DNA from: an uncultured SAR116 cluster alpha proteobacterium
GTDB lineage: Bacteria; Pseudomonadota; Alphaproteobacteria; Puniceispirillales; GCA-002684695
Direction of reading: 5' to 3'
Assembly: GCA_902539295.1 (NCBI GenBank)
Contig: CACBIM010000004.1
Location: 12,504 to 76,503, forward strand
DNA: 64,000 nt
Shown here: in pieces, positions 1 to 64,000 of the stretch
Layout of the letters: each line of letters starts with the position of its first letter
How positions within the stretch are numbered: the stretch's first letter is position 1
Translations under genes and position numbers: made by a program
The notes under the pieces: model-generated
The model's input: only the letters and a program-made list of their open reading frames with translations
What the model was told of the DNA's origin: nothing
Databases searched by the model: none

Positions 1-2259
1 AAACAAAGTTTGTATAGAATTAGATTCTAATTTTAGAATATGATCTTCATCAACTTCATTTAGCATATCTGTTTCACCACCAGATAAAATATTAGCTATT
101 TGATGACCAATCAATTTATCGTGTTCAGATATTTGACCATTATCAAACATTCCTTTTAAGCCAAGTTCCAATGCTGCAAATGCAGTTCTTCCAGGTAATC
201 TGTAGGTAAGTTTTTCTGGCTTCACATATGTTTCTATTAAATTAATAGCTACTAATTTTGCATCGTGTAAAAGTCTATCCTTATTCATTGTAATTCCATC
301 TTCAGACCTTAAAAAACCAATTTCACGAGCCTCAGGCGCAGATGTTGAAGTTTTAGCTAATCCAATTGTTTGAAATGCCTTCATAATTGCTGGCATTGGT
401 CCATTTGGTATATTTTTGTTGTTTTCAAACCTTGATAATAATTCTTTACAACCGCCCCAAGCAGGACATATACCGAGAGCTGCTTCAGTCAGACCTATAT
501 AACTTTCAACATGAGCTTGGACAAAATTTGAATGTAATAATAATTCACACCCCCCCCCTAACGCCATACCTGAAGGAGCAGAAATAACAGGAAAATTAGA
601 GTATTTTAACTTTTGATAAACTTTTTGCCCATATTCTACAATTTTATCCACCAATTCAGTTTCTAAACCAATATTACCAAGAAAAAGAGCTTCACCAACA
701 TTTGCTCCTGCTGAAAACATCGGACCCTCATTATAAATGACCATAGCTTTATAAGAATTACTGACTGTATCAATTGATTTATCTAAAAATTGCATAGTAC
801 TCATATCAATAGAGTTACCTCGACTATGTATTTCAAAAACAGTGACACCATCACCTAAATCCCATAGACTTGCAGTACTAATTTTTTGAATTGGCTCTCT
901 AATCTTTTTTATATCTGAGAGCAAGATAATTCCATTTGGTCTATTTAAATTAACAAACTTATTCGAAATAAAATCAAAATATTTCAGTTTTTGATCTTCA
1001 ACTTTATAAAATTTTTCTTCAGGGAGATTATTTAAAATTTTAGGTATTTTTATATTAGTTTCTAAAAATTTTTCTTTGATCCAAGTCTTTCCAAGTTTAT
1101 CCATTAATTCAAAAGGTCCAGAAGCTAAGCCAAAGCCGTTCTTCATAGCATTATCTATTGAAAGTAAATCATTCGCAATTTGTTCAGCATGATTTAATGT
1201 GTACGAAATAAATTCTAAAACAACTGATAAAGCATATTCTGAGTATTTATCTTTAATCTCTAAAAATTTATTAAGATTTTTTTTAGCCAGCTTTGTGCTT
1301 TGAATTGAAGGTTTTTTACTTTCTGAAAATTCTTTTGTTATCAAATTGATTGATGTTTTTACTTTTTTTCCATTTACATTCTCTAATTTGTAAAAACCCC
1401 CAATCCCTTTTCTACCAATTAGCTTGTTCTCAAGCATGTAATCAAAAATATCAGGGGGCTTTGAATAAAGATTATATTCATCATTTTTATCAAGATGTTC
1501 AGTCATTGATGACATTACGTGAGGCATTAAATCCAAACCTACCAAATCAAGTAAACCAAAAATACCTGTTTTGGGTGCACCAAATACAGAAGATATTACA
1601 GTATCTGCCTCTTCAACATTCAAACCCATTTTTATTGCTTTTTCTGCAGCAACAATCATCCAAAAAACACCTATTCTATTTCCGATGAACCCTGGAGTAT
1701 CTTTACAATCAATTACTGACTTCCCTAATTTATTGTCGCAAAATTCAATTAAATCTTTTTTAAATTTTGAATCACTATTATTGGATCCAACAATTTCTAG
1801 TAATCTTAAATATCTTGGAGGGTTAAAAAAATGAGTTATAAAAAAATTTGACTTGAATTTTTTATCTCTTCCTTCAGTGAGTTTGCCAAGAGGTATTGTT
1901 GAAGTGTTTGATGAAATGATTAAATTATCCTTCATGATTTTTTCAATTTTTTCATAAAGGTTTTTTTTAAGTTTTAAATCTTCTATTATTACTTCTATCA
2001 CCCAATCAGAACTGTTAATTAAATGTAGATCATCATCAATATTACCTGTTTTAATTAAGTTTGCATTTTTTGGTAAAGTGAAAGCTGCTGGCTTTAATTT
2101 CATTAATTTACTTACAGCCTGATCAGCAAGATTATTTCTATTATGAGATGAATTATCAGGTATATCTAAAAGAGTTACATGAGTTCCTGCGTTTGTGAGG
2201 TGTGCAGCAATACCCGCACCCATTAAGCCAGCACCAATTACTGTTACATTTTTTATCAT
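1..2259 (-). CDS. Fused 3-hydroxyacyl-CoA dehydrogenase / enoyl-CoA hydratase (FadB/FadJ-like, dehydrogenase domain first); C-terminus runs off the left window edge
   Basis: Absent from the ORF track because it is open at position 1. Hand translation of the minus strand from the ATG (complement of 2257-2259) gives MIKNVTVIGAGLMGAGIAAHLTNAG (Rossmann GxGxxG). The frame stays open for 753 codons to position 1 (..GMFDNGQISEHDKLIGHQIANILSGGETDM..). It is co-directional with the thiolase and acyl-CoA ligase genes. Confidence 0.85.
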   Translation of the reverse strand, partial: MIKNVTVIGAGLMGAGIAAHLTNAGTHVTLLDIPDNSSHNRNNLADQAVSKLMKLKPAAFTLPKNANLIKTGNIDDDLHLINSSDWVIEVIIEDLKLKKNLYEKIEKIMKDNLIISSNTSTIPLGKLTEGRDKKFKSNFFITHFFNPPRYLRLLEIVGSNNSDSKFKKDLIEFCDNKLGKSVIDCKDTPGFIGNRIGVFWMIVAAEKAIKMGLNVEEADTVISSVFGAPKTGIFGLLDLVGLDLMPHVMSSMTEHLDKNDEYNLYSKPPDIFDYMLENKLIGRKGIGGFYKLENVNGKKVKTSINLITKEFSESKKPSIQSTKLAKKNLNKFLEIKDKYSEYALSVVLEFISYTLNHAEQIANDLLSIDNAMKNGFGLASGPFELMDKLGKTWIKEKFLETNIKIPKILNNLPEEKFYKVEDQKLKYFDFISNKFVNLNRPNGIILLSDIKKIREPIQKISTASLWDLGDGVTVFEIHSRGNSIDMSTMQFLDKSIDTVSNSYKAMVIYNEGPMFSAGANVGEALFLGNIGLETELVDKIVEYGQKVYQKLKYSNFPVISAPSGMALGGGCELLLHSNFVQAHVESYIGLTEAALGICPAWGGCKELLSRFENNKNIPNGPMPAIMKAFQTIGLAKTSTSAPEAREIGFLRSEDGITMNKDRLLHDAKLVAINLIETYVKPEKLTYRLPGRTAFAALELGLKGMFDNGQISEHDKLIGHQIANILSGGETDMLNEVDEDHILKLESNSIQTLF

Positions 2260-2260
2260 A

Positions 2261-3397
2261 TTAAATTGCTTCAAGTACTGTGGCTATACCTTGCCCTAAA
2301 CCTATACATTGTGTAGCTAGAGCATATTTTTTGCCTTCACGTTTGAGTAGTTGTGCGGCTTTGCCAGTAATTCTAGCACCTGTAGCTCCTAAGGGATGCC
2401 CCAATGCAATTGCTCCGCCATCTAAATTGACAATTTTTTTATCTAATTCCAAATCTTGTACACAAGCTAAGCTTTGTGAAGCAAATGCTTCATTTAATTC
2501 AACAACTCCCAAATCAGCTGAGTTTATGCCAGCTCTATCCATGGCTTTTCGAGATGCTCCAATCGGCCCCAATCCCATTACCTCTGGGTCACAACCATTA
2601 ACAGCACATGATTTAATTCTGGCTAAAATATCAAGATCATTCTCTTGTGCGTAATTTTCTTCACAAATCAAAGTTGCTGCGGCCCCATCCGTTAATGGGG
2701 ATGAGGTTCCTGCTGTAACTGTTCCATTTTGATCAAATGCTAATTTTAATCCATCAAGGATCTCCTGTGTTGTTCCAGGTCTTATACCTCCATCTTTAGT
2801 GACATCAAATGAATCATTTTTTATAGATGTGATTTCGTCTTTGAAATTTCCTTTACTCTCAGCAATAGAGGCTTTCTCGTGACTTAATATTGCAAACTCT
2901 TGCTGTTCTTTTCTATCAATATTATATTTTTTGGCTACGTTTTCGGCTGTAATTCCCATTGAGAGATAGACATTTGGATTGTCCTCTAATAACTGAGGGT
3001 GTGGCATAGGATTAAAACCAAGCATTGGAACTCTTGTCATACTCTCCACACCAGCACAAATAAATACTTTACCAGATCCCATTGCAATTGAACCAGCTGC
3101 ATTGTGAATGGCTTGCATTGATGAACCACACCACCTATTCACAGTCATACCGGCAACACTTCTTGGAAGATTACACATAAAAGTTACAACTTTACCTATA
3201 TTAAAACCCTGCTCACCCTCTGGAAAAGCGCAACCTACAATAACATCTTCAATATCGTTTTTATTTAAATTTGAAGGAGAAATTAATTTATTTATAACTT
3301 GAGATAATATATCCTCAGGCCTTAATGATTTGAGCTCACCTTTATTCGAAATAGTAAAAGGTGATCTAGAATATCCAGCAATAACTGCATTATGCAT
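2261..3397 (-). CDS. Acetyl-CoA C-acyltransferase (3-ketoacyl-CoA thiolase)
   Basis: 378 aa. Thiolase-family pattern: active-site Cys region VNRWCGSSMQA and C-terminal NLDGGAIALGHPLGATGARI and CIGLGQGIA. It lies 1 nt downstream of the neighbouring beta-oxidation gene. Confidence 0.9.
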   Translation of the reverse strand: MHNAVIAGYSRSPFTISNKGELKSLRPEDILSQVINKLISPSNLNKNDIEDVIVGCAFPEGEQGFNIGKVVTFMCNLPRSVAGMTVNRWCGSSMQAIHNAAGSIAMGSGKVFICAGVESMTRVPMLGFNPMPHPQLLEDNPNVYLSMGITAENVAKKYNIDRKEQQEFAILSHEKASIAESKGNFKDEITSIKNDSFDVTKDGGIRPGTTQEILDGLKLAFDQNGTVTAGTSSPLTDGAAATLICEENYAQENDLDILARIKSCAVNGCDPEVMGLGPIGASRKAMDRAGINSADLGVVELNEAFASQSLACVQDLELDKKIVNLDGGAIALGHPLGATGARITGKAAQLLKREGKKYALATQCIGLGQGIATVLEAI

Positions 3398-3398
3398 T

Positions 3399-5063
3399 TT
3401 ATTTTATCTCCCTTAATTCTCTTCTTAATATTTTACCTACATTCGACTTAGGTATTTCATCAACAATTTCAAGTAATTTTGGCACCTTATAAGCTGTAAG
3501 ATTATTTCTACAATGTTCTAAAATCTCATCTTTAGTGATTGTTTCACCCTCAACAACTGATACAAACAATTTTACTAGCTCCTGTCCATTATTTCCAGAC
3601 ACTCCAATACAGCCAGCCTCTAAGATTTTTTGATGCTGCATCGCAACTTCTTCTATATCACTTGGATAAACGTTAAATCCAGAAACAATTATCATGTCTT
3701 TTTTCCTATCAACAATTTGAAAGTATCCATCCTTTCTCATTTTTCCTATATCACCAGTTTTAAACCAACCGTCTTTTGTTAGAGCATTTTTGGTGTCTTT
3801 TTCGTTATTCCAGTAACCTCTCATGACTTGAGGACCTCTAATACAGATTTCACCCTCTTTTTCAGCTGATAAAATTTTTCCTTTATCATCTTGAATAGAC
3901 ATTTCAGTGGAAGGTAAAGGGAGCCCTATAGTATCGCTAAAAGTTTTCCCATCAACTGGATCGATAGATGCCGCTGGCGCAGTTTCAGAAAGACCATAAC
4001 CGACTACCATCAAACAACCAGTGATTTTTTGCCAACGATCACCAACAGATTTTTGTACAGGCATTCCACCAGCAATTGTTATATTGAGCTTTGAAAAGTC
4101 GCAATCCTGAAAATTTTTATCCTCCAATAACTTATTAAATAATGTATTTACGCCACTGATGAACGTAAACTTGTATTTTTTCAAAATTTTAACAAAACCC
4201 GGAATGTCCCTTGGATTTGTTATTAGAATATTATTTGCACCAAAATAAAAATAGACTACTGAATTACAAGTCAATGCAAATATATGGTAAAGTGGCAGTG
4301 CACAAATAGCTAAATCTTCACCAAATTTTAACTTTTCACCTAACCATTCCCTTACCTGAATAGCATTAGCTAAAACATTTCTATGGGACAAGATTGCAGC
4401 TTTAACTCCACCTGTTGTTCCTCCCGTATACTGAAGAAAAGCAATATCTTCTTTGTCAATTTTTTGCTCTTGGAATTTATGTTTTGACCCAATGTTAATT
4501 GCATCTTTAAAATTTACAGCATTTGGCAAAGAGTATTTTGGAACCATTTTCCTAATTTTTCTTAGGACAAAATTAATCATAATCCCTTTTAATCCTAAAA
4601 ATTCACCAACAGATGTAATTAAAACATTTTTAATTGATGTTTCTTTTAGTATTGATTGTAGATTTGATGCGAAATTTTCAGCTATAATTATTGTCTCAGA
4701 ACCTGAATCATTTAACTGAGCCTTCAATTCACGATGTGTAAATAAAGGATTTATATTATCTATAACAAGTCCTGATTTTAAAATTCCAAAAGTTGAAATC
4801 GGATACTGTAAAATATTGGGCATCATGATTGAAACTCTATCCCCTTTTTTTAATTTGAACTCATTTAATAAAAAAGAAGAAAGATTTTCAGAGTATGACT
4901 TTATTTCTTTAAAGCTAACCTTAACTCCAAAATTAGTAAAAGCAGGCTGATCATTAAATCGGTCACATGTTTGGTTAAACAAGTCTACTAATGACTTAAA
5001 CTCATCTAAATTAATTTCTGAGGGCACCCCCTCCGGATAGCTTTTTAACCAAACTTTTTCCAA
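3399..5063 (-). CDS. fadD: Long-chain fatty acid--CoA ligase (AMP-binding enzyme)
   Basis: 554 aa. AMP-binding signature LQYTGGTTGGVKAAILSHRN and a C-terminal ..GKILRRELRE tail typical of acyl-CoA synthetases. Confidence 0.85.
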   Translation of the reverse strand: MEKVWLKSYPEGVPSEINLDEFKSLVDLFNQTCDRFNDQPAFTNFGVKVSFKEIKSYSENLSSFLLNEFKLKKGDRVSIMMPNILQYPISTFGILKSGLVIDNINPLFTHRELKAQLNDSGSETIIIAENFASNLQSILKETSIKNVLITSVGEFLGLKGIMINFVLRKIRKMVPKYSLPNAVNFKDAINIGSKHKFQEQKIDKEDIAFLQYTGGTTGGVKAAILSHRNVLANAIQVREWLGEKLKFGEDLAICALPLYHIFALTCNSVVYFYFGANNILITNPRDIPGFVKILKKYKFTFISGVNTLFNKLLEDKNFQDCDFSKLNITIAGGMPVQKSVGDRWQKITGCLMVVGYGLSETAPAASIDPVDGKTFSDTIGLPLPSTEMSIQDDKGKILSAEKEGEICIRGPQVMRGYWNNEKDTKNALTKDGWFKTGDIGKMRKDGYFQIVDRKKDMIIVSGFNVYPSDIEEVAMQHQKILEAGCIGVSGNNGQELVKLFVSVVEGETITKDEILEHCRNNLTAYKVPKLLEIVDEIPKSNVGKILRRELREIK

Positions 5064-5085
5064 TTTTCTCTCCCTTTAATCATGA

Positions 5086-5904
5086 TTAATCTAAATATAA
5101 GTCTGTAAATAATTTTTCACCTGGTTGCACACTATATTTTTCTAAGTCTTTAATTCCCTCTTCAGCAAGCACTTCTTCATCAATATAAAATTTTCCAGTA
5201 AATTTATTACTATCTCTTCTTAAGATAAAAAATGACGCATCAGCTAATATATCTACTTTACGGCATTGCTCTGGCCTAACAACACCTCCAAGCATCCTAA
5301 TAGCCGCTGTATCAATTGCTGTTTTTGGCCACAGTGCATTTACAGCAATATTATATTTCTTGTACTCTTCTGACATTCCAATAACACACATACTCATACC
5401 AAACTTAGCAATAGTATATGCTGTAAAATTTTCAAACCATTTAGGTTTAAGACTTATAGGCGGACTCATATTTAAAATATGCGGATTTTTTGATTTTTTC
5501 AAATGTTGCAAACAAATTCTTGAACAAAGATAAGTACCTCTTAAATTGATATTATTCATAAGGTCAAATTGTTTTGTTGGAAGAGTTTCACTGTTAAACA
5601 AACCAATAGCACTCGCATTATTAATTAAAATATCAATTGAGCCAAATTTATCTTTAACATTTTGAATAGCATTTTCGATTTGATCTTCAAATCTTATATC
5701 AGTCTTAATCGCTATTGCTTTAGTCCCATATTCATTGATTTCTTCGACTGCAGAATGAATAGTACCTGGCAATTTTGGATGGGGTGTATCCGTTTTAGCA
5801 AGAACAGCAATATTTGCTCCTTCAGAAGCTAATTTTTTTGCAATGCCAAGGCCTATACCTCTTGATGCACCTGTGATCACAACATTTTTATTTTTAAATT
5901 CCAT
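5086..5904 (-). CDS. Short-chain dehydrogenase/reductase (HSDL2-like)
   Basis: The ORF-track start at 5922 is TTG. The in-frame ATG at 5904 gives MEFKNKNVVITGASRGIGLGIA (TGxxxGxG cofactor motif), followed by the ..PHPKLPGTIH.. pattern seen in HSDL2-type SDRs. Confidence 0.75.
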   Translation of the reverse strand: MEFKNKNVVITGASRGIGLGIAKKLASEGANIAVLAKTDTPHPKLPGTIHSAVEEINEYGTKAIAIKTDIRFEDQIENAIQNVKDKFGSIDILINNASAIGLFNSETLPTKQFDLMNNINLRGTYLCSRICLQHLKKSKNPHILNMSPPISLKPKWFENFTAYTIAKFGMSMCVIGMSEEYKKYNIAVNALWPKTAIDTAAIRMLGGVVRPEQCRKVDILADASFFILRRDSNKFTGKFYIDEEVLAEEGIKDLEKYSVQPGEKLFTDLYLD

Positions 5905-5927
5905 GCATTTTATTATTAACAAAAAAT

Positions 5928-5960
5928 AAAAAAAAAGCCCACTCGAAAAGTGGGCTTTTT
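5928..5960 (-). terminator. Rho-independent terminator after the amino-acid binding protein gene
   Basis: GC-rich stem GCCCACT/AGTGGGC (5937-5943 / 5949-5955) with loop CGAAA. On the minus strand it is followed by a long U-run (the A-run at 5921-5936). It lies 19 nt after the stop of the 5979..7001 gene. Confidence 0.8.
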
Positions 5961-5978
5961 AAAATTAGTTGACTTAAA

Positions 5979-7001
5979 TTATCTAATTGGAGGACCGTAT
6001 TGTAAACCACCAGCTGTCCAGAGTGCGTTTACACCTCTGTCAAGTTGTAATGGAGTGTTCGGACCAACATTTCTCTCATAACTCTCAGCATAGTTTCCAA
6101 CTGCTTTGATAATTCTTACTGCCCAATCATTAGATAATCCGATATACTCACCAAAAGTACCTTCTTTACCTAATAATCTAAGCATTGCTGGATCATTTGA
6201 ACTCATATGACTATCAATGTTCGCTTGAGTTACACCCATTTCTTCAGCATTTAACATTGCAAAATGTGTCCATTTAACAATATTTAACCAATTATCATCA
6301 CCTTGTCTTACAACTGGGCCTAGTGGCTCTTTGGAAATCACTTCTGGAAGAAGCATATGATCATCAGGATTTGATAATTTTAATCTTTGTGCTGCAACAC
6401 CTGATTTATCAGTTGTGTAAACATCACATCTTCCTTCACCATATGCAGCTATAACGTCCGCCGCATCTTCGTATGCAACTATATTTATAGACATATTATT
6501 CATTCTGAAAAAATCAGTAATATTCAGTTCAGTTGTAGTACCAGTCTGTGTACAAACATTTGCACCATCTAATTCAGTTCCACTTGTTACTCCAAGTGAT
6601 TTTGGTACCATCATTCCCTGACCGTCATAATAGTTAACAACAGAAAAGTTTAATCCCAATGAAGCGTCTCTAGTCATTGTCCAAGTAGTGTTTCTAGCAA
6701 GAACATCTATTTCACCTGATGATAAAGCTGTAAAACGCTGCTTAGATGAAAGTGGAGTAAATTTAACTGCTTGCGGATCATTAAATATAGCAGCAGCCAT
6801 TGCTCTACAGAAATCAACGTCTAAACCAGTCCAATTTCCAGCATCATCTGGATTTGAAAATCCAAATAAACCTTGGCTAACTCCACATTGTAAGTGACCT
6901 CTATCTTGAACTTGTTTTAATGTTGCATGACCATCTGCAAACGCATTACTTGCAAACAAACTTCCAACAAGTCCAAAAATTGTAAAAAATTTTTTAAACA
7001 T
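5979..7001 (-). CDS. Amino-acid ABC transporter periplasmic substrate-binding protein (general L-amino acid, AapJ/BztA-like)
   Basis: 340 aa. Signal peptide MFKKFFTIFGLVGSLFASNAFA and family-3 solute-binding fold pattern. No cognate permease or ATPase genes are adjacent in this window. Confidence 0.8.
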   Translation of the reverse strand: MFKKFFTIFGLVGSLFASNAFADGHATLKQVQDRGHLQCGVSQGLFGFSNPDDAGNWTGLDVDFCRAMAAAIFNDPQAVKFTPLSSKQRFTALSSGEIDVLARNTTWTMTRDASLGLNFSVVNYYDGQGMMVPKSLGVTSGTELDGANVCTQTGTTTELNITDFFRMNNMSINIVAYEDAADVIAAYGEGRCDVYTTDKSGVAAQRLKLSNPDDHMLLPEVISKEPLGPVVRQGDDNWLNIVKWTHFAMLNAEEMGVTQANIDSHMSSNDPAMLRLLGKEGTFGEYIGLSNDWAVRIIKAVGNYAESYERNVGPNTPLQLDRGVNALWTAGGLQYGPPIR

Positions 7002-7174
7002 TATTTTTTCCTCATTTTGTTATTTATAAATAAATATAACCACCTTATATATCTTTCAAGATATAACTGGAAGTTAAAATTAGTTTTTATTTACAATAAC
7101 ATATATATTATTGATTTAAAATAAATTATTAGATCATATACCTTACCAAGATTAATATTATTACATGTGATTAA

Positions 7175-8335
7175 ATGAATAAAAAGAACACTATACCTTC
7201 TACTAAAATTACACATTCAGGTCTGAAACCAAAAACTAATTTTGGTATTCCAAACCCTCCAGTTTATCATGCTTCAACGATTTTATACCCTAATTCAAAA
7301 TCTAGACGTGAGAAAAAAGTAAAGTTCCAATATGGAAGAACAGGAACACCCACATCAAGAGCATTTTGCGATACTATGGCTGAACTTTATAATGCAGATG
7401 GATCGATCATAGCTCCCTCTGGCTTAGCCGCGGCAGTAGTTGGCATTCTATCTTTTGTTAAAAGTGGAAGCCATATTCTAGTAGCTGATAGTGCATATGG
7501 AAGCACTAGGAATTTTATTACAAATTTTTTGCCATCAATTGGAGTAAATGTAGAATTTTATGAGCCAAGAATTAAATCTCAAAATTTTAATAAACTTATT
7601 AAAAATAATACGTCTCTAATATATTTTGAGAGCCCTGGGTCACATACTTTTGAGCTTCAAGATCTGCCCTCATTAACTAAAGTTGCAAAAATATACAATG
7701 TTACAACAATTACAGATAATACTTGGGCAACAATTTTAGGACAAAATCCTTTGGATTTAGGTGTAGACGCTGTCATTGAATCATATACAAAGTATGTCAC
7801 AGGACATAGTGATGTAATGATGGGCGGTGTCATTGCAAGAGGAAAGAAATTCAAACAAATAAAAAAACAATCAGAATTAATGGGGCAATGTTCTGGTCCC
7901 GATGATATTTACCTTGCATTTAGAGGTCTAAGAACCATGAAAGTTCGTCTGGAAAAATCCTTTAATTCTTCTCTTAAAGTAGCAGACTGGATTTCAAATC
8001 AACCAAAAGTTATAAATGTGTTTCATCCAGCAACCAAATATCACCCTGACTTTAAAATATTCAAGAGAGACTTTAATATTGGCGCTGGCTTGTTTTCGTT
8101 TGAATTAAAAGAAAAAAATTTAAAAAAGATTGATAAGTTTATTGATGCTTTGAAACTTTTTGGAATTGGCGCATCTTGGGGGGGCTTCGAGAGCTTAATT
8201 TTAGAAGCTGATTTAGATAAAATAAGAAAGTTCAATACCTTTCAAAATAGAAAACTTATTAGATTAGCAATTGGGCTTGAAGAACCAGAAGATTTGATTG
8301 CAGATCTCAGGCAGGCATTTAAAGAAATAAATTAA
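7175..8335 (+). CDS. metC: Cystathionine beta-lyase (PLP-dependent Cys/Met metabolism enzyme)
   Basis: 386 aa. PLP-lysine context ESYTKYVTGHSDVMMG. The N-terminal region and overall length are typical of MetC. Confidence 0.8.
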   Translation: MNKKNTIPSTKITHSGLKPKTNFGIPNPPVYHASTILYPNSKSRREKKVKFQYGRTGTPTSRAFCDTMAELYNADGSIIAPSGLAAAVVGILSFVKSGSHILVADSAYGSTRNFITNFLPSIGVNVEFYEPRIKSQNFNKLIKNNTSLIYFESPGSHTFELQDLPSLTKVAKIYNVTTITDNTWATILGQNPLDLGVDAVIESYTKYVTGHSDVMMGGVIARGKKFKQIKKQSELMGQCSGPDDIYLAFRGLRTMKVRLEKSFNSSLKVADWISNQPKVINVFHPATKYHPDFKIFKRDFNIGAGLFSFELKEKNLKKIDKFIDALKLFGIGASWGGFESLILEADLDKIRKFNTFQNRKLIRLAIGLEEPEDLIADLRQAFKEIN

Positions 8336-8424
8336 GTTTGATAATTTTTAAAAATTGAATTAATGAAAATAAACTTTATTTAGGTTTATACTTATTTCAA
8401 TAACATTAATGGTTTAATGCTCAA

Positions 8425-9552
8425 ATGAATGAAATAAAAAAATATGATGTGGGTTATCTCTCTTCAATAGAAGACGTATTAGATGATGCGAAAAAAGGCA
8501 AAATGTTCATTCTTGTTGACGATGAAGATCGTGAAAATGAGGGTGACTTATGTATTTTAGCTGAATTTGCGAATGCTGAAGCTATAAATTTTATGGCTAA
8601 AAATGGAAGAGGCCTGATTTGTCTCGCTTTGGAAAGGCAAAGAGTTGAAACTCTTGGATTAGAAATGATGCAACAGCGAAATATTTCGAGACTTGGTACG
8701 GCATTTACTGTCTCAATTGAAGCAAGTGAAGGAGTTACAACAGGAATTTCCGCAGCTGATAGAGCAAAAACTATTGAAGTGGCAATTGATGATAAAACTT
8801 CACCTCACGATTTAAGTACTCCTGGCCATGTTTTCCCATTGGTTGCTAGGGATGGAGGAACTCTTATAAGAGCTGGTCATACTGAAGCCATTGTTGACAT
8901 TGCAAGAGCAGCAGGTGGTAACCCATCAGGTGTTATTTGTGAAATTCTTAAAGATGATGGAACTATGGCAAGAATGCCGGATTTAATAAGCTTTTCTCAA
9001 CTTTATGGTTTGAAGGTTGCTACAATTGCAGATTTAATTAAATACAGGTTGAAGAATGAGAGTACTGTAAGGCGAAGCATAGAATCCAACTTTCCAAGCC
9101 AATTTGGAGGCAATTGGCGAGCAATTGTTTATGTGGATACTATATCAGGGGTTGAGCATCTAGCTTTAGTTTTAGGAGACATTACTTCTTCAGATGCAAT
9201 TCCAGTCAGAATGCATGCAGTTAATTTTTTAGGTGATCTTCTAGGTGCAACTAATCAGGATAAAAATGATGTTCAACTTGCTTCAGCAATGAAAACAATT
9301 TCAAAAATTGGAAAAGGTGCGGTTGTTTTACTAAGAGATCTGTCGCCTACAAGTATTAGAGATCAGTTAGCAACCATTAATAATAATACATCAAAAGATA
9401 GCTGGAAATTTAAAAATTACGGTGCCGGCGCACAAATTCTTGTTGATCTGGGATTAAGAAATATTTTACTTTTAACTAATTCACCAAAAAAACCTGTTGC
9501 ACTAGACAGTTATGGTTTAAAAATTACAGATTATCGAAAATTGGATACTTAA
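8425..9552 (+). CDS. ribB: 3,4-dihydroxy-2-butanone-4-phosphate synthase with C-terminal GTP cyclohydrolase II-like domain
   Basis: 375 aa. DHBP synthase motifs DDEDRENEGDL and ..RAGHTEA.., with a RibA-like C-terminal half. Confidence 0.85.
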   Translation: MNEIKKYDVGYLSSIEDVLDDAKKGKMFILVDDEDRENEGDLCILAEFANAEAINFMAKNGRGLICLALERQRVETLGLEMMQQRNISRLGTAFTVSIEASEGVTTGISAADRAKTIEVAIDDKTSPHDLSTPGHVFPLVARDGGTLIRAGHTEAIVDIARAAGGNPSGVICEILKDDGTMARMPDLISFSQLYGLKVATIADLIKYRLKNESTVRRSIESNFPSQFGGNWRAIVYVDTISGVEHLALVLGDITSSDAIPVRMHAVNFLGDLLGATNQDKNDVQLASAMKTISKIGKGAVVLLRDLSPTSIRDQLATINNNTSKDSWKFKNYGAGAQILVDLGLRNILLLTNSPKKPVALDSYGLKITDYRKLDT

Positions 9553-10253
9553 AATTCAATCTCTTCGCCTTCAGATAGAACTCTAACTTTTAAAGCATCT
9601 TCATCCATTGATTTAAGAAATTTTTCTGGATTGCTGTCAATAATTGGAAAAGTACCAAAGTGACAAGGTATTATTGTTGAAAAATTAAAATACCTTTTAC
9701 AAGATAATGCTGCAACAGCGCCACCCATCGTAAATCTATCACCAATTGGAACTAACCCAATATCTGGTTTATGAAGTTCTTCAATTAGTTGCATATCACC
9801 AAAAATATCAGTGTCTCCCATATGGTAAACTGTTTTTTCATTTTTAATATGAAAGACTAAACCATTAGAAAAACCTAAAGAGTGGGAAATGCCATTTTCA
9901 TCAACTGTAGATGAAGAGTGATGTGCTTGAACAAAAGTAACAGAAAATTTATCGTAAACTATCGTACCACCTGTGTTGCCCTGATTGAATTTATTTAAAC
10001 CTTTTGTTTTTAAGTACGAGCAAAGATCTGCATTAGCTATAACTTCTGCTCCTGTTTTTTTTGCTAAATCAACGGTATCTCCAACGTGGTCATTATGGCC
10101 ATGCGTAAGTGCAATATGAGTTAACTCTGAAGTGATTTCATCCATATTTTGATTGCCAAATTTTGGATTTCCAGACAAAAATGGATCAATTATAATTTTA
10201 ATATCTGAAAATGAAATTGTAAATGAAGAGTGACCGTGCCAAATTATTTTCAT
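9549..10253 (-). CDS. Metal-dependent hydrolase, metallo-beta-lactamase fold (UPF0173-like)
   Basis: 234 aa with the HGHNDHVGD metal-binding motif. Its stop overlaps the ribB stop by 4 nt (convergent). Confidence 0.75.
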   Translation of the reverse strand: MKIIWHGHSSFTISFSDIKIIIDPFLSGNPKFGNQNMDEITSELTHIALTHGHNDHVGDTVDLAKKTGAEVIANADLCSYLKTKGLNKFNQGNTGGTIVYDKFSVTFVQAHHSSSTVDENGISHSLGFSNGLVFHIKNEKTVYHMGDTDIFGDMQLIEELHKPDIGLVPIGDRFTMGGAVAALSCKRYFNFSTIIPCHFGTFPIIDSNPEKFLKSMDEDALKVRVLSEGEEIEF

Positions 10254-10339
10254 ATCTAACTAAATGTTTAATTATTAATAATAAAATTCTTTTCTAAAAT
10301 AATTATTACAATGTTTAATCATAAATGTAAGGAATAATA

Positions 10340-10915
10340 ATGAATAATGACAATAAATTACCAATCTCATTGAATCTTAAACAAGTTAATCCCTTACCTG
10401 GCAGAATTAAAAAGTACTTTGATGTTTGTTTGGAAAAACTTGGCTTAATTCCAAATGTTCTTTTAGCATATTCTCATAATACAGATAAATTAGATACTTT
10501 CACAAATATGTATAACGAAATAATGCTATCAGATAGCGGTCTTTCAAAACTTCAAAGAGAAATGATTGCAGTAGTTGTATCTTCTCTGAATAAATGCTTC
10601 TATTGTCAAGTTGCACATGGTGCTTCAACTAGAGAATTATCTTCTAATCCAGAATTGAGTGAAGAGTTAATAATGAATTATAATATTGCTAATATAACCG
10701 AAAAAGATAAACTAATGCTTCAATTTTCAGAAAAACTTACTCTATACAGCCATACAATTGAAGATAATGATAGAGATTTGTTAAGGAAAGCCGGTTTTGC
10801 GGATGAAGATATTTGGGATATTATTTCCGTTGTAGGTTTTTTTAATATGTCTAATCGAATTGCTTCAGGAACAAAGATGATACCAAATAAAGAGTATCAC
10901 TCAGCAGGGAGATGA
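10340..10915 (+). CDS. AhpD-core / carboxymuconolactone decarboxylase family peroxidase-related protein
   Basis: 191 aa with the CFYCQVAH (CxxC..H) motif characteristic of the AhpD-like fold. Confidence 0.7.
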   Translation: MNNDNKLPISLNLKQVNPLPGRIKKYFDVCLEKLGLIPNVLLAYSHNTDKLDTFTNMYNEIMLSDSGLSKLQREMIAVVVSSLNKCFYCQVAHGASTRELSSNPELSEELIMNYNIANITEKDKLMLQFSEKLTLYSHTIEDNDRDLLRKAGFADEDIWDIISVVGFFNMSNRIASGTKMIPNKEYHSAGR

Positions 10916-12316
10916 TTAATCATTTTTCCTTGAAATAGTATATGATTCATCGTTAAACCAAAGACCACCATACTTTTTGAGAGCTTTTTGGGTAATTGAT
11001 AAATAATCTACTGACTTCATAGCCGCTTCCAATCTCTGTTCATCAATTTGACCAACATAAGTTGCTGCGTTCCATGCTGCAAATAGCGTTGAGGTTCCAA
11101 TACTAGCCTCTAGCTCACTGGGTAAAGAGTGCATGGTATATTTAAAAATTGATCTATTATCAGAATTTGCTTTTATATTATAATGCCTTGCATCTGATCC
11201 AAGTTCGTTTTTTACAGCTTTTAAAAGAGAGTGTCTATCACTTACAAAAGGATTATCATTTGGCCATATCTCTTTCAAAATTTGGTGACCTGGATCATCT
11301 CCACTTGAATGAATTCCAATAAGCCTTCCACCTCTTCCCAATGATCTCACTAAAGGTAATAGTACGTTTCTTGACTTTACTTCCGATGAAACTCTTAACC
11401 TGTAAGGCTGAGATGCTAAAACTAGATCGTAATCAGCTTTTTTAATATCTTGCTTTGGAATAACATCGCTTAATAAAAATTTATGATCTTCACGATAAAT
11501 AATTAAGACTGTTGGTCTTTCATAAATTGGATTTCCTGTTTTAGGACTATGTCCTGCTTGCCAATTTTCATCAAGAAAGCCCCTCAATTCACTCAGTTGC
11601 TCTGCAAACTCATGAGAAGAACCTCCCTGAAGTGCAACTTCTTTCCATACCATGGAATTAGATGAAGCCATAGATTTAGGCTTTAGCCAAGGAGCTTCAG
11701 AGTAAAACAGATTTGTAAACACAAGGACAGATGCTGGATGCTCAAACAATCTATCAGACATTTTTGAAAGACATATTCTTACATCTTCAAGACTAATCTC
11801 TTTTCCTGAAATATAAAAAGGCATTGTGGGATATCTATGGTGCATTTCTCTCATCACGCCAGCCAATACAGTTCCATCACCCATCCCAGCATCAAATATT
11901 CTTATTGCTGGAGGTTTTGGTTTAATGTGACCAAGTTCCATACCTATTCTTTTTGAAATAACTTCTTTTTCGCTACATGTAGAAACAAAAAGTAAATATT
12001 TTTGCCTGTTATCAAAAAACCTAAAATTTTTCTTTTTGGACTTGCTCTTTTCATCAAAAATATTTTTATCATCAACGTTATCTTCTTTAGGCAAAACATG
12101 AAGATTTTGGTTATCAATTTCTAAAGATTTGATGTTGCCAGAACTATTTATAAATTTTTTCACTTTTTCAAAAGTTTCAGGAGTAACTCTTGCACCAGTT
12201 CTTAATCTTGAGACAAATTTACCATCGTTAACAGCTTTTCTCCCAAATGTTGACTCAGCCATTTTATGTTCTTTGCAAAATTCAATAACAGCTGTGAGTA
12301 ATTGATCCTTAGACAT
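10916..12316 (-). CDS. Hypothetical protein; N-terminal helix-turn-helix-like segment plus methyltransferase-like core
   Basis: 466 aa. The N-terminus MSKDQLLTAVIEFCKEHKMAESTFGRKAVNDGKFVSRL looks HTH-like. The segment IRIFDAGMGDGTVLAGV resembles SAM-binding motif I. No confident family assignment can be made by eye. Confidence 0.35.
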   Translation of the reverse strand: MSKDQLLTAVIEFCKEHKMAESTFGRKAVNDGKFVSRLRTGARVTPETFEKVKKFINSSGNIKSLEIDNQNLHVLPKEDNVDDKNIFDEKSKSKKKNFRFFDNRQKYLLFVSTCSEKEVISKRIGMELGHIKPKPPAIRIFDAGMGDGTVLAGVMREMHHRYPTMPFYISGKEISLEDVRICLSKMSDRLFEHPASVLVFTNLFYSEAPWLKPKSMASSNSMVWKEVALQGGSSHEFAEQLSELRGFLDENWQAGHSPKTGNPIYERPTVLIIYREDHKFLLSDVIPKQDIKKADYDLVLASQPYRLRVSSEVKSRNVLLPLVRSLGRGGRLIGIHSSGDDPGHQILKEIWPNDNPFVSDRHSLLKAVKNELGSDARHYNIKANSDNRSIFKYTMHSLPSELEASIGTSTLFAAWNAATYVGQIDEQRLEAAMKSVDYLSITQKALKKYGGLWFNDESYTISRKND

Positions 12317-12383
12317 AAAAAATCTCCTTTAAGAATCATTTATCACATATTATAGGTGGGCATGTAACCACAAATATTTTTAC

Positions 12384-13385
12384 TTATTTTAGTGGGCTTT
12401 TGCCCACTTTTTGCATGGCTTTAATAGTATGGATAGAGTTGATAAAACTTTTTGCAGAAGCAATGTTTTTCCCTGCGATGTCAAACGCAGTACCATGATC
12501 TGGGCTTGTTCTCAAAAAATCTATTCCAATTGTTACATTAACCCCTTCGTCAATACCTTCATATTTTATTGGTATCAACCCTTGGTCATGATACTGAGAT
12601 ACAACAACATCGAATTTTCCATTTTTGGCATTCATAAATACAGTATCACCTGGGATGGGACCTATTGCATCAATCCCCATGTTTTGAGCTAATTTTATTG
12701 CAGGCTCAATTATATTTTTTTCTTCATTGCCGAATAGTCCATTTTCACCCGCATGTGGATTAAGAGCAGCTACTGCAATAACTGGATTTTCAATACCAAA
12801 TAGTTTGCATCCGAGATCAGCATTAATTATAGCATCAAGTTCATTTTGAATGGTTATTCTATCTAAAGCCTGCTTCATCGAGCAATGTAAAGTTACCAAC
12901 ACCGTTTTAATATGTTTATTGAGCAGCATCATAGAGACTGCTTTATTATTACTATAACCCGCAAGAATTTCTGTATGTCCAGGATAGTTAATATGTGCTA
13001 AGTTTAGAGCCTTTTTACTTATTGGAGCTGTTACAATTCCTGAAACTTTACCTTGCTTTGCAAGCTCTATAGATTTTATAATTGCGTCAAAGCTAACCTT
13101 GCCACACTCTTTAGAAATTCTACCATAATGAGGAAGATAGTTTAGCTTACTTGTTTCAAATAGATTGATATAGCCTTCTTCAAAAACAGCTTCAGATATT
13201 TCAGAAATCTTATTTATTGTGAAAGGCAATCTAAGATTTGTTATCAAACTATCAAAAACTAAACTGTCACCAAAAACAACAAAATGATTTAATTTTGTCT
13301 CAACAACAGATTTCAAAATAATCTCAGGGCCTATGCCTGATGGATCGCCCATAGTAATTGCCAATGGTGTTTCAAAATTTTTCAT
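12384..13385 (-). CDS. pdxA: 4-hydroxythreonine-4-phosphate dehydrogenase family (PdxA/PdxA2)
   Basis: 333 aa with motifs GDPSGIGPEI, NPHAGENG and QYHDQGLIP. Confidence 0.8.
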   Translation of the reverse strand: MKNFETPLAITMGDPSGIGPEIILKSVVETKLNHFVVFGDSLVFDSLITNLRLPFTINKISEISEAVFEEGYINLFETSKLNYLPHYGRISKECGKVSFDAIIKSIELAKQGKVSGIVTAPISKKALNLAHINYPGHTEILAGYSNNKAVSMMLLNKHIKTVLVTLHCSMKQALDRITIQNELDAIINADLGCKLFGIENPVIAVAALNPHAGENGLFGNEEKNIIEPAIKLAQNMGIDAIGPIPGDTVFMNAKNGKFDVVVSQYHDQGLIPIKYEGIDEGVNVTIGIDFLRTSPDHGTAFDIAGKNIASAKSFINSIHTIKAMQKVGKSPLK

Positions 13386-13459
13386 TAAATTCTAAAAAGC
13401 TATTAAAACTAATATTAATATATTAGTGTTAAATGATATTTTCAAAGTAATAAAAGTTA

Positions 13460-14695
13460 ATGAAATTAAGTCATAAAGAATTAGAAATACAATCTGGTCA
13501 GTTTGGGAAAGTAAGAAAACTAGCTTTTGAACATCAAATGCAAGTAGGAAAATTTTTTGATGCTCAAAGTTTTGTAGAAATTAGCCAAGTTCATATTATG
13601 GCTGATACTGAGGCATTAGGCTTAGCTGGGATTGAATATTTAGAAAATCTTGCACAGTACCCTGATCCACAAAAAAAAGTTTGGGTACCAACAATTACAG
13701 ACCCTAGAGGCTCTGATTTAAAATCTTTCAAGAAGATAAAACAAAACAAAAGATTTGTGGATATGGAGAAAAGAGCAATTGATGCCTTTAAACAGCTAAA
13801 TGTAATGATGACAGACACATGCATTAACTATCAAGTCTTTATGCCTCCTGTTAAAGGAGAACATTTAGCCTTTGGTGATACTGGCTCTAGTATTTATGCA
13901 AACAGTGTTCTTGGCGCCAGAACTAACTTTGAAGGTGGCCCCTCTGCGCTTGCCGCTAGCTTAACTGGAAGAACTCCAATGTATGGTCTTCACTTAGAAC
14001 AAAATCGAATTCCAAATAAATTTTTTAACTTAAATGTAAGACCAACTAATTTTAGTGACTGGGGTGCTCTTGGAGGAATAATTGGAAAACAGATGAATTC
14101 TTACTGGGATATACCAATAATTTATGGCATTGATTTTAAGCCAACTTCAGATGAGTTAAAGCATTTTGGTGCTGCTATGGCTTCATTCGGTTCAACACCT
14201 ATGTTTCATATAGTGGGAGTTACGCCTGAAGATCATTTAGCTCAGAATAAAAATCCTAAAATGAATAAAATTTCATTATCTGACTTAAATAATTTTTATA
14301 AAAGTTATTTACCAAAAGATGATCATTTGGATGTTGTCGTATTTGCAGCACCTCAATTATCTCTTAATGAAATGAGAATACTTTCAGAACTTTTAGATGG
14401 AAAAAAAATCCATCCAAAAGTTTCATTGCTTGTATGTACTCCTTCAGCAGTGAAAGTTTTATGTGATAAAAATGGAATATCAAAAAAAATAGAAAATTCT
14501 GGTGGGATAATTTTGGAGGGAGTTTGTTTCTATAATATGCATGCTAGAGAGATTGGCGAAGCAAATGGCTGGAAAAGATTAATGAGTAATTCTGCAAAAA
14601 TAATTAATATTTTAGGTGGTTATGGTTATGAAACTATACTTAATTCAATGGAAAAATGTGTTATTTCAGCTTGCCAAGGAAAAATAGTCAAATGA
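13460..14695 (+). CDS. Aconitase X catalytic (large) subunit, DUF521 family
   Basis: 411 aa. AcnX-type pattern (..TDPRG.., ..GDTGSSIYANSVLGARTN..). It is followed by the DUF126 swivel subunit through an ATGA stop/start overlap. Confidence 0.75.
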   Translation: MKLSHKELEIQSGQFGKVRKLAFEHQMQVGKFFDAQSFVEISQVHIMADTEALGLAGIEYLENLAQYPDPQKKVWVPTITDPRGSDLKSFKKIKQNKRFVDMEKRAIDAFKQLNVMMTDTCINYQVFMPPVKGEHLAFGDTGSSIYANSVLGARTNFEGGPSALAASLTGRTPMYGLHLEQNRIPNKFFNLNVRPTNFSDWGALGGIIGKQMNSYWDIPIIYGIDFKPTSDELKHFGAAMASFGSTPMFHIVGVTPEDHLAQNKNPKMNKISLSDLNNFYKSYLPKDDHLDVVVFAAPQLSLNEMRILSELLDGKKIHPKVSLLVCTPSAVKVLCDKNGISKKIENSGGIILEGVCFYNMHAREIGEANGWKRLMSNSAKIINILGGYGYETILNSMEKCVISACQGKIVK

Positions 14696-15117
14696 AAGAA
14701 AATGTTTACTTTGGACATATTGGAATTGGAGAACCTGTAAAAGGTGAAGCTCTTGTGGCAGATGATAATTTTAGCGCACGATACGATTTAGATAGAATTA
14801 ATGGTATTTTTTCTAGAAAATCCCACAAACTTTTTAATCAAAGTTACGTAAATAAAATCCTAGTATTAAACGTTGCGAAAGGTGGCGTTGCAACCGCATG
14901 GATGTTTAGAAGTATGAAAATTTCTAAAATATGCCCTAAAGCATTATTACTTAACTTTGCAAATCCAATAATTGCTCAAGGGGCAGCTCACGCAAACCTT
15001 CCACTTATTGATAGATTTAAAAGTGATATTACAAAAATAATTAAAAGTGGTGACATTATAAAGTTAATTCCAAAAGAAGGAAAGGTTGAGGTTCTAGATG
15101 ACAAGTCAACAAACTGA
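14692..15117 (+). CDS. Aconitase X swivel-domain (small) subunit, DUF126 family
   Basis: The ORF track starts at 14656. The ATG at 14692 overlaps the upstream stop (ATGA) and gives MKENVYFGHIGIGEPVKGEALV.., the usual DUF126 N-terminus. Confidence 0.7.
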   Translation: MKENVYFGHIGIGEPVKGEALVADDNFSARYDLDRINGIFSRKSHKLFNQSYVNKILVLNVAKGGVATAWMFRSMKISKICPKALLLNFANPIIAQGAAHANLPLIDRFKSDITKIIKSGDIIKLIPKEGKVEVLDDKSTN

Positions 15118-15457
15118 AGAGTATATTTATAAGATTTGCTCTACCAAGAACTGGAAGATTGCGAAACAAATAGGAGTATTTAAAGGCTTTGGAATAGATT
15201 TAATTGACGGCTACATACATTTTTCTTCTAAAGATCAAGTAAAAGAAACAGCCAGACTACATTTTAATGGGGAAAAAGAATTACTATTATTAAAAATAGA
15301 AACAAAAAATCTTGAGATAAAATGGGAAAAATCAAGAAATAATCAACTTTTCCCTCATTTATATGACGAGTTGCCACTTTCTGAAATTGTTTCAGTTTTT
15401 GAATTGAAACTTGATGAAAATAACAATCATCTTTTTCCTTCTTATTTAGATGATTAG
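15098..15457 (+). CDS. DUF952 family protein
   Basis: 119 aa with ..DGYIHFSSKDQV.. and ..WEKSRNNQLFPHLY.., a pattern typical of DUF952. It overlaps both neighbouring genes. Confidence 0.65.
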   Translation: MTSQQTEEYIYKICSTKNWKIAKQIGVFKGFGIDLIDGYIHFSSKDQVKETARLHFNGEKELLLLKIETKNLEIKWEKSRNNQLFPHLYDELPLSEIVSVFELKLDENNNHLFPSYLDD

Positions 15458-16349
15458 TAAATTTAAAGATTTTAATAATAAATCGTCAACACTAATACTA
15501 GCGACAATTGTTATGATTGTATCAGGCTTTTGTGCTTCTTTAGCAGCGGCTTTGGTGCGACTTGCTTCACAGGATTTACATCCCTTTCAAATAGCATTTT
15601 TCAGAAGTGTATTAATTATCCCCTTACTTTCACCTTTAATATTCAAATTTAAAATTGATATTATTAGAACTGAGAGACCTCTACTCACATTCTACCGATG
15701 CATTTCAGGAAGTGGGGCAATGTTATTTTTTTTTTATGGAATTAGTTTAACAGAGCTCTCAAAAGCACAGTCCTTGGCATTTACAATACCTATCTTCGCA
15801 ACATTACTTGCAATTTTAACTTTAAAAGAAGTGGTAGGATTAAGAAGATGGGGAGCAATGTTTTTTGGTTTTGTAGGCGTTATAATTGTTTTAAGACCAG
15901 ACCTAAATGTTTCAATAGGCCCAGTTTGTGTTCTTGCAGCTTGCGTATTGTGGTCAATATCACTTTTGTTAGCAAAAAAATTAACAGAAACTGACGGAAA
16001 TATTTCGATTACATTTTGGCAATCTGCAGGAGTGATACCTATCACGTTTATAGCTGCAATTTTTGTTTGGGATGGGATAAATGGAAAACAATTATTTTTA
16101 GTTTCATTAATTACAATAGTTGCAACCATAGCTCAATTTTCACTTAATTATGCCTTGAAGAGAGGTGAGATTTCATTTTTGCTACCTTTAGATTATTTAA
16201 GGCTGATATGGGCGGTTTGGTTAGGATATATAATGTTTAGTGAAATACCTCTTAATAATATTTGGATTGGCAGCACTATTATAGTTGCATCAACAACATA
16301 TATTGGAATACGTGAGAATTACCTTAATAGTAATAAAACTAAAAGTTAG
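15450..16349 (+). CDS. EamA/DMT family transporter
   Basis: 299 aa with about 10 predicted TM helices in two EamA-like halves. Confidence 0.75.
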   Translation: MISKFKDFNNKSSTLILATIVMIVSGFCASLAAALVRLASQDLHPFQIAFFRSVLIIPLLSPLIFKFKIDIIRTERPLLTFYRCISGSGAMLFFFYGISLTELSKAQSLAFTIPIFATLLAILTLKEVVGLRRWGAMFFGFVGVIIVLRPDLNVSIGPVCVLAACVLWSISLLLAKKLTETDGNISITFWQSAGVIPITFIAAIFVWDGINGKQLFLVSLITIVATIAQFSLNYALKRGEISFLLPLDYLRLIWAVWLGYIMFSEIPLNNIWIGSTIIVASTTYIGIRENYLNSNKTKS

Positions 16350-16362
16350 ATTATAAATTTTA

Positions 16363-16848
16363 TCAGCAAGCTTTAAAATTATTTTTCACACATTTATCAG
16401 CTAAGTTAATTGCAATCTTTTGATCATTTTCATTTATTTCATTAGATAGAAGCTTAAGTAAAGTCACAGCATCACTATCACCATGCAGACTTGCAATTCT
16501 CCACCACATATACGCTTTAATTTTATTTTGATCAATTCCCATTCCCTGATCATAAATATAGCCTAATGATACTTGTGCAGGTGTGTATCCACTTTCAGCT
16601 GATTTTTTAAACCAGCTATAAGATAATAGAAAATTCATTTCTGTTCCTTCACCTTTTTGAAGCATTACGCCTAGACTATTTTGAGCAATTGGATCACCTT
16701 CAATTGCTAATTTTGACCAAATATCAAATGCCAGTTGATAATCTTTATTTTTATATGCATCAAAACCTTTTAAGATTCCGTCAGCTAAAACAGATTTTGA
16801 GCAAATTAAAAAATTTAAGCTAAATAAAACAATTAGTAATTTTTTCAT
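16363..16848 (-). CDS. Secreted Sel1-repeat protein
   Basis: 161 aa. Signal peptide MKKLLIVLFSLNFLICSKSVLA, then repeated Sel1-type units (..AQNSLGVMLQKGEG.., ..AQVSLGYIYDQGMG..). Confidence 0.75.
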   Translation of the reverse strand: MKKLLIVLFSLNFLICSKSVLADGILKGFDAYKNKDYQLAFDIWSKLAIEGDPIAQNSLGVMLQKGEGTEMNFLLSYSWFKKSAESGYTPAQVSLGYIYDQGMGIDQNKIKAYMWWRIASLHGDSDAVTLLKLLSNEINENDQKIAINLADKCVKNNFKAC

Positions 16849-16921
16849 ATATTAATAATAAATGCTTTTATGATGAAATAGATATATAACTAATATATTA
16901 ACGTTTTGAATAGAGGAAATA

Positions 16922-17884
16922 TTGTTAAATGTTGTGAATGTTTCATTAATTAGTATTTTTTGTGCAATTGGAGCTTCTTTTTGTTTTTCGTTAAGTGATT
17001 TTACAATAAAAATTCTTAGTAGTTCCTACCCACTTCACCAAATAATATTAATAAGATCAGTTTCTGCATTTTTATTTACTATATTTCTTTTTGTACCTCT
17101 TGAAGGAGGCCTTTCATCTCTTAAAACAAGGCGGCCTTTTGCTCATTTATTCCGTGGCTTTCTTTTAGTTTTTGCAAATTTATTTTTCTTTCTAGGATTA
17201 GTATCTTTACCTATTGCTGAATGCTCAGCAATTTTTTTCATAGCTCCAATATTAATTACAGCTCTTTCTTCAATAATCTTAAAAGAAAAAGTTGGCATCA
17301 GAAGGATAATAGCGCTCATAGTAGGTTTCCTCGGCGTATTGGTAATTATAAAGCCTGGTCAAATTAGTTTTCAATGGGTATCAATGTTGCCACTTTTAGC
17401 AGCTGTTTGTTATGCAGGACTTCATATAATGACTAGACAAATGGGCCTGTCAGAGAAAGCTTCCACTTTAAGTATTTATATTCAGTTATCTTTCATAATT
17501 GTCAGTATTCTTATGGGTTTATCACTTGGAGATGGCCGTTTTTCAGGGCAAGAAAATAGTTCTTTAGAGTTTTTAGTTAGAGGGTGGTTATGGCCCAATA
17601 ATTATCACTGGTTAGCTATGATTGGCATTGGTATAGCAAGCTCAGTTGGTGGTTACATGATATCCCAAGCTTATAGATTAAGTGAAGCTGGACTTATAGC
17701 TCCATTTGAGTACACTTCTTTGATATTGTCTGTCTTTTGGGGCATTATTATTTGGAATGAATGGCTTAACCCACTCTCAATTATAGGAATATTTTTAATC
17801 ATTGCATCGGGCGTTTATATTGCAATTCGCGAGGTTCAAGTTGGTGTCAAACCAAGTGCAAAAAGAGCATCTGGAAGGAGGTAA
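16922..17884 (+). CDS. EamA/DMT family transporter
   Basis: 320 aa polytopic membrane protein with two EamA-like halves. The start is TTG and is uncertain. Confidence 0.7.
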   Translation: MLNVVNVSLISIFCAIGASFCFSLSDFTIKILSSSYPLHQIILIRSVSAFLFTIFLFVPLEGGLSSLKTRRPFAHLFRGFLLVFANLFFFLGLVSLPIAECSAIFFIAPILITALSSIILKEKVGIRRIIALIVGFLGVLVIIKPGQISFQWVSMLPLLAAVCYAGLHIMTRQMGLSEKASTLSIYIQLSFIIVSILMGLSLGDGRFSGQENSSLEFLVRGWLWPNNYHWLAMIGIGIASSVGGYMISQAYRLSEAGLIAPFEYTSLILSVFWGIIIWNEWLNPLSIIGIFLIIASGVYIAIREVQVGVKPSAKRASGRR

Positions 17885-17907
17885 ATAAATACTAAAAAGA
17901 ATTATTA

Positions 17908-18588
17908 CTATCCAGTTTCATATTCAATGCCGTCTATGATTAATTTAGGGCTAGTTCCGACATCAATAATTTCAGGCCTTTTTTCAAGATATTCATCTAC
18001 TTTTGGAAGTTTTTCAAATGCCTTCATAAAAGATGTGACCCTCGAGTACCCATTTAAAACCTCTGGATCAAGAATTTTAGCTAATGAAAAATGATGATAA
18101 GCTGAGAAATCACAATAATATGGTTTATCACCAAAAAAGAATGGGCCATCTGATAACTTTTCAAACTGCCTTGAAAAATTTTTTAGTTTTCTTGGAAACG
18201 CTTCTAGAAATTGTTTTTTTAGGGCTTTATGTTGTTCGCCTGTCACTACGTTAACTGTTGGATTTAATGGAAAAAATAATTCATGCGTACTTTCAAATAT
18301 TGCGTCAACTTGAGCCGCCACTAATCTGTCATCTGGCATTGTTCCAGTAAGCGGCGCTAAAAACCTCACTATTGAATTACTTTGCCAAATTTCAGTGTTT
18401 TCATTTACTATAAGCAAGGGAAGCTGATTAAATGGAGCATCATTTTTGGCTTCTTCCCAAGATTTTTTAAAATAGTCTTCAGCCATAAAATAATTATAAT
18501 TTAATCCAGCAAACTCCATCATCATTTTAGGAGCTTCAGCTAAGGCTCTAAGTTTAAAATAAATTAATTTTAAATCAGGTTTATCCAT
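17908..18588 (-). CDS. Glutathione S-transferase family protein
   Basis: 226 aa. Thioredoxin-like N-domain (..FNQLPLLIVNENTEIWQSNSIVRFL..) plus a helical C-domain. Confidence 0.7.
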   Translation of the reverse strand: MDKPDLKLIYFKLRALAEAPKMMMEFAGLNYNYFMAEDYFKKSWEEAKNDAPFNQLPLLIVNENTEIWQSNSIVRFLAPLTGTMPDDRLVAAQVDAIFESTHELFFPLNPTVNVVTGEQHKALKKQFLEAFPRKLKNFSRQFEKLSDGPFFFGDKPYYCDFSAYHHFSLAKILDPEVLNGYSRVTSFMKAFEKLPKVDEYLEKRPEIIDVGTSPKLIIDGIEYETG

Positions 18589-18844
18589 AATATTTCAAAA
18601 TCCCTTTTTTGAATAAATTCTTTACTTATATTTCCTTAATAACATCTTGGTAAAAAAGTAAATTTGTCAGTTGTAAAATACACATATTTTCCATTCAGTG
18701 TTAATCTCTTATATCCATCCAAATTACAAACCTAAAAATCAAAAGGTATTATTATGTTTGTGAGTTGACAGATTAAAGCAAAAACTTAACATGAAAATTA
18801 AATAAAATAAAATCATCAATGAATTTATAGAATTGGGAGGAAAC

Positions 18845-19891
18845 ATGTTAAAAAAAATATTAATTAGTTCTTTTGCTGGCTTTGCTTTGTTAAGCAGTGC
18901 TGTAAACGCACAAGTAAACCTAACTGCTGAGACTGCAAGCCCAGGTGGAGCAACGCATCTTTCGCCAGCACATATGACAGAAATTGCTGGTACCAAGGGT
19001 ATTGCTAATATTCAGCTAGCTGATGGACAGACTTTAACCAACTCGATCCAAAATGTAGCAGAAGGCAAAACAGATATTGCTGCAACTCCATATATTCTTC
19101 CATTTCTAATGAGCAGAGGTGTTGGACCATATGGCTCTTTAGGAAAAGAAAAAGGAGCCGAACTCGCAGAGAATTTAAGAGCGATAAACCCTTTTACTTT
19201 AGGTATATTTTTTCTATATGCGTATGATGCAAAAAATATTGGTGGATGGGATGACCTGAAGGGTCGCAAAATTTACAATGGTCCACCACGTGGAGGAGCT
19301 CTCACTAATGCCCGTAGTATGATACAAATTATTACTGGCCTAAAAGATGGTGAAGATTACGAAGGCTTGCAGGTTAACTGGGGGCAACAAGTTACTCTTG
19401 TAACAAGTGGTGAGCCAGATGCTATGGTTTTGCCAGAGTTATTTCCTGGGTCAAATTTAACATCTAGTACAGCTGCTGGCAAAATGACTGGTTGGTCAAT
19501 GCCAAAGGCAGTATATGAAGGTGAGACAATGCAAAATTATATGCAATCTCCTGGCAGCGCACCTTTCACTATTGAACTTGCCCAGCTGAATTCAATTATG
19601 GGGGACGACTGGAATTTCGTATCAGAAGATGGAACTTTTAGAGCATTTGCTACTATCGGTGGCAATGTAGTTCACAAGGATATGGATGAAGAACTTGTAT
19701 ATAATCTAGTATCAGCATATGTAGCTACTCTTGATGCTTTAAAAGCAAAGGCTCCTTTTGGAGATACAGTTGGCTTTGATGCTCCTATGCAAGGCATGTG
19801 TGGTAAAAATCCACTCAAATATCATCCTGGTGCAGCTCGCGCATGGATGGATGCAGGCTACAAATTAGATGAGTGCGCATTAGTAAAATAA
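18845..19891 (+). CDS. TAXI-family TRAP transporter solute-binding protein
   Basis: The ORF-track start at 18833 is TTG. The ATG at 18845 is preceded by GGGAGGA and gives the signal peptide MLKKILISSFAGFALLSSAVNA. The ..GGATHLSPAH.. pattern is typical of TAXI receptors, and the gene sits upstream of a fused TRAP permease. Confidence 0.8.
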   Translation: MLKKILISSFAGFALLSSAVNAQVNLTAETASPGGATHLSPAHMTEIAGTKGIANIQLADGQTLTNSIQNVAEGKTDIAATPYILPFLMSRGVGPYGSLGKEKGAELAENLRAINPFTLGIFFLYAYDAKNIGGWDDLKGRKIYNGPPRGGALTNARSMIQIITGLKDGEDYEGLQVNWGQQVTLVTSGEPDAMVLPELFPGSNLTSSTAAGKMTGWSMPKAVYEGETMQNYMQSPGSAPFTIELAQLNSIMGDDWNFVSEDGTFRAFATIGGNVVHKDMDEELVYNLVSAYVATLDALKAKAPFGDTVGFDAPMQGMCGKNPLKYHPGAARAWMDAGYKLDECALVK

Positions 19892-19906
19892 AGCTATATA
19901 TAATAT

Positions 19907-19932
19907 AATTAGCACCTTAATTGGTGCTAATT
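19907..19932 (+). promoter_or_regulatory. Intercistronic 10-bp hairpin between the TAXI binding-protein and permease genes
   Basis: AATTAGCACC-TTAATT-GGTGCTAATT is a perfect inverted repeat 16 nt after the binding-protein stop. No strong U-run follows it. It may act as an mRNA stabiliser or partial terminator. Confidence 0.5.
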
Positions 19933-19958
19933 ATATTTGTAAAATTTTAACACTTTCA

Positions 19959-22304
19959 ATGTCAGATTCCTTTGAACAACAGACAACTGAACCAGACTTT
20001 CCAAATAGGCTGGTCTATTTCCTAGCCCTAACCTTTGTAGCTTTAGGTATTTTAAACAGTACACCTCTTATTCCAGGATGGGACGAGTTATGGCGAGGTA
20101 TTACAGGGATCGAAAAACTCAAAATTAGAACATTCCCTACTGAATGGTTTTATCCGCTTATATTCTCATTGATGATGTTATTGGTTGCACTTCAACATTC
20201 AATGTGGCGATCTTGGAAGGGAACTAACAAAGCATTATTTGGAGCTTTTATGGATATCGCACTTGTTGTTTCTGCCGTAGCCGTTTCAATCACATATTTA
20301 ATTGAAATTGATAGTGTATGCTTGATCGACCTAATGAGTGGTGAGCGCGCAAGAATAATGGCAGAGACACTAAAGGCAGAAATTGAATTTGCTGAAACGA
20401 TGGGTTTGCCCAAACCTGACACTGTAGACGATCCCAAATGTGTCAGTACAACAGGTGTTTGGCTGGTTGCAATTATGGCTTCAGCTCTAATTGTTTTTCT
20501 AGGATATAACATTAAAGTATGGGGTTTTCCACTGGTCGCCATTTCTCTTGCTATAGCTACCTATACAATTGTCACTGTACTTGTATGGTATTTTCATGGT
20601 CCCGATGGCATCAATAAATATTTTGTAACCAAATTAGGTGGTGAACCTCGAACTTTTTTAGACGGTGTTCCTAATGTCCATGATGCACTTGTAAATAATG
20701 CATCCGGCTTTCTTGGACGTTTTATGCATGTAATAATGAATGTAGTCTTTCCATACATAATTTTAGGAGCGCTTTTTGGCAAATCTGCTGGAGGACAAAC
20801 ACTCATTAAACTAGCTTTTCGCTGGACGCGTAAATTACGTGGAGGGCCAGCACATGCAGCAATTGTAAGTTCAGCTATGTTTGGAACAATCACAGGAGGG
20901 CCAATCGTTAATGTCCTGTCAACAGGCGTGTTGACTATACCAATGATGATCAAACGAGGGTTTTCTCGTATATTTGCAGGTGGAATGGAAGCTGCTGCTT
21001 CATCTGGTGGATCGATTATGCCTCCTGTGATGGGTGTTGCAGCCTTTATTCTTGCAGCAATGACAGCTGTACCTTATCGGGATGTAATAATCGCTGCTAC
21101 TTTGCCAGCATTGGCTTATTTTTTGTGTCTGTTTCTTAGTGCTTCATTCCAATCCCGCAAACAAGGGATCGATGCTTTTGGTGAATTAACAGATGAGATG
21201 CACATCAGCGGTCAAGATATACTCCACTTATGTCAAATTATACTGCCAATGCTCTTAATATTGGTTTTGTTACTTACACCAAAAGATATGGTGGGATGTG
21301 GATTTATCTCGTCCCTTTTTGGTGCTGACACAATTATTGAAAATGGGCGTTGCCAAGTTATTTCACTTCCTTGGGTTTTCCAAATTTTTCAAAATGCCGC
21401 TGGTGATGCAGGAGCAACAGGTTGGTGGGCTGCAGCCCTTGTAATGACATTACTATTTCTAGATAAAGATTTTCGATCAAAGCCAGGTAAACTTTTAGAC
21501 GCTTTAGCTGAATCAGGGATAACTATATCAACACTCTATCTAATGTTTTTAGCAGTCACAGTGATTGATGTTTGTCTAAATTTTACTGGTCTTTCAAAAT
21601 TTGTTGCAATTGATGTGCTTCGTTTTCTTTTGTCATTTGACTTAGGTGGTGAGGGTGCAATCATCTTTCAATTTTTAGCTCTGCTAATGACTATGTTACT
21701 AGCAGTTTTATTAGGCATGGGGATGCCAGCAGTACCAGCGTATATTAATGTTGCACTGTTAATGGGGCCCCTTTTAGTAGGTCTTGGTATCGCAACTTTT
21801 ACAGCACATATGTTCATTTTTTACTTTGCTGTGGCGTCGGCGATTACTCCTCCAGTAGCACTAGCTGCCTTCGCAGCTTCAACAATAACAAAAGCTGAAC
21901 CGATGGCCACAGGTTTCAGTGCAGTTAGATCTGGAATTGTAATGTTTACAATTCCATTTGTATTCGCTTTCTACCCAGAACTTCTTCTTATAGATCAAGC
22001 CTTGATTGATCCAAAAAGTGCATCAAATGCACCACTGCCTGGATATGAAAATGGTATTGACTTTATTGGTCTAGCCTGGTTGTTATTACGCTTGGTTTTA
22101 TCTCTGTATCTAGTTGCGACAGCATTAGCACAATTTGACTCAAAATCACTTACCTTAGTGGAAGTCTTAATACGTCTTGTTCTGGCATTAGCAATTCTAA
22201 TGAAACCAGAAATCATTCAATTTGCTGCAATAATTTTTTCAGCTGGCCTTTTATCTTGGCACGTATGGAGTGCACGACAAGTATCTTATAACTCTAGAAT
22301 ATAA
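19959..22304 (+). CDS. TRAP transporter fused permease (TAXI-associated, small+large membrane components)
   Basis: 781 aa with more than 16 predicted TM helices, directly downstream of the TAXI receptor. Confidence 0.8.
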   Translation: MSDSFEQQTTEPDFPNRLVYFLALTFVALGILNSTPLIPGWDELWRGITGIEKLKIRTFPTEWFYPLIFSLMMLLVALQHSMWRSWKGTNKALFGAFMDIALVVSAVAVSITYLIEIDSVCLIDLMSGERARIMAETLKAEIEFAETMGLPKPDTVDDPKCVSTTGVWLVAIMASALIVFLGYNIKVWGFPLVAISLAIATYTIVTVLVWYFHGPDGINKYFVTKLGGEPRTFLDGVPNVHDALVNNASGFLGRFMHVIMNVVFPYIILGALFGKSAGGQTLIKLAFRWTRKLRGGPAHAAIVSSAMFGTITGGPIVNVLSTGVLTIPMMIKRGFSRIFAGGMEAAASSGGSIMPPVMGVAAFILAAMTAVPYRDVIIAATLPALAYFLCLFLSASFQSRKQGIDAFGELTDEMHISGQDILHLCQIILPMLLILVLLLTPKDMVGCGFISSLFGADTIIENGRCQVISLPWVFQIFQNAAGDAGATGWWAAALVMTLLFLDKDFRSKPGKLLDALAESGITISTLYLMFLAVTVIDVCLNFTGLSKFVAIDVLRFLLSFDLGGEGAIIFQFLALLMTMLLAVLLGMGMPAVPAYINVALLMGPLLVGLGIATFTAHMFIFYFAVASAITPPVALAAFAASTITKAEPMATGFSAVRSGIVMFTIPFVFAFYPELLLIDQALIDPKSASNAPLPGYENGIDFIGLAWLLLRLVLSLYLVATALAQFDSKSLTLVEVLIRLVLALAILMKPEIIQFAAIIFSAGLLSWHVWSARQVSYNSRI

Positions 22305-22315
22305 GTAAAACCAAA

Positions 22316-24295
22316 CTAAGTATTGAATAATATTCCGGTAGGCAACGGAACGTAAAGAATATTAGCAAATAAATAATAAGCCAAAGTAGTTATAAAAATG
22401 GACTGGCAAAATGATAGCAAAGCATTTTTTAAATTCATTTTTTCTTTATTGAGATACGAGCTCATTAAAAATATAAAAATGGCACTGCTTATATAAAAAC
22501 CAACAAACTGAATAAATAATATAAATCCAGCTATAATTAAAAAACCAATAATTACTCGATTTTGTTCCTTTACATTAAAAAATATATTAATTTTTTTTGG
22601 TGTAAAAAATCCCTTAAAGATGATCGCAATTCCCAAGATAGCTGTACAATATACGCAAAAGTTAACGAAAAGAACTCCATAAAAACTTAAATCAACAATT
22701 GACCATGCTACAATCGCTGTCATGCAAAGAGTAATTAAACCCATCACTACGTCAGCATTAAGTGCACCATGACTTGTTTCTTGTTCTTCCGTGTTTTGAT
22801 TATTCAGAACACGTCTTCTAAAAAGAATAGGCCACAAGGCAGTAATTACACATAAACCTATAAGCACTATGCTTATAGGACTACTTATCATATAGAATAC
22901 TACTCCTCCTTTCGCACCACCTATCATTGTTGATTGGACCAAGCCTTCTTCGATATAGGGCCCTAAAATAAAACCCAGCACAAGTGGTGCTGGATGGTAG
23001 GAAAGCTTATTAAGAAAAAAACCAATACCACCAAATATCAGCATAACCCAAACATCAAGAAGATTGTTTCGTATTGCATATGAACCAAGAACTGTCATTA
23101 AAAGGATGATAGGCGCAAGTGATTTTGCGGGAATATTTATCAATAGGCTAAACAAAAAAGACCCAAGTGATCCAAAAATTAATATAGCAAAAGCTGCCAC
23201 AAATAATCCCATCATAAATGTGTAAGTAATGCCTCCATAAGTTGCAAAGAGATCTACACCAGGTTGCATTCCATGCAACATTAGAGCGCCAAGTATTATA
23301 GCGGCAGGTGGTGACCCTGGTATCCCAAGTGTCAAAAGTGGGATTAATGATCCTGGTGCCATCGCACTGTTTGCTGCCTCTGATGCAGCCACTCCCCTTA
23401 TTGTTCCTTTTCCAAATTCTTCAGGGTTCTTATCCCATCGCGTAGCCTCACTATAAGAGACCATGCTAGCTATGTTACCTCCAGCACCAGGTGCTATCCC
23501 TACTACTAGTCCTATCAAAGCGGATCGGATCAATAAAAACGGCATCTTTAAAAGATCAAAAATAGTCGCAAAAAGAATTTTCAGACTAGGGCGAATTTTT
23601 TCCCCTGTGTAATTGTCTTGTCCTTTACCAATTATCGTAGAGAGAATTTCTGGCAAACAGAAAAATCCAATTAATGCACCAGCTAAAGATATTCCACTTT
23701 GCAACTCTGGAAATCCAAAAGTAAGTCTCGCATCTCCAGATAGTGAAGCCATGCCAACAGCAGATAGGATGAGACCAATAAATCCAGTTAAATAACCTTT
23801 TAGCAAGCTTCCACTTGAGAGAACAGAAATTATAGTAAGACCAAAAATTCCAAGCCAAAAATACTCTGGCGGCCCAAATTTTAGCGATAATTCTGCAAGC
23901 GGCTCTGCTAACGTCGCAAGGACTATATTAGCAATTACACTGCCGATAAATGACGCAAATGCTGCAGTCACTAATGCTTGCTGAGCTTTCCCTTTCTGAG
24001 CTAATGGAAATCCATCGAATGTCGTTGCGATCGCTGCTGGAGTACCGGGCGTGTTAATTAAGATTGCTGGTATTGCATCTGCATACATAGCTCCAACATA
24101 AATTCCAGCGAGCATTATTAGCCCCGCAGCTGGCTCCATTCCAAAAGTGAAGGGAACTAACAAGGCTAGACCCATTGTGGCTGTGAGACCAGGCATGGAT
24201 CCAAAAACAATACCTAAAAAAGTACCAAAAATAATCAACAGCAAATTCCATCCCTCGAGGGCATGAAATAAGCCGTTGATTATCCCTTCAAACAC
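22316..24295 (-). CDS. tctA: Tripartite tricarboxylate transporter permease TctA with C-terminal TctB-like extension
   Basis: 659 aa. The N-terminal ~500 aa is TctA-like (..GSMPGLTATMG.., ..GIPGSPPAA..). The last ~160 aa add 4 TM helices ending ..YVPLPTGILF, which is TctB-like. Confidence 0.75.
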   Translation of the reverse strand: MFEGIINGLFHALEGWNLLLIIFGTFLGIVFGSMPGLTATMGLALLVPFTFGMEPAAGLIMLAGIYVGAMYADAIPAILINTPGTPAAIATTFDGFPLAQKGKAQQALVTAAFASFIGSVIANIVLATLAEPLAELSLKFGPPEYFWLGIFGLTIISVLSSGSLLKGYLTGFIGLILSAVGMASLSGDARLTFGFPELQSGISLAGALIGFFCLPEILSTIIGKGQDNYTGEKIRPSLKILFATIFDLLKMPFLLIRSALIGLVVGIAPGAGGNIASMVSYSEATRWDKNPEEFGKGTIRGVAASEAANSAMAPGSLIPLLTLGIPGSPPAAIILGALMLHGMQPGVDLFATYGGITYTFMMGLFVAAFAILIFGSLGSFLFSLLINIPAKSLAPIILLMTVLGSYAIRNNLLDVWVMLIFGGIGFFLNKLSYHPAPLVLGFILGPYIEEGLVQSTMIGGAKGGVVFYMISSPISIVLIGLCVITALWPILFRRRVLNNQNTEEQETSHGALNADVVMGLITLCMTAIVAWSIVDLSFYGVLFVNFCVYCTAILGIAIIFKGFFTPKKINIFFNVKEQNRVIIGFLIIAGFILFIQFVGFYISSAIFIFLMSSYLNKEKMNLKNALLSFCQSIFITTLAYYLFANILYVPLPTGILFNT

Positions 24296-24331
24296 CTAAA
24301 ATTATTACTTGTTAATTTATCGTCATATTTA

Positions 24332-25270
24332 CTATTGAACGAACTTCTTGACGATTGGTTCCCACGCAACCTTTTTTTCGGCAATTAATTTTTGTGACGA
24401 TGCAGAGTCAAGTGCGATTGGCATAATACCAACTTTCAACTTAACTTCTTTAGTTTCGTCAAGACCGGCAATTTTAAGGAATGCTTTTTCAAGTACCTTT
24501 ATATGTGCCTCAGGAGTTCCCTTTGGTACACCAACTCCATGATAAACAGAGGAGTAAAGTGGATATCCATATGATTTAAAAGTAGGCACATCAGGACTTA
24601 CCTGTATTGGTTTCTCAGTAGCATATGCGAGGGTCCTTACCTTATCACCATGAGGCATTTTTTCATTAGGACCAAACCAACTCGCCATTGTATGTCCACC
24701 GAGCAGAGCAGTCTGTTTTGGTTTGCCTCCTTTGTGCGGGACATAGGTTGTTTCGATACCAGCCATCATATCAAATTGCAGGTTAGCTATATGCGTCGCA
24801 TCCCAAGTTCCTGAACCACCAATTGTGAGCGCACCAGGATTTTTCTTTGCATAATCAATAAGATCATCCAAAGTTTTAAATGGAGAATCTTGTAGAACCG
24901 TTAAACCAAAAGGTATTTGTTGAAAAAGAACAACTGGTATAATGTCTTCTGTCTCATACCCAGGCTCTCGAGCTAGTGGTTGTAAAATAATGTGAGGAAT
25001 GTTAATCCCTGACATAAAGTAGCCATCAGCTTTTTGCTTTACTAAGTTGGCCCAACCTATAGATCCACCTGCACCAGGTTTATACTGAATAACAATCTTT
25101 TTACCAAGTTCCTTCTCAAGATGGGGTTGTTGGTGACGTGCCCTAACATCTGATCCTCCACCTGCTGCGAAAGTAATTTGGTAAACAACATTTTTTTCTG
25201 GAAAGTCTGCTAAAGAAGGCATGCAGAGAAATAGTAAAGGGGCTAATAAGGTAATTAAAAATTTATACAT
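24332..25270 (-). CDS. tctC: Tripartite tricarboxylate transporter substrate-binding protein (TctC/Bug family)
   Basis: 312 aa. Signal peptide, then ..AGGGSDVRAR.. and ..YKPGAGGSIG.., a pattern typical of Bug/TctC proteins. Confidence 0.8.
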   Translation of the reverse strand: MYKFLITLLAPLLFLCMPSLADFPEKNVVYQITFAAGGGSDVRARHQQPHLEKELGKKIVIQYKPGAGGSIGWANLVKQKADGYFMSGINIPHIILQPLAREPGYETEDIIPVVLFQQIPFGLTVLQDSPFKTLDDLIDYAKKNPGALTIGGSGTWDATHIANLQFDMMAGIETTYVPHKGGKPKQTALLGGHTMASWFGPNEKMPHGDKVRTLAYATEKPIQVSPDVPTFKSYGYPLYSSVYHGVGVPKGTPEAHIKVLEKAFLKIAGLDETKEVKLKVGIMPIALDSASSQKLIAEKKVAWEPIVKKFVQ

Positions 25271-25492
25271 GGTACCTCCATTATATACGTTAAAATTTGA
25301 CGGTTTGAATAAATTTTAAAGAGATTGCTTGAATTTTACTTACTAAAGTCTACTAGTTAACTTCCATACGACTTTACAGCACAGCAACTTTAAAAATCAA
25401 CGTTCCCGTAATTTATAGAAACCCAAAAGAAAATTAAATTCAACAAAAAATCTAAATAAATAATGCTTAGTTGGGAAGAGATCGAGGTGTAA

Positions 25493-25569
25493 TGGCGACT
25501 CCGGGAAGACTCGAACTCCCAACCCTCTGATTAGAAGTCAGATGCTCTATCCAGTTGAGCTACGGAGCC
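25493..25569 (-). tRNA. tRNA-Arg (anticodon TCT)
   Basis: The reverse complement GGCTCCG-TA-GCTC-AACTGGATA-GAGC-A-TCTGA-CTTCTAA-TCAGA-GGGTT-GGGAG-TTCGAGT-CTTCC-CGGAGTC-G-CCA folds as a 77-nt cloverleaf with an encoded CCA. Confidence 0.9.
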
Positions 25570-25577
25570 GCATAAAT
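25538..25577. repeat. Direct repeat copy 1 (tRNA-Arg nt 1-32 plus 8 nt upstream)
   Basis: TCAGATGCTCTATCCAGTTGAGCTACGGAGCCGCATAAAT is identical to 26729-26768. Confidence 0.95.
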
Positions 25578-25656
25578 ACGTAGTTATCACAAGGGTAAAA
25601 ATTAGTAAATAATTATAACTCTTGTGAGAAATATTTATTTTAGTTAAATGCAATTT

Positions 25657-26724
25657 TTAATTAATAGACAAATCTTCAAAATCTTTACTTCGTTTTATAA
25701 AGTGTTCTAAATTATTTTTGATTTTTATTTTTATTTTTCTTTGGAAACTTAAAAGTTTTTTTCTATTGTAGAATTTTAAATATTCAGAATAATCTGATAG
25801 TATATCGTATTCATTTTTTTGAATGAAAATTTCGATTTCTCTTACAATATTGTTGATTTGATTTAGTAGGTCTTTTTTTTCTTTTAAGGAAATACCTTTG
25901 GGTAAGATTTCTATTCCAAAGTTTTTAATTATTGGCATGAACTGACTAAGTAGCATAGATGAAAAGAAAGAATATTCTATAACATTTTCATAATCTGGAT
26001 ATTTATTATTATAATAAAATAAATAAGGAAGATGGGAATTTACAAATGGATCTAATATCATTCGCATCTTAATATTCAAAGATTTTTGATTTTCACTCAT
26101 TTGATCAAAAAAAATAAAAGTTCTTATATCCAAAGCATTCAAATTGATATTACCAAAAAATATGCCTTTATCTGAAGGGATAGGAATATTTAATAGATTT
26201 AGGTTTTTATTTAATCCATTATCAAAAAGATTTAAAATTAATTTCCATAATATTGAATAAATTGGAAGGTATTTGAAGCTAATTTTTAATTGGCTAAATG
26301 TATTATTGAAATTTTTCCAGTCCAATTCACTATTTCTTTCAAAGATTCTTTGAACAACATGGTGACTAATTAAAAATAATGGATTTCCATTATCATCAAA
26401 ACTCGAAAAATCATCTAAAGCAATATTAAAACCCCATATACTTGCAGCTAACATCTCTTCTTTTCTAAAGTTAAAATTCGGGTTTCCTTCTAAAAAATCT
26501 AATCTGACCCATCCAAGTGCAGGCTTTCTCTTTGATCCAAATTCAACCCAATGTATAAAATGATTCCAAGGACTGTTAAATTTTAGCAAAATATTTTTAT
26601 GAACTTTATACAAATTTGATGAATTAGATATCCCTTTGCTAAAAGAGCCAGCCATCGACCAATCTAGTTCAAGATATTTTCTTATAAATTGTTTTGTAAG
26701 ACCTTTGGCTAAAGATTTATCCAT
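25657..26724 (-). CDS. Hypothetical protein (orphan cargo of the tRNA-Arg insertion)
   Basis: 355 aa, Asn/Lys/Phe-rich, with no motif I can assign. The start codon lies 4 nt from the displaced tRNA 5'-half copy. Confidence 0.5.
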   Translation of the reverse strand: MDKSLAKGLTKQFIRKYLELDWSMAGSFSKGISNSSNLYKVHKNILLKFNSPWNHFIHWVEFGSKRKPALGWVRLDFLEGNPNFNFRKEEMLAASIWGFNIALDDFSSFDDNGNPLFLISHHVVQRIFERNSELDWKNFNNTFSQLKISFKYLPIYSILWKLILNLFDNGLNKNLNLLNIPIPSDKGIFFGNINLNALDIRTFIFFDQMSENQKSLNIKMRMILDPFVNSHLPYLFYYNNKYPDYENVIEYSFFSSMLLSQFMPIIKNFGIEILPKGISLKEKKDLLNQINNIVREIEIFIQKNEYDILSDYSEYLKFYNRKKLLSFQRKIKIKIKNNLEHFIKRSKDFEDLSIN

Positions 26725-26728
26725 TTGA

Positions 26729-26768
26729 TCAGATGCTCTATCCAGTTGAGCTACGGAGCCGCATAAAT
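26729..26768. repeat. Direct repeat copy 2 (displaced tRNA-Arg 5' half plus upstream DNA)
   Basis: A perfect 40-nt match to 25538-25577. Weaker similarity continues about 33 nt further on the upstream side (TTATCA[C/T]AAGG, TAGTAAAT). Confidence 0.95.
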
Positions 26769-26879
26769 GTTAATTATCATAAGGTCAATTAATAGTAAAT
26801 TAGTATATTGAAATTGTTTAGAATTTACAGAATAACAATTTATGCTAATGTAAATTTTAACCTAATTTTTTCTCTTTTA

Positions 26880-28040
26880 ATGAATCAAAATAATAATTAT
26901 TGGAAAGCTCGAACTCCATGTTTTCAAGGAGCATTTTTTTTATTATTTATAGTTGGAATTTATTTTGTCCATATTCCATGGAATATTGAAAGACTGGGTA
27001 TATCTGAATTAGAATTAGGAATTGGCATCCTAATTTTTGGAATATCAAATTTTGTTTCAAATCAATTAACTGGAAGATTAATTGTCCCATTAATAGGAAC
27101 AACAAAATCTATGACCATTGGAATTTCAATTGTTTCTTTTTGTCCCTTTTTACTAATAAGCGCCCCTAACTATGAATTGTTTCTTTTATCTTGGATTCCT
27201 TTTGGGGCAGCAGTTGGCCTTTACGTCCCTTCAGCACAAACACAAATATCTTTAATAGAAAGCAAAACATCTAAAATTATCACACCTATTTACCAAGCAT
27301 TTTATAGTTTAGGTTCTTTGTGTGGTGCTGTAATAGCAGGAGTTTTTATAAAGAATATTCCTGATCCAAAAATCACATTTGCATCAATTGGTTTTTGTTT
27401 AATCATTAGCTCAATATATATTTTATTTTTTGGTCTTGAAGCAAAGCTTGATCTAAAAACCAAAATAGTAAAATTCAAATTTCCTGACAAAAATATTTTA
27501 ATTTTTGGATTTATGATGATGGTTACTTTTGCAACATTTGGAATAATTATTGACTGGTCACCCGTTTGGATAACCAAAGATTTAAAAGCACCTATTTACG
27601 TAGGTGGATTAGTTATAATTTTTTTTAATTTGGGTGAAATTATTGCTCGCCTTTTATCGAATAAATTAATTAGCCGTTTCAATGAGAAGATTGTTGGAGG
27701 CTACTTTAGTATAATAGCTTCTATAATTTTAGCATCGTCAATAATTATCTTTGATATTTATTTAATAGCTTTTTGTGCTTTCATTTTTGGGTTTGGAACA
27801 GCTAACTTTCTTGGCATAGTTTTACGTGAGGGTGTTAAAGCTAGCCAAGAAACCCTTAGTGTTTCTGTTTCAAATTTAATGACAATTGGTTTCTCAGGAT
27901 TTATATTTGGACCTGCGCTTATTGGTTTTTCAGCTGAATATTTTGGACTAACCTTTAATATGTATATGTTATGTTTAATATGGTTTTTGAATGCTACCTT
28001 ATTCATTTACGTGAAAAATAAATTGCAAACAGTTATATAA
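26880..28040 (+). CDS. MFS-type transporter
   Basis: The ORF track starts at TTG 26808. The ATG at 26880 (MNQNNNYWK..) is the more plausible start. About 12 TM helices. Confidence 0.65.
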   Translation: MNQNNNYWKARTPCFQGAFFLLFIVGIYFVHIPWNIERLGISELELGIGILIFGISNFVSNQLTGRLIVPLIGTTKSMTIGISIVSFCPFLLISAPNYELFLLSWIPFGAAVGLYVPSAQTQISLIESKTSKIITPIYQAFYSLGSLCGAVIAGVFIKNIPDPKITFASIGFCLIISSIYILFFGLEAKLDLKTKIVKFKFPDKNILIFGFMMMVTFATFGIIIDWSPVWITKDLKAPIYVGGLVIIFFNLGEIIARLLSNKLISRFNEKIVGGYFSIIASIILASSIIIFDIYLIAFCAFIFGFGTANFLGIVLREGVKASQETLSVSVSNLMTIGFSGFIFGPALIGFSAEYFGLTFNMYMLCLIWFLNATLFIYVKNKLQTVI

Positions 28041-28082
28041 ATGATATGAAATTAAAGAATACAAAATTAGTACTACTTAATA

Positions 28083-28622
28083 ATGACCTCTAAAAAGACT
28101 GTTTATTATTTTGGATACGGTGCAAACATGTCCAAGGAATACCTTGAAAATAGAAGAAGGGTTTTCCCTTCTGAAATTCATACTGGTATTCTAAAAGATT
28201 ATAAACTCATTATGAACATGAAAGGCCCAAATTTCATTGAACCAAGTTTCGCAAATATCATTAAACAACCTAATGAAAGTCTGGAAGGTGTTTTAAGCAA
28301 GATTACGCAAAATGAATTAAATCAAATAATTAATTCAGAGGGTGTAAACTATGAAGTTGAAAATATTACTGTAATCACCAAAAATAAAAAAATTAAGGCA
28401 AAAACTTTAATCTATAAAACAAATAATCTGCTTAGCATACCACCATCAAGAAGATATATGAAAATCCTAATAAATGCTGCAATTAAAAATCAACTAAGTG
28501 AAAGCTATATTCAAAAACTTAAAAGGCACCCATCAGTGTATTATCCAATACTATCAGAAATATATGCAGTAAGGATATTTTTCTATGTCAGAAAGCGCTC
28601 AAAAAATATAAATTCAAACTAA
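28083..28622 (+). CDS. Gamma-glutamylcyclotransferase-like (AIG2/GGCT fold) protein
   Basis: 179 aa with the N-terminal YYFGYGANMS motif characteristic of the GGCT family. Confidence 0.6.
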   Translation: MTSKKTVYYFGYGANMSKEYLENRRRVFPSEIHTGILKDYKLIMNMKGPNFIEPSFANIIKQPNESLEGVLSKITQNELNQIINSEGVNYEVENITVITKNKKIKAKTLIYKTNNLLSIPPSRRYMKILINAAIKNQLSESYIQKLKRHPSVYYPILSEIYAVRIFFYVRKRSKNINSN

Positions 28623-28924
28623 TGCGTCCAAGTTTCTTTTCTATTAAAAGAAAAGTTGTCAGCATATGCTTTAGGTTTTATTTTTCTTTCTTTTGGCTCA
28701 GTTAGAATAAATTTAATGGAATTTTTTTCAGCATATCTAACAGCGTCATCTTTGCTTTTAAATTTTAATTTTACTTGCTTTTGGGTGTCTTTACCTGAGC
28801 GCCAACCCATAAGTCGGTCCCTGGTAGTAGCTGAGCTTTGAAAAAATTCTAAAATCCAATTATCAGTCTTATTGCGACCAGATTGCATGGCAGTTTTTGT
28901 AGGTTTATATATTCGAGCTGTCAT
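28619..28924 (-). CDS. NDUFS4-like ETC complex I subunit conserved-region protein
   Basis: 101 aa. MTARIYKPTKTAMQSGRNKTDNWILEF..MGWRSGKDT.. matches the alphaproteobacterial NDUFS4-homologue pattern. Confidence 0.75.
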   Translation of the reverse strand: MTARIYKPTKTAMQSGRNKTDNWILEFFQSSATTRDRLMGWRSGKDTQKQVKLKFKSKDDAVRYAEKNSIKFILTEPKERKIKPKAYADNFSFNRKETWTH

Positions 28925-29697
28925 TTTAATCCATTCCTAAATTCATTTATACTATTAGATGCTGAAGACACAAGTAATCTAGTATCTGAATTTAATGTAA
29001 CAAGATCAAATCCCCATTTAATTCCTTGGATTGCGTACGAAGTCTTAACACAATGAAGGCATGCTTTTTTCTCCGCTTTTTTTGCTGCTCCAAGAATAGC
29101 TTTAATTCTATTAATCATTTCTTCCTCTTCTCTATCCATCCCGGGAGGTAATCTTCCTTTTGTTGTTCCTAGTGTAAGATCAGCTGGACCAATATACACT
29201 GCATCCAAACCATCGGTACTTATTATTTCCTCTAAGTTTTTCATTGCTTCTGCTGTTTCTATCATAGCAATACATAAAACATTTTCATTAGCTTTTTTAT
29301 AATAATCAGATCCTTGTACAATATTTTGTCTTGTAGGACCGAAGCTACGATTACCAAGTGGAGGATATCTCATATAAGACACGAACTCCTCTGCTTCTTT
29401 TTTATTATTAATCATAGGACTTATAATACCTTGAGCACCAGCATCTAGAGCCTTCATAATATAGCCAGGGTCTAGCCATGGCACTCTAACAATAGGTGTT
29501 ACATTTGAGCCTGTAATACCTTGGAGCATTCCAAGCAAATCTGAGTAGTCTATGAGGCCATGCTGCATATCAATTGTAAGTGTATCGTAATTTTGGCGAG
29601 ACATAATTTCAGCAATAAACGAATTATTTATAGATAACCAGCCGTTGAGAGCATACTCTCCATTATCCCAAATTTTCTTAAGTCTATTCAAAGTCAT
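28921..29697 (-). CDS. HpcH/HpaI family aldolase
   Basis: 258 aa. ..TIDMQHG.. and ..VRVP.. with ..MIETAEA.. and ..DAVYIGPADL.. are typical of class II 2-keto-3-deoxy-acid aldolases. Confidence 0.75.
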   Translation of the reverse strand: MTLNRLKKIWDNGEYALNGWLSINNSFIAEIMSRQNYDTLTIDMQHGLIDYSDLLGMLQGITGSNVTPIVRVPWLDPGYIMKALDAGAQGIISPMINNKKEAEEFVSYMRYPPLGNRSFGPTRQNIVQGSDYYKKANENVLCIAMIETAEAMKNLEEIISTDGLDAVYIGPADLTLGTTKGRLPPGMDREEEEMINRIKAILGAAKKAEKKACLHCVKTSYAIQGIKWGFDLVTLNSDTRLLVSSASNSINEFRNGLK

Positions 29698-29721
29698 AAC
29701 CTTTCCATTTAATATAAAAAT

Positions 29722-30921
29722 TTATATTAGAAGTGATTTTAAATCAAAATTTTGATCTTCAATTTGTTTTTGATTAACAGATATCTTATTTTCAAAAATT
29801 CTTTTTGCAAAAGAAAAGTTTTGAACATCATTTATTGCTTCAACACAGACTAGTTTTTGATTATTAAAAGACCACCATGATTTTGAACCTTCCCTTTTAC
29901 CTTTTCTGAAGCTTGTTTCAGAATTTGGTTTATACAAGCCTACAGACTGGAATTTAACATCAAATTGATCAGACCAAAACCAGGGCTCCTCAAATTTTAT
30001 TTTTGATTGACCTAAAATATAAGAGGAGACCCTTGAAGCGCTAAATTGTGCGTGTTGTATAGACTCAATAACTATCCCATATTCAGATTTATTAAGTGCA
30101 CAATCACCAATTGCAAAAATATTTTTTAAACTAGTTTCATAGTTTTCATCTACAATTATACCTCTCTCACATGAAATGCCAATATTTTTAGCCAACTCAA
30201 TTTCTGGAGTTACGCCTATTCCTACTAATATCAAATCTGTATCAAATTTATTTTTACTTGTATTTATTTGAAAAGTACTTCCTAGCGGTTTAATTTTTTC
30301 TAATTTCTCATTACAAAAGATTTTGACACCCTTTTCTTCATGAAGAGATGTAAAAAAATTAGACAATTCCTTTGAAGCTACTCTTTGAAGAATTCTTTCA
30401 GACATTTCAATTATACTAACTTCAAAATCAGCTTTTCTCAAACTTGAAGCCAATTCGAGACCAATATAACCACCACCAATTATAGTAATATGTTTTTTAT
30501 CTAGTAAATTATCTTTTATTTTTTTTATGTCATTAAAATCTCTTAAAAGTCCTTGACTTCTAATTGGTGCTAACTCAACTGGCAATGTATTTGCTTTTGC
30601 ACCTGAAGCAATTACGAGATAATCATAATTTATTTCTACTTTATTATCGAACCTTGCTAAATTTTTATGCTTAAATATTTCTATGTGTTTAATGTTTAAT
30701 AGTATGTCAATCGAGTTATTTTCAAACCAACTTTTTTTTCTTAATTTTATATTTTCTTCATTAAAAGAGGTTTCCAAAAATTTTTTTGACAAAGGTGGTT
30801 TTTCTGTGGGAATTTTTTTTTGCTTTTCAATTATGGTAATTTTGTTCTTATAGCCACCTCTTCTTAAATTTTCTGCCAAAGAAATACCAGCATGGCTTCC
30901 TCCAATAATTAAAATGCTCAC
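29722..30921 (-). CDS. FAD-dependent pyridine nucleotide-disulfide oxidoreductase (ferredoxin/rubredoxin reductase-like)
   Basis: 399 aa. FAD motif ILIIGGSHAGISLA, NAD motif ITIIGGGYIGLELA, and AIGDCA. Confidence 0.8.
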   Translation of the reverse strand: MSILIIGGSHAGISLAENLRRGGYKNKITIIEKQKKIPTEKPPLSKKFLETSFNEENIKLRKKSWFENNSIDILLNIKHIEIFKHKNLARFDNKVEINYDYLVIASGAKANTLPVELAPIRSQGLLRDFNDIKKIKDNLLDKKHITIIGGGYIGLELASSLRKADFEVSIIEMSERILQRVASKELSNFFTSLHEEKGVKIFCNEKLEKIKPLGSTFQINTSKNKFDTDLILVGIGVTPEIELAKNIGISCERGIIVDENYETSLKNIFAIGDCALNKSEYGIVIESIQHAQFSASRVSSYILGQSKIKFEEPWFWSDQFDVKFQSVGLYKPNSETSFRKGKREGSKSWWSFNNQKLVCVEAINDVQNFSFAKRIFENKISVNQKQIEDQNFDLKSLLI

Positions 30922-31108
30922 AAATTAATACCTAATTTTGATTGAATAATCTTATTTTACAACTATCTAGAATTATTACAATTTCATTATTAAAAATTAA
31001 GGCCTCAATTTATGAGGCCTTAGGTTATTGGGAGGAAAAAAACTTATGCATTTTTAAGAACGTCAAGTTTTAAAAATGTTTAATTTTTTTAAATTTTTGG
31101 AGTGTAAA

Positions 31109-31615
31109 ATGATTAATATTTTAAAAAGAATAATTTTAGCCACAATTTTTATTATGGCCTCATTTCTAAATGTTTTTGGAGCAGGATCAGATTCAAGTTC
31201 TTCCTCCAGTTCCTCATCAGGTTATAGTTCTTCTTCGAATTATGGTAGCAACTCTGCAAATAAAGATATTATGTTGATTACTGCATCGTTAGGTAAAAAA
31301 GACTATAAGAATAGTTACAAATTAGCTAAAAGCGCTACTGTTAAACATCCAAACAACCCTGATGCATGGAATTATTTAGGCTTTTCTTCAAGGAAACTCG
31401 GAAAGTATGATGAGAGTGAAGTAGCTTACAAGAGAGCACTTTCAATTGATCCTAAGCATTTAGGAGCACTGGAATACTATGGTGAACTTCATTTAACTTT
31501 AAAACGTCCTGAAAAAGCTAAGTTATTGTTAGTTGAATTAAAAAATTTATGCACTTTAAACTGCAAAGAAATGAAACAGTTGGAAAAAGCTATACAAAAT
31601 TACGAGAGCAACTAA
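31109..31615 (+). CDS. Secreted TPR-repeat protein with Ser-rich linker
   Basis: The ORF-track start is 31076. The ATG at 31109 has GGAG 8 nt upstream and gives the signal peptide MINILKRIILATIFIMASFLNVFG. A poly-Ser tract follows, then TPR units (..AWNYLGFSSRKLGKYDESEVAYKRALSIDP..). Confidence 0.7.
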   Translation: MINILKRIILATIFIMASFLNVFGAGSDSSSSSSSSSGYSSSSNYGSNSANKDIMLITASLGKKDYKNSYKLAKSATVKHPNNPDAWNYLGFSSRKLGKYDESEVAYKRALSIDPKHLGALEYYGELHLTLKRPEKAKLLLVELKNLCTLNCKEMKQLEKAIQNYESN

Positions 31616-31700
31616 AAAATTAAATAATTAAATTATCAATCTTTTAAATCTAGTAAATTTTTATTTACTAGATTTTTTTTTTATTACAGAGTTTGTTTCT

Positions 31701-32642
31701 ATGAGTGAAACTAAAAATTATGCTGTAGCTATAGGTGGTTCAAATATTGATATATTGGCTGCACCTAAAAACAAAATAATTTCTCAGGACTCTAATACTG
31801 CAGAAATTTCTTTATCACCGGGTGGCGTAGTAAGAAATATATCAGAAAATCTATCTTTGCTTAAAAATAAATGTCATCTAATTTCGGTATTTGGTAAGGA
31901 TGAATTTGGTAACTATATTAAATCAAGAACAATATCATCAGGTGTTAGTTTAAAACATAGTTTAACAATAAGTTCTGACAATACATCATCTTATTTATCA
32001 GTTAATGACTTGAAAGGTGAAATGAGTATCGCCTTTAACGACACAAAAATTTTAAAAAATCTAACCCCTAATTTTTTATCAACAAAATACTCATTAATTA
32101 ATAATTCTTCTGCAATCATAATAGATGCAAATTTACAAGATGAAACGCTTGAATATGTATTCAAAAATTTTAAAAATAATTTTATTTTTGCAGATCCGGT
32201 TTCACTATCTAAATCAAAAAAATTGAAAAAGTATATAAAATCTATAAATGTATTTAAACCAAATTTAGATGAAGCAATAATACTTTATAACCTAAAGACT
32301 AAAGATAACTATTTTACTGAAGAATTATCAAATGAGCTAAATAAAAAAAATGAAGGGAAACTTTTAATAAGTTTAGGACAAAAAGGGGTTATTTCCTTTT
32401 ATAATAAAGAAATAAAAAAATATAAAATTAATAAATTACGTGTTAAAAATTCAAATGGAGCTGGAGATGCTTTAATGGCTGGTCTAGTTCACGGTCACTT
32501 AAAAGATTGGAGTTGGGACTATACAGTAAAATTTGCAATTTCAATGGCAAGTATTGCAACTCAATCAACTGAAACAGTCAACCCCAAAATAAACCAAAAA
32601 AATGTAATTAACTTTTTAAAAGAAAACTTTGAAAATGGATAA
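31701..32642 (+). CDS. psuK: PfkB-family carbohydrate kinase, probable pseudouridine kinase
   Basis: 313 aa. Ribokinase-like, with the C-terminal NSNGAGDALMAG motif. It overlaps the downstream psuG by 14 nt. Confidence 0.7.
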   Translation: MSETKNYAVAIGGSNIDILAAPKNKIISQDSNTAEISLSPGGVVRNISENLSLLKNKCHLISVFGKDEFGNYIKSRTISSGVSLKHSLTISSDNTSSYLSVNDLKGEMSIAFNDTKILKNLTPNFLSTKYSLINNSSAIIIDANLQDETLEYVFKNFKNNFIFADPVSLSKSKKLKKYIKSINVFKPNLDEAIILYNLKTKDNYFTEELSNELNKKNEGKLLISLGQKGVISFYNKEIKKYKINKLRVKNSNGAGDALMAGLVHGHLKDWSWDYTVKFAISMASIATQSTETVNPKINQKNVINFLKENFENG

Positions 32643-33546
32643 ATTAAATTTCAAACTTGGTAATGAAGTAAAGGAAGCTAAAAAAAATAATTTACCAATA
32701 GTTGCTTTAGAAACAACAATAATTTCTCACGGCATGCCATACCCAAAAAATGTTGAAACAGCATTAAATGCAGAGAAAATTATAAAGCAAGAAGGAGCAA
32801 TTGCGGCCACAATTGGTATTGTTAACGGTGTTATTAAAGTTGGAATGTCAGAAGAAGAAATTCATTATTTTGGTAAAGAAAAAAATATAATAAAAGTTAG
32901 CAGGCGAGATATTCCAATTGTTATTACTAAAAAGAAAAATGGCGCCACAACTGTTGCAGGAACAATGATCATTTCTGATTTAGCTGGTATTAAGGTTATG
33001 GCAACAGGCGGGATAGGCGGTGTTCACAGAGACGCTAATGAAACTTTTGATATTTCAGCTGATCTACAAGAACTAGGAAATTCAAAACTAGCAGTTATAT
33101 GTGCAGGGCCAAAATCAATTTTGGATATTAGTTTAACTTTGGAGTATTTGGAAACAATGGGAGTTCCAGTAATTGGGTATAAAACAAATTTTTTACCAAA
33201 TTTTTTTTCGAGTAAAAGTGACTTCAAAGTTGATTACAGATTTGATAAAGCATCAGATATTGCAAATGTAATTAAAAATAAAGATAAACTATCTTTAAAA
33301 GGAAGTGTTTTAATTTGTAACCCAGTTCTAAAAAAGTATTCAATACCAAATAATATTATTGAAAAAGCAATAAACTCTTCAATGCTTCAAGCGAGGCAAA
33401 ACAAAATTCATGGAAAAGCATTAACGCCATTTTTACTTGAAAAGGTATCATCAATCACCAAGGGTAAAACATTAGAAACTAATATTCAATTGATGTTAAA
33501 TAATGCTAAGTTAGCTGCAAGAATAGCTTTTGCATTAAATAAATAA
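32629..33546 (+). CDS. psuG: Pseudouridine-5'-phosphate glycosidase
   Basis: 305 aa. IndA/PsuG pattern ..ALETTIISHGMPYP.. and ..TGGIGGVHR... Confidence 0.85.
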   Translation: MKMDKLNFKLGNEVKEAKKNNLPIVALETTIISHGMPYPKNVETALNAEKIIKQEGAIAATIGIVNGVIKVGMSEEEIHYFGKEKNIIKVSRRDIPIVITKKKNGATTVAGTMIISDLAGIKVMATGGIGGVHRDANETFDISADLQELGNSKLAVICAGPKSILDISLTLEYLETMGVPVIGYKTNFLPNFFSSKSDFKVDYRFDKASDIANVIKNKDKLSLKGSVLICNPVLKKYSIPNNIIEKAINSSMLQARQNKIHGKALTPFLLEKVSSITKGKTLETNIQLMLNNAKLAARIAFALNK

Positions 33547-33556
33547 GGATAAAATA

Positions 33557-34291
33557 ATGAAAAAAGTAATAATTATTACTGGTGCTGGAGCCGGAATTGG
33601 TAAGGCTTGTTCTGAGTATTTTCTTAAAAAAGATTATAACGTTGCTTTATTGGGAAGAAATAAAGACAAATTAATTATAGATAGCAAAAATGATAATTGG
33701 ATAAGTATTGGATGCGATATCAGGAAATATTCTGATGTTAAAAATGCTTTCCAGAAGATTAATGCAAAATGGGGTAGAATTGATACTTTATTTAATAACG
33801 CAGGTATTGGTAAACCCTCAAAAACCATTGATTTGATTTCATCTGATGATTGGTTAGACGTTGTCAATACTAACCTAAATGGAAATTTTTACTGTGCAAA
33901 AGAAGCATTTTTGTATATGAAAAATCAACAACCACAAGGTGGCAGAATAATTAATAATGGATCTGTATCAGCACATGTTCCAAGGCCTGGATCTGCCCCT
34001 TATACATCTACAAAACATGCAATAACAGGATTGACGAGATCAATCTCATTAGATGGAAGGAAATTTAATATAGCATGCAGTCAAATTGATATTGGCAATG
34101 CTGGTACAGAAATGACAAAAAGAATGTCAGAGGGCATTATTCAAGCAAGTGGTGACATAAAAAAAGAACCTATTATGGATGTTAACCATGTAGCAAAAGC
34201 TGTTTATGATATTGCTGAATTACCCTTAAGTACCAATATTCAATTTATGACCATTATGGCCTCTTCAATGCCTTACATTGGAAGAGGGTAA
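33557..34291 (+). CDS. Short-chain dehydrogenase/reductase
   Basis: 244 aa with TGAGAGIG, NNAG and the YTSTKHA catalytic motif. Confidence 0.8.
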   Translation: MKKVIIITGAGAGIGKACSEYFLKKDYNVALLGRNKDKLIIDSKNDNWISIGCDIRKYSDVKNAFQKINAKWGRIDTLFNNAGIGKPSKTIDLISSDDWLDVVNTNLNGNFYCAKEAFLYMKNQQPQGGRIINNGSVSAHVPRPGSAPYTSTKHAITGLTRSISLDGRKFNIACSQIDIGNAGTEMTKRMSEGIIQASGDIKKEPIMDVNHVAKAVYDIAELPLSTNIQFMTIMASSMPYIGRG

Positions 34292-34298
34292 ACTTAAA

Positions 34299-35192
34299 AT
34301 GAACTCAAATGCTCTGCAAGGCATTTTATGGATGTTATTAACAACTTTACTGTTTGTGATGGTAACTGCCGTTGTAAGATATATTGGAGACGCTATTCCT
34401 GCATCGCAAGCAGCTTTTATTAGATATATAATTGGTACTATAATTCTCTTACCTTTCATTATCCCATTAATTAAAAAATCTATAACAAGAAAAGATTTAA
34501 TTATATATATATTCAGAGGTTTAGCTCATGGATTTGGCGTAATTCTCTGGTTTTATGCTATGTCAAGAATCCCTATAGCTGAGGTTACTGCCATTAGTTA
34601 CACAGGTCCAATTTATATAAGTATTGGCGCCGCAATCTTTTTTGGTGAAAAATTAGCCCTTAGAAGGATATTAGCTATTATAATTGCTTTTATAGGGACA
34701 CTAATTATATTAAGGCCTGGTTTCCAAGAAATATCACTTGGTCAATTAGCTCAAGTTATTTCTGCTCCACTATTTGCTATTTCATACCTATTATCAAAGG
34801 AATTAACAAAAAATCATAATTCTCTGGTTATTGTTTGCATGCTTAGTGTATTTGTTACACTTACTCTTGCTCCCCCTGCTTTATCTGTTTGGGTTCAGCC
34901 TTCAATGAAAGAAATCATTTGCCTAGGTTTTGTTGCAATACTAGCAACCTTAGGACACATAACATTAACACAGGCAATTCGATCTGCACCCATTATAATC
35001 ATTCAGCCAATAAGTTTTCTTCAATTGGTTTGGGCAGCATTAATCGGATATTTTGTTTTTTCTGAGTTAGTTGATATTTTTGTTATAATTGGAGGTCTAA
35101 TAATAATTATTTCCGTAACATATATTTCATACAGAGAAATGACATTAGAGACCAAAAATAAGACCCCGCATAATAATCTAACTAAAATTTAA
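34299..35192 (+). CDS. EamA/DMT family transporter
   Basis: The ORF-track start at 34278 is TTG and overlaps the SDR. The ATG at 34299 (MNSNALQGILWML..) does not overlap. About 10 TM helices. Confidence 0.7.
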   Translation: MNSNALQGILWMLLTTLLFVMVTAVVRYIGDAIPASQAAFIRYIIGTIILLPFIIPLIKKSITRKDLIIYIFRGLAHGFGVILWFYAMSRIPIAEVTAISYTGPIYISIGAAIFFGEKLALRRILAIIIAFIGTLIILRPGFQEISLGQLAQVISAPLFAISYLLSKELTKNHNSLVIVCMLSVFVTLTLAPPALSVWVQPSMKEIICLGFVAILATLGHITLTQAIRSAPIIIIQPISFLQLVWAALIGYFVFSELVDIFVIIGGLIIIISVTYISYREMTLETKNKTPHNNLTKI

Positions 35193-35196
35193 GAAC

Positions 35197-35829
35197 GTGA
35201 TTTGTATTGTTTGCAAACAAAATAAGGCAGTAGTTTTTAAAAATATAAAACAAAAAATATATTGGAAATGCAGTTACTGCGAAGCAATCTTTTTAGACAA
35301 AGAGTTTTATCTCAGTTCTAATGACGAATACAAGCACTACTTAACTCATAATAATGATTTAAATGATCCAAGATATAAAAAATTCTTATCAAATTTAATG
35401 CTTCCATTAATAGAAAGAATAAAACTTAATTCTACAGGATTGGATTACGGTTGCGGGCCTGGTCCCGCTCTTTCACTAATGCTTAGAGAAAAGGGCTACC
35501 AAATGTTTAACTATGACCCTTTTTTTGATCCTGAAAAAAGAAATCTATTAAAAAAATATGATTTTATATGTTGCACAGAAACAGCAGAACATTTTCACAA
35601 TCCATTTGGTGAATTTACAAGATTTAATGAATTACTTAATAATAATGGCACAATTGGAATTATGACAAATTTTCATTCTGAACAACATATTTTTGAAAAT
35701 TGGTATTACATAAAAGACCCTACTCATGTTGTTTTTTATAATAAAAAAACATTTCAAATTATTGCAAAAATTTTTGATTGGGATAGTGAGTTTTTAGGCA
35801 ATAATTTAGTATTTTTAAAAAAAAATTAA
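35197..35829 (+). CDS. Class I SAM-dependent methyltransferase with N-terminal Cys4 zinc-ribbon
   Basis: 210 aa. CxxC..CxxC (CIVCKQ...CSYCEA) followed by SAM motif I LDYGCGPG. GTG start. Confidence 0.7.
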   Translation: MICIVCKQNKAVVFKNIKQKIYWKCSYCEAIFLDKEFYLSSNDEYKHYLTHNNDLNDPRYKKFLSNLMLPLIERIKLNSTGLDYGCGPGPALSLMLREKGYQMFNYDPFFDPEKRNLLKKYDFICCTETAEHFHNPFGEFTRFNELLNNNGTIGIMTNFHSEQHIFENWYYIKDPTHVVFYNKKTFQIIAKIFDWDSEFLGNNLVFLKKN

Positions 35830-35963
35830 AATGAAGTCTTGAATTATTAAATACAAATAATGATATGTAATAAACGATGCCAATAATGGGTCGTAAAATT
35901 AAAACGATATAATGTTGCTTTTTTAAGGACATTATGAGTTCTTGCTAATTATAGGAGAATATT

Positions 35964-36422
35964 ATGACTTTTTTAACAACACCATTAATGCGTTCTTTCG
36001 TAGGATTTGATAGTTTATTTGACGAATTTGAAAGAATGTCAGAATACACAGACAATAAATATCCTGCTTATAATATCATTAAATCTGGCGATGAAGAATA
36101 TAAAATAGAACTCGCTGTAGCTGGTTTTAATGAAAACGATATTTCCATTGAAGTGAAAAAAGGATTAATGACAATAGAAGCGTCAAAGTCCAAACACTCT
36201 AGTGAATACCTTCACAGAGGAATTGCGGAAAGATCTTTTACAAAACAATTCAGACTTTCTGACGATATTAAAGTTACAAGTGCAGATTTAAGAGACGGAC
36301 TTTTAACTGTTAACCTTTTTAGAGAAATTCCAGAGGCCGATAAGCCAAAGCAAATTAAAATTAATACACCTGGTTTGATCAAAAAAGCCGCCTCTGCTTT
36401 AAGCTCAAAAAAAGTAGCTTAA
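35964..36422 (+). CDS. Small heat-shock protein (Hsp20/IbpA family)
   Basis: 152 aa with an alpha-crystallin domain (..YNIIKSGDEEYKIELAVAGF..ISIEVKKGLMTIEA..). Confidence 0.85.
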   Translation: MTFLTTPLMRSFVGFDSLFDEFERMSEYTDNKYPAYNIIKSGDEEYKIELAVAGFNENDISIEVKKGLMTIEASKSKHSSEYLHRGIAERSFTKQFRLSDDIKVTSADLRDGLLTVNLFREIPEADKPKQIKINTPGLIKKAASALSSKKVA

Positions 36423-36431
36423 ATAGAAATC

Positions 36432-36460
36432 TTTCACTGGTGGTTTTGCCACCAGTGAAA
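36432..36460 (+). terminator. Hairpin terminator after the small heat-shock gene
   Basis: TTTCACTGGTGG-TTTTG-CCACCAGTGAAA is a 12-bp perfect stem 10 nt after the stop. The trailing U-run is weak (TCTAAATTT). Confidence 0.55.
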
Positions 36461-36766
36461 TCTAAATTTGAATCGAACTTGCAAATAATTTATTAAATAA
36501 AAATTGTTTTTATAAAATAGATTAGATTTGTAAATATATATAAAAAATAATTTTAATAAAAATTATTCATATTTTGCACTATCTGATTATTTTCTTATTC
36601 TATCTTCATCAAATTCATTAAAACAAATTGATAGATATCATAGAATAAATAGCAAATTTTTTGATATCCACTTCTGTTAAATATTTTTAGTTTCCCCTAC
36701 ATTTATTGGTGTATCAAATTGTGAGAGTTTTTAAACTAAGTTAAATCTAAAACATAACCCTTTTTA

Positions 36767-37006
36767 TCAACTTAATAACTTTGACTTTGCTAGGCGTGGA
36801 TATATTTTGCTGCAACAATTGCAATTTATTTTTTTTCTTAAAAAATTTATAAAAGGGTTAAATTTATTCATAAGACGGTGTGGATGAATTTCGCTAATAA
36901 CTTGTACATTTTTCATAGAATGTATGACTTTAGAAATAATTGTCCCACCACTACATGAAAGATGGTGTAAAGTTCTTAATTTTCTCATAAGATCTATTAA
37001 AAACAT
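36767..37006 (-). pseudogene. Short ORF, possibly an N-terminal fragment of a larger (sulfotransferase-like?) gene
   Basis: 79 aa. The segment ..LHHLSCSGGTIISKVIHSMKNVQVISEIHP.. resembles, from memory, N-termini of much longer enzymes. It sits in an ORF-poor, decayed region. This is a weak call. Confidence 0.25.
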
Positions 37007-37132
37007 TATTACAATAAAATAAAATGTTTTTAATTATTATTTTTGAAATTATTTAAATTAGATAAATTTAATATACTAGTTTCATAGGAAATCTTTTGAC
37101 TATCTTTAACACCAGGCAGTTTGAAAATTATT

Positions 37133-37560
37133 TTAAAAATCTAATAAATATAATCCGCCCTTGATATATTGATCTTGATGCTTGCGGAGAGGTTTGGTTT
37201 CAAAATAACTCAATTTATATCCCAGCTTCCAACATAAACTTTTGACATATTTTCTTGAATATGAATACCTACCGGATTTGTCTTGAAAGTAACCATCTCC
37301 GTCATAATCTTCTGTTGAAAAAAATAACTTACCATTTTTTTGATTACACAATTTTATTAGTCTAAATATTTCAGATAGATCACCAGTATAGACAAAAATA
37401 TCGTTTGAGACAAAGTAATCAAAGTTCAAGTTAGTATATAAAGGTAAGCTTTAATATCTTACTTGATTAATTTTTCATAAACATTTTTTTCCTTTGTGAC
37501 ATCCAGTATTTCTTCATTACAAATTGTTGGCTGAAAAATGTTAGAAATGATATAAGGGTT
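37133..37560 (-). pseudogene. Frameshifted/truncated SAM-dependent methyltransferase remnant
   Basis: The 98-aa ORF starts at TTG and holds only the post-motif-I part (..FDYFVSNDIFVYTGDLSEIFRLIKL..GKLFFSTE..). Upstream, in another frame, I read ..ICNEEILDVTKEKNVYEKLIK*, which matches the preceding methyltransferase segment. No intact SAM motif I is present. Confidence 0.6.
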
Positions 37561-37800
37561 TTAAGTTAGTATCTAGTAAAAATTTAACACAAAAGCGTTG
37601 AAGAGAATATGATTTTTAAAAAACCTTATAATGCACGATAGATGAATATTTTTTACCACGTTTAAACATACAGATTTTATTAGGTTTTTAGAAATATGAG
37701 TTTGCTAAGCGTTATGTTCTAAATATAATTTACAAATTTTTATAATATCTAAATTAACAAAATAAAAGTACATTTTTGAGTAGAAAGTACTAAATGTATT

Positions 37801-39456
37801 TTAATTTATTGAATAAACTATTTTACCTTTCCAAATAGTTTTCTGCACTTCCATATTTGCAATTTCTTTAATATTGTAATTTTGAATTGGTTTTTCTAGG
37901 ATAATAAAATCAGCCCATTTACCGATAGAGATAGTTCCTGTTTCTTTTTCCATTCCAAGAGATTTAGCTCCATTTACAGTAAATATCGGTAAAGCTTGCT
38001 CTAATGATATTGCTTCATTTTTACCAATATACCCTTCATAATTATTATTAGGATCTTTTCTAGATATCATGCCAGCAAGACCTATCCATGGATTTGGATC
38101 AGGTGTTCCAGCTGGCCAATCAGATGCGTAAGTGACATTTACTCCTGCATTCAGTAAACTCTTTATAGGATGGCATTTTTGAACTCTATCATATCCTAAA
38201 ACATGGACTTGTGCTTTTGTCATAGGATTTGGAAACCATAATTTTGGAGAAACTTCAGCGACGACATCTAATTTTTTAAATCTTTTTAAGTCATCTTCAA
38301 TTATAAATGGGCTGTGTGCTATTTCATGTCTTAAGCCACTAAATCCATTTTTCTTTCTAGTTTTTTCTATTGCATTCAATGCCGTATGAATTGCATAGTC
38401 ACCAACAGCATGTATTTTAGTTGTAAAACCCCTGTTATCCAACTCTGCTAAGATATCAAATAAATAATCATGATCCATCAAAAGGGTTTTTTCTGGATCA
38501 TGGCTATCATTGTCATAACCACTTTGAGCTGTATATGGATGGAAGAATGAAGCAGTAAAAGTTGGAGCCACTCCATCAAGAAATAACTTGGCGAAATCTG
38601 TCCTGATATTTTCAGATTTATAATCCTTTCTTAATTTTTCTATTTTTTCAAAAGAAATTTCACCAGAAGTCAAAGGGGAAAATTTTGCTATATGCGCTGC
38701 CATGTGAAGGGTTAATTGACCAGTTTTATCATACTTCATATAAGCTGATAAATTATCTTCATCTGCCATTGGTTCTTTAAAAGATGTAATACCTAATTGA
38801 TTAAATAATTCTACAAAATGAGCAGATGCTTCCTTTAGTTGGCTTTCAGTCCTTTTTAATTTAGCCCTTATAGGCCGGCATGCACCCTCAGAAAATATCC
38901 CATTTAAATTTCCATCACTATCCTTTTGAGCAATGCCATCCTTAAAATCTTTTTTTAAGTTATCTATTCCAACTAATTCGATTGCTTTTGTATTACACCA
39001 TAAACTGTGCTGGGTTGTGTCTTCTAACACTACAGGTGTATCTGGAGCTAATCTATCTAATATATTTTTAGGGTTTTCATTAATATTATCGAACATATCA
39101 ATTCGCCAAGGTCCACCAATAACAATAGTATTCTGACTTGCCTGAGCAACTCTACTTTTAGTTGCTGCCAATAAATTATCTAATGAGGAAGTAAAATCTA
39201 CTGAAACATCAAAAAGTTTCTTACACGCTCCCCAAAGAGCATGAGTGTGGCTTTCGACTAAGCCAGGCATTACGAACTTTTTATCAAAGTTTAATATTTT
39301 AGTTCCAGGTCTCTTTAAGTTTAAGACCTCTTGATCATTACCAACTGCAATTATTTTTTCTTGAGATATAGCAATTGCAGTTGCAAAAGGGTTTTGAGCG
39401 TCAAGTGTTTCAATTAATCCATTAATCCAAATTTGATCTGGTTCAATCATATTCAT
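37801..39456 (-). CDS. Amidohydrolase family protein (YtcJ-like metal-dependent hydrolase)
   Basis: 551 aa with ..GLVESHTHA.., ..HAVGD.. and ..ASDWP.. metal-ligand motifs. Confidence 0.75.
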   Translation of the reverse strand: MNMIEPDQIWINGLIETLDAQNPFATAIAISQEKIIAVGNDQEVLNLKRPGTKILNFDKKFVMPGLVESHTHALWGACKKLFDVSVDFTSSLDNLLAATKSRVAQASQNTIVIGGPWRIDMFDNINENPKNILDRLAPDTPVVLEDTTQHSLWCNTKAIELVGIDNLKKDFKDGIAQKDSDGNLNGIFSEGACRPIRAKLKRTESQLKEASAHFVELFNQLGITSFKEPMADEDNLSAYMKYDKTGQLTLHMAAHIAKFSPLTSGEISFEKIEKLRKDYKSENIRTDFAKLFLDGVAPTFTASFFHPYTAQSGYDNDSHDPEKTLLMDHDYLFDILAELDNRGFTTKIHAVGDYAIHTALNAIEKTRKKNGFSGLRHEIAHSPFIIEDDLKRFKKLDVVAEVSPKLWFPNPMTKAQVHVLGYDRVQKCHPIKSLLNAGVNVTYASDWPAGTPDPNPWIGLAGMISRKDPNNNYEGYIGKNEAISLEQALPIFTVNGAKSLGMEKETGTISIGKWADFIILEKPIQNYNIKEIANMEVQKTIWKGKIVYSIN

Positions 39457-39552
39457 TAATGGGCACCCTCTAAATTAATAATTAAAATCTTTTTAATAAT
39501 TTTAATATAGAATAATATTATCAGTAACAAACAATCTATGAAAGGCAATTAA

Positions 39553-39939
39553 ATGGGTGAATTAAATATTGGATCAGAACGAATAATCACAGTAATTCAA
39601 TGTAATGTAAAAAGTGATCCTGAAGAATTCAAAAAGTGGATAAATGACAGAGCATCAAAATATGTTTATGAACTTAAAGAAGAAAATACAATCAGCTATG
39701 AATGGTTTCTATCTAATGATGGAAATAAAGCAACACTAGTTGAGAGTTTTACTAATAGTGATGCTACAGTTCAACGATTTAAAAATCATGGTGCTAGCCC
39801 TATAGCTAATGAGGTCGTAGAGTTTGTTTATTTTGAAGCAGTCTACTGTTTTGGAAATCCAAAAGATGACTTAAAGGAAATGCTTGGAGCATGGGGGGCA
39901 ATTATTCAAAATCACTTTTGTGGGTTTAATCACTCTTAG
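39553..39939 (+). CDS. ABM/Dabb-like ferredoxin-fold protein (putative monooxygenase)
   Basis: 128 aa. ..YEWFLSNDGNKATLVESFTNSDATVQRFKNHG.. resembles the ABM-domain pattern. Weak. Confidence 0.35.
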   Translation: MGELNIGSERIITVIQCNVKSDPEEFKKWINDRASKYVYELKEENTISYEWFLSNDGNKATLVESFTNSDATVQRFKNHGASPIANEVVEFVYFEAVYCFGNPKDDLKEMLGAWGAIIQNHFCGFNHS

Positions 39940-39952
39940 CCTAATTAATTAT

Positions 39953-40540
39953 TTATTCTATATCCACCCTAATCATTACTTCATTCCGGCGTAAAAAAAA
40001 TGGTGTCATAGGCCCATTGTATGTAGCTTTAATTGGCTCTCCTATGGTTTTGACATTATCTTTTATTAAAAACTCTTGAAGTATCTTTGAATATTTTAAA
40101 AAATTATCATAACTTGATCTTCCTGAGTATTTAATAACAGCGTAAGGCCCACCTTTTATTGTAACCAGGTTTATATTTTCAGAATTTGGTTTTGGAGCAT
40201 TACTGTTAGAGTAAATTTCTGGTAAGAAAAAATTCATAACCTTGCCATTATCAATTTCATACTCAATTACAGGAGCTGTCATATCTATCTTAGATGATTT
40301 TTGGTTCGAACCAGAAATGTAATCAAATAAACGCATGAACGCCCTATCTGGGCCTGAGTTTTTGATAGTTTGAGCAACAAGTCTTTCTTTATACATTCTT
40401 ATTTCATAAGAATGTGTTTTATTTATTAAATCATATTGTGGTTCTTCAATCGCCATTACATTCACAGAAAAAATAATACTAACTATAAAAGTTACAGTTA
40501 AAGTTATTAATTTATAAAATATTTCATTAGGATATAACAT
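39953..40540 (-). CDS. SOUL heme-binding family protein, exported
   Basis: 195 aa. N-terminal TM/signal segment, then ..EEPQYDLI..YEIRMY.. and ..GGPYAVIKYSG.., typical of SOUL/HBP proteins. Confidence 0.7.
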   Translation of the reverse strand: MLYPNEIFYKLITLTVTFIVSIIFSVNVMAIEEPQYDLINKTHSYEIRMYKERLVAQTIKNSGPDRAFMRLFDYISGSNQKSSKIDMTAPVIEYEIDNGKVMNFFLPEIYSNSNAPKPNSENINLVTIKGGPYAVIKYSGRSSYDNFLKYSKILQEFLIKDNVKTIGEPIKATYNGPMTPFFLRRNEVMIRVDIE

Positions 40541-40570
40541 GTATAATTGTCGGAAATACTAAATATTAAA

Positions 40571-40640
40571 GTGGGCACGACAAGGTTCGAACTTGTGCCC
40601 TCCCTCTACTATGTCAATGTTGTAGTATACCATATAATTC
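40571..40640 (-). pseudogene. Decayed tRNA-Val 3' fragment (old att scar)
   Basis: GTGGGCACGACAAGGTTCGAACTTGTG (40571-40597) is identical to the acceptor/T-arm of the tRNA-Val at 55192. The following ~40 nt align only loosely (CTAC-TATGTCAATGT-TGTAGT against CTAC-GATGTCAACGT-AGT). Confidence 0.75.
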
Positions 40641-40902
40641 AATTATATTAAAAATAATTGTGTGGTTTTAGTGTGCTTCTTATATTTTGTTTGTTCACAA
40701 TATAGTTTTTTAACATTAAAGCTATCTCTTCATTCTTATAATTCAAAGTCTTAACATCCACTAAAAGAAAAAATTTACATCTTTTTCTTTGTTCAGCCGC
40801 TTTTATGCAATAAAGACGAATATAAATTATTTATATATATTTTTAAAGAAACTTTAAATCACTGTATTTGTTAAGATAAACAATTGCAATTATTTAAAAA
40901 TA

Positions 40903-40977
<75 letters not shown>

Positions 40978-41051
40978 CTCAAGCATTTCTGCCATTCCTA
41001 AAATTTATAACATACTTAAATAACTATGAAAAGACGTGTTTTTGAGCATTA

Positions 41052-41075
41052 GTGTGACTGAATTGTGACTGAATT
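41052..41075 (+). repeat. Tandem GTGACTGAATT motif; arm-type site candidate (int-distal end)
   Basis: GTGTGACTGAATTGTGACTGAATT. The first 20 nt match 55126-55145 at 19 of 20 positions. Confidence 0.7.
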
Positions 41076-41179
41076 AATTTTTCAAAAAAAATAAAGAATT
41101 TTAAAGTCATCAAATTGCCACTTTTATAAACAAAATCAAATCTATAAACATAATTCAAGGTTAATATATAAAATAACTT

Positions 41180-41908
41180 ATGGAGTGTTTTATTAGAAAG
41201 ATTTTAACTTTATGCCTTATACTGTTTACACTAAATAGTTGGGCTGGCACTTCTCAATTAATTGTTATTGATTGTCCAATCGGTGAGGGCAAAGCTGTTG
41301 GAAAAACTAGAACAAGTTATTCACAATTTAACACTGGTCTTGATTTTCTCCCAATAGGACCAGGTGCGTTTCCTGTTCCACCACCAGAATGTGAAGAAAA
41401 CGGTTTCTTTGTTTATAAGAAAAATTTTTCAAAAGATGAGGTTAAAAAATTAGAAAATTTCATTTTTTCAGACGATTATCAAAATCTGGTGAAGAATGAA
41501 AATGTATCGAGTTTTTTTAAACTAGCAAAAATCTATGAGTATATGGAATATCCAATCTTAGATTATTATGATCTTTATTTAGTTGACATATGGAAATTCG
41601 GAAAAGTTGAGAATTCAGAAGAATATAAAAAAACAGCAAACCAAATAATAAGTAAATATGAAAAAGTTATAGTAACAATTGGTTTATATCCTGATACCAG
41701 TAAACATTTGGTCTACATTAATTATCTTTTGGCTGAATTATATAGAAGGACAGGAGAATTTGAAAAAGCTGCAGAAAAAATTAAATGGGCATCAAAGAAT
41801 AATTATAATGATTTAGATGAGGAATTTATTGATTTTCAAAGATATCTTATAAACAAAAAAAATAGTAAATTTTATGTAATCAGACAAAGAAATGAAATCA
41901 TGAATTAA
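41180..41908 (+). CDS. Hypothetical exported protein
   Basis: 242 aa. Signal peptide MECFIRKILTLCLILFTLNSWAG and a TPR-like C-terminal helix pair (..YLLAELYRRTGEFEKAAEKIKWA..). Confidence 0.5.
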   Translation: MECFIRKILTLCLILFTLNSWAGTSQLIVIDCPIGEGKAVGKTRTSYSQFNTGLDFLPIGPGAFPVPPPECEENGFFVYKKNFSKDEVKKLENFIFSDDYQNLVKNENVSSFFKLAKIYEYMEYPILDYYDLYLVDIWKFGKVENSEEYKKTANQIISKYEKVIVTIGLYPDTSKHLVYINYLLAELYRRTGEFEKAAEKIKWASKNNYNDLDEEFIDFQRYLINKKNSKFYVIRQRNEIMN

Positions 41909-42003
41909 TTTTTTATCTATTTACCAAATACCACCAGTAAAAATAGTGAGACAAATATTGATATCAATTTAGTGATCTAAATTTCAAACACTAATTTCAA
42001 TAA

Positions 42004-43269
42004 TCACCAACCTAAAAATGATTTTGATTTAGTCATCATTAAAAGCCATCTATCATCGTGGCCATCGTGAAAAAAAGCATAAAATATCTGTGGTATATTA
42101 GCATATAAAAACAAATATCCTAAAGGTATGATTATTATATTTACAATAGAACCCAACTCATTATTAAAAAAACTTGGACTAAAAATCATCAATGAAAAAT
42201 TTTCAAAAATATTTAAATTTGATAAAAAGAGATACAGCGCAGCATATATAAACATCCACAAAATTAATTTTACAAAAGCGAGATTTCTTTCTCTTTTGGT
42301 GTACCCATATGTATAATGAGATTTAGAATTAATATTTAATTGTTTTGTTGTGAGATATATATTTTTAATTTCAAAAATTAAATATGGAGTCATTAACAAA
42401 ATAAATGTTAAAGGAAAAACTAAAAGAAGCACTTCAGAATAATAAATTTTAGGAAAAATTAATAAAGTTGATATACATAAAACTAACCCAAATAATAGAG
42501 AAAAGGGCCAGAAATTTGAATGAGTGTCATATGAAAAATTTTCATAGTCATCTAAACCAGAATATGGGTTTTGTGAAGGTACTAATTTATTAATCAAACC
42601 CAATAATAAAATGCTAGCTAATAATATAAATACCACTCCAATAGAAAATAGATAAATTACACTTGGGATTAAATAATATAATATAACTGGTAATATAAAA
42701 AATGAGACTAATATAATTCTTTTCTGTTTTTTGTTTAGACTGCCAGTTTTATAAGAGGAACTACTTTCATATGGTTTTTCCCCTTTTAAAATATTTGACA
42801 TACCATGAAAAGCCGCAATATGAGGGTTATTTTTTCTGAACTCTTCAGAAAATTGATTTCTTTCGATTGCTGATTGATATGCATACTTTTCAGCTCTTTT
42901 TATGATATCATCTTTTGCCTTTGATTCTGGATCTTTTTCGTCTAAATCAATTCCTAACTGCTTAGCTAGCGTATCTGCTAAGTTACAACCTTCATCTCTT
43001 GCCTCTCTCATCATGCGAAGGCCTAAATTTGTATCTTTAGCGTATAAGTCACCTGTATAAAGGTGAACACCTTTTGAAAATTTTCCATCTACGCTTCCAT
43101 ATTTTACAGCTATATCAAGAAATTCTCTAGCAACATCTCTATCTTGAGGCATGTTTGTGCCGGGGTCTGTTGAACAGGTAAAAACACGAAAAGCGGACTC
43201 GGCATTTCCTTCTTTGCCTTCTTTCTTATACCTTTCAAACATTTCAAAAGTTACATTAGAAACAACCAT
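42004..43269 (-). CDS. Hypothetical membrane protein with N-terminal Sel1-like repeat domain
   Basis: 421 aa. The soluble N-terminal ~190 aa has Sel1-like units (..AREFLDIAVKYGSVDGKFSKGVHLYTGD..). The C-terminal half has about 6 TM helices. Confidence 0.5.
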   Translation of the reverse strand: MVVSNVTFEMFERYKKEGKEGNAESAFRVFTCSTDPGTNMPQDRDVAREFLDIAVKYGSVDGKFSKGVHLYTGDLYAKDTNLGLRMMREARDEGCNLADTLAKQLGIDLDEKDPESKAKDDIIKRAEKYAYQSAIERNQFSEEFRKNNPHIAAFHGMSNILKGEKPYESSSSYKTGSLNKKQKRIILVSFFILPVILYYLIPSVIYLFSIGVVFILLASILLLGLINKLVPSQNPYSGLDDYENFSYDTHSNFWPFSLLFGLVLCISTLLIFPKIYYSEVLLLVFPLTFILLMTPYLIFEIKNIYLTTKQLNINSKSHYTYGYTKRERNLAFVKLILWMFIYAALYLFLSNLNIFENFSLMIFSPSFFNNELGSIVNIIIIPLGYLFLYANIPQIFYAFFHDGHDDRWLLMMTKSKSFLGW

Positions 43270-43413
43270 CTTTTACCTTCAAATTAAACAGTATATATAA
43301 ATATTATTTCTGTCTATTACCCATAATTATATCAAATTATATATTATATAAAGATTTAGTTAACTATATTTAATTTCTTTTACCAAATAGCACTTTAAAA
43401 TTTATAAATTACG

Positions 43414-43836
43414 TTAGAGAGCGTTAAAGGTTGTTATATCTAGATTATGCCTTACATAATCACAGACTGATCTTACCATGACTTCTATTGTTGTTTTTTT
43501 TTCAGTATAATGCCATTTTTCTGGTGGCTTAATTTCAAGAGCAATTCCTTTACCCATTGGCTCTTTGTGAAAAGACATATTCAAATCCTTGTAGCGAAAT
43601 AATTTACAATCTATTTGATGGAATACTTTTGAAGAGAAATATTGATTTTCTAATGGCTTCAAAAAATCTGTTACAGCCCAAAAAAAAACGAAATCATCCA
43701 CCTTTTTAATATTATCTAAATCGACATAAGTATTACCTGCTTTGTTTGTAACTACTTCAGTCCATTCTGCTAAGGAATTTTGATGGGGAATTAGGATTGA
43801 TAAAATTAAAAATAATAATAGAAAATTTCTATTCAT
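43414..43836 (-). CDS. Small exported protein (adhesin-E-like pattern, tentative)
   Basis: The ORF-track start at 43848 is TTG. The ATG at 43836 gives the signal peptide MNRNFLLLFLILSILIPHQNSLA. The mature part, ..WTEVVTNKAGNTYVDLDNIKKVDDFVFFW.., resembles surface-adhesin-E/DUF-type small beta proteins, by recollection only. Confidence 0.45.
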   Translation of the reverse strand: MNRNFLLLFLILSILIPHQNSLAEWTEVVTNKAGNTYVDLDNIKKVDDFVFFWAVTDFLKPLENQYFSSKVFHQIDCKLFRYKDLNMSFHKEPMGKGIALEIKPPEKWHYTEKKTTIEVMVRSVCDYVRHNLDITTFNAL

Positions 43837-43841
43837 ATTTA

Positions 43842-43931
43842 TTACCAAATAGCACTAATAAATAATAGTGAGATAAAGCTTAGAACTACAACAATAGAAA
43901 TGATAATGAGCCAGTAGGTTTTTTCGTTCAT
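43842..43931 (-). CDS. 29-aa single-TM peptide ORF (below ORF-track cutoff)
   Basis: Hand translation gives MNEKTYWLIIISIVVVLSFISLLFISAIW*. The ATG lies 1 nt after the stop of the upstream 132-aa ORF (TAAAATG). A paralogous sequence is found at 41921-41975. Confidence 0.35.
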   Translation of the reverse strand: MNEKTYWLIIISIVVVLSFISLLFISAIW

Positions 43932-43932
43932 T

Positions 43933-44331
43933 TTATTTTCTTAAATCAACTCTATCCTTCTCTTCTAACCAATCATCACCATCTATATTAATGATCTTTC
44001 CTCCAACAGAAATATATCCTCTTTCATATCCAACAAATGTTCTTGGTAAAACATTTGGATCTTCAGCAGTGCAGATAACCATAAAAGAATTACATCCTGA
44101 TTTAATCTGATCAACATGCCTTAATCTTTCTCTGTAGCCTGGATGACTTTGATTATTGATAAACTTTTCTTTGTGTGTCACACGATAAAAGTGCTTATCA
44201 TAAATGATAGCTAATTCATCTTTCCAAACACGCAGATAAATCTCACCTTTTGAGCTCTCAGCTCCCCATGACCATCTTTTATTTTTTAGTGGAGCGCCTA
44301 ATGAAGCAAATAAATTTGTTATGTTCTGCAT
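43933..44331 (-). CDS. Hypothetical cytoplasmic protein
   Basis: 132 aa (..KNKRWSWGAESSKGEIYLRVWKDE..). No signal peptide and no confident family. Confidence 0.45.
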   Translation of the reverse strand: MQNITNLFASLGAPLKNKRWSWGAESSKGEIYLRVWKDELAIIYDKHFYRVTHKEKFINNQSHPGYRERLRHVDQIKSGCNSFMVICTAEDPNVLPRTFVGYERGYISVGGKIINIDGDDWLEEKDRVDLRK

Positions 44332-44392
44332 TTTATTATTCTTCTAAAGAATAATCATAAAAAGTTATTTAAACAATCAAACAAATATTTTC

Positions 44393-46051
44393 TCAATAAA
44401 ATATTTGCAAATCGCGACTTAAATAAAAGCTATGGACTAAATCATTTATTCGTTCATCAATTAAAAAAGCCTGCCATTGGTTGATAGTAACGTAAGGATC
44501 AATTTTATGATACATAACTGAAGTTGAATATAAATAATCAAGCCAAAGTTCATGAACTTCATTAAATTCTTTTAAAGTAATTCTTGCTTCAGGGGGTAGC
44601 ATAATAAGTTTTTGGTTTTTGCCATCAAAAATATTGTTCGAGATTGTCTCAAACAGAACTTTTAAAATCATTTCTTTTGTTTCATGATCATATTCTCTAT
44701 AAAAATCTTTTTTCCCTGAAAGAAGTATTTCTATTCTATTAGTATATTGTTCTTTATGTTTCATAATTGATTTTGCAACCCAAGCACCATAACCAGTCCC
44801 ATAATGACTCTCTTCATTGATTGCTTTTTTATTAAAATATCTTTCAGCTTTTTCATAAGCTTCAACAATATATCGATGAATTATATAATCTGTTTCATAC
44901 CTAAAAGATTCTATCTTGTTGCTATTTTCATTATTGAATTTATCACTATCTCTTCCCGCACAGATAGTCGCCCCTAAACCACTTGTTACTACTTCACATA
45001 TATTAAAATGCATCGGTTTATTAGACTTCCATAATTTAAGGGTGTTTTCATATGCAGTTTCAATTGCAGTTTTAGAACCTCCCCCCATACAAATTAGTTG
45101 AAGAACAAGTTTATTATCATATTTACCTTCAAATTTTTTATTTGCGGCATCCTCAGCTAAATACCAATAAAAAAAAGGATCATAAGATTTTGGAATATTA
45201 ACTTTATTTTGAATTAAGAAGTTTTCTGTATCTAAAGGTTCTATTGTGGAACATTTATCATAAGTATCAAAAGTTATCTCTTTCCATTTCTTGATCCAGT
45301 CAGGAAAATCATTTGCATTTCCATAATGATAATTATTAATAGGTTTTTTCTCTGAAATAATTTCATGCTCTAATTTAAACTTTTCAGCAAGATCAGCCTG
45401 AAGAGTTACTTCAACAAATTTTGATTGTTTTGGATCAAATTCAACAAATACTTGAGTAGGATTATTCAATTGACCAACCCTTCTAAATTCAGCAATTCCA
45501 TTTTGATTTACATCACACCAAATGTTCCCTAATTCACCACTACTATCGTGATAACCAATGACTTCTTTTTTACCTACTGAAAGAAATGCTCCTTCACTTG
45601 AACTTAAATTACCTCCAAAATAACTAGATATGTAAATATCTCCGATACCGTCACCATCAAAATCAGCTTGCTTATTTTGTGTGTCACAATAGAAAAATCC
45701 TAGACCTAATTCAGAGTTTGACCACGAATTTGTTGTAAGAGGCTTTTCTTTCAAGAGCTTATAATCTTTTTTGTTATCACCCTCCTTATCGCCTATATAA
45801 TCAAACTCACTATTTTTATATAACCAGTCTTGATCCATAAAATTCTTTATCCAACTTGGTGCACCTAATACGTAGAAATCTGTCTCAGAGCCGCAGTTTT
45901 CAAATAGATAATATTGGTCATTTCCCATCCAACTTGATGTATATTCACTTACCCTTTCGGGGTCATATAGAGAACAGTCTATTTTTGTATTTGCAAATGA
46001 GGCTTTTAACGAAATAAAAGCAACTAGAAAATAAAATAATATTTTTATCAC
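44393..46051 (-). CDS. Large exported hypothetical protein with FG-GAP/VCBS-like segments
   Basis: 552 aa. Signal peptide MIKILFYFLVAFISLKASFA. DFDGDGIGDIYISSYFGG and CDVNQNGIAEF resemble FG-GAP calcium-binding loops. Confidence 0.5.
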   Translation of the reverse strand: MIKILFYFLVAFISLKASFANTKIDCSLYDPERVSEYTSSWMGNDQYYLFENCGSETDFYVLGAPSWIKNFMDQDWLYKNSEFDYIGDKEGDNKKDYKLLKEKPLTTNSWSNSELGLGFFYCDTQNKQADFDGDGIGDIYISSYFGGNLSSSEGAFLSVGKKEVIGYHDSSGELGNIWCDVNQNGIAEFRRVGQLNNPTQVFVEFDPKQSKFVEVTLQADLAEKFKLEHEIISEKKPINNYHYGNANDFPDWIKKWKEITFDTYDKCSTIEPLDTENFLIQNKVNIPKSYDPFFYWYLAEDAANKKFEGKYDNKLVLQLICMGGGSKTAIETAYENTLKLWKSNKPMHFNICEVVTSGLGATICAGRDSDKFNNENSNKIESFRYETDYIIHRYIVEAYEKAERYFNKKAINEESHYGTGYGAWVAKSIMKHKEQYTNRIEILLSGKKDFYREYDHETKEMILKVLFETISNNIFDGKNQKLIMLPPEARITLKEFNEVHELWLDYLYSTSVMYHKIDPYVTINQWQAFLIDERINDLVHSFYLSRDLQIFY

Positions 46052-46177
46052 ATAAACATTAATTAATAAATTTATGGCAAAAGTTTGGCTGAATTTGAGA
46101 AACTATCAAAGTAGATTAATATATGTTATCTTTTTTATTTTTACTAAATTTTTTTAAAGTTTAGGAAGGAGGTTATT

Positions 46178-47179
46178 TTGAAAAAACCTGAAACAATTAT
46201 TAAAAAACTTACTAAAGATTTTTCAACTGATGGCAATTTGAAAAAGTCAATGCAATTGGTTACTGCCGCTCTATGTTGTGTTGATGGTATTGTTGACCAA
46301 GCTGAAATTGATAAAGTAAATGAATTAGGAAAAAAATTTTTTAAAGACAAATACGATAAAAATGAATTTGAAACTTTAGTAAAAGGCTTTCTTTCCACAA
46401 TTGATTTTTCCTCAGAAAATGAAGAAATAGTTTCACAAAGAGAAAAAATAATTAATGTTACTGCAACAATAATGAAACAGTATGCTAAAAATAGCCTTGA
46501 TGACAAAATTGCGTATTATTCATTTCTATCAGAAGTTGCTCTTTCAGATGGAGAAATTCACGAAAAAGAATTAGACTTTTTAAATTTAGTTTCAGAATAT
46601 CTTGAAATAGAAGATCCTTTTGATCTAAAGAGCATTGCTTCAAATAAAAGCAACCCAAACAAAGTAATTTCAAGCATTCAAATTGAATCAGATGAAGCAA
46701 GGAATAATTCATCACAAGCTATTGGTATGTTAGCCAAGATGTTGACTGATTCTATGATACATAGTGGGCAAGTGCCTAAAGCAAGAGAAAGGGACTGTTT
46801 AAGAGTTGCTATAATGTCGATAGCAAAACACCCTACTCTTTCTGCAGATTTAGTGAGCAATGATGAAAGAAAAAGGGTTGCAGCATGCTTATTTTTTATG
46901 AGCGAAATTGAAAAGGAACTTGGACTTGGTCAACCAGGATCTCAATTCAGCTCGACAGTATATGCAGACACAAATGAGGAATTAGTGAAAAAGAAAAGGG
47001 CTGTAAATATTTATGCATCTTTAGGTCTGTTATGCATTTCTGGATTTCTTGGATCATTCGGATATGCAATATACCAATTTTTTACAAATGGTAATTTTTT
47101 AATCTGGATAATCATTGGTGTTATATTGTGGTTTTTACAAAGGTGGGTTGGTTCTAAACATGACGCTTTAACTGGATAA
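46178..47179 (+). CDS. TerB-like domain protein with C-terminal membrane anchor
   Basis: 333 aa. Two segments (..CCVDGIVDQAEIDKVNELG.. and ..ALSDGEIHEKELDFLNLV..) fit the TerB/DjlA-N DGxxxxxE pattern. The C-terminus has 2 TM helices. Confidence 0.5.
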   Translation: MKKPETIIKKLTKDFSTDGNLKKSMQLVTAALCCVDGIVDQAEIDKVNELGKKFFKDKYDKNEFETLVKGFLSTIDFSSENEEIVSQREKIINVTATIMKQYAKNSLDDKIAYYSFLSEVALSDGEIHEKELDFLNLVSEYLEIEDPFDLKSIASNKSNPNKVISSIQIESDEARNNSSQAIGMLAKMLTDSMIHSGQVPKARERDCLRVAIMSIAKHPTLSADLVSNDERKRVAACLFFMSEIEKELGLGQPGSQFSSTVYADTNEELVKKKRAVNIYASLGLLCISGFLGSFGYAIYQFFTNGNFLIWIIIGVILWFLQRWVGSKHDALTG

Positions 47180-47185
47180 AATTCT

Positions 47186-47446
47186 GTGGGATTAATATTT
47201 GTAATCTTAGAAGTTGCAATTGAAGCTGCAATAATTGTTACCGTTTCTCTAAGTTTAAGTAACAATTCATTTTGGATACATTCTTTGATTTGCGTAATCA
47301 TTTGTATTGTTAGTGGAATTTTAGGTTTATACAGAAACGAAGATAGAATGATGCCTGGTTCAGGAAACAGAAGATATTTTATGACTTTGGGTCACGCAAC
47401 AATATGGGCTTACTTTATTGGAATAATTATAATGTTTGCTTTTTAA
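47186..47446 (+). CDS. Small membrane protein
   Basis: 86 aa, GTG start 7 nt after the upstream stop, about 3 TM helices. Confidence 0.4.
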   Translation: MGLIFVILEVAIEAAIIVTVSLSLSNNSFWIHSLICVIICIVSGILGLYRNEDRMMPGSGNRRYFMTLGHATIWAYFIGIIIMFAF

Positions 47447-47468
47447 TTAATTTGGAGATTTATTGTAA

Positions 47469-48080
47469 TTATTTTGAGCTTAAGAAAACATACATTGGAA
47501 GAGTTAATATCATATTGCTAAATTCAAACTCACTATTTTTTTTTAAATCTTTAGCTATAAATCCAAATCCCATATTTATAGTTCTTAAAATAAGTAGATC
47601 TTTATCTAAAATATCATCAATATTTTGAGAAGAGGCTAACCTTTCAGTTAAATTAGATTTCCATGTAATTCTATCCATTTCATCATATCCAGTAAAACCC
47701 TCAGTCTTTATACCTTCTCCACTAAATTTTATAAACCTATTAGGTTTTATTAAATTTGAAATAGGAGTTATTCGGCTACCTCCTGTTTTCATTTTAACTA
47801 AATCATGTAAAAAAAGACTAGGTGTATTATTATTTCCTAAATCAATCCTAAAAGTTTGACCTGAAGGTCCTATTTCATTTTGATTCCAGCCTTCTTCATT
47901 AACCAAACATTCTTCTATATTTTTATAAGATAAAGTACTGATATCAAAGTTAGGGTTATCATTTTCTAGTTTACTCTGGGTACTAGATAAAGAAGAAAAA
48001 ATTGATTTTCTATAAAAAATCAATAATAATATAATACCTAAAATGAACCATTGCCAAATTCCAAATACACCTCCTGACAT
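47469..48080 (-). CDS. Hypothetical membrane-anchored protein
   Basis: 203 aa with an N-terminal TM helix (GIWQWFILGIILLLIFY) and no recognisable domain. Confidence 0.45.
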   Translation of the reverse strand: MSGGVFGIWQWFILGIILLLIFYRKSIFSSLSSTQSKLENDNPNFDISTLSYKNIEECLVNEEGWNQNEIGPSGQTFRIDLGNNNTPSLFLHDLVKMKTGGSRITPISNLIKPNRFIKFSGEGIKTEGFTGYDEMDRITWKSNLTERLASSQNIDDILDKDLLILRTINMGFGFIAKDLKKNSEFEFSNMILTLPMYVFLSSK

Positions 48081-48176
48081 AATTCTTCACCTCTTTTATA
48101 ATTATATAATTAGATCTTAAATTTACCATAAAATACAAAATTAACAATTTATTAATAACGGGTTATAATAAGTTAT

Positions 48177-48365
48177 ATGAGAAAATTTTCTATTGGCAAA
48201 ACTCGATCAACTTTATATAAGTCAGCTAAAATTCTTGGTGATATTAATGCCGTGAAAAGAGGTACTGTAGGCAGGCGATTAACTTATCGTTTTTCAGGTA
48301 AAATTAGTGCTAGAATTCTTTCAAAACTAATAAGAACAATTTCTAAGATTTTCAAACTAAATTAG
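48177..48365 (+). CDS. Small highly basic protein
   Basis: 62 aa, K/R-rich (..YKSAKILGDINAVKRGTVGRRLTYRFSGK..). The pattern recalls small basic ORFs common in phage and mobile-element genomes. TATAAT lies about 10 nt upstream of the ATG. Confidence 0.45.
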   Translation: MRKFSIGKTRSTLYKSAKILGDINAVKRGTVGRRLTYRFSGKISARILSKLIRTISKIFKLN

Positions 48366-48474
48366 TATATTGACTGTTCAATATTTGTTTTAAAATTTAA
48401 TTTCTTATCCATAAAAGTAATGTAATTGCATATTGACTAGTCTATTTAAGATATTGATTTTATTGTATTTATTA

Positions 48475-48503
48475 TTGACATTAGCAATTTAATTCTATAT
48501 ATT
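48475..48503 (+). promoter_or_regulatory. Near-consensus sigma-70 type promoter facing the GC-rich ORF-free block
   Basis: TTGACA (48475-48480), a 17-nt spacer, then TATATT (48498-48503). Confidence 0.5.
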
Positions 48504-48599
48504 TATATGTATTATTTAATCAAAAAATTATTGCTTCAATATGAAAAAATATAGGCACTGGAGCTCATAAGTATGCGATTATATAATTAGATAAATGGT

Positions 48600-48990
48600 T
48601 GTAAATGAGAGTTGCAGATAGTGCTTATTAAGCGCTTGGGAGTAACGTTTGATCTCAACTGAGTAAATTGTCAACTCTGAGGATAAATACTCTAAAGACT
48701 TTGCGAGTAGGCTCTGTTTAGCAACAACCTACGGATAGCTGACAGTCGCTAGTATGGCTTGTCAGTGGTTCTGCGTTAAGAGGCAGCGCGTAATAGGGAG
48801 ACAGCTTAACCGCCCCTAACCTTCATGGTGACGCTATACTAGATGAAATGACTGAAGGAATGACTCTGAAGGTCAGATCATGCTTAGCCTGCGAAAGGCT
48901 AAGTGTGCCTGCAGTACTTATAATCGTTGGAATGGATGAAATTCCTTCAGAAATTCACTAAAGGTCAGTTTGTATTGTCAACTAGTAATA
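48600..48990 (+). ncRNA. Candidate structured non-coding RNA of unknown class
   Basis: Stops in all six frames. By hand count 48601-48960 is ~44% G+C (157/360) against 13-22% in 48421-48540. Several helices include an 11-bp hairpin at 48879-48907 with a GCGAA-containing loop. The G.U pairs favour the + strand. Boundaries and strand are approximate. Confidence 0.55.
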
Positions 48991-49017
48991 ACAAACTTCC
49001 TAACTTAAATTGAGCAA

Positions 49018-49629
49018 TTAACTTAACCAATGAGAAATAAACTTAGCTATTTTCTCACCGCCTTGATGAGATGGTTCTATAGAATTTGCATAGTCATTCT
49101 TTTCAGTAAAAAGTGCTCTTAATTCTAAAACATCAAAGCCTTTTTTTAGAACAAGTCGTTGAATAATATCATTAAAAATATTTACCGTAACCTCGCATGC
49201 TTCCTGGTATGGTGACATAAAATTTGTATCATCATAATAATGGAAAGCAGGATTATAGATGGTAAAACAAAGAGCTGGTGACTGAATTTTATTGAGAAGG
49301 TTTTCATAATCTTTTTCAAAACTTTCAATTACAGGTTTAAGAGTTTTCATGACCTGATTAAAAGTCATTTTTGCATCGCCCTGAATCATTCCAGAACTCT
49401 TAAGTAGATTGTTACCTCCTGCACTAAGGGCAATTGGACTGCCTTTTGTTAAATCTCCTAACTGTAAATTAATTACATCTTCAATGACTGAACCATCAAT
49501 AGCTCTTTTCTCTATTGACCAGTCAGGAAGCATTGTCTTTAAATGCTTTTCAACTGGAAGATCTGTTCCACGGACATATGGGTTGTTATCTATAATACTG
49601 TCACCAAGGAGAATAAGATGGTTATTCAT
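49018..49629 (-). CDS. SGNH/GDSL-family hydrolase
   Basis: 203 aa with block I LILLGDSIIDN (catalytic Ser in GDS), a ..SAGGNN.. block, and a C-terminal ..SHQGG.. segment. Confidence 0.65.
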   Translation of the reverse strand: MNNHLILLGDSIIDNNPYVRGTDLPVEKHLKTMLPDWSIEKRAIDGSVIEDVINLQLGDLTKGSPIALSAGGNNLLKSSGMIQGDAKMTFNQVMKTLKPVIESFEKDYENLLNKIQSPALCFTIYNPAFHYYDDTNFMSPYQEACEVTVNIFNDIIQRLVLKKGFDVLELRALFTEKNDYANSIEPSHQGGEKIAKFISHWLS

Positions 49630-49910
49630 AAAAAAAATCCTTTCAAAATTAACGTTGAAAAAATCCTGCTAAATTGATCAGCAGAACAAAATTGTTTTAA
49701 TTGTTTGAGAGCTCAAAAAGCACATTAGTGCTCTTGTAAAATAAATGAATATTAGAAAACTATTATCCCCTGAAATATACTTTTAATATATTTTTGAGTG
49801 TTTTTGAGCATATGAAATCTATGCAAAAATTGTTCCTAATTGATCCTCAAAATGACCATTACTTAGCTAATCAATAACCGTTAGATAACCGTTAGATAGC
49901 TAATAAATTT

Positions 49911-50903
49911 CTATTCTAAATAACTAATTTTAGGTTGTATTTTACTTTGTAACATTAATAGTAATTCTTCACTTTTTTCAGAAAATTTAAATTCTTTTTT
50001 TTCTTTGAAGTGCTTTTCAAAAGCTTTGTGAGTTAACATTGAGGCAATAATTCCACACACTATACCCATCCAAACAGGCCCACCTATGATAGCAGCTGTA
50101 CTTACAAAAGCAGTCGTCTTAGCCCCTCCCCTTAGTACTCCAGATATTTTAGCATTTGATTTTTTTTGCAGTATTTTTCTGTGATGCTGACAAGCAAGTG
50201 TAATAACAGTAATGACAAGGCATAAAGGATTTGCTGCTATAATTGAAGTTAAACCTATAGTAGTGATGAAATCATAAAATTCTTTTTCGTCTTTCTCATT
50301 CCACTGAAGTGCACTAGAAATTAAAACAAGTAAGCCACCAATACTTTCAGATGCTGTAAATGAAACTATGTCCTTTAACCAACTTTCCTGAATTCCCAAA
50401 TAAGATGCATATTTTTCAACATACTCAAAATTATTTCTATCTAAAGTCATTATAGGCATGCCCATTGGAGTTACTAAATCTTTCCAGTATGCCGAGAGAT
50501 ATCCAATTACCTCTTGTGATTTTGTGTCATCTGGGAGTGCTGATTTTACCGCTTCCCATGCGCCCAAAATACCATGACCTCCATCAAATAACCTGTGATC
50601 ACCTCCAAATTCACCTGACAATTGTCGTGTGTAGTCCATGGATCTGTCATAAACAGTAGAAGCTGAGTCAAAAGTAGACCTTAAATATCTATCAATTTGA
50701 ATAGAAGCATCACTAGCTAGAATATAATTAAAATAACGTGAAACAGAACTTACTGATGGTTTGTATTGATCTTTTATCTGAAAATGGAATTTATGTGCTT
50801 GGTTTTTAATAAATTTTGGCGTGATCAATAATGACTGATTTAAATATTGAATAGCTTTTAAAGAATGAAGTTTTTCATATATTTTTTTTGTTATATTAAT
50901 CAT
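49911..50903 (-). CDS. Hypothetical membrane protein
   Basis: 330 aa. Soluble N-terminal ~180 aa (..GEFGGDHRLFDGGHGILGAWEA..) followed by 3-4 TM helices. Separated by a 2-nt gap from the upstream 205-aa ORF. Confidence 0.45.
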   Translation of the reverse strand: MINITKKIYEKLHSLKAIQYLNQSLLITPKFIKNQAHKFHFQIKDQYKPSVSSVSRYFNYILASDASIQIDRYLRSTFDSASTVYDRSMDYTRQLSGEFGGDHRLFDGGHGILGAWEAVKSALPDDTKSQEVIGYLSAYWKDLVTPMGMPIMTLDRNNFEYVEKYASYLGIQESWLKDIVSFTASESIGGLLVLISSALQWNEKDEKEFYDFITTIGLTSIIAANPLCLVITVITLACQHHRKILQKKSNAKISGVLRGGAKTTAFVSTAAIIGGPVWMGIVCGIIASMLTHKAFEKHFKEKKEFKFSEKSEELLLMLQSKIQPKISYLE

Positions 50904-50905
50904 AT

Positions 50906-51523
50906 TTACTTAACATCATACATTTGACCATGCCATTCAAAGCTATCAAATTCATAATATTTAATAAATTCATTTGCTTCTTCTAACGTTAAATAATTTT
51001 TGAACCAAGGTGATGGATATTCATGTGTGTCCCCGATGAAAATCTCTTTCAAATATAAAGTGTTATAATCTCTATCGACAAAATATATTGTTTCAATTTT
51101 TGAAGCTAAAGCACCAGGGCCACTATAAACATGAATATGTAAATGAATTTTATATGCATCAACAACCTTATTTCCTATTGGTTCATAAAAATATTCGTTT
51201 TTTTCTACAAGAACGCCGGTGACGTATGAAAAAGCAGGCCAACAATGCACTATACTCTCCCCCTTATAAGAGGCGTACATACCTTCAAATTGTGGAATGC
51301 CAAAACTTACTGTCTCAAGAAAAATTTCCTCTGTCCCGTTTCTTCTGAATATAGGTACATAAAAACCTTCTTCATCATCAATAACAATTGAAGATGGTAC
51401 TACCTCACGTTCAAGCATAAACACCTGGCATTGGTCAGTAATATAGTACTCTGATGCTAAGGTTTGAGTTGAAAAAATCACAGACAATATTATTAATAAT
51501 TTTTGTTTCATACTCTTTTTCAA
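50906..51523 (-). CDS. Hypothetical exported protein
   Basis: 205 aa with signal peptide MKKSMKQKLLIILSVIFSTQTLA. Confidence 0.45.
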   Translation of the reverse strand: MKKSMKQKLLIILSVIFSTQTLASEYYITDQCQVFMLEREVVPSSIVIDDEEGFYVPIFRRNGTEEIFLETVSFGIPQFEGMYASYKGESIVHCWPAFSYVTGVLVEKNEYFYEPIGNKVVDAYKIHLHIHVYSGPGALASKIETIYFVDRDYNTLYLKEIFIGDTHEYPSPWFKNYLTLEEANEFIKYYEFDSFEWHGQMYDVK

Positions 51524-51572
51524 ACCTCAGTAATTTCATTATAACTATTAGAAATCAAATATAGTATAATTA

Positions 51573-52136
51573 ATGATGAATTTACTTAAATATAAATATG
51601 CACTTACAGGTACACTGTTAGCTTTGGGTAATCTCTATCTCTCTTATCTTTTTCGTTATGATTTAGTTCCTTTAAAGCTTCCATTTACATTAGTAGAAAA
51701 TTTACTTTTCCTAGATAACCCTATCTATAACTATGGAGGCTTTTTTATCGATGGATCAGAACCTACTCTAAAAAGATTACCAACTGTTCTTATATTAATT
51801 TATCTTTGCTACATTCTTTACAAATACCTTTTAAAAAAGAATACAAGACTCCAAAACATTTTTGCGATTTTACTATTAGGAGGGGTTGGAGGATTAACAC
51901 TTGATATTCTCTCGTATGGCAATGTGTGTGACTGGATAGGGTTTATGATACCTGGTGGTCGTTATTATTCCATGTTGAATATTTCAGATCTAATGATTTT
52001 AATTTCAGCACCTTTTGCATCTCTTTTATGTATTAAGAATATTTTTCTCAAATTAATGGCGTTTTCATTTTCAATAATAGTAATAAGTGCAAATAGCTAT
52101 TATCACTTTGTAACAATTTACAAAATGCTATTTTAA
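51573..52136 (+). CDS. Divergent lipoprotein signal peptidase (LspA/SPase II)-like membrane protein
   Basis: 187 aa, 4 TM helices. By eye it aligns to E. coli LspA blocks: ..NYGGFF.. with NYGAAFSF, LLLGGVGGLTLDIL with IIGGALGNLFDRL, and MLNISDLMI with TFNLADTAI. Both catalytic Asp positions appear to be retained. Confidence 0.5.
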   Translation: MMNLLKYKYALTGTLLALGNLYLSYLFRYDLVPLKLPFTLVENLLFLDNPIYNYGGFFIDGSEPTLKRLPTVLILIYLCYILYKYLLKKNTRLQNIFAILLLGGVGGLTLDILSYGNVCDWIGFMIPGGRYYSMLNISDLMILISAPFASLLCIKNIFLKLMAFSFSIIVISANSYYHFVTIYKMLF

Positions 52137-52179
52137 TATTGTCTTTTTTTAAACAAATTTGAGATTTACGATTTTTTTT

Positions 52180-52641
52180 ATGAAAATTAATTTATTTTTT
52201 ATAAGTTTATTTATTTTATTTTTTTCAAATGCTTTAGCAAAAGAAAAATTCAAACCAATCTCAGAAATCGTAATGAATGTAAATGAAATAAATGATATTA
52301 AACAAGTTGAAGATATTCTAAACAGATGTATTGCGGTAAACTTTTTTATTTTTGAGAGTAGATTTTCAAATGATATAGAACTTGAAGAACAGTCTATTTT
52401 AATGGCTAGAAAATATTTTGGAATGATGAAAAGCCACATTGAAAGTCAAGGTATAGTTTTTGATAAAACTTTTGTTGATCGTGAAGAGTTTAATCCAACT
52501 TATGTTTATTATAATCTCAAAAATGAATTAGAAAATGATACTAATGAATTTATAAAGCTAATTCAAAATGATGCATTAACTTGTGCATTTTATCTTCAAA
52601 TATTAGATGACATAGAAAGAGGAAAAGCTGGTGCTTCTTAA
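52180..52641 (+). CDS. Hypothetical exported protein
   Basis: The ORF-track start at 52159 is TTG. The ATG at 52180 gives the signal peptide MKINLFFISLFILFFSNALA. Confidence 0.45.
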   Translation: MKINLFFISLFILFFSNALAKEKFKPISEIVMNVNEINDIKQVEDILNRCIAVNFFIFESRFSNDIELEEQSILMARKYFGMMKSHIESQGIVFDKTFVDREEFNPTYVYYNLKNELENDTNEFIKLIQNDALTCAFYLQILDDIERGKAGAS

Positions 52642-52703
52642 AGAAGTCTCTAAAATTAAATTTAGTAGTAAACTAGTTTTTTATTAAAAGGTAAAATAAT
52701 AGT

Positions 52704-53339
52704 ATGTCTTTTTTATTCACTATTTTTGCTTTACTATATTCTTTATTTTATATTCCTACACTATTTTTACTTTTATATTTAAATATTATACCATCTTTTT
52801 TTTATGCTTTATTAGGTTTGTTTAGATTAAGAAATTTTAAAAAAACATTTTTTTCAAAAATAAGGGAATTTGAACAAAAAGATAGGGGCTTTTTTGAAAC
52901 ATCAATTTTTATAATAATTACTCATATAATATTTTTAATTTTATTTCACCCAACTATTCATGGAATACACAATTTTGATAAAGAATTGATACTAATAAAT
53001 TTTTTTGTTGCAGTAATTGTTCACTTAAATCTTACATTATTAGCCCTACCATTTCTTTGTCAAAATCATCATATAGCACGATTACATTTTATTAATTTTT
53101 TTATAGTAATGCTTTTTACTCCAATCGAAATTGAATGGTTTAAAACTACTTTATATATTCCAGACCTTAGTTTTTTGTTTGTTAGTTCAGATTTAATAAA
53201 TTCAATTTGTTTCTTCATAACACTTATATTTTTATCTATTTCTTTATTTAAGAGAAATTATTTTAAATATTTTTTTAGAATAATAGTTAAGGGTGAAGAT
53301 ATTATTAATGATGAGTTGAGATTGGGAAGGAAATACTAA
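52704..53339 (+). CDS. Hypothetical polytopic membrane protein
   Basis: 211 aa, about 6 TM helices, extremely Phe/Ile/Leu-rich. Confidence 0.4.
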   Translation: MSFLFTIFALLYSLFYIPTLFLLLYLNIIPSFFYALLGLFRLRNFKKTFFSKIREFEQKDRGFFETSIFIIITHIIFLILFHPTIHGIHNFDKELILINFFVAVIVHLNLTLLALPFLCQNHHIARLHFINFFIVMLFTPIEIEWFKTTLYIPDLSFLFVSSDLINSICFFITLIFLSISLFKRNYFKYFFRIIVKGEDIINDELRLGRKY

Positions 53340-53644
53340 AGAATTATAAAATTACAAAAGTGAAAAAGGAATTAAACAGACTTAGTAAAAAGAAAAATAA
53401 GTTTTAAAAATTTAATACTTTTGTTTACCTGGAATAACTCCTCTTACACCACCTCTTGGATTTGTAAGAACCTCAGAGTTTAAATCACCCGAGCACTGTG
53501 ATTATTTTGCAAACCGACTAAACAGACATAATCCAATTATTAATAAGTACGGTAAGCTTACGAAAATGAAAGCTTACTGCAACCATGAAAACAATCCTAC
53601 CACAGATCCACTTTAAAAACCTACCCATCATATTGGAGAACATC

Positions 53645-53998
53645 TTAAGAAAACCAACTAAAAAACCCTTTTTTCTTTTTTTCTTTTTTTACAGCAGCAT
53701 TCATCATCTTATCTTTAGTTATTTTTACTAGAGTTGCAGGATCGTCTGATTGCAAAATCTCAAACAACAACATTTTAGCGGCTTCTTTACTGCTAGGATT
53801 TGGATTATGATATGTAAATGCACTGCATAACTCATAAACAAACATACTATCTTCAAAATCAAGAGTTCTTAAGATAGAAGATATTTCCATAGCGTCTTGA
53901 ACAGTAATTTTACCCTCAATCACCAACTCTCCACTTAATGCGCCAACAGCTTCGCCAGCTTTAGTTAATCCATCAACAATTTTTTTTCCATCATTCAT
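53645..53998 (-). CDS. Hypothetical protein with Lys-rich tail
   Basis: 117 aa, helical, ending ..AAVKKEKKKKGFFSWFS. The first gene downstream of the integrase. Confidence 0.4.
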   Translation of the reverse strand: MNDGKKIVDGLTKAGEAVGALSGELVIEGKITVQDAMEISSILRTLDFEDSMFVYELCSAFTYHNPNPSSKEAAKMLLFEILQSDDPATLVKITKDKMMNAAVKKEKKKKGFFSWFS

Positions 53999-54122
53999 AT
54001 ATTATTTCCAAAGTTATATAAATTAAAACAAACCAAAAAACCTTTTCTTTTATTTTTTACATAGAAAGTAAAATTTCTACTATCCCAACCAGTGATCTCT
54101 TCTGCATTGGAAGCTAATTTTT

Positions 54123-55112
54123 TCATGGAATGCCTCCACTGCTCATAACAGATCGTACACGATCAAGCTGCCCATGTGAATACCTCATCAACATCGAAAG
54201 TGTCCTGTGTCCACTAAGCATTGCAACTTCGGGAACAGTCAGCCCCATTTCGAAAAATGATGATATTGCCTCATGGCGCAGATCATGGAAACGAACATTC
54301 TTCAAACCTGCTTTAAGTCTGATACGATCAAAGGCAAGTCGAACTGCATTGGAAGAAAGTGTAAACAACCTCCCCTCACCTTCGTTATGCAAGACAGACA
54401 ATTTTGAATAAAGATCATTAGCAATCGGTAAAGAGCGATAGTGACCATTCTTTGTTTTGTGGACTGTAAATACTTTATTTTTAAGGTCGATATCTTTCCA
54501 TTCAAGAGAGAGGATTTCACTGCGCCTGAGAGCAGTTCTCAATGCAATTAAAACAATCAAATAAATATCTTTTCTTCCCGTTTTAAGACACGTAGAGAGA
54601 AGTCTTTCTTGTTGTTTGGCCTGTAATCTTCTGATTGCTTTGAGCGGTTTTAACGGAATCCTGACGCGTTCCAGAAGTCCTTCTGGCACGTCCCAATCCC
54701 ACTCTCTTTTCGCAATATTAAGAGCATGCCTTAATACAAAAAACTGACGGTGAAGAGAAGATGGTTTGACAACTTTCAATCGTTCATCACGATAATGAGC
54801 AATATCTTGAACTGATAATTGTTCAAGTGATTTTTTTACCCAAACAAGCCTCAAAAAAGCTTTAACAACCCATCCGTCAGGATGGCCTTTTTCTTTTTTT
54901 GAAATAACGCAATTTTGATATTTTGTTAAAACCTCAGCTAAACTTTTTGGTTTGTATTTAAATAGAGGATTATCTTCTTTTAAAATGCGGGCTTCCTGCA
55001 TACATGCCCAGTGACGTGCTGATTGATGTGTCAAAAATGATTTTGAGAGAGACTGGTCTTTCAGGCGAATCTGTACCTGGTAGAGTTTATTTCGATAGCG
55101 TATTGATGCCAT
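54123..55112 (-). CDS. int: Tyrosine-type site-specific integrase
   Basis: 329 aa. C-terminal catalytic pattern ..ALRTALRRSEIL.. (Arg), ..HDLRHEAISSF.. (H-x-x-R) and ..GHRTLSMLMRYSH (His..Tyr). It lies directly next to the tRNA-Val 3' end. Confidence 0.9.
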   Translation of the reverse strand: MASIRYRNKLYQVQIRLKDQSLSKSFLTHQSARHWACMQEARILKEDNPLFKYKPKSLAEVLTKYQNCVISKKEKGHPDGWVVKAFLRLVWVKKSLEQLSVQDIAHYRDERLKVVKPSSLHRQFFVLRHALNIAKREWDWDVPEGLLERVRIPLKPLKAIRRLQAKQQERLLSTCLKTGRKDIYLIVLIALRTALRRSEILSLEWKDIDLKNKVFTVHKTKNGHYRSLPIANDLYSKLSVLHNEGEGRLFTLSSNAVRLAFDRIRLKAGLKNVRFHDLRHEAISSFFEMGLTVPEVAMLSGHRTLSMLMRYSHGQLDRVRSVMSSGGIP

Positions 55113-55125
55113 ACGTACACCTCCT

Positions 55126-55146
55126 GTGTGACTGATTTGTGACTGG
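55126..55146 (+). repeat. Tandem GTGACTG motif; arm-type site candidate (int-proximal end, in the int 5' region)
   Basis: GTGTGACTGATTTGTGACTGG lies 14 nt upstream of the int start codon and 45 nt from the tRNA. It matches 41052-41071 at 19 of 20 positions. Confidence 0.7.
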
Positions 55147-55191
55147 CGTTATGCTGGAGATGTTGTGATGCTCGCTATCCCTTATGGGATA

Positions 55192-55266
<75 letters not shown>

Positions 55267-55369
55267 TAATTATTACTCGATATCATGAGAAATAATTGCT
55301 ATCAAGTAGATTTACAAGTTTATTAATTTTAAATATCTTACGTATAAAATATTTTATAATAACAAAAAT

Positions 55370-56215
55370 ATGATTGAAAATAATCAGGTTATAAATTTTG
55401 AAGATAAAATTTTAAAAAGTTCTTTGATTTTATCATCACCACATAGTGGTGTTTATTATCCTGACGATTTTTTTTCTTTGCTAAAAACTGATGTTTCAGA
55501 ACTAAAGCAAATTGAAGATAGTTTAGTAGATCAGTTAATTTCTGGGAATTTGGATAAAAAAAATCTTATTTTAAAAGCTGTATGGTCCCGTTCAGTCGTT
55601 GATGTTAACAGGGCAAAAAATGATTTTAATTATAATGATTTTGAGCCTCCAATAGAACACATTAGCTCCAAACCTACAAAATATTCAAGATCTGGAATAG
55701 GCGTTATACCAATAAAATGCGGCATGGGTGAAAGTATTTATAATACAAAACTTTCAGGTGAGTTAGCAAAAGAATGGTTAGATGTGGCATGGACAACCTA
55801 TCACCAAACTTTGATAGAACTCCTTCAAAAGGCTCATACAAATTTTGGTCATTATATATTGTTTGATTTTCATTCAATGCCTTCCACATCAGAAAATTTA
55901 AATAATAAAATTGATATAGTTTTAGGAGACTGCCATGGGAAAAGTATTCATCCTAAATGTATTGATTTTTTAGAAAATGAACTTACTAAACAAGGCTTAA
56001 AAGTTAGAAGAAACTCGCCTTATTCAGGTGGCTACATAACAGAGTTCTATGGCAAACCAAAAGAGAATAAACATGCAATTCAAATTGAAATTAATAGATC
56101 AATTTATCTAAATGAAAAAACTAGACAGAAAAGCTCGAATTTTGATAATTGTAAATTAAAATTAAATACAGCAATTAATAATTTTGAAAAAAATAAACAT
56201 AATTTATTAAACTAG
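55370..56215 (+). CDS. N-formylglutamate amidohydrolase family protein
   Basis: 281 aa with ..SSPHSGVYYP.., ..VDVNR.. and ..FDFHSMPS.., typical of the FGase family. Confidence 0.75.
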   Translation: MIENNQVINFEDKILKSSLILSSPHSGVYYPDDFFSLLKTDVSELKQIEDSLVDQLISGNLDKKNLILKAVWSRSVVDVNRAKNDFNYNDFEPPIEHISSKPTKYSRSGIGVIPIKCGMGESIYNTKLSGELAKEWLDVAWTTYHQTLIELLQKAHTNFGHYILFDFHSMPSTSENLNNKIDIVLGDCHGKSIHPKCIDFLENELTKQGLKVRRNSPYSGGYITEFYGKPKENKHAIQIEINRSIYLNEKTRQKSSNFDNCKLKLNTAINNFEKNKHNLLN

Positions 56216-58033
56216 AAAACTTCTCTCAATTCTATTTGGGTCACATGCGCGAAGTATTTCATTATCTAAGCCTATAGGTTGATTTAAAATAATACTAACA
56301 AGAGCATCACCTAATAAAGGACCCATAATCATACCCCTCGCACCTAATGCAGATAAAATAAAAAGGTTTTCATCGATTGATCCCATCATTGGCATCCTAT
56401 CATAGGTTGAGACCCTCATTGATACTCTTCCATCAAGTTTTGCAGCATCAATCTTTTCACTAATTATAATATTGTTGTAAATCTCTTCTGGAATATTTGA
56501 TAGATTAATTTCATTTGCTTTTACTGATACTTTATTTCTTTTCTTACTATTTTTTTCAAATGTAGCACCAATAGTAATTATATCATTAATAGGTGGCGTT
56601 AAGTATCCAGAAAAGCTTAGATTAGATTTTGGTAAATCTTTAAATTTACTTTTATCTAAATGAGTTACTTGGCCTTGAGTATATTGAAGGTTAAATACAG
56701 AAGTTTGACTAAGATTATTCAGTCCTTCTGAACATGCTAAAATCAATACTTCTGTTATTATTTCTTCATTATTTGATAGTTTTACTTTCCATCCATTGAT
56801 ATGCTTTTGAATATCAATCAACTCAACACCGAAAATTTTTTCAATACTATCATCGACAAGCTTATTGACAAATTCTGAGGATTTTATAGTGCCGCCATAA
56901 TCATGGACTACCCCATTAAGATTAATTTTTCCTCTAAAAATTTCTGCTTTGTCATCCTCATTTAATTCTCTAACAAGATCAGAAGACCATCCTTGGGAAA
57001 GAATAATTTTCTGTTTCTTTTCCTCTCTTTCAGGAATACCAAATATTATTGATTTATCATTTAATGCGACATTTAATTTTTTTGCTTGAAATCTAGAATA
57101 GCGATAACACGCTAAAGATAACCTGCCTGCTGCAGTATCAACTGTTGTTAGCCTTGGATACTGCACAGCTGCTAAATTTCCTGAAGCCCCTTGAGCTAGT
57201 TTGTCATATTTATCAACTATAGTTGGGCTATAACCTCTTGCATTTAATGAATGAGCTATACTTACACCAGCGATGCCACCCCCAATGATTAAGAATTTTA
57301 AAAATTGATTTTTAGTTTTCTTTACTGAAACTTTTTTACCAATAGACATTTCTTTCTTAGATCTAAATCCTTTAATTTTGTGAACTTCAAATCCGGCTCT
57401 TTCTAAATTTCTTCTGACAAAACCTGCTGACGAAAAAGTTGAAAAAGTTCCTGAAGGCTTTGTTAATCTAAAGACCTCCTTCATAACATCTTGAGACCAC
57501 ATTTCCGAATTTTTATTTGGATTAAAGCCATCTAAAAACCATGCGTCTGCTTCAAAATTGTGTCTCTTGAGTGCATCGAGAACTTCTTCATAAATTAAAG
57601 TCAGCCTTACCCTACCATTTTGAAGATTTAATCTGTGAACTCCTGGCCATAAGGGTGGCAATGCATCACGTAATTCATCCCAATAGTTTTTTAACTCTAA
57701 ATTATTACCATAAATTTTATTTAAAATATTCTCCTTAAGTGGATACCCTTCTATTGAGATAAAATCTAAATATCCTTCTTTATTTAAGTTATTAAATAAT
57801 TTCCAAGTTAGTAGAAAGTTTAGTCCAGTTCCAAAACCAAGTTCAGCTATTGTAAAATTTGGAATTTTTGAAAATCTTTCTTGAAGTTTATTAGCTTTAA
57901 GAAAAACATATTCGGATTCTGCTTCTCCATTCTCAGGAGAAAAATAAATATCATCATAATGTTTTGAACGAATTGTTTTTTCAAAAAAATTTGTGGAAAA
58001 ATAACCTGTAGAGATGTAACTTGGTTTTTTCAT
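56207..58033 (-). CDS. mnmC: Bifunctional tRNA (mnm5s2U34) methyltransferase / FAD-dependent cmnm5s2U34 oxidoreductase
   Basis: 608 aa. N-terminal methyltransferase domain (..IAELGFGTGLNFL.., ..DAWFLDGFNP..) and C-terminal DAO domain (IIGGGIAGVSIAHSL). Confidence 0.85.
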   Translation of the reverse strand: MKKPSYISTGYFSTNFFEKTIRSKHYDDIYFSPENGEAESEYVFLKANKLQERFSKIPNFTIAELGFGTGLNFLLTWKLFNNLNKEGYLDFISIEGYPLKENILNKIYGNNLELKNYWDELRDALPPLWPGVHRLNLQNGRVRLTLIYEEVLDALKRHNFEADAWFLDGFNPNKNSEMWSQDVMKEVFRLTKPSGTFSTFSSAGFVRRNLERAGFEVHKIKGFRSKKEMSIGKKVSVKKTKNQFLKFLIIGGGIAGVSIAHSLNARGYSPTIVDKYDKLAQGASGNLAAVQYPRLTTVDTAAGRLSLACYRYSRFQAKKLNVALNDKSIIFGIPEREEKKQKIILSQGWSSDLVRELNEDDKAEIFRGKINLNGVVHDYGGTIKSSEFVNKLVDDSIEKIFGVELIDIQKHINGWKVKLSNNEEIITEVLILACSEGLNNLSQTSVFNLQYTQGQVTHLDKSKFKDLPKSNLSFSGYLTPPINDIITIGATFEKNSKKRNKVSVKANEINLSNIPEEIYNNIIISEKIDAAKLDGRVSMRVSTYDRMPMMGSIDENLFILSALGARGMIMGPLLGDALVSIILNQPIGLDNEILRACDPNRIERSFLV

Positions 58034-58077
58034 AAAGAATAATAATAAAATTATACTAGAACTATCAATAACACTTT

Positions 58078-58533
58078 ATGAAAAAAGACAAGTTTTGGAT
58101 AAATAAAAAATTAACAGAATTAAGTCACAGCGAGTGGGAAGCTTTATGTGATAATTGCGGAAAATGCTGCGTTATAAAACTCCAAAATGAAAAAAATAAT
58201 GAAATTTTCTATACTAATATCTCATGTAAGCTACTTGATACAGACAATTGCAAATGTATGGATTATCCAAATAGAAAGAAAATAGTACCTGATTGTGTTA
58301 AGCTGACACCAAACAATTTGTCTCAACTAAATTGGATGCCAAATACTTGTGCTTACAAATTAGTAAATGAAGGAAAAAAACTTCCAAGTTGGCATCCATT
58401 AATGCAAGAAGAATATGATAAAAAAACACATGAAAAATATTCAGTTGCAAAAAAAGTAATTTCCGAAGATGAAATAAATATGGAAAATATTACTGATTAT
58501 ATTTATGATTGGGATAAAAAGGTGAAAGAATGA
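58078..58533 (+). CDS. YcgN/UPF0260 family Cys-cluster protein
   Basis: 151 aa with ..EWEALCDNCGKCC.., ..CKLLDTDNCKCMDYPNRKKIVPDC.. and ..WHPL... Confidence 0.8.
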   Translation: MKKDKFWINKKLTELSHSEWEALCDNCGKCCVIKLQNEKNNEIFYTNISCKLLDTDNCKCMDYPNRKKIVPDCVKLTPNNLSQLNWMPNTCAYKLVNEGKKLPSWHPLMQEEYDKKTHEKYSVAKKVISEDEINMENITDYIYDWDKKVKE

Positions 58534-58724
58534 GTAGATTTTCATGGATACTATTAATTTTACTTGTAATCTTAGCAGTTTCTCAATTGTGGATGATGGA
58601 CAATAGAGAAGCACCTTCCTGGACGAAGTGTAAAGAAAACCTACTTATGCAAACCATTACTGGCAATTGCACGTTGAGAGAAGGATTTAAGCTAGAGAAT
58701 TCAGAAAGTCTAACTGAAAGCTAG
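58530..58724 (+). CDS. Small membrane-anchored hypothetical protein
   Basis: 64 aa with one N-terminal TM helix. Its start overlaps the ycgN-like stop by 4 nt. Confidence 0.4.
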   Translation: MSRFSWILLILLVILAVSQLWMMDNREAPSWTKCKENLLMQTITGNCTLREGFKLENSESLTES

Positions 58725-58725
58725 A

Positions 58726-60327
58726 TTAATTCCTTACATTTAATAATCTCTCAAGATCTTCGATTGTATCTGCCTCGTTAGCAGGTTTATCCCACCTTAT
58801 CCTTTTTATTCTAGGAAAACGCATTGCTAATCCTGATTTATGTCGTTTAGATTTTTGAATATCATCAAACGCAACCTCTAAGACAAGTGTTTTTTCTACC
58901 TCTCTCACAGGACCAAACCTATTTGTCGTATTAGCTCTAATAAATTTATCAAGTTTAAGTAATTCTTGATCTGTAAAGCCACTGTATGCTTTTCCAACGG
59001 TTACTAATTGTCTATTTTTTAAATAGCCATTCCAAACTCCAAATGTGTAATCTGAGTAAAAAGAAGATCTTTTGCCATGGCCTCTTTGGGCGTATAGAAG
59101 AACCACGTCAATGCTATATGGATCTCTTTTAAATTTAAACCATGGGCCTTTTGGTCTTCCCGGCTCATAAGTTGAATTTCTTAGCTTAAGCATCAAGCCT
59201 TCATAGTTCAAATCTTGTCTGCACTGTAACCTCTTTCCTTCGAGATCCTGAAAATTTTTGAAAACTACTTCATCAGAGAATTTTATAAATGATAGTTTTT
59301 CTTCAAGTATAAAAGCCTTTAATAACTCTCGCCTATCAATAACACTTTTGTCTCTTATGTCTTGGTCCTTAATATAAAGAGCATCATAAGCAACTATAAA
59401 AGTAGGCATGTTTCTAATTAAATCCTTTGAAGGATTTTTTCTATTTAGCCTTTGCTGAAGGTCATTAAAACTTCCTGGAATTTTAATTGAACCTGCCATT
59501 AGTTCTCCATCAAGACAAAAGTCTTGGCTGAAACTATTTTCAATTATATCAGGAAAAGAATTTGATATATCATCACCTGATCTAGAATAAAGTTTGACTT
59601 CATTTTTCATTGAAACGAGCTGCACTCTAATTCCATCCCATTTCCATTCAGCCAAATAACTAATAGGATTAATTAATTTGTAATCATTTTCTTCAAGTGG
59701 ATTAGCAAGCATTGGAGAACGAAATATTGGCTTGTCTTTGACTTTTGGTTTTTCAATTATTTCCCTGCACCATTCAATTATTTCTTTGTAAGGAGGATCA
59801 AAAGCATGCCAAAGTTCCTCAATATCTTTTATGTTTTTATTAAAATATTTTGAAATTGCTGTTTTAGCTAGTCTGCTAGAAACACCAACACGTAACCCTC
59901 CAGTAATAATCTTCAAAAATGCCCAACGAGTATTTTGATCAAAATTGTCTAAATAATTAGAAATTAACTTTGGTGCTTCCTTTTTCTGAACATTAATTAA
60001 GTCTTTAATTACATTTGTAAGTGTTACACTTGAAAAATTTGCATTTTTATCATTTTTTTCAGGCCATATTAAAGACACAGTTTCAGCCATGTCTCCAACA
60101 TAGTCATAAGATAAATCAAATAGATACTTGTCTATATGCAGCTTTGAAATCTCTTTAACCATAGATGGCTTTACTTTAGAAATTTCTAATTCTTCACAAA
60201 TAATAGATAATCCCCAGCCGATTTCCTCTGAATTGCTATCCTTTATCCAATTCACAATATGATCTATTTTGTCATTTCTACTTGAAGTTAGAATAAGATT
60301 TAACAGTAACTCAGCAAATCGCTTCAT
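58726..60327 (-). CDS. ATP-dependent DNA ligase (ligase-associated DNA damage response type)
   Basis: 533 aa. Adenylation motif I in ..AEWKWDGIRVQL.. (KxDG), with a C-terminal OB domain. It overlaps the upstream MBL exonuclease gene by 4 nt. Confidence 0.85.
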   Translation of the reverse strand: MKRFAELLLNLILTSSRNDKIDHIVNWIKDSNSEEIGWGLSIICEELEISKVKPSMVKEISKLHIDKYLFDLSYDYVGDMAETVSLIWPEKNDKNANFSSVTLTNVIKDLINVQKKEAPKLISNYLDNFDQNTRWAFLKIITGGLRVGVSSRLAKTAISKYFNKNIKDIEELWHAFDPPYKEIIEWCREIIEKPKVKDKPIFRSPMLANPLEENDYKLINPISYLAEWKWDGIRVQLVSMKNEVKLYSRSGDDISNSFPDIIENSFSQDFCLDGELMAGSIKIPGSFNDLQQRLNRKNPSKDLIRNMPTFIVAYDALYIKDQDIRDKSVIDRRELLKAFILEEKLSFIKFSDEVVFKNFQDLEGKRLQCRQDLNYEGLMLKLRNSTYEPGRPKGPWFKFKRDPYSIDVVLLYAQRGHGKRSSFYSDYTFGVWNGYLKNRQLVTVGKAYSGFTDQELLKLDKFIRANTTNRFGPVREVEKTLVLEVAFDDIQKSKRHKSGLAMRFPRIKRIRWDKPANEADTIEDLERLLNVRN

Positions 60328-61343
60328 AAATCAGTATCACTTTCATAACCAATAATAGATAGTGCCTTTGCTGTAAGATTGTTTTTACTACACTCATATA
60401 TTAAAGCCTCCTCAGCACCATGAGTTATCCAAACTTCTTTTGGTGAAACTTCTTTAATAGTTGTTAAAATTTCATTCCAATCTGCATGGTCAGAAAGTAT
60501 TAATGGTAGGTTAATTCCTCTTTGCTTTGCCCTTTGTTTGACTGTCATCCATCCTGAAGCCATCCCCAAAATTGGATCAGGGAAACGTCTTGACCATCGA
60601 TCTGCTAAGGCAGATGGAGGAGCTAATATTAATTTTCCCTTATAAAAATCATGAGGCTTTTCTGGTTTATCTTGAATTGTTGCAGGTTCTAAATCACCTA
60701 AATCTATTCCAAATTTTTCATACAAGTTACAAATTTTTACCAATGAACCATGCAAATAAATTGTATTGTGCCAACCATTATTTCTCAGCATTTTTATGAG
60801 TCTTTGTGCCTTACCAAGGCTGTAGACACCAATTACGTGACATCTTTCAGGAAAGTTTAGGATTGATTTAATTAACAAATTTATTTGAGTATTGGCATTT
60901 GGATGTTTGAAAACTGGTAAAGCAAATGTTGCTTCAGTTATAAAAATATCAGATTTGATAGGTTCAAATGCTGCACAAGTTGGATCATCTTGTCTTTTAT
61001 AATCACCTGAAACTGTAATTACTTGGTTCGCAAAATTCATAACCACTTGAGCTGAACCTAATACATGTCCAGCAGGTGCAAGGAAAATTTTAACTTCCTC
61101 AATAGTCAATTTCTCATGATATTTGAGTACAGTTGAATTTTTGCAAAAATTATTACCATATCTCTCTTTCATAATTGCTAGAGTTTCCAGTGTAGCTATT
61201 ACATGTTCATGTCCTGCCCTAGCGTGGTCAGCATGACCATGAGTTATAATTGCTTTTTTTACAGGATAAATTGGGTCCACAAAAAATGAACCATCTTTGA
61301 CTTGGATACCTTCTTTTGTCTTTTTTATCCAATCAACTTTCAT
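60324..61343 (-). CDS. Ligase-associated DNA damage response exonuclease (metallo-beta-lactamase / beta-CASP fold)
   Basis: 339 aa with the ITHGHADHARAG motif and a ..LSDHADW.. C-terminal motif. Confidence 0.8.
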   Translation of the reverse strand: MKVDWIKKTKEGIQVKDGSFFVDPIYPVKKAIITHGHADHARAGHEHVIATLETLAIMKERYGNNFCKNSTVLKYHEKLTIEEVKIFLAPAGHVLGSAQVVMNFANQVITVSGDYKRQDDPTCAAFEPIKSDIFITEATFALPVFKHPNANTQINLLIKSILNFPERCHVIGVYSLGKAQRLIKMLRNNGWHNTIYLHGSLVKICNLYEKFGIDLGDLEPATIQDKPEKPHDFYKGKLILAPPSALADRWSRRFPDPILGMASGWMTVKQRAKQRGINLPLILSDHADWNEILTTIKEVSPKEVWITHGAEEALIYECSKNNLTAKALSIIGYESDTDL

Positions 61344-61346
61344 GCT

Positions 61347-62036
61347 CTAACGCTTCTTGTATTGATTTTTTCCAAATAGATTTGAATATTCATCATCAGT
61401 TAAAACTTTATTATTTTTTCTCATTTCCTGTCCAACAGACATACCTTTGGCAACTGCAGATCTTTTTTTCATTTGTTCTTTCCATCTTATTACATTATCA
61501 AAGTGAGATAATTCCACACCTTGTCTATCAGGTGTCATTGTCCATGGATAAACTGCGATATCTGCTATAGAATACTCTCCTGTAATCCATTCTTGATCTT
61601 TTAATTTATTATCTAAAACACCATAAAGTCTATTTGCTTCACTAGAATATCTTTCCTGTGCATAATTTATTTTTTCTTTTGCATAAAAGTTAAAGTGGTG
61701 TGCCTGACCAAGCATTGGTCCAAATCCAGCCATTTGCCATGTTAACCACTGAATAATTTCAAATCTCTTTAATTTATCATTTGAATAAAATTTATTATAT
61801 TTTTCTGCAAAAAATAGTAATATTACCCCTGATTCAAATAGAGTTATTTTTTTGCCATTCTCTTCAAATTCAATTGCTGGTATTTTATTGTTTGGAGAAA
61901 TTTTTAAAAATTTTTCAAAAAATTGTTCACCCTTGTTTATATCAACTTTAATGAGGTTATATTTCAATTTAAGTTCTTCAAAAAGAATTGAAACTTTTCG
62001 AGCATTAGGTGTTGGCCAGTAATAAAGATTTATCAT
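61347..62036 (-). CDS. Glutathione S-transferase family protein (YfcG/YghU-like)
   Basis: The ORF-track start at 62048 is TTG. The ATG at 62036 gives MINLYYWPTPNARKVSILFEEL.., a GST N-domain pattern. Confidence 0.7.
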   Translation of the reverse strand: MINLYYWPTPNARKVSILFEELKLKYNLIKVDINKGEQFFEKFLKISPNNKIPAIEFEENGKKITLFESGVILLFFAEKYNKFYSNDKLKRFEIIQWLTWQMAGFGPMLGQAHHFNFYAKEKINYAQERYSSEANRLYGVLDNKLKDQEWITGEYSIADIAVYPWTMTPDRQGVELSHFDNVIRWKEQMKKRSAVAKGMSVGQEMRKNNKVLTDDEYSNLFGKNQYKKR

Positions 62037-62122
62037 TATAAATTCCAAAAAATGTTTGATTTAAATCTAAGCATTAAACGTATATAACTATTATTCAAAT
62101 TTTTATTAACTATTTATTAATT

Positions 62123-64000
62123 ATGTTAAATCCAAAAATTGATGACTGGTTTAAATTTAAAGGGTGGGTACCTCATAATTATCAGATAGAGCTAAATAAT
62201 AAGTTGTCTAATCTAAATTCAGCCTTAGTAATCGCTCCTACGGGTGGAGGAAAAACCCTTGCAGGATTTATACCTGCAATAACTGATATAATTAAAGAAT
62301 CACCTAAAGGACTTCATACATTATATATATCACCATTAAAGGCCTTGGCTAACGATATAGAGAGAAATTTGGAATTCCCAATTAAAGAAATGGAATTAGA
62401 TATTACTTTAGAAACAAGAACAGGAGACACTAAACAAAGCAAAAGAAATTCTCAAAAACATAACCCTCCTAATTTTTTAATGACTACACCAGAAAGTTTT
62501 ATTCTTATGCTTTCTTGGGAAACATCAAAAAAGTTTTTTAGTAATTTGAAATTTTTAATAATTGATGAAATTCATACTCTTTTTAATGACAAAAGAGGTG
62601 ACCTTTTGTCATTAGGAATTTCCGAACTTAGAAATATTAATAGTCATTTCAAAAAAATAGGTCTATCTGCAACAGTCTCTGATCCTAAAACAATTTTGCT
62701 TTGGTTAAATTCTGGTGACAATCCAAATCATAACTCAACTATCATACAACAACCTAAATTTTTAAATCCTAACATAGATATACCAAAAACAAAAAGAAAC
62801 ATACCATGGTCTGGGCATAGCGGCATATATGCACTGGGTGACATATTAAATATAATTTCTCAAAACAAAACGACAATTATATTTGTAAATACAAGGGCGC
62901 AATCAGAAATTTTGTTTCAAGAAATTTGGAAAATTAATGAAGAGAATTTCACCATAGCATTGCACCATGGTTCTTTATCAAAGGAGCAAAGATTAAGAGT
63001 AGAAAGTGAAATGTCAAAAGGACATTTAAAGGCAGTAATTGCAACATCATCTCTTGATTTGGGAATTGATTGGAACAGTGTTGATCATATAATAAACCTT
63101 GGAGCACCAAAAGGTGTCAATAGGCTTATACAACGCATTGGTAGATCAGGACATAGTTATAATAGAATGAGTAGAGCATCTATAATTCCCACAAATAAAT
63201 TTGAATTACTCGAGTGTCACGCAGCTGTAAATCTTGTGAATAAAGAGCACTTAGACAAGATAGATACTTCAGATGGCGCCCTAGAAGTTTTGGCTCAATT
63301 CTTGGTTGGTTTATCTTTATCAGCGCCATTAGACCCAAGCTTAACATATAGAATAGTCAAAAAAGCTTTTCCTTATAAAAATTTAACAAAAGATGAATTT
63401 GACGAAACGCTGGATTTTGTTTCTACTGGTGGTTACTCACTGAGTGAATATGGAAAATTCCATCAAATTGTAAAAGGCATTGATGGCAAATATAGACCGT
63501 CAAACAAAATTCTCAAGACATTATGGAGAATGAATGTCGGTACTATTGTTGAAGCAGTAAATATAAAAGTAAAATTAAAAGGAGGAAAATTACTTGGCAA
63601 TGTAGAAGAATACTTTGCTCAATCTCTTTCAAAAGGTGATACATTCATTTTTTCCGGTAGGATGCTTGAATTTTTGAAATTAGAAAAAAATTCTCTTATA
63701 GTGTCTCCAAGTAATAAAAGTGAACCAAAAGTACCATCCTTTATTGGAGGAAGGCTTCCAATTTCAAGTACCCTTGCTGAGGAAGTCAGAATAATTTTAG
63801 AAAATAAAAACAGCTGGAATATACTAGGTTCAGAAGCATGTTTTTGGCTTAATAAACAACTAAATGATTCTATCATACCTCAAAAGGATAAATTATTAAT
63901 TGAAATTTTTAAAAGAGGAAATCGCTATTACACTGTTGCCTATTGTTTTGAGGGCAGAAAAGCCCATCAAACACTAGGCATGTTATTAACTAAAAGAATG
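62123..64000 (+). CDS. Ligase-associated DEXH-box helicase (Lhr-like); C-terminus off the right window edge
   Basis: Absent from the ORF track because it is open at the window end. Hand translation gives MLNPKIDDWFKFKGWVPHNYQ..VIAPTGGGKTLAGF (Walker A) and ..LIIDEIHT.. (DEIH box). The frame stays open for 626 codons to 64000. Confidence 0.85.
   Translation, partial: MLNPKIDDWFKFKGWVPHNYQIELNNKLSNLNSALVIAPTGGGKTLAGFIPAITDIIKESPKGLHTLYISPLKALANDIERNLEFPIKEMELDITLETRTGDTKQSKRNSQKHNPPNFLMTTPESFILMLSWETSKKFFSNLKFLIIDEIHTLFNDKRGDLLSLGISELRNINSHFKKIGLSATVSDPKTILLWLNSGDNPNHNSTIIQQPKFLNPNIDIPKTKRNIPWSGHSGIYALGDILNIISQNKTTIIFVNTRAQSEILFQEIWKINEENFTIALHHGSLSKEQRLRVESEMSKGHLKAVIATSSLDLGIDWNSVDHIINLGAPKGVNRLIQRIGRSGHSYNRMSRASIIPTNKFELLECHAAVNLVNKEHLDKIDTSDGALEVLAQFLVGLSLSAPLDPSLTYRIVKKAFPYKNLTKDEFDETLDFVSTGGYSLSEYGKFHQIVKGIDGKYRPSNKILKTLWRMNVGTIVEAVNIKVKLKGGKLLGNVEEYFAQSLSKGDTFIFSGRMLEFLKLEKNSLIVSPSNKSEPKVPSFIGGRLPISSTLAEEVRIILENKNSWNILGSEACFWLNKQLNDSIIPQKDKLLIEIFKRGNRYYTVAYCFEGRKAHQTLGMLLTKRM

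What the first reader, a model, noticed from the sequence alone, without database searches (positions are those of the whole stretch)
25493..26800. Single-gene insertion at tRNA-Arg(TCT) that duplicates the 5' half of the tRNA, not the 3' end
A perfect 40-nt direct repeat (25538-25577 and 26729-26768) brackets a 1151-bp insert holding one orphan ORF. The repeat consists of tRNA nt 1-32 plus 8 nt of upstream DNA. It ends exactly at the junction between the anticodon stem 5' strand and the anticodon loop.

Classical tRNA-targeting elements duplicate the 3' portion. Here the intact gene uses the element-proximal 5' half, and the displaced copy keeps what looks like the ancestral upstream region. 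Similarity between the two upstream flanks continues for about 33 nt at roughly 70%, which suggests the incoming DNA carried a homologous tRNA-promoter region from a diverged relative.

No integrase or other recombinase is present, so the mechanism is unclear. Options include integration in trans, homologous capture, or a decayed element.
Basis: partly seen in the sequence, partly recalled or inferred. Interest (0 to 1): 0.6.

Follow-up and report, generated by a model that had tools for sequence, protein, structure and literature searches.

The report
Phage-type attachment scars around one gene
A single accessory gene sits upstream of a SAR11 tRNA-Arg gene between two copies of the tRNA's 5' half, and these copies match the attachment site of marine pelagiphages that are already known to integrate this way, so it is a well-resolved but fairly ordinary example of a tRNA-linked gene cassette.

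Summary
A perfect 40-nt direct repeat (25538-25577 and 26729-26768) consists of tRNA-Arg(TCT) nt 1-32 plus 8 upstream nt. It brackets 1151 bp that hold one gene, ORF355.

Metagenomic T7-like pelagiphage contigs (L021, L022, L029) carry this tRNA 5' half (nt 1-30 plus 4-8 upstream nt) just downstream of a 261-aa tyrosine integrase gene. In L021/L022 a T7-like RNA polymerase gene follows. Zhao et al. (bioRxiv 10.1101/410191) showed that such phages rebuild the host tRNA with a phage-borne 5' end.

Close relatives show the same locus in other states:
- an intact tRNA with no stump (L039, L040, L044);
- older, decayed stumps followed by a different gene (L013, L042, L043, L045, L023);
- a perfect stump with three other genes (L025).

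The repeat is therefore best read as an attL/attR-type pair around a small cargo unit without an integrase. The cargo is not phage-like: 24.7% GC against about 35% in the phage contigs, no homology to them, and the opposite orientation to phage genes.

Partial tRNA repeats marking cassette insertions in SAR11 islands have been reported (PMC11796062). I score this as a new member of a known kind, of moderate interest. Whether such units move using a phage integrase supplied in trans remains open.

The parts
25493..25569 (-). Intact tRNA-Arg(TCT), 77 nt with CCA encoded. It is the attR-like junction: the 3' part is chromosomal and the 5' half plus promoter come from the insert side.
   Evidence: ARAGORN; Rfam RF00005, 64.7 bits. 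The 3' part is unique in the window.
25538..25577 (.). Direct repeat copy 1 (the core): tRNA nt 1-32 plus 8 upstream nt (GCATAAAT).
   Evidence: 38 of the 40 nt are identical to the attP of phage contigs L021/L022, and the phage similarity continues past this copy to 25592 (L022) or 25616 (L021).
25578..25656 (-). Insert-borne upstream region 'A' of the intact tRNA, containing promoter-like ATTTACT...TGTGATAAC. The first ~15-20 nt (ACGTAGTTATCAC) resemble the phage P' arm and the L025 flank; the distal part resembles host tRNA-Arg promoters.
   Evidence: Alignments. L025 homology with the window ends at 25593. That this is a functional promoter is inferred.
25657..26724 (-). ORF355, the only cargo gene. 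It belongs to an uncharacterised family of ~330-350 aa proteins with invariant G63, H122, R126, R130 and G187.
   Evidence: no Pfam, PHROG or PADLOC hit; 72 remote homologues; alignment A1; AlphaFold2 model with A1 has pLDDT 88 and pTM 0.89; no significant fold match.
26729..26768 (.). Direct repeat copy 2. 26729-26760 is the displaced tRNA 5' half (the stump, attL-like); 26761-26768 is the shared 8 nt.
   Evidence: ARAGORN finds no tRNA here. The next bases are TCAA then the ATG of ORF355.
26769..26879 (-). Chromosomal (ancestral) tRNA-Arg upstream/promoter region 'B'. It now points into the stump and ORF355.
   Evidence: Contiguous with the MFS gene and 94% identical in L013. A B-type sequence precedes intact tRNAs in L024. 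The promoter role is inferred.
26880..28040 (+). MFS transporter gene; the conserved right flank used as the synteny anchor.
   Evidence: Pfam MFS_1, 7e-19. Synteny MFS-AIG2-NDUS4-HpcH in L004-L013 and L036-L045.
24332..25270 (-). TctC gene; left flank on the 3' side of the tRNA, part of a 40% GC transporter block.
   Evidence: Pfam TctC, 2e-36. 92.9% nucleotide identity over 24259-25459 in L025, which has different cargo upstream of the tRNA.

Best explanation
The repeat is an attL/attR-type pair. It was left by site-specific recombination of a tyrosine integrase from the T7-like (HTVC019P-type) pelagiphage group, whose attachment site is the 5' half of tRNA-Arg(UCU) plus a few upstream bases.

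The incoming DNA carried its own promoter-like arm ('A') and a copy of tRNA nt 1-32. Recombination inside that identity block placed it upstream of the chromosomal tRNA. The working tRNA now consists of an insert-derived promoter and 5' half joined to the chromosomal 3' part. The original promoter ('B') and 5' half were pushed 1.19 kb away as a stump, which now reads directly into the cargo gene ORF355; its start codon is 4 nt downstream.

The unit has no integrase. Either it was moved by an integrase supplied in trans by a pelagiphage, or it is what remains after deletion or recombination between repeated cores in a larger array.

**Shown:** the repeat; its match to phage attP sites next to integrase genes; presence/absence and alternative cargo at the same locus in relatives.

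**Inferred:** that an integrase made this particular junction; where the crossover occurred; that the displaced tRNA promoter drives ORF355; what ORF355 does. Its function is unknown. It is an accessory gene of a family that also occurs next to restriction-modification and resolvase genes.
For: 1. Phage contigs L021 and L022 have a 261-aa integrase (PF00589, 1e-26), then ~45 nt, then tRNA-Arg(TCT) nt 1-30 plus GCATAAAT+ACGTAATACC, then a T7-like RNA polymerase gene. L029/L030 from IMG/VR carries a 93%-identical integrase followed by the same tRNA nt 1-30 plus GCAT.
2. The upstream edge of phage-host identity (GCATAAAT|) coincides with the upstream edge of the window repeat. Phage similarity runs further on the intact-tRNA copy (53 nt at 94% for L022; 79 nt at 85% for L021) than on the stump copy (38 nt). 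This is expected if 'A' is the element arm.
3. Zhao et al. [quoted passage not shown] The int-RNAP spacer of HTVC120P carries the 5' part of a tRNA-Arg(TCT)-like sequence.
4. Relatives sharing the MFS flank at ~93.5% identity show three states: an intact tRNA with no stump (L039, L040, L044); a decayed stump followed by an FG-GAP protein gene (L042, L043, L045, L013); and the tRNA part deleted (L036).
5. L025 shares the TctC flank. It has a perfect stump ending in the phage-type bases ...CATCT|AGTT, then three membrane-protein genes, then an ACGTAATA-type arm and the intact tRNA.
6. L023 has two stumps in tandem. The second has an upstream arm like that of phage L029.
7. All junctions fall at tRNA nt ~29-32.
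8. The family alignment confirms the ORF355 start, so the gene abuts the core.
Against: - No integrase or phage gene lies between the repeats.
- The window stump ends ...CATCTGA|TCAA. It does not end in the phage-type ...CATCT|AGTT, so none of the phages found is the exact donor.
- The distal part of arm 'A' (-26 to -50) looks more like host tRNA promoters (69-74%) than like the phage arms (50-56%). A chromosomal donor therefore cannot be excluded.
- Phages with a 94%-identical integrase (L032, L033) have no tRNA half between int and RNAP.
- ORF355 was seen only once, so no circular form and no second genomic context is known.
- The exact unoccupied allele of this haplotype (B promoter + intact tRNA + MFS386) was not found. 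The unoccupied relatives carry an extra MFS387 gene and a 'C' promoter.
Confidence: 0.68

Rival explanations
1. Import without an integrase. A linear fragment from another SAR11 strain (tRNA, its promoter 'A' and the neighbouring gene ORF355) was incorporated. One crossover was homologous, in or left of the tRNA. The other end was illegitimate or microhomology-assisted and happened to fall in the anticodon stem, duplicating the 5' half.
For: The distal part of 'A' resembles host promoters (L004 69%, L024 74%) more than phage arms. Cargo GC (24.7%) is typical of SAR11 flexible genes and unlike the phage contigs. SAR11 islands are generally thought to turn over by homologous recombination (PMC11796062). 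No integrase lies in the insert.
Against: At least four independent junction types (window; L025 and L023 stump 2; L042 group with L013 and L023 stump 1; the phage attPs) all end at tRNA nt ~29-32. Illegitimate ends would not cluster like this. The upstream edge of the repeat coincides with the edge of phage attP identity. L025 and L023 stumps carry the phage-specific bases AG(TT).
Confidence: 0.17
2. Decayed prophage. A complete pelagiphage integrated here and nearly all of it was deleted, with ORF355 as a surviving phage gene.
For: The att-type repeats match phage attP. Loss of phage structural genes after integration is the model proposed for SAR11 tRNA-anchored variable regions in the 2026 preprint.
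Against: ORF355 is in the tRNA-sense direction. In L022-type phages int and RNAP are antisense to the tRNA half. tBLASTn of ORF355 against all phage loci gives nothing below E=3. There is no PHROG hit and no BFVD fold match. GC is 24.7% against 34.5-35% for the phage contigs. The position next to the stump, where the 3' end of int should lie, is occupied by the 5' end of ORF355.
Confidence: 0.08
3. Assembly or chimera artefact that duplicated 40 nt of the tRNA.
For: The source appears to be a draft assembly: the identical protein P0001 is listed with a longest contig of 134 kb. Many metagenome contigs break at this tRNA.
Against: The repeat is only 40 nt, with 1151 bp of unique coding sequence between the copies. 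The same architecture appears in independent assemblies from different projects (L025, L023, L013, L042, L043, L045).
Confidence: 0.02
4. A tRNA intron or homing element inserted in the anticodon loop.
For: The break lies at the junction of the anticodon stem and loop.
Against: ORF355 is not followed by the 3' half. Instead a complete second promoter and 5' half follow, and the 3' part occurs only once. No Rfam intron family was hit.
Confidence: 0.01

Closest known systems
Integration of HTVC019P-type (T7-like, Autographiviridae) pelagiphages into SAR11 tRNA genes (Zhao et al., bioRxiv 10.1101/410191; HTVC120P targets tRNA-Arg)
   Same: A tyrosine integrase with attP beside it. attP carries the 5' part of the target tRNA, so integration rebuilds the gene with an element-borne 5' end and leaves the host 5' part as a stump. 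The same host clade. L021, L022 and L029 carry this very tRNA-Arg(TCT) 5' half.
   Different: Here there is no phage between the repeats, only one non-phage gene and no integrase. The stump junction (nt 32, then TCAA) differs from the phage junctions found (nt 30, then AGTT). The published tRNA-Arg phage HTVC120P carries a different tRNA-Arg(TCT)-like sequence, in the opposite orientation relative to int.
SAR11 genomic islands bounded by tRNAs with partial tRNA repeats marking cassette insertion (Molina-Pardines et al. 2025, PMC11796062)
   Same: [quoted passage not shown] No canonical mobile-element genes. TTT transporter cassettes nearby.
   Different: In the passages I read, that paper does not say which half of the tRNA is repeated and does not link the repeats to a phage attP. 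This locus gives base-level junctions, an attP match and several allelic states.
Tycheposons and tRNA-linked islands of Prochlorococcus (Hackl et al., bioRxiv 10.1101/2020.12.28.424599)
   Same: Islands seeded at a few tRNAs, including tRNA-Arg(TCT). Partial tRNAs separate successive integrations. Degenerate remnants occur without integrases. Cargo is of adaptive or unknown function.
   Different: Tycheposons carry their own tyrosine recombinase and replication module, and none is present here. The host phylum differs. I did not establish from the text read which half of the tRNA they repeat.
Classical tRNA-targeting prophages and islands (P4, P22, L5, pSAM2 types; Williams 2002 Nucleic Acids Res 30:866, cited from my own knowledge, paper not held)
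   Same: A tyrosine integrase, a core inside a tRNA gene, and direct repeats of tRNA sequence flanking the element.
   Different: Those elements carry the 3' part of the tRNA and sit downstream of the gene. Here the 5' part and the promoter are duplicated and the insert sits upstream.
Integron gene cassettes
   Same: Single promoterless genes, tightly bounded by recombination sites, stacked in arrays (L023) and plausibly expressed from a fixed upstream promoter.
   Different: There is no IntI, attI or attC. The recombination site is a tRNA 5' half. This is an analogy only.

Membership tests
att-site pair of a pelagiphage-type tyrosine integrase (tRNA 5'-half targeting) | Direct repeats flanking the insert are identical to a segment of the adjacent tRNA gene | tested here: met
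   40/40 repeat = tRNA nt 1-32 + 8 nt
att-site pair of a pelagiphage-type tyrosine integrase (tRNA 5'-half targeting) | The same core occurs as attP next to an integrase gene in a phage genome | tested here: met
   L021, L022 and L029/L030 have an integrase (PF00589) followed by tRNA-Arg(TCT) nt 1-30 plus 4-8 upstream nt; a T7-like RNAP gene follows in L021/L022
att-site pair of a pelagiphage-type tyrosine integrase (tRNA 5'-half targeting) | Presence/absence polymorphism of the insert at the same chromosomal site | tested here: met
   L039, L040 and L044 have an intact tRNA with no stump. L042, L043, L045, L013, L025 and L023 have stumps with other cargo. The unoccupied allele of the exact window haplotype was not found.
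att-site pair of a pelagiphage-type tyrosine integrase (tRNA 5'-half targeting) | Integrase encoded within the integrated element | tested here: not met
   Only ORF355 lies between the repeats. It has no integrase similarity. The nearest integrase, at 54123-55112, is beside tRNA-Val and shares only ~25% identity with the L022 integrase over ~157 aa.
att-site pair of a pelagiphage-type tyrosine integrase (tRNA 5'-half targeting) | Integrase-dependent integration or excision demonstrated | not testable with these tools
   Needs reads spanning circular or empty junctions, or an experiment
Prophage (complete or remnant) of an HTVC019P-type pelagiphage | Phage genes (RNAP, DNA polymerase, capsid and others) between attL and attR | tested here: not met
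   No tBLASTn hit of ORF355 to phage loci; no PHROG hit; GC 24.7% against ~35%
Tycheposon | Element-encoded tyrosine recombinase next to the full-length tRNA, plus a replication or cargo module | tested here: not met
   No recombinase in 25578-26728. Only the partial-tRNA flank feature is shared.
Integron cassette | IntI integrase, attI site and attC (59-be) hairpin sites | tested here: not met
   No IntI-like gene is adjacent. The boundaries are tRNA halves, not attC.
tRNA intron (group I or other) in the anticodon loop | The tRNA 3' half resumes after the insert; intron RNA structure | tested here: not met
   The 3' half is present once only. Rfam finds only tRNAs.

The most novel reading that the evidence does not exclude
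SAR11 may host integrase-less cassettes of one or a few genes. Each would carry a mimic of a pelagiphage attP: a tRNA-Arg(UCU) promoter plus the tRNA 5' half. They would be inserted, stacked and deleted upstream of the tRNA by phage integrases supplied in trans. This would resemble an integron whose recombination site is a tRNA half and whose cargo is expressed from the displaced tRNA promoter.

Hints are as follows. ORF355 starts 4 nt after the stump. The FG-GAP gene follows its stump in the same orientation in L023, L042, L043, L045 and L013. L023 shows a one-gene unit bounded by two stumps. The window, L025 and the phages share similar proximal arms but have unrelated cargo.
Probability: 0.22. 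Interest if true: 0.7.

Novelty: new member of a known kind. Interest (0 to 1): 0.4.

Why it matters
How SAR11, which lacks plasmids, transposons and usually prophages, acquires its very large flexible gene pool is still debated. Recent work argues from indirect evidence that phages insert cargo at tRNA anchors.

This locus provides base-level evidence for that idea at one site. The scars match a real pelagiphage attP. The site exists in unoccupied, freshly occupied and decayed states among close relatives. The cargo differs between strains.

It also shows that, for these phages, islands grow on the 5' (promoter) side of the tRNA, and that the essential tRNA for AGA codons is then driven by imported DNA. 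The finding extends known biology rather than overturning it.

Tried and rejected
- **Exact 32-mer in IMG/VR:** 0 hits, because phage copies end at nt 30. The 30-mer search then found L029.
- **32-mer followed by a non-C base in the GTDB representative genomes:** one hit only, L003, a 'Betaproteobacteria' MAG. The stump there lies next to an N and a CusCBA-type efflux operon, which is not informative for SAR11.
- **Exact-protein look-ups of ORF355 and the window NDUS4:** nothing on record.
- **MFS homologues at 60% identity or less (L014-L020):** different genomic contexts, not usable for synteny.
- **BLAST of the tRNA region against cultured phage genomes:** swamped by phage-encoded full tRNAs.
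- **Viral scan with core plus the ACGTA arm:** 0 hits.
- **Integrase relatives P0194 (L032, L033):** no tRNA half after int.
- **ORF355 function:**
  - No Pfam, PHROG or PADLOC family.
  - The PDB profile search found nothing.
  - The single-sequence AlphaFold2 model was poor, pLDDT 35.
  - The alignment-based model was good, pLDDT 88, but had no significant PDB or BFVD fold match.
  - Weak partial hits to HigB2, PrpT and 'cytotoxic translational repressor' (probability 0.2 or less) are not enough to call it a toxin.
- **Generic sigma-70 and terminator scan:** uninformative.
- **Island cargo of L023 and L025 against phage loci:** no similarity.
- **Intron and assembly-artefact readings:** rejected on anatomy and on independent assemblies.
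Full report
**1.

ARAGORN and Rfam place one intact tRNA-Arg(TCT) on the minus strand at 25493-25569. The repeat finder reports a 40/40 identical direct repeat at 25538-25577 and 26729-26768. The 32-nt 5' half occurs exactly twice in the window, and none of 100 shuffles gave any match. The 45-nt 3' remainder occurs once.

Read on the tRNA strand, the repeat is 8 upstream nt (ATTTATGC) plus GGCTCCGTAGCTCAACTGGATAGAGCATCTGA. It ends at the last base of the 5' strand of the anticodon stem. Between the copies are 1151 bp at 24.5% GC. They hold one 355-aa ORF, 25657-26724 on the minus strand. Its ATG is 4 nt after the stump and its stop is 79 nt before the other repeat copy.

**2. What flanks it**

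- **Right flank:** MFS transporter, AIG2-like, NDUS4 and HpcH genes. This order is conserved in SAR11-type metagenome contigs.
- **Left flank (3' of the tRNA):** a 40% GC block of TRAP and TTT transporter genes, in a window that is otherwise about 30% GC.

**3. The key result: a phage attP with the same tRNA half**

I scanned the metagenome collection with the tRNA 5' end plus the 8 upstream nt. It returned five contigs. Two of them, L021 and L022, contain no tRNA gene. They have, in order:
- a 261-aa tyrosine integrase (PF00589, 1e-26, with the LGHS...RYAH C-terminus);
- ~45 nt of spacer;
- tRNA-Arg(TCT) nt 1-30 followed upstream by GCATAAAT+ACGTAATACC;
- a T7-like RNA polymerase gene, then primase-helicase and DNA polymerase genes.

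An IMG/VR contig (L029/L030) carries a 93%-identical integrase followed by the same 30 nt plus GCAT.

This layout matches the one described for HTVC019P-type pelagiphages, with attP downstream of int and, in L021/L022, upstream of RNAP. For those phages Zhao et al. showed experimentally that:
- they integrate into SAR11 tRNA-Cys, -Leu and -Arg genes;

In the cultured tRNA-Arg phage HTVC120P, I read in the int-RNAP spacer the 5' part of a tRNA-Arg(TCT)-like sequence, running through the anticodon loop. Duplication of the 5' half is therefore the expected signature of this phage group. It is not an anomaly.

**4. The fit to the window is close but not exact**

- The upstream edge of identity between the L021/L022 attP and a B-type host site is GCATAAAT|. 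This is the same edge as in the window repeat.
- Phage similarity extends further on the copy next to the intact tRNA (53 nt at 94% for L022; 79 nt at 85% for L021) than on the stump copy (38 nt). This is expected if the 'A' flank is the element arm.
- The other edge differs by two bases. The phages end ...CATCT|AGTTGAAC. The window stump ends ...CATCTGA|TCAA-ATG.
- Further out (-26 to -50), 'A' resembles host tRNA-Arg promoters (69-74%) more than the phage arms (50-56%).
- Phage L029 also carries promoter-like -35 and -10 elements in its arm (read), so promoter likeness does not discriminate between host and element origin.

**5. Comparative states of the locus**

| State | Contigs | Flank shared with the window |
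|---|---|---|
| Intact tRNA, no stump, next to promoter 'C' + MFS387 + MFS386 | L039, L040, L044 | MFS386 flank, ~93.5% |
| Decayed stump (2-5 mismatches, junction ...CATCC\|AATAAAAATA) followed in the same direction by an FG-GAP secreted-protein gene | L042, L043, L045, L013 | MFS386 flank, ~93.5% (L013: 94% from 26724 rightwards) |
| tRNA part deleted | L036 | MFS386 flank, ~93.5% |
| Same FG-GAP gene after a decayed stump, then a second perfect stump with an upstream arm like phage L029 and ending in phage-type AG | L023 | none (more divergent lineage) |
| Perfect stump ending AGTT, three membrane-protein genes at 24% GC, an ACGTAATA-type arm, then the intact tRNA | L025 | TctC flank, 93% |
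| tRNA ~1.4 kb from MFS with other genes between, no stump | L004-L011 (MFS 75% identical) | right flank only |

The site is therefore polymorphic, carries alternative cargo, and shows both fresh and old scars. All junctions fall at tRNA nt ~29-32.

**6. The cargo**

ORF355 has no Pfam, PHROG or PADLOC match. The word-indexed search found only one weak relative. The exhaustive HMMER search found 72 remote homologues of similar length.

The alignment shows invariant G63, H122, R126, R130 and G187, and a conserved N-terminus MDxSLAKGLTK. This fixes the start codon at 26724. With that alignment AlphaFold2 gives a confident model, pLDDT 88 and pTM 0.89. Foldseek finds nothing significant in PDB or BFVD.

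One homologue lies among HsdM, resolvase, SEC-C and DUF3800 genes. Function remains unknown; an accessory, possibly conflict-related role is only a guess.

ORF355 is not phage-like:
- tBLASTn finds no hit to the phage loci.
- Its GC is 24.7%, against 34.5-35% for the phage contigs.
- It is sense to the tRNA, whereas int and RNAP in L022-type phages are antisense to the tRNA half.

**7. Interpretation**

The best-supported reading (about 0.68) is that the repeat is an attL/attR-type pair made by a pelagiphage-family tyrosine integrase acting on the 5' half of tRNA-Arg(UCU). It encloses a small cargo unit without an integrase.

I cannot decide between two routes:
- The unit entered on its own, using a phage integrase in trans.
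- It is what is left after deletions or core-to-core recombination in a larger array. L023 shows that such arrays exist.

The tight packing favours the first route or a cassette-like history: 4 nt from core to start codon, and a first gene co-oriented with the stump both here and in the FG-GAP case. The sample is small.

The rivals are integrase-independent import with one illegitimate end (0.17), a decayed prophage with ORF355 as a phage gene (0.08), an assembly artefact (0.02) and a tRNA intron (0.01). Evidence for and against each is given in the Rival explanations section.

**8. Relation to the literature**

- Partial tRNA repeats marking cassette insertion in SAR11 genomic islands have been reported (PMC11796062).
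- A 2026 preprint proposes phage-mediated insertion at tRNA anchors from indirect evidence.
- Prochlorococcus islands and tycheposons behave analogously.

What this locus adds is the match to an actual phage attP, the 5'-side geometry and a set of allelic states. I therefore rate it as a new member of a known kind, with interest about 0.4.

Noticed in passing
window 40903-40977, 54123-55112, 55192-55266: There are two near-identical full tRNA-Val(GAC) genes (1 mismatch, unrelated flanks). A 329-aa tyrosine integrase (PF00589, 3e-27) lies immediately 3' of the second one. The ~14 kb between them holds mostly ORFs without Pfam hits, plus TerB-like and GDSL-like genes. This looks like a classical integrase-bearing island on the 3' side of the tRNA.
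   Followed up: partly
window ~19000-25300: A block at 40% GC, against ~30% elsewhere, holds a DctM-type TRAP fusion, TctA/TctB and TctC. It lies directly 3' of tRNA-Arg. L025 shares it, while other relatives have different DNA there, and several metagenome contigs (L006-L008) end 3 nt past the tRNA 3' end. The 3' side of this tRNA is therefore variable too.
   Followed up: partly
L021 ~2745-2835; L022 ~2625-2715; L029 ~10660-10745: In the phage attP regions the tRNA half is flanked by 10-12 nt inverted repeats. Their sequence differs between phages (ggtattacgtat/atacgtaatacc against aatcaggaat/attcctgatt). After nt 30 comes AGTTGAAC(C/T)GAGC, an imperfect complement of tRNA nt 10-17. These may be integrase-binding or structural elements.
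   Followed up: no
L032 1040-1330; L033 860-1150: Phage contigs whose integrase is 94% identical to that of L022 have no tRNA half between int and RNAP; the spacer is only 22 nt. Either attP lies elsewhere in these phages or it has been lost.
   Followed up: no
L036-L045 (for example L040 375-2703) against window 26769-26880: Close relatives carry a tandem paralogue, MFS387, 4 nt upstream of MFS386. The two are about 66% identical at nucleotide level. The window and L013 lack MFS387 and have a different tRNA promoter allele ('B' rather than 'C'). Homology with L036-L045 starts exactly at 26879.
   Followed up: partly
L003 7658-7690: A MAG labelled Betaproteobacteria TMED41 carries the identical 32-nt tRNA-Arg 5' half as a stump. 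It lies next to an N and a CusCBA-type efflux operon. This could be a scaffolding artefact, a mis-binned contig or an island scar in another lineage.
   Followed up: partly
L035 (HTVC120P, MH598807) 4100-4200: The int-RNAP spacer of HTVC120P holds a tRNA-Arg(TCT)-like 5' part that runs through the anticodon loop. It is in the same direction as int, which is the opposite orientation to L022.
   Followed up: no
window 25657-26724 and alignment A1: ORF355 defines an unannotated protein family: 72 representatives at E<=1e-3, length ~330-350 aa, motif S-x-H-x-[IV]-x-R-x-[FL]-[QE]-R, and a confident AlphaFold2 model with no known fold match.
   Followed up: partly

What the first reader, a model, noticed from the sequence alone, without database searches (positions are those of the whole stretch)
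48590..48990. GC-rich, ORF-free block inside the island: candidate structured RNA of unknown class
No ORF of 60 aa or more exists on either strand across 48366-49017, and hand translation hits stops in all six frames. Despite that, 48601-48960 is about 44% G+C (157/360 by hand count) while the adjacent 48421-48540 is 13-22%. In very AT-rich genomes, a GC-rich intergenic block like this is the classic footprint of a structured RNA.

Several helices can be drawn:
- 48620-48636, 7 bp with one G.U pair.
- CTGACA/TGTCAG at 48739-48744 / 48760-48765, extendable with G.U pairs.
- TAGGG/CCCTA at 48794-48798 / 48814-48818.
- CCTTCA/TGAAGG at 48820-48825 / 48853-48858.
- TCTGAAGG/CCTTCAGA at 48865-48872 / 48944-48951.
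- An 11-bp hairpin at 48879-48907 (CATGCTTAGCC-TGCGAAA-GGCTAAGTGTG) with two adjacent G.U pairs.

The G.U pairs would be A.C mismatches on the other strand, so the + strand is favoured. A TTGACA-17-TATATT promoter (48475-48503) points into the block. Two tandem ATGACT(CT)GAAGG modules (48848-48872) and two CCTTCA partners allow mutually exclusive pairings.

No reverse transcriptase, IscB/TnpB or IS110-type recombinase is adjacent, so the retron, omega-RNA and bridge-RNA contexts do not fit. I could not match it to any RNA family I know.
Basis: partly seen in the sequence, partly recalled or inferred. Interest (0 to 1): 0.75.

Follow-up and report, generated by a model that had tools for sequence, protein, structure and literature searches.

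The report
New integrase-linked structured RNA family
The GC-rich gene-free block is a real gene for a roughly 375-base folded, non-coding RNA of a family in no RNA catalogue; in other marine bacteria it sits just behind the integrase and excision-regulator genes of small mobile DNA elements, which makes it a candidate new RNA player in how such elements are controlled.

Summary
Window 48594-48967 (+) has no ORF and is 43% G+C in a 31.5% G+C genome. It matches none of the 4227 Rfam 15 families.

I collected about 12 independent relatives from marine metagenomes (33-53% G+C contigs). All are full length, 72-99% identical.

Fifteen helices, one of them a pseudoknot, are 90% paired across the alignment, against 31-42% when the partners are slid. 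Thirty-five pairs carry compensatory changes. G.U pairs outnumber A.C 65 to 8, which favours the + strand. Variable sites show no codon periodicity. The RNA is more conserved than the neighbouring protein gene at every divergence level.

In relatives the RNA lies directly downstream, on the same strand, of a tyrosine integrase plus a small AlpA-type or other DNA-binding gene. One such element is at tRNA-Val(GAC), like the window's island. The window copy has lost these partners.

A 12-nt motif occurs twice (48864-75, 48956-67) and evolves in concert. Both copies complement one strand (48849-53).

Best reading: a new regulatory RNA of integrative elements, possibly an RNA switch laid out like the P4 immunity region. 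The function is inferred, not shown.

The parts
48594..48967 (+). RNA gene: the conserved extent of the family, about 374 nt and 43% G+C
   Evidence: nhmmer and MAFFT matches in all relatives run from AAAUGG to AAAGGUCA and stop there. Against L001, L004 and L002 the RNA is 99.5, 93.0 and 86.0% identical. The adjacent GDSL gene is 95.8, 86.9 and 71.1% identical, and the flanking spacers 61-90%.
48582..48587 (+). TATAAT box, 7 nt upstream of the conserved 5' end; candidate -10 element of the RNA's own promoter
   Evidence: The block GCGAT(T/A)ATATAATTAGA is conserved in the window, L001, L004 and L002. The -35 is weak. No transcript data are available, so this is inferred.
48475..48503 (+).
   Evidence: 11/12 match. 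The -10 differs in L001, and such matches are not enriched over shuffles. It is probably not the RNA's promoter.
48597..48660 (+). P1: 48597-601 pairs with 48656-60, closing the 5' domain
   Evidence: 100% of cells paired; 2 of 5 pairs have changes on both sides (helix 1).
48611..48646 (+). P2: 48611-15 pairs with 48642-46
   Evidence: 98% paired; 3 pairs have changes on both sides (helix 2).
48620..48636 (+).
   Evidence: A hairpin forms at this place in all 12 lineages, with a different sequence in each. The MAFFT columns are misaligned here, so one search counts only 61%.
48661..48677 (+). P4: GAGU/ACUC
   Evidence: 100% paired. The pair varies as GAGU/ACUC, GGGC/GCCC and GGGU/ACCC (helix 4).
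48707..48732 (+). P6 (48707-11/48728-32) and P6b (48715-18/48723-26)
   Evidence: 100% paired; 2 and 3 pairs respectively have changes on both sides. P6b is deleted in L015.
48733..48772 (+).
   Evidence: 100% paired. CUGAC/GUCAG varies to CCAAC/GUUGG, CCGGU/GCCGG and CUGGC/GCCAG (helices 7 and 8).
48749..48842 (+). PK1, a pseudoknot: the P7 loop 48749-55 pairs with 48836-42
   Evidence: 99% paired; 5 of 7 pairs have changes on both sides (helix 9). RNAalifold found it independently.
48785..48835 (+). Long-range helix Hy: 48785-88 pairs with 48832-35, adjacent on the 3' strand to PK1 (stacking inferred)
   Evidence: 97% paired; 2 pairs have changes on both sides (helix 10).
48794..48829 (+).
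   Evidence: P9 is 97% paired with 2 compensatory pairs. The P10 stem is invariant and its loop varies in length and sequence.
48767..48815 (+). Most conserved primary-sequence core (GGUUCUGCGUUAAGAGGCAGCGCGUAAUAGGGAGAC...)
   Evidence: Invariant in the first five sequences and nearly invariant across all 15, from hosts of 33-53% G+C. A 20-mer from it retrieved 7 metagenome contigs.
48850..48874 (+). P11 hairpin: P11a 48850-53/48871-74 and P11c 48857-59/48865-67
   Evidence: P11a is 92% paired with 2 pairs changed on both sides. P11c is 87% paired (helices 13 and 14).
48879..48907 (+).
   Evidence: A hairpin of 8-12 bp forms at this place in all 12 lineages. Wobble pairs change to Watson-Crick pairs, and the loops are variable, several GNRA-like (e.g. 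GCGA, GAGA, GAAA).
48864..48875 (+). Repeat motif copy 1 (CUCUGAAGGUCA), which includes the 3' strand of P11a
   Evidence: It changes in parallel with copy 2 at 6 positions across the lineages; 0 of 5000 permutations reach the observed agreement.
48956..48967 (+). Repeat motif copy 2 (CACUAAAGGUCA), at the 3' end of the conserved RNA
   Evidence: Each RNA holds exactly two copies, with almost none in the flanks. It can pair with 48849-53 as an alternative to copy 1 (85% paired).
40903..55266 (-). Context: about 14 kb island bounded by two full tRNA-Val(GAC) genes (40903-40977, 55192-55266), with a tyrosine integrase at 54123-55112
   Evidence: ARAGORN and Rfam, alignment of the two tRNA copies, Pfam Phage_integrase at 3e-27. 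A third, 27-nt copy of the tRNA 3' part lies at 40571-40597.

Best explanation
SHOWN. Window 48594-48967 (+) encodes a non-coding RNA of about 375 nt from a family that is not in Rfam. Its fold has at least 15 helices, including a pseudoknot (PK1), and is conserved across marine bacteria of very different base composition.

SHOWN. In relatives the gene sits immediately downstream of, and on the same strand as, the recombination module of small tRNA-integrating elements. That module is a tyrosine integrase plus an AlpA-type or other small DNA-binding protein whose stop codon abuts or overlaps the RNA's 5' end. In some lineages a DUF5681 / small-terminase-like gene follows the RNA.

The window copy lies inside a tRNA-Val island. 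It has lost its integrase/AlpA partners but remains under purifying selection.

INFERRED, the mechanism I commit to. The RNA is a regulatory RNA of the element. It is transcribed from its own promoter, or as the tail of the integrase/AlpA transcript. Its output depends on a three-part complementary set:
- one strand, 48849-53;
- two co-evolving identical partner motifs, 48864-75 and 48956-67.

The strand can pair with either motif. One choice gives the local P11 hairpin, the other a long-range helix to the 3' end. This would set expression of what lies downstream, or the element's state. The layout and logic resemble the immunity region that follows the AlpA-like vis gene in satellite phage P4, where the CI/C4 RNA has duplicated targets.

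The large invariant pseudoknotted core suggests an additional, unknown ligand or protein partner.
For: Existence and structure:
- No ORF is present.
- Variable sites fall 27/26/27 over the three codon phases (p = 0.997), and core lengths are 169-176 nt.
- 90.3% of cells are paired against 31-42% when slid. 35 pairs have changes on both sides against 1-9 when slid. 0 of 500 shuffles reach the observed values.
- G.U outnumbers A.C 65 to 8.
- Hairpins P3 and P12 are kept with different sequences in all 12 lineages.
- The RNA is more conserved than the adjacent coding gene at three divergence levels.

Not a known family:
- No Rfam 15 hit at E<=10, 5 or 1 in the window and 12 loci.
- ARAGORN finds no tmRNA.

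Context:
- L005 and L011: int, then alpA, then the RNA.
- L002: alpA, then the RNA.
- L017: tRNA-Val(GAC), int, a 132-aa gene, a small protein, then the RNA.
- L019-22 and L018: int, a 186-aa gene, a small protein, then the RNA.
- L013: an integrase-like gene, then the RNA.
- L010 and L024: the RNA, then a DUF5681-like gene with an RBS 27-45 nt downstream.

Three-part set:
- The two motifs change in parallel (0 of 5000 permutations).
- Both complement the same strand: 92% and 85% paired, with the same compensatory changes.
- There are exactly two copies per RNA.

P4 layout:
- The AlpA-like ORF88/vis gene is followed on the same strand by c4-a1b1/isrK and then the C4 (CI) RNA.
- Marine satellites with integrase, AlpA and small terminase are reported in Pelagibacter (PMC9618062).
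Against: - No transcript data exist, so the ends, the strand of expression and any processing are inferred.
- The RNA travels with at least three unrelated integrase lineages and two unrelated small-protein families. This argues against a specific RNP with any one of them.
- The downstream gene is convergent or unrelated in several lineages: the window, L002 and L018. A pure cis-leader role therefore cannot be general.
- No terminator or RBS-sequestering element is conserved after motif 2.
- In L018 the shared partner strand is poorly complementary, yet the two motifs still match each other. A common trans partner could explain the concerted evolution instead.
- The P4 C4, isrK and c4-a1b1 models do not match, and the RNA is four times larger than the CI RNA.
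- Only about 12 lineages are available. The shuffle controls do not remove phylogenetic signal.
- No family member was found in IMG/VR, phage or plasmid collections.
Confidence: 0.45

Rival explanations
1. RNA cofactor of recombination. The RNA forms a complex with the integrase or the directionality factor. The two identical motifs recognise or mimic a repeated nucleic-acid site, such as the att core. This would be loosely analogous to bridge RNAs of IS110 elements.
For: The RNA is tightly linked, on the same strand, to tyrosine integrases in at least 6 lineages. Two motifs share an identical 7-9 nt core that changes in concert, as the two halves of a recombination site must. L018 keeps the two motifs identical without a good internal partner.
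Against: Tyrosine integrases are not known to need RNA (established knowledge). The RNA is associated with unrelated integrase lineages, 23-29% identical or undetectable. It is maintained in the window lineage without any cognate integrase or AlpA. The motif or its complement is absent from the flanks that were available. The att sites themselves could not be examined.
Confidence: 0.12
2. Purely cis-acting transcript element. It would be a structured 3' UTR that stabilises or terminates the integrase/AlpA mRNA, or a 5' leader (antiterminator or translational control) of the DUF5681-type genes downstream.
For: The stop codon of the upstream small gene abuts or overlaps the RNA's 5' end. In L010 and L024 an RBS and start codon follow 27-45 nt after the 3' motif.
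Against: 375 nt with a pseudoknot and an invariant 50-nt core is far beyond what UTR stabilisers need. The downstream gene differs or converges in most lineages. The window lineage keeps the RNA with neither partner and with its own TATAAT box.
Confidence: 0.15
3. Single-stranded DNA element, for example an origin of transfer or a single-strand initiation site of a mobilisable island, rather than an RNA.
For: It is a non-coding, strand-specific, conserved fold in a mobile element next to an integrase. STAXI is an Rfam-listed motif; its integrase association and possible single-stranded-DNA function are from my own knowledge of Rfam and the literature, not tested here.
Against: There are many short (3-7 bp) helices and a pseudoknot. 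G.U pairs are conserved, for example invariant G.U at columns 11/82 and 156/195; these are typical of RNA and weak in DNA. A -10 box sits at the right distance. No relaxase, replication or transfer genes were seen in any locus.
Confidence: 0.07
4. Ribozyme, self-cleaving or self-processing. The duplicated motif would mark two alternative reaction or processing sites.
For: Size, the pseudoknot and the very strong primary-sequence conservation of the core resemble catalytic RNAs. Conservation ends exactly at motif 2. There are weak local resemblances to RNase P RNA conserved regions.
Against: No match to any ribozyme model in Rfam. The RNase P-like CUAGAUGAAAUGACUG stretch is not conserved in the family. 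The alignment score is reached by 1-16 of 300 shuffles. No P4/CR-I equivalent is present.
Confidence: 0.07
5. Decayed or unrecognised protein-coding gene. One candidate is the antisense strand, where many relatives have an open frame of 50-150 codons that gene callers annotate.
For: 44 clusters of 'hypothetical proteins' in public databases are translations of the antisense strand. That frame is open for about 75 codons in L001, L004, L005 and L010.
Against: Variable sites are spread evenly over codon phases (27/26/27). Indels are not multiples of 3, and the frame is broken in the window, L002/L006 and L003. The window has no start codon giving 20 aa or more in 48675-48964. The substitutions are base-pair compensating. 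The proteins tested had no Pfam hits; database listings show '-'.
Confidence: 0.02

Closest known systems
int-alpA RNA motif (Rfam; listed among Rfam families in PMC12370729)
   Same: A conserved non-coding structure found next to integrase and alpA genes of prophage-like elements, of unknown function. In L005, L011 and L002 this RNA directly follows alpA.
   Different: No match to that or any Rfam model, even at E<=10. This RNA is large (about 375 nt, 15 helices, one pseudoknot). It also occurs behind non-AlpA small proteins. I could not inspect the int-alpA model itself, so differences in size and structure are not measured.
P4 immunity region: C4/CI antisense RNA with its duplicated targets (Rfam C4 RF01695, c4-a1b1 RF03163, isrK RF01394)
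   Same: It lies immediately downstream of an AlpA-family excisionase/regulator (P4 ORF88/vis) on the same strand, in an integrative satellite. According to the literature on P4 and P1 immunity, which is my own knowledge, it relies on one sequence complementary to two copies of a target that co-vary.
   Different: These models do not match. The CI RNA is about 80-90 nt against 375 nt here. The order of the elements differs: here it is strand, copy 1, copy 2. No terminator or RBS target has been identified. The large invariant pseudoknotted core has no counterpart.
Guide or scaffold RNAs of mobile elements (IS110 bridge RNA; IscB/TnpB omega/reRNA, i.e. the HEARO and IS605-orfB motifs)
   Same: A structured non-coding RNA encoded beside the element's recombinase or nuclease. 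There are two internal motifs that co-vary.
   Different: The neighbours are tyrosine integrases, not DEDD recombinases, TnpB or IscB. There is no Rfam HEARO or IS605-orfB hit. The RNA is not tied to one integrase lineage.
Bacterial RNase P RNA (E. coli M1)
   Same: Similar size. Two short local matches: CUAGAUGAAAUGACUG against M1 325-340, and UGCGUUAAGAGGCAGCGCG against M1 185-205.
   Different: The Rfam RNase P models do not hit. The first match is not conserved within the family. The scores are within reach of shuffles. No CR-I/P4 helix is present.
Other orphan large bacterial RNAs (GOLLD, ROOL, OLE, raiA)
   Same: Large, intricately folded RNAs, often in prophage or mobile contexts, discovered by comparative genomics, with function unknown or only partly known.
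   Different: No model match. This RNA is restricted so far to uncultured marine bacteria: 0 hits in 185,579 GTDB species representatives for the invariant 20-mer, and none in the phage, plasmid or IMG/VR collections.

Membership tests
Conserved structured RNA (generic) | Base pairs maintained by compensatory substitutions across homologues | tested here: met
   35 of 76 pairs have changes on both sides. 90.3% of cells are paired against 31-42% when slid. 0 of 500 shuffles.
Conserved structured RNA (generic) | Strand asymmetry (G.U pairs rather than A.C) | tested here: met
   65 G.U cells against 8 A.C cells in the well-aligned helices.
Conserved structured RNA (generic) | Transcription of the predicted strand with defined ends | not testable with these tools
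   No transcriptome data are available. There is only a conserved TATAAT box 7 nt upstream.
Any Rfam 15 family (4227 models, including int-alpA, C4, isrK, RNase P, tmRNA, 6S, HEARO, GOLLD, ROOL, STAXI) | Covariance-model score at or above the gathering threshold | tested here: not met
   The window and 12 relatives give no hit at gathering, and nothing relevant at E<=10, 5 or 1.
int-alpA RNA motif | Location next to int and alpA genes | tested here: met
   Met in relatives L005, L011 and L002. Not met in the window itself, where tblastn finds no alpA.
P4/P1 C4-type immunity RNA | Antisense RNA whose loops complement two duplicated targets on the same transcript | tested here: inconclusive
   One strand complementary to two co-evolving motifs is present. 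The sequence, size and order differ, and the regulatory consequence is untested.
P4/P1 C4-type immunity RNA | Match to the C4, c4-a1b1 or isrK models, as P4 itself gives | tested here: not met
   P4 scores 74.9, 44.1 and 60.8 bits. This RNA scores none.
tmRNA (standard or two-piece) | tRNA-like domain and tag reading frame | tested here: not met
   ARAGORN finds only three tRNAs in the window. No Rfam tmRNA model hits.
RNase P RNA | Conserved regions CR-I to CR-V and the P4 helix; model match | tested here: not met
   No model hit. There are only two short local matches, one of them not conserved in the family.
Bridge RNA, omega RNA or retron ncRNA | Adjacent IS110-type recombinase, IscB/TnpB or reverse transcriptase | tested here: not met
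   Pfam on the neighbours in the window and in the loci shows none.
Protein-coding gene (either strand) | Open frame with a start codon, codon-phase bias of substitutions, indels in multiples of 3 | tested here: not met

The most novel reading that the evidence does not exclude
A new class of large, pseudoknotted bacterial RNA that is a working part of the site-specific recombination module of small marine integrative elements. It could be an RNA switch that sets excision or immunity state. It could instead be an RNA partner of the integrase or directionality factor, with its two co-evolving motifs reading a repeated nucleic-acid site. No RNA component is known for tyrosine-integrase elements apart from small antisense immunity RNAs.
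Probability: 0.3. Interest if true: 0.9.

Novelty: new variant of a known kind. Interest (0 to 1): 0.74.

Why it matters
Large, intricately folded bacterial RNAs are rare. Nearly every one whose function was solved turned out to do something sophisticated, such as catalysis, RNP guiding or global regulation.

This one is tied to the integrase/AlpA module of small elements that reshape the genomic islands of the most abundant ocean bacteria. The window's core genes recur, at 90% identity or more, on 1.0-1.24 Mb marine contigs.

If it controls excision, immunity or helper exploitation, it adds an RNA layer to how marine integrative elements and satellites work. Such elements include VEIMEs and tycheposon-like islands.

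It also has a practical consequence. At least 44 clusters of 'hypothetical proteins' in public databases are antisense translations of this RNA and should be re-annotated.

Tried and rejected
Searches that found nothing:
- Exact look-up of the two flanking window proteins.
- Relatives of the GDSL protein in 185,579 GTDB genomes.
- The invariant 20-mer in the same genomes.
- Four DNA patterns and one pseudo-protein profile in IMG/VR.
- blastn against the phage and plasmid collections.
- Literature searches for int-alpA, DUF5681, tycheposons and integrase-associated structured RNA turned up no description of this RNA.

Structural ideas dropped:
- A 5' hairpin UGGCU/AGCCA was replaced by P1 and P2, which covary better.
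- The hairpin CUGC/GCAG (48771-74/48783-86) is broken in L015 and conflicts with the covarying helix Hy.
- A loop-loop pairing GUUAAG/CUUAAC (48775-80/48805-10) has an A.C mismatch in 10 of 15 sequences. My first count was also off by one.
- RNAalifold's closing helix 48697-700/48963-66 is 72% paired and fails in exactly the lineages where the motif changed.
- Self-pairing of the two motifs.
- A consistent internal full-length partner for the motifs.
- Extra motif copies in the flanks.

Identity ideas dropped:
- tmRNA, including a tag-like frame ending in UAA UAG.
- RNase P.
- An antisense protein gene.

Not attempted:
- A covariance model of the full RNA. A 375-position model exceeds the calibration limit, and no further sequence collection could be searched with it.
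Full report
**1. Observation**

The block is as described.
- 48601-48960 is 157/360 = 43.6% G+C. The spacer 48421-48540 is 16.7%, and the window averages 31.5%.
- No ORF of 40 aa or more lies on either strand in 48366-49017.
- All quoted helices and the TTGACA-17-TATATT match are at the quoted coordinates.
- Taken alone, the + strand folds slightly better than shuffles (z = -2.0). The - strand does not (z = -0.84).
- Rfam 15 gives only three tRNAs in the whole window. Even at E<=10 it gives nothing meaningful in 48300-49100. ARAGORN finds no tmRNA.

**2. Homologues**

- A 37-aa spurious ORF inside the block led to metagenome contig L001.
- Homologues of the adjacent GDSL-like protein led to L002-L004.
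- An invariant 20-mer retrieved L005-L011 from JGI metagenomes (L009 is the same contig as L001), and nothing from 185,579 GTDB genomes.
- A profile of antisense pseudo-ORFs then retrieved 44 clusters of 'hypothetical proteins' that are translations of the same element. Their contigs gave L013-L024.
- nhmmer shows full-length matches in every contig long enough to hold one. These contigs range from 33% to 53% G+C.
- Conservation begins at AAAUGG (48594) and ends at AAAGGUCA (48967) in all lineages.
- No member was found in IMG/VR, INPHARED phages or PLSDB plasmids.

**3. It is a structured RNA, not a gene remnant**

On the 15-sequence alignment A8 I tested a structure of 76 pairs in 15 helices.
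- 90.3% of cells are paired, against 31-42% when the 3' partners are slid by 1-3 columns.
- 35 pairs have changes on both sides, against 1-9 when slid.
- 0 of 500 shuffles reach the observed pairing or covariation.
- Twelve helices (all but P3, P11c and P12) are 92-100% paired.

Three helices stand out.
- The P7 loop pairs with a distant strand (PK1, 48749-55/48836-42). Five of its seven pairs are compensated. This makes a pseudoknot, which RNAalifold also proposed.
- A further long-range helix (48785-88/48832-35) continues the same 3' strand.
- Hairpins P3 and P12 score lower only because MAFFT misaligns them. Folded one by one, every lineage has a hairpin there with its own sequence.

Other tests agree.
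- G.U pairs outnumber A.C 65 to 8, so the + strand is the folded one.
- Variable sites fall 27/26/27 on the three codon phases (p = 0.997). Core lengths are 169-176 nt. The antisense frame that gene callers like is broken in the window, L002/L006 and L003.
- Against L001, L004 and L002 the RNA is 99.5, 93.0 and 86.0% identical. The adjacent GDSL gene is 95.8, 86.9 and 71.1% identical, and the flanking spacers are 61-90%.

**4. Context**

In the window the RNA lies in an island of about 14 kb.
- The island is bounded by two complete tRNA-Val(GAC) genes, with a tyrosine integrase next to one of them. A third, 27-nt tRNA fragment lies nearby.
- The RNA is 5 kb from that integrase, on the other strand. 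It is flanked by an AT-rich spacer and a convergent GDSL-like gene.

Elsewhere the picture is uniform.
- L005 and L011: integrase, AlpA, RNA.
- L002: AlpA, RNA.
- L017: tRNA-Val(GAC), integrase, a 132-aa gene, a small protein, RNA.
- L018-L022: integrase, a 186-aa gene, a small protein, RNA.
- L013: an integrase-like gene, RNA.

In each case all genes are on one strand.

The small protein just upstream is either AlpA-type or belongs to an unannotated family of about 90 aa (G..VFPT..SLQWFIR). Its stop codon overlaps the RNA's 5' end in different frames.

In L010/L007 and L024 a DUF5681 / phrog small-terminase-like gene follows the RNA. In L015 it is divergent.

The associated integrases belong to at least three unrelated lineages. 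The window has no alpA or cognate integrase.

Marine virion-packaged integrative elements carrying tyrosine integrase, AlpA and small terminase have been described in Pelagibacter (PMC9618062). Neither that paper nor the tycheposon preprint mentions an RNA.

**5. A co-evolving triple**

A 12-nt motif occurs exactly twice in every RNA and almost never in the flanks.
- Copy 1 is CUCUGAAGGUCA (48864-75) and copy 2 is CACUAAAGGUCA (48956-67).
- The two copies change in parallel at six positions. GGUC becomes AGUC, GAUC or GUUC in both. A becomes U in both in L018. A becomes G in both in L010.
- 0 of 5000 permutations reach this agreement.

Copy 1 is the 3' strand of hairpin P11, whose 5' strand (48849-53) covaries with it. 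Copy 2 can form the same helix (85% paired). One strand therefore has two interchangeable partners, one of them at the very 3' end of the RNA.

No other consistent partner was found. In L018 the shared strand is a poor match, so a common external partner remains possible.

**6. Mechanism**

Shown: a new, conserved, pseudoknotted RNA gene linked to integrase/AlpA modules.

Inferred: it is a regulatory RNA of the element that uses the triple as a switch.

The nearest worked example is satellite P4. There the AlpA-family vis gene is followed on the same strand by the immunity region. That region holds one RNA sequence complementary to two co-varying targets. Rfam finds c4-a1b1/isrK and C4 there. 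None of these models matches this RNA.

The 50-nt invariant core and the pseudoknot imply a further partner. That partner could be a protein, a ligand or a catalytic site.

Rivals, with my probabilities:
- cis-only UTR or leader, 0.15;
- recombination cofactor, 0.12;
- single-stranded DNA element, 0.07;
- ribozyme, 0.07;
- coding remnant, 0.02.

**7. Novelty**

The kind is known: a conserved non-coding structure beside int and alpA, and an RNA-based control region after an AlpA-like gene. The family is not. No Rfam model detects it in 13 tested copies, and the searched literature does not describe it. It is also far larger and more intricate than the known examples.

I rate it a new variant of a known kind, with about a 30% chance that it is a categorically new functional class.

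**8. Verdict**

- Identity as a new structured RNA family: about 0.9.
- The proposed switch mechanism: about 0.3.
- Interest: 0.74.

Noticed in passing
window 40571-40597, 40903-40977, 55192-55266: There are two complete tRNA-Val(GAC) genes, differing by one base, plus a third 27-nt copy of the tRNA 3' part about 300 nt beyond the first. This is the footprint of repeated integration at one tRNA hotspot. L017 shows the same tRNA species used by an RNA-carrying element.
   Followed up: partly
public protein databases (clusters P0096-P0139); e.g. L005 1238-1534(-), L010 3835-4059(+): At least 44 clusters of 'hypothetical proteins' (52-168 aa, no Pfam hit) are translations of the antisense strand of this RNA, with the conserved string GAVERSPHYALPLNAEP. 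They are mis-annotations and served as a handle to find family members.
   Followed up: yes
L010 4136-4405(-), L017 about 1250-1600(-), L018 2135-2521(-), L019 about 760-1040(-), L024 about 3640-3910(-); paralogue at L010 3217-3465(-): An unannotated family of small proteins of about 80-110 aa (G..VFPT..SLQWFIR...L.P.F) sits directly upstream of the RNA in the higher-GC lineages, occupying the place AlpA has in the AT-rich ones. Its C-terminus overlaps the RNA's 5' end in different reading frames. It has no Pfam or NCBIfam hit.
   Followed up: partly
window 48177-48365 (+) and 48366-48593: A 62-aa ORF with no family hit and a very AT-rich spacer replace the alpA gene that precedes the RNA in L002. 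The spacer is the fastest-evolving part of the locus (76-90% identity in close relatives).
   Followed up: partly
window 48823-48824: The only two differences between the window RNA and contig L001 over 374 nt are adjacent (TC to AA). They fall in the variable loop of P10. They also create the single stop that breaks the antisense frame in the window.
   Followed up: yes
window 18800-25300: A run of coding sequence at 40-48% G+C, well above the 31.5% window average. It includes 781-aa and 659-aa ORFs and a TctC-type transporter subunit. I did not examine whether it is foreign or highly expressed.
   Followed up: no
L018 567-1835(+); L013 2768-5122(-); L010 2907-3263(+): The genes on the 3' side of the RNA differ in every lineage: an EcoRII-C restriction enzyme, a reprolysin-type metalloprotease, an IS3 OrfA fragment, and the GDSL esterase in the window. 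The RNA therefore sits at the border between a conserved module and variable cargo or host DNA.
   Followed up: partly
window-wide (e.g. 2261-3397, 8425-9552, 24332-25270): The window's proteins are on record from one NCBI contig of 134,216 nt. Members of their 90%-identity clusters occur on marine contigs of 1.0-1.24 Mb.
   Followed up: partly
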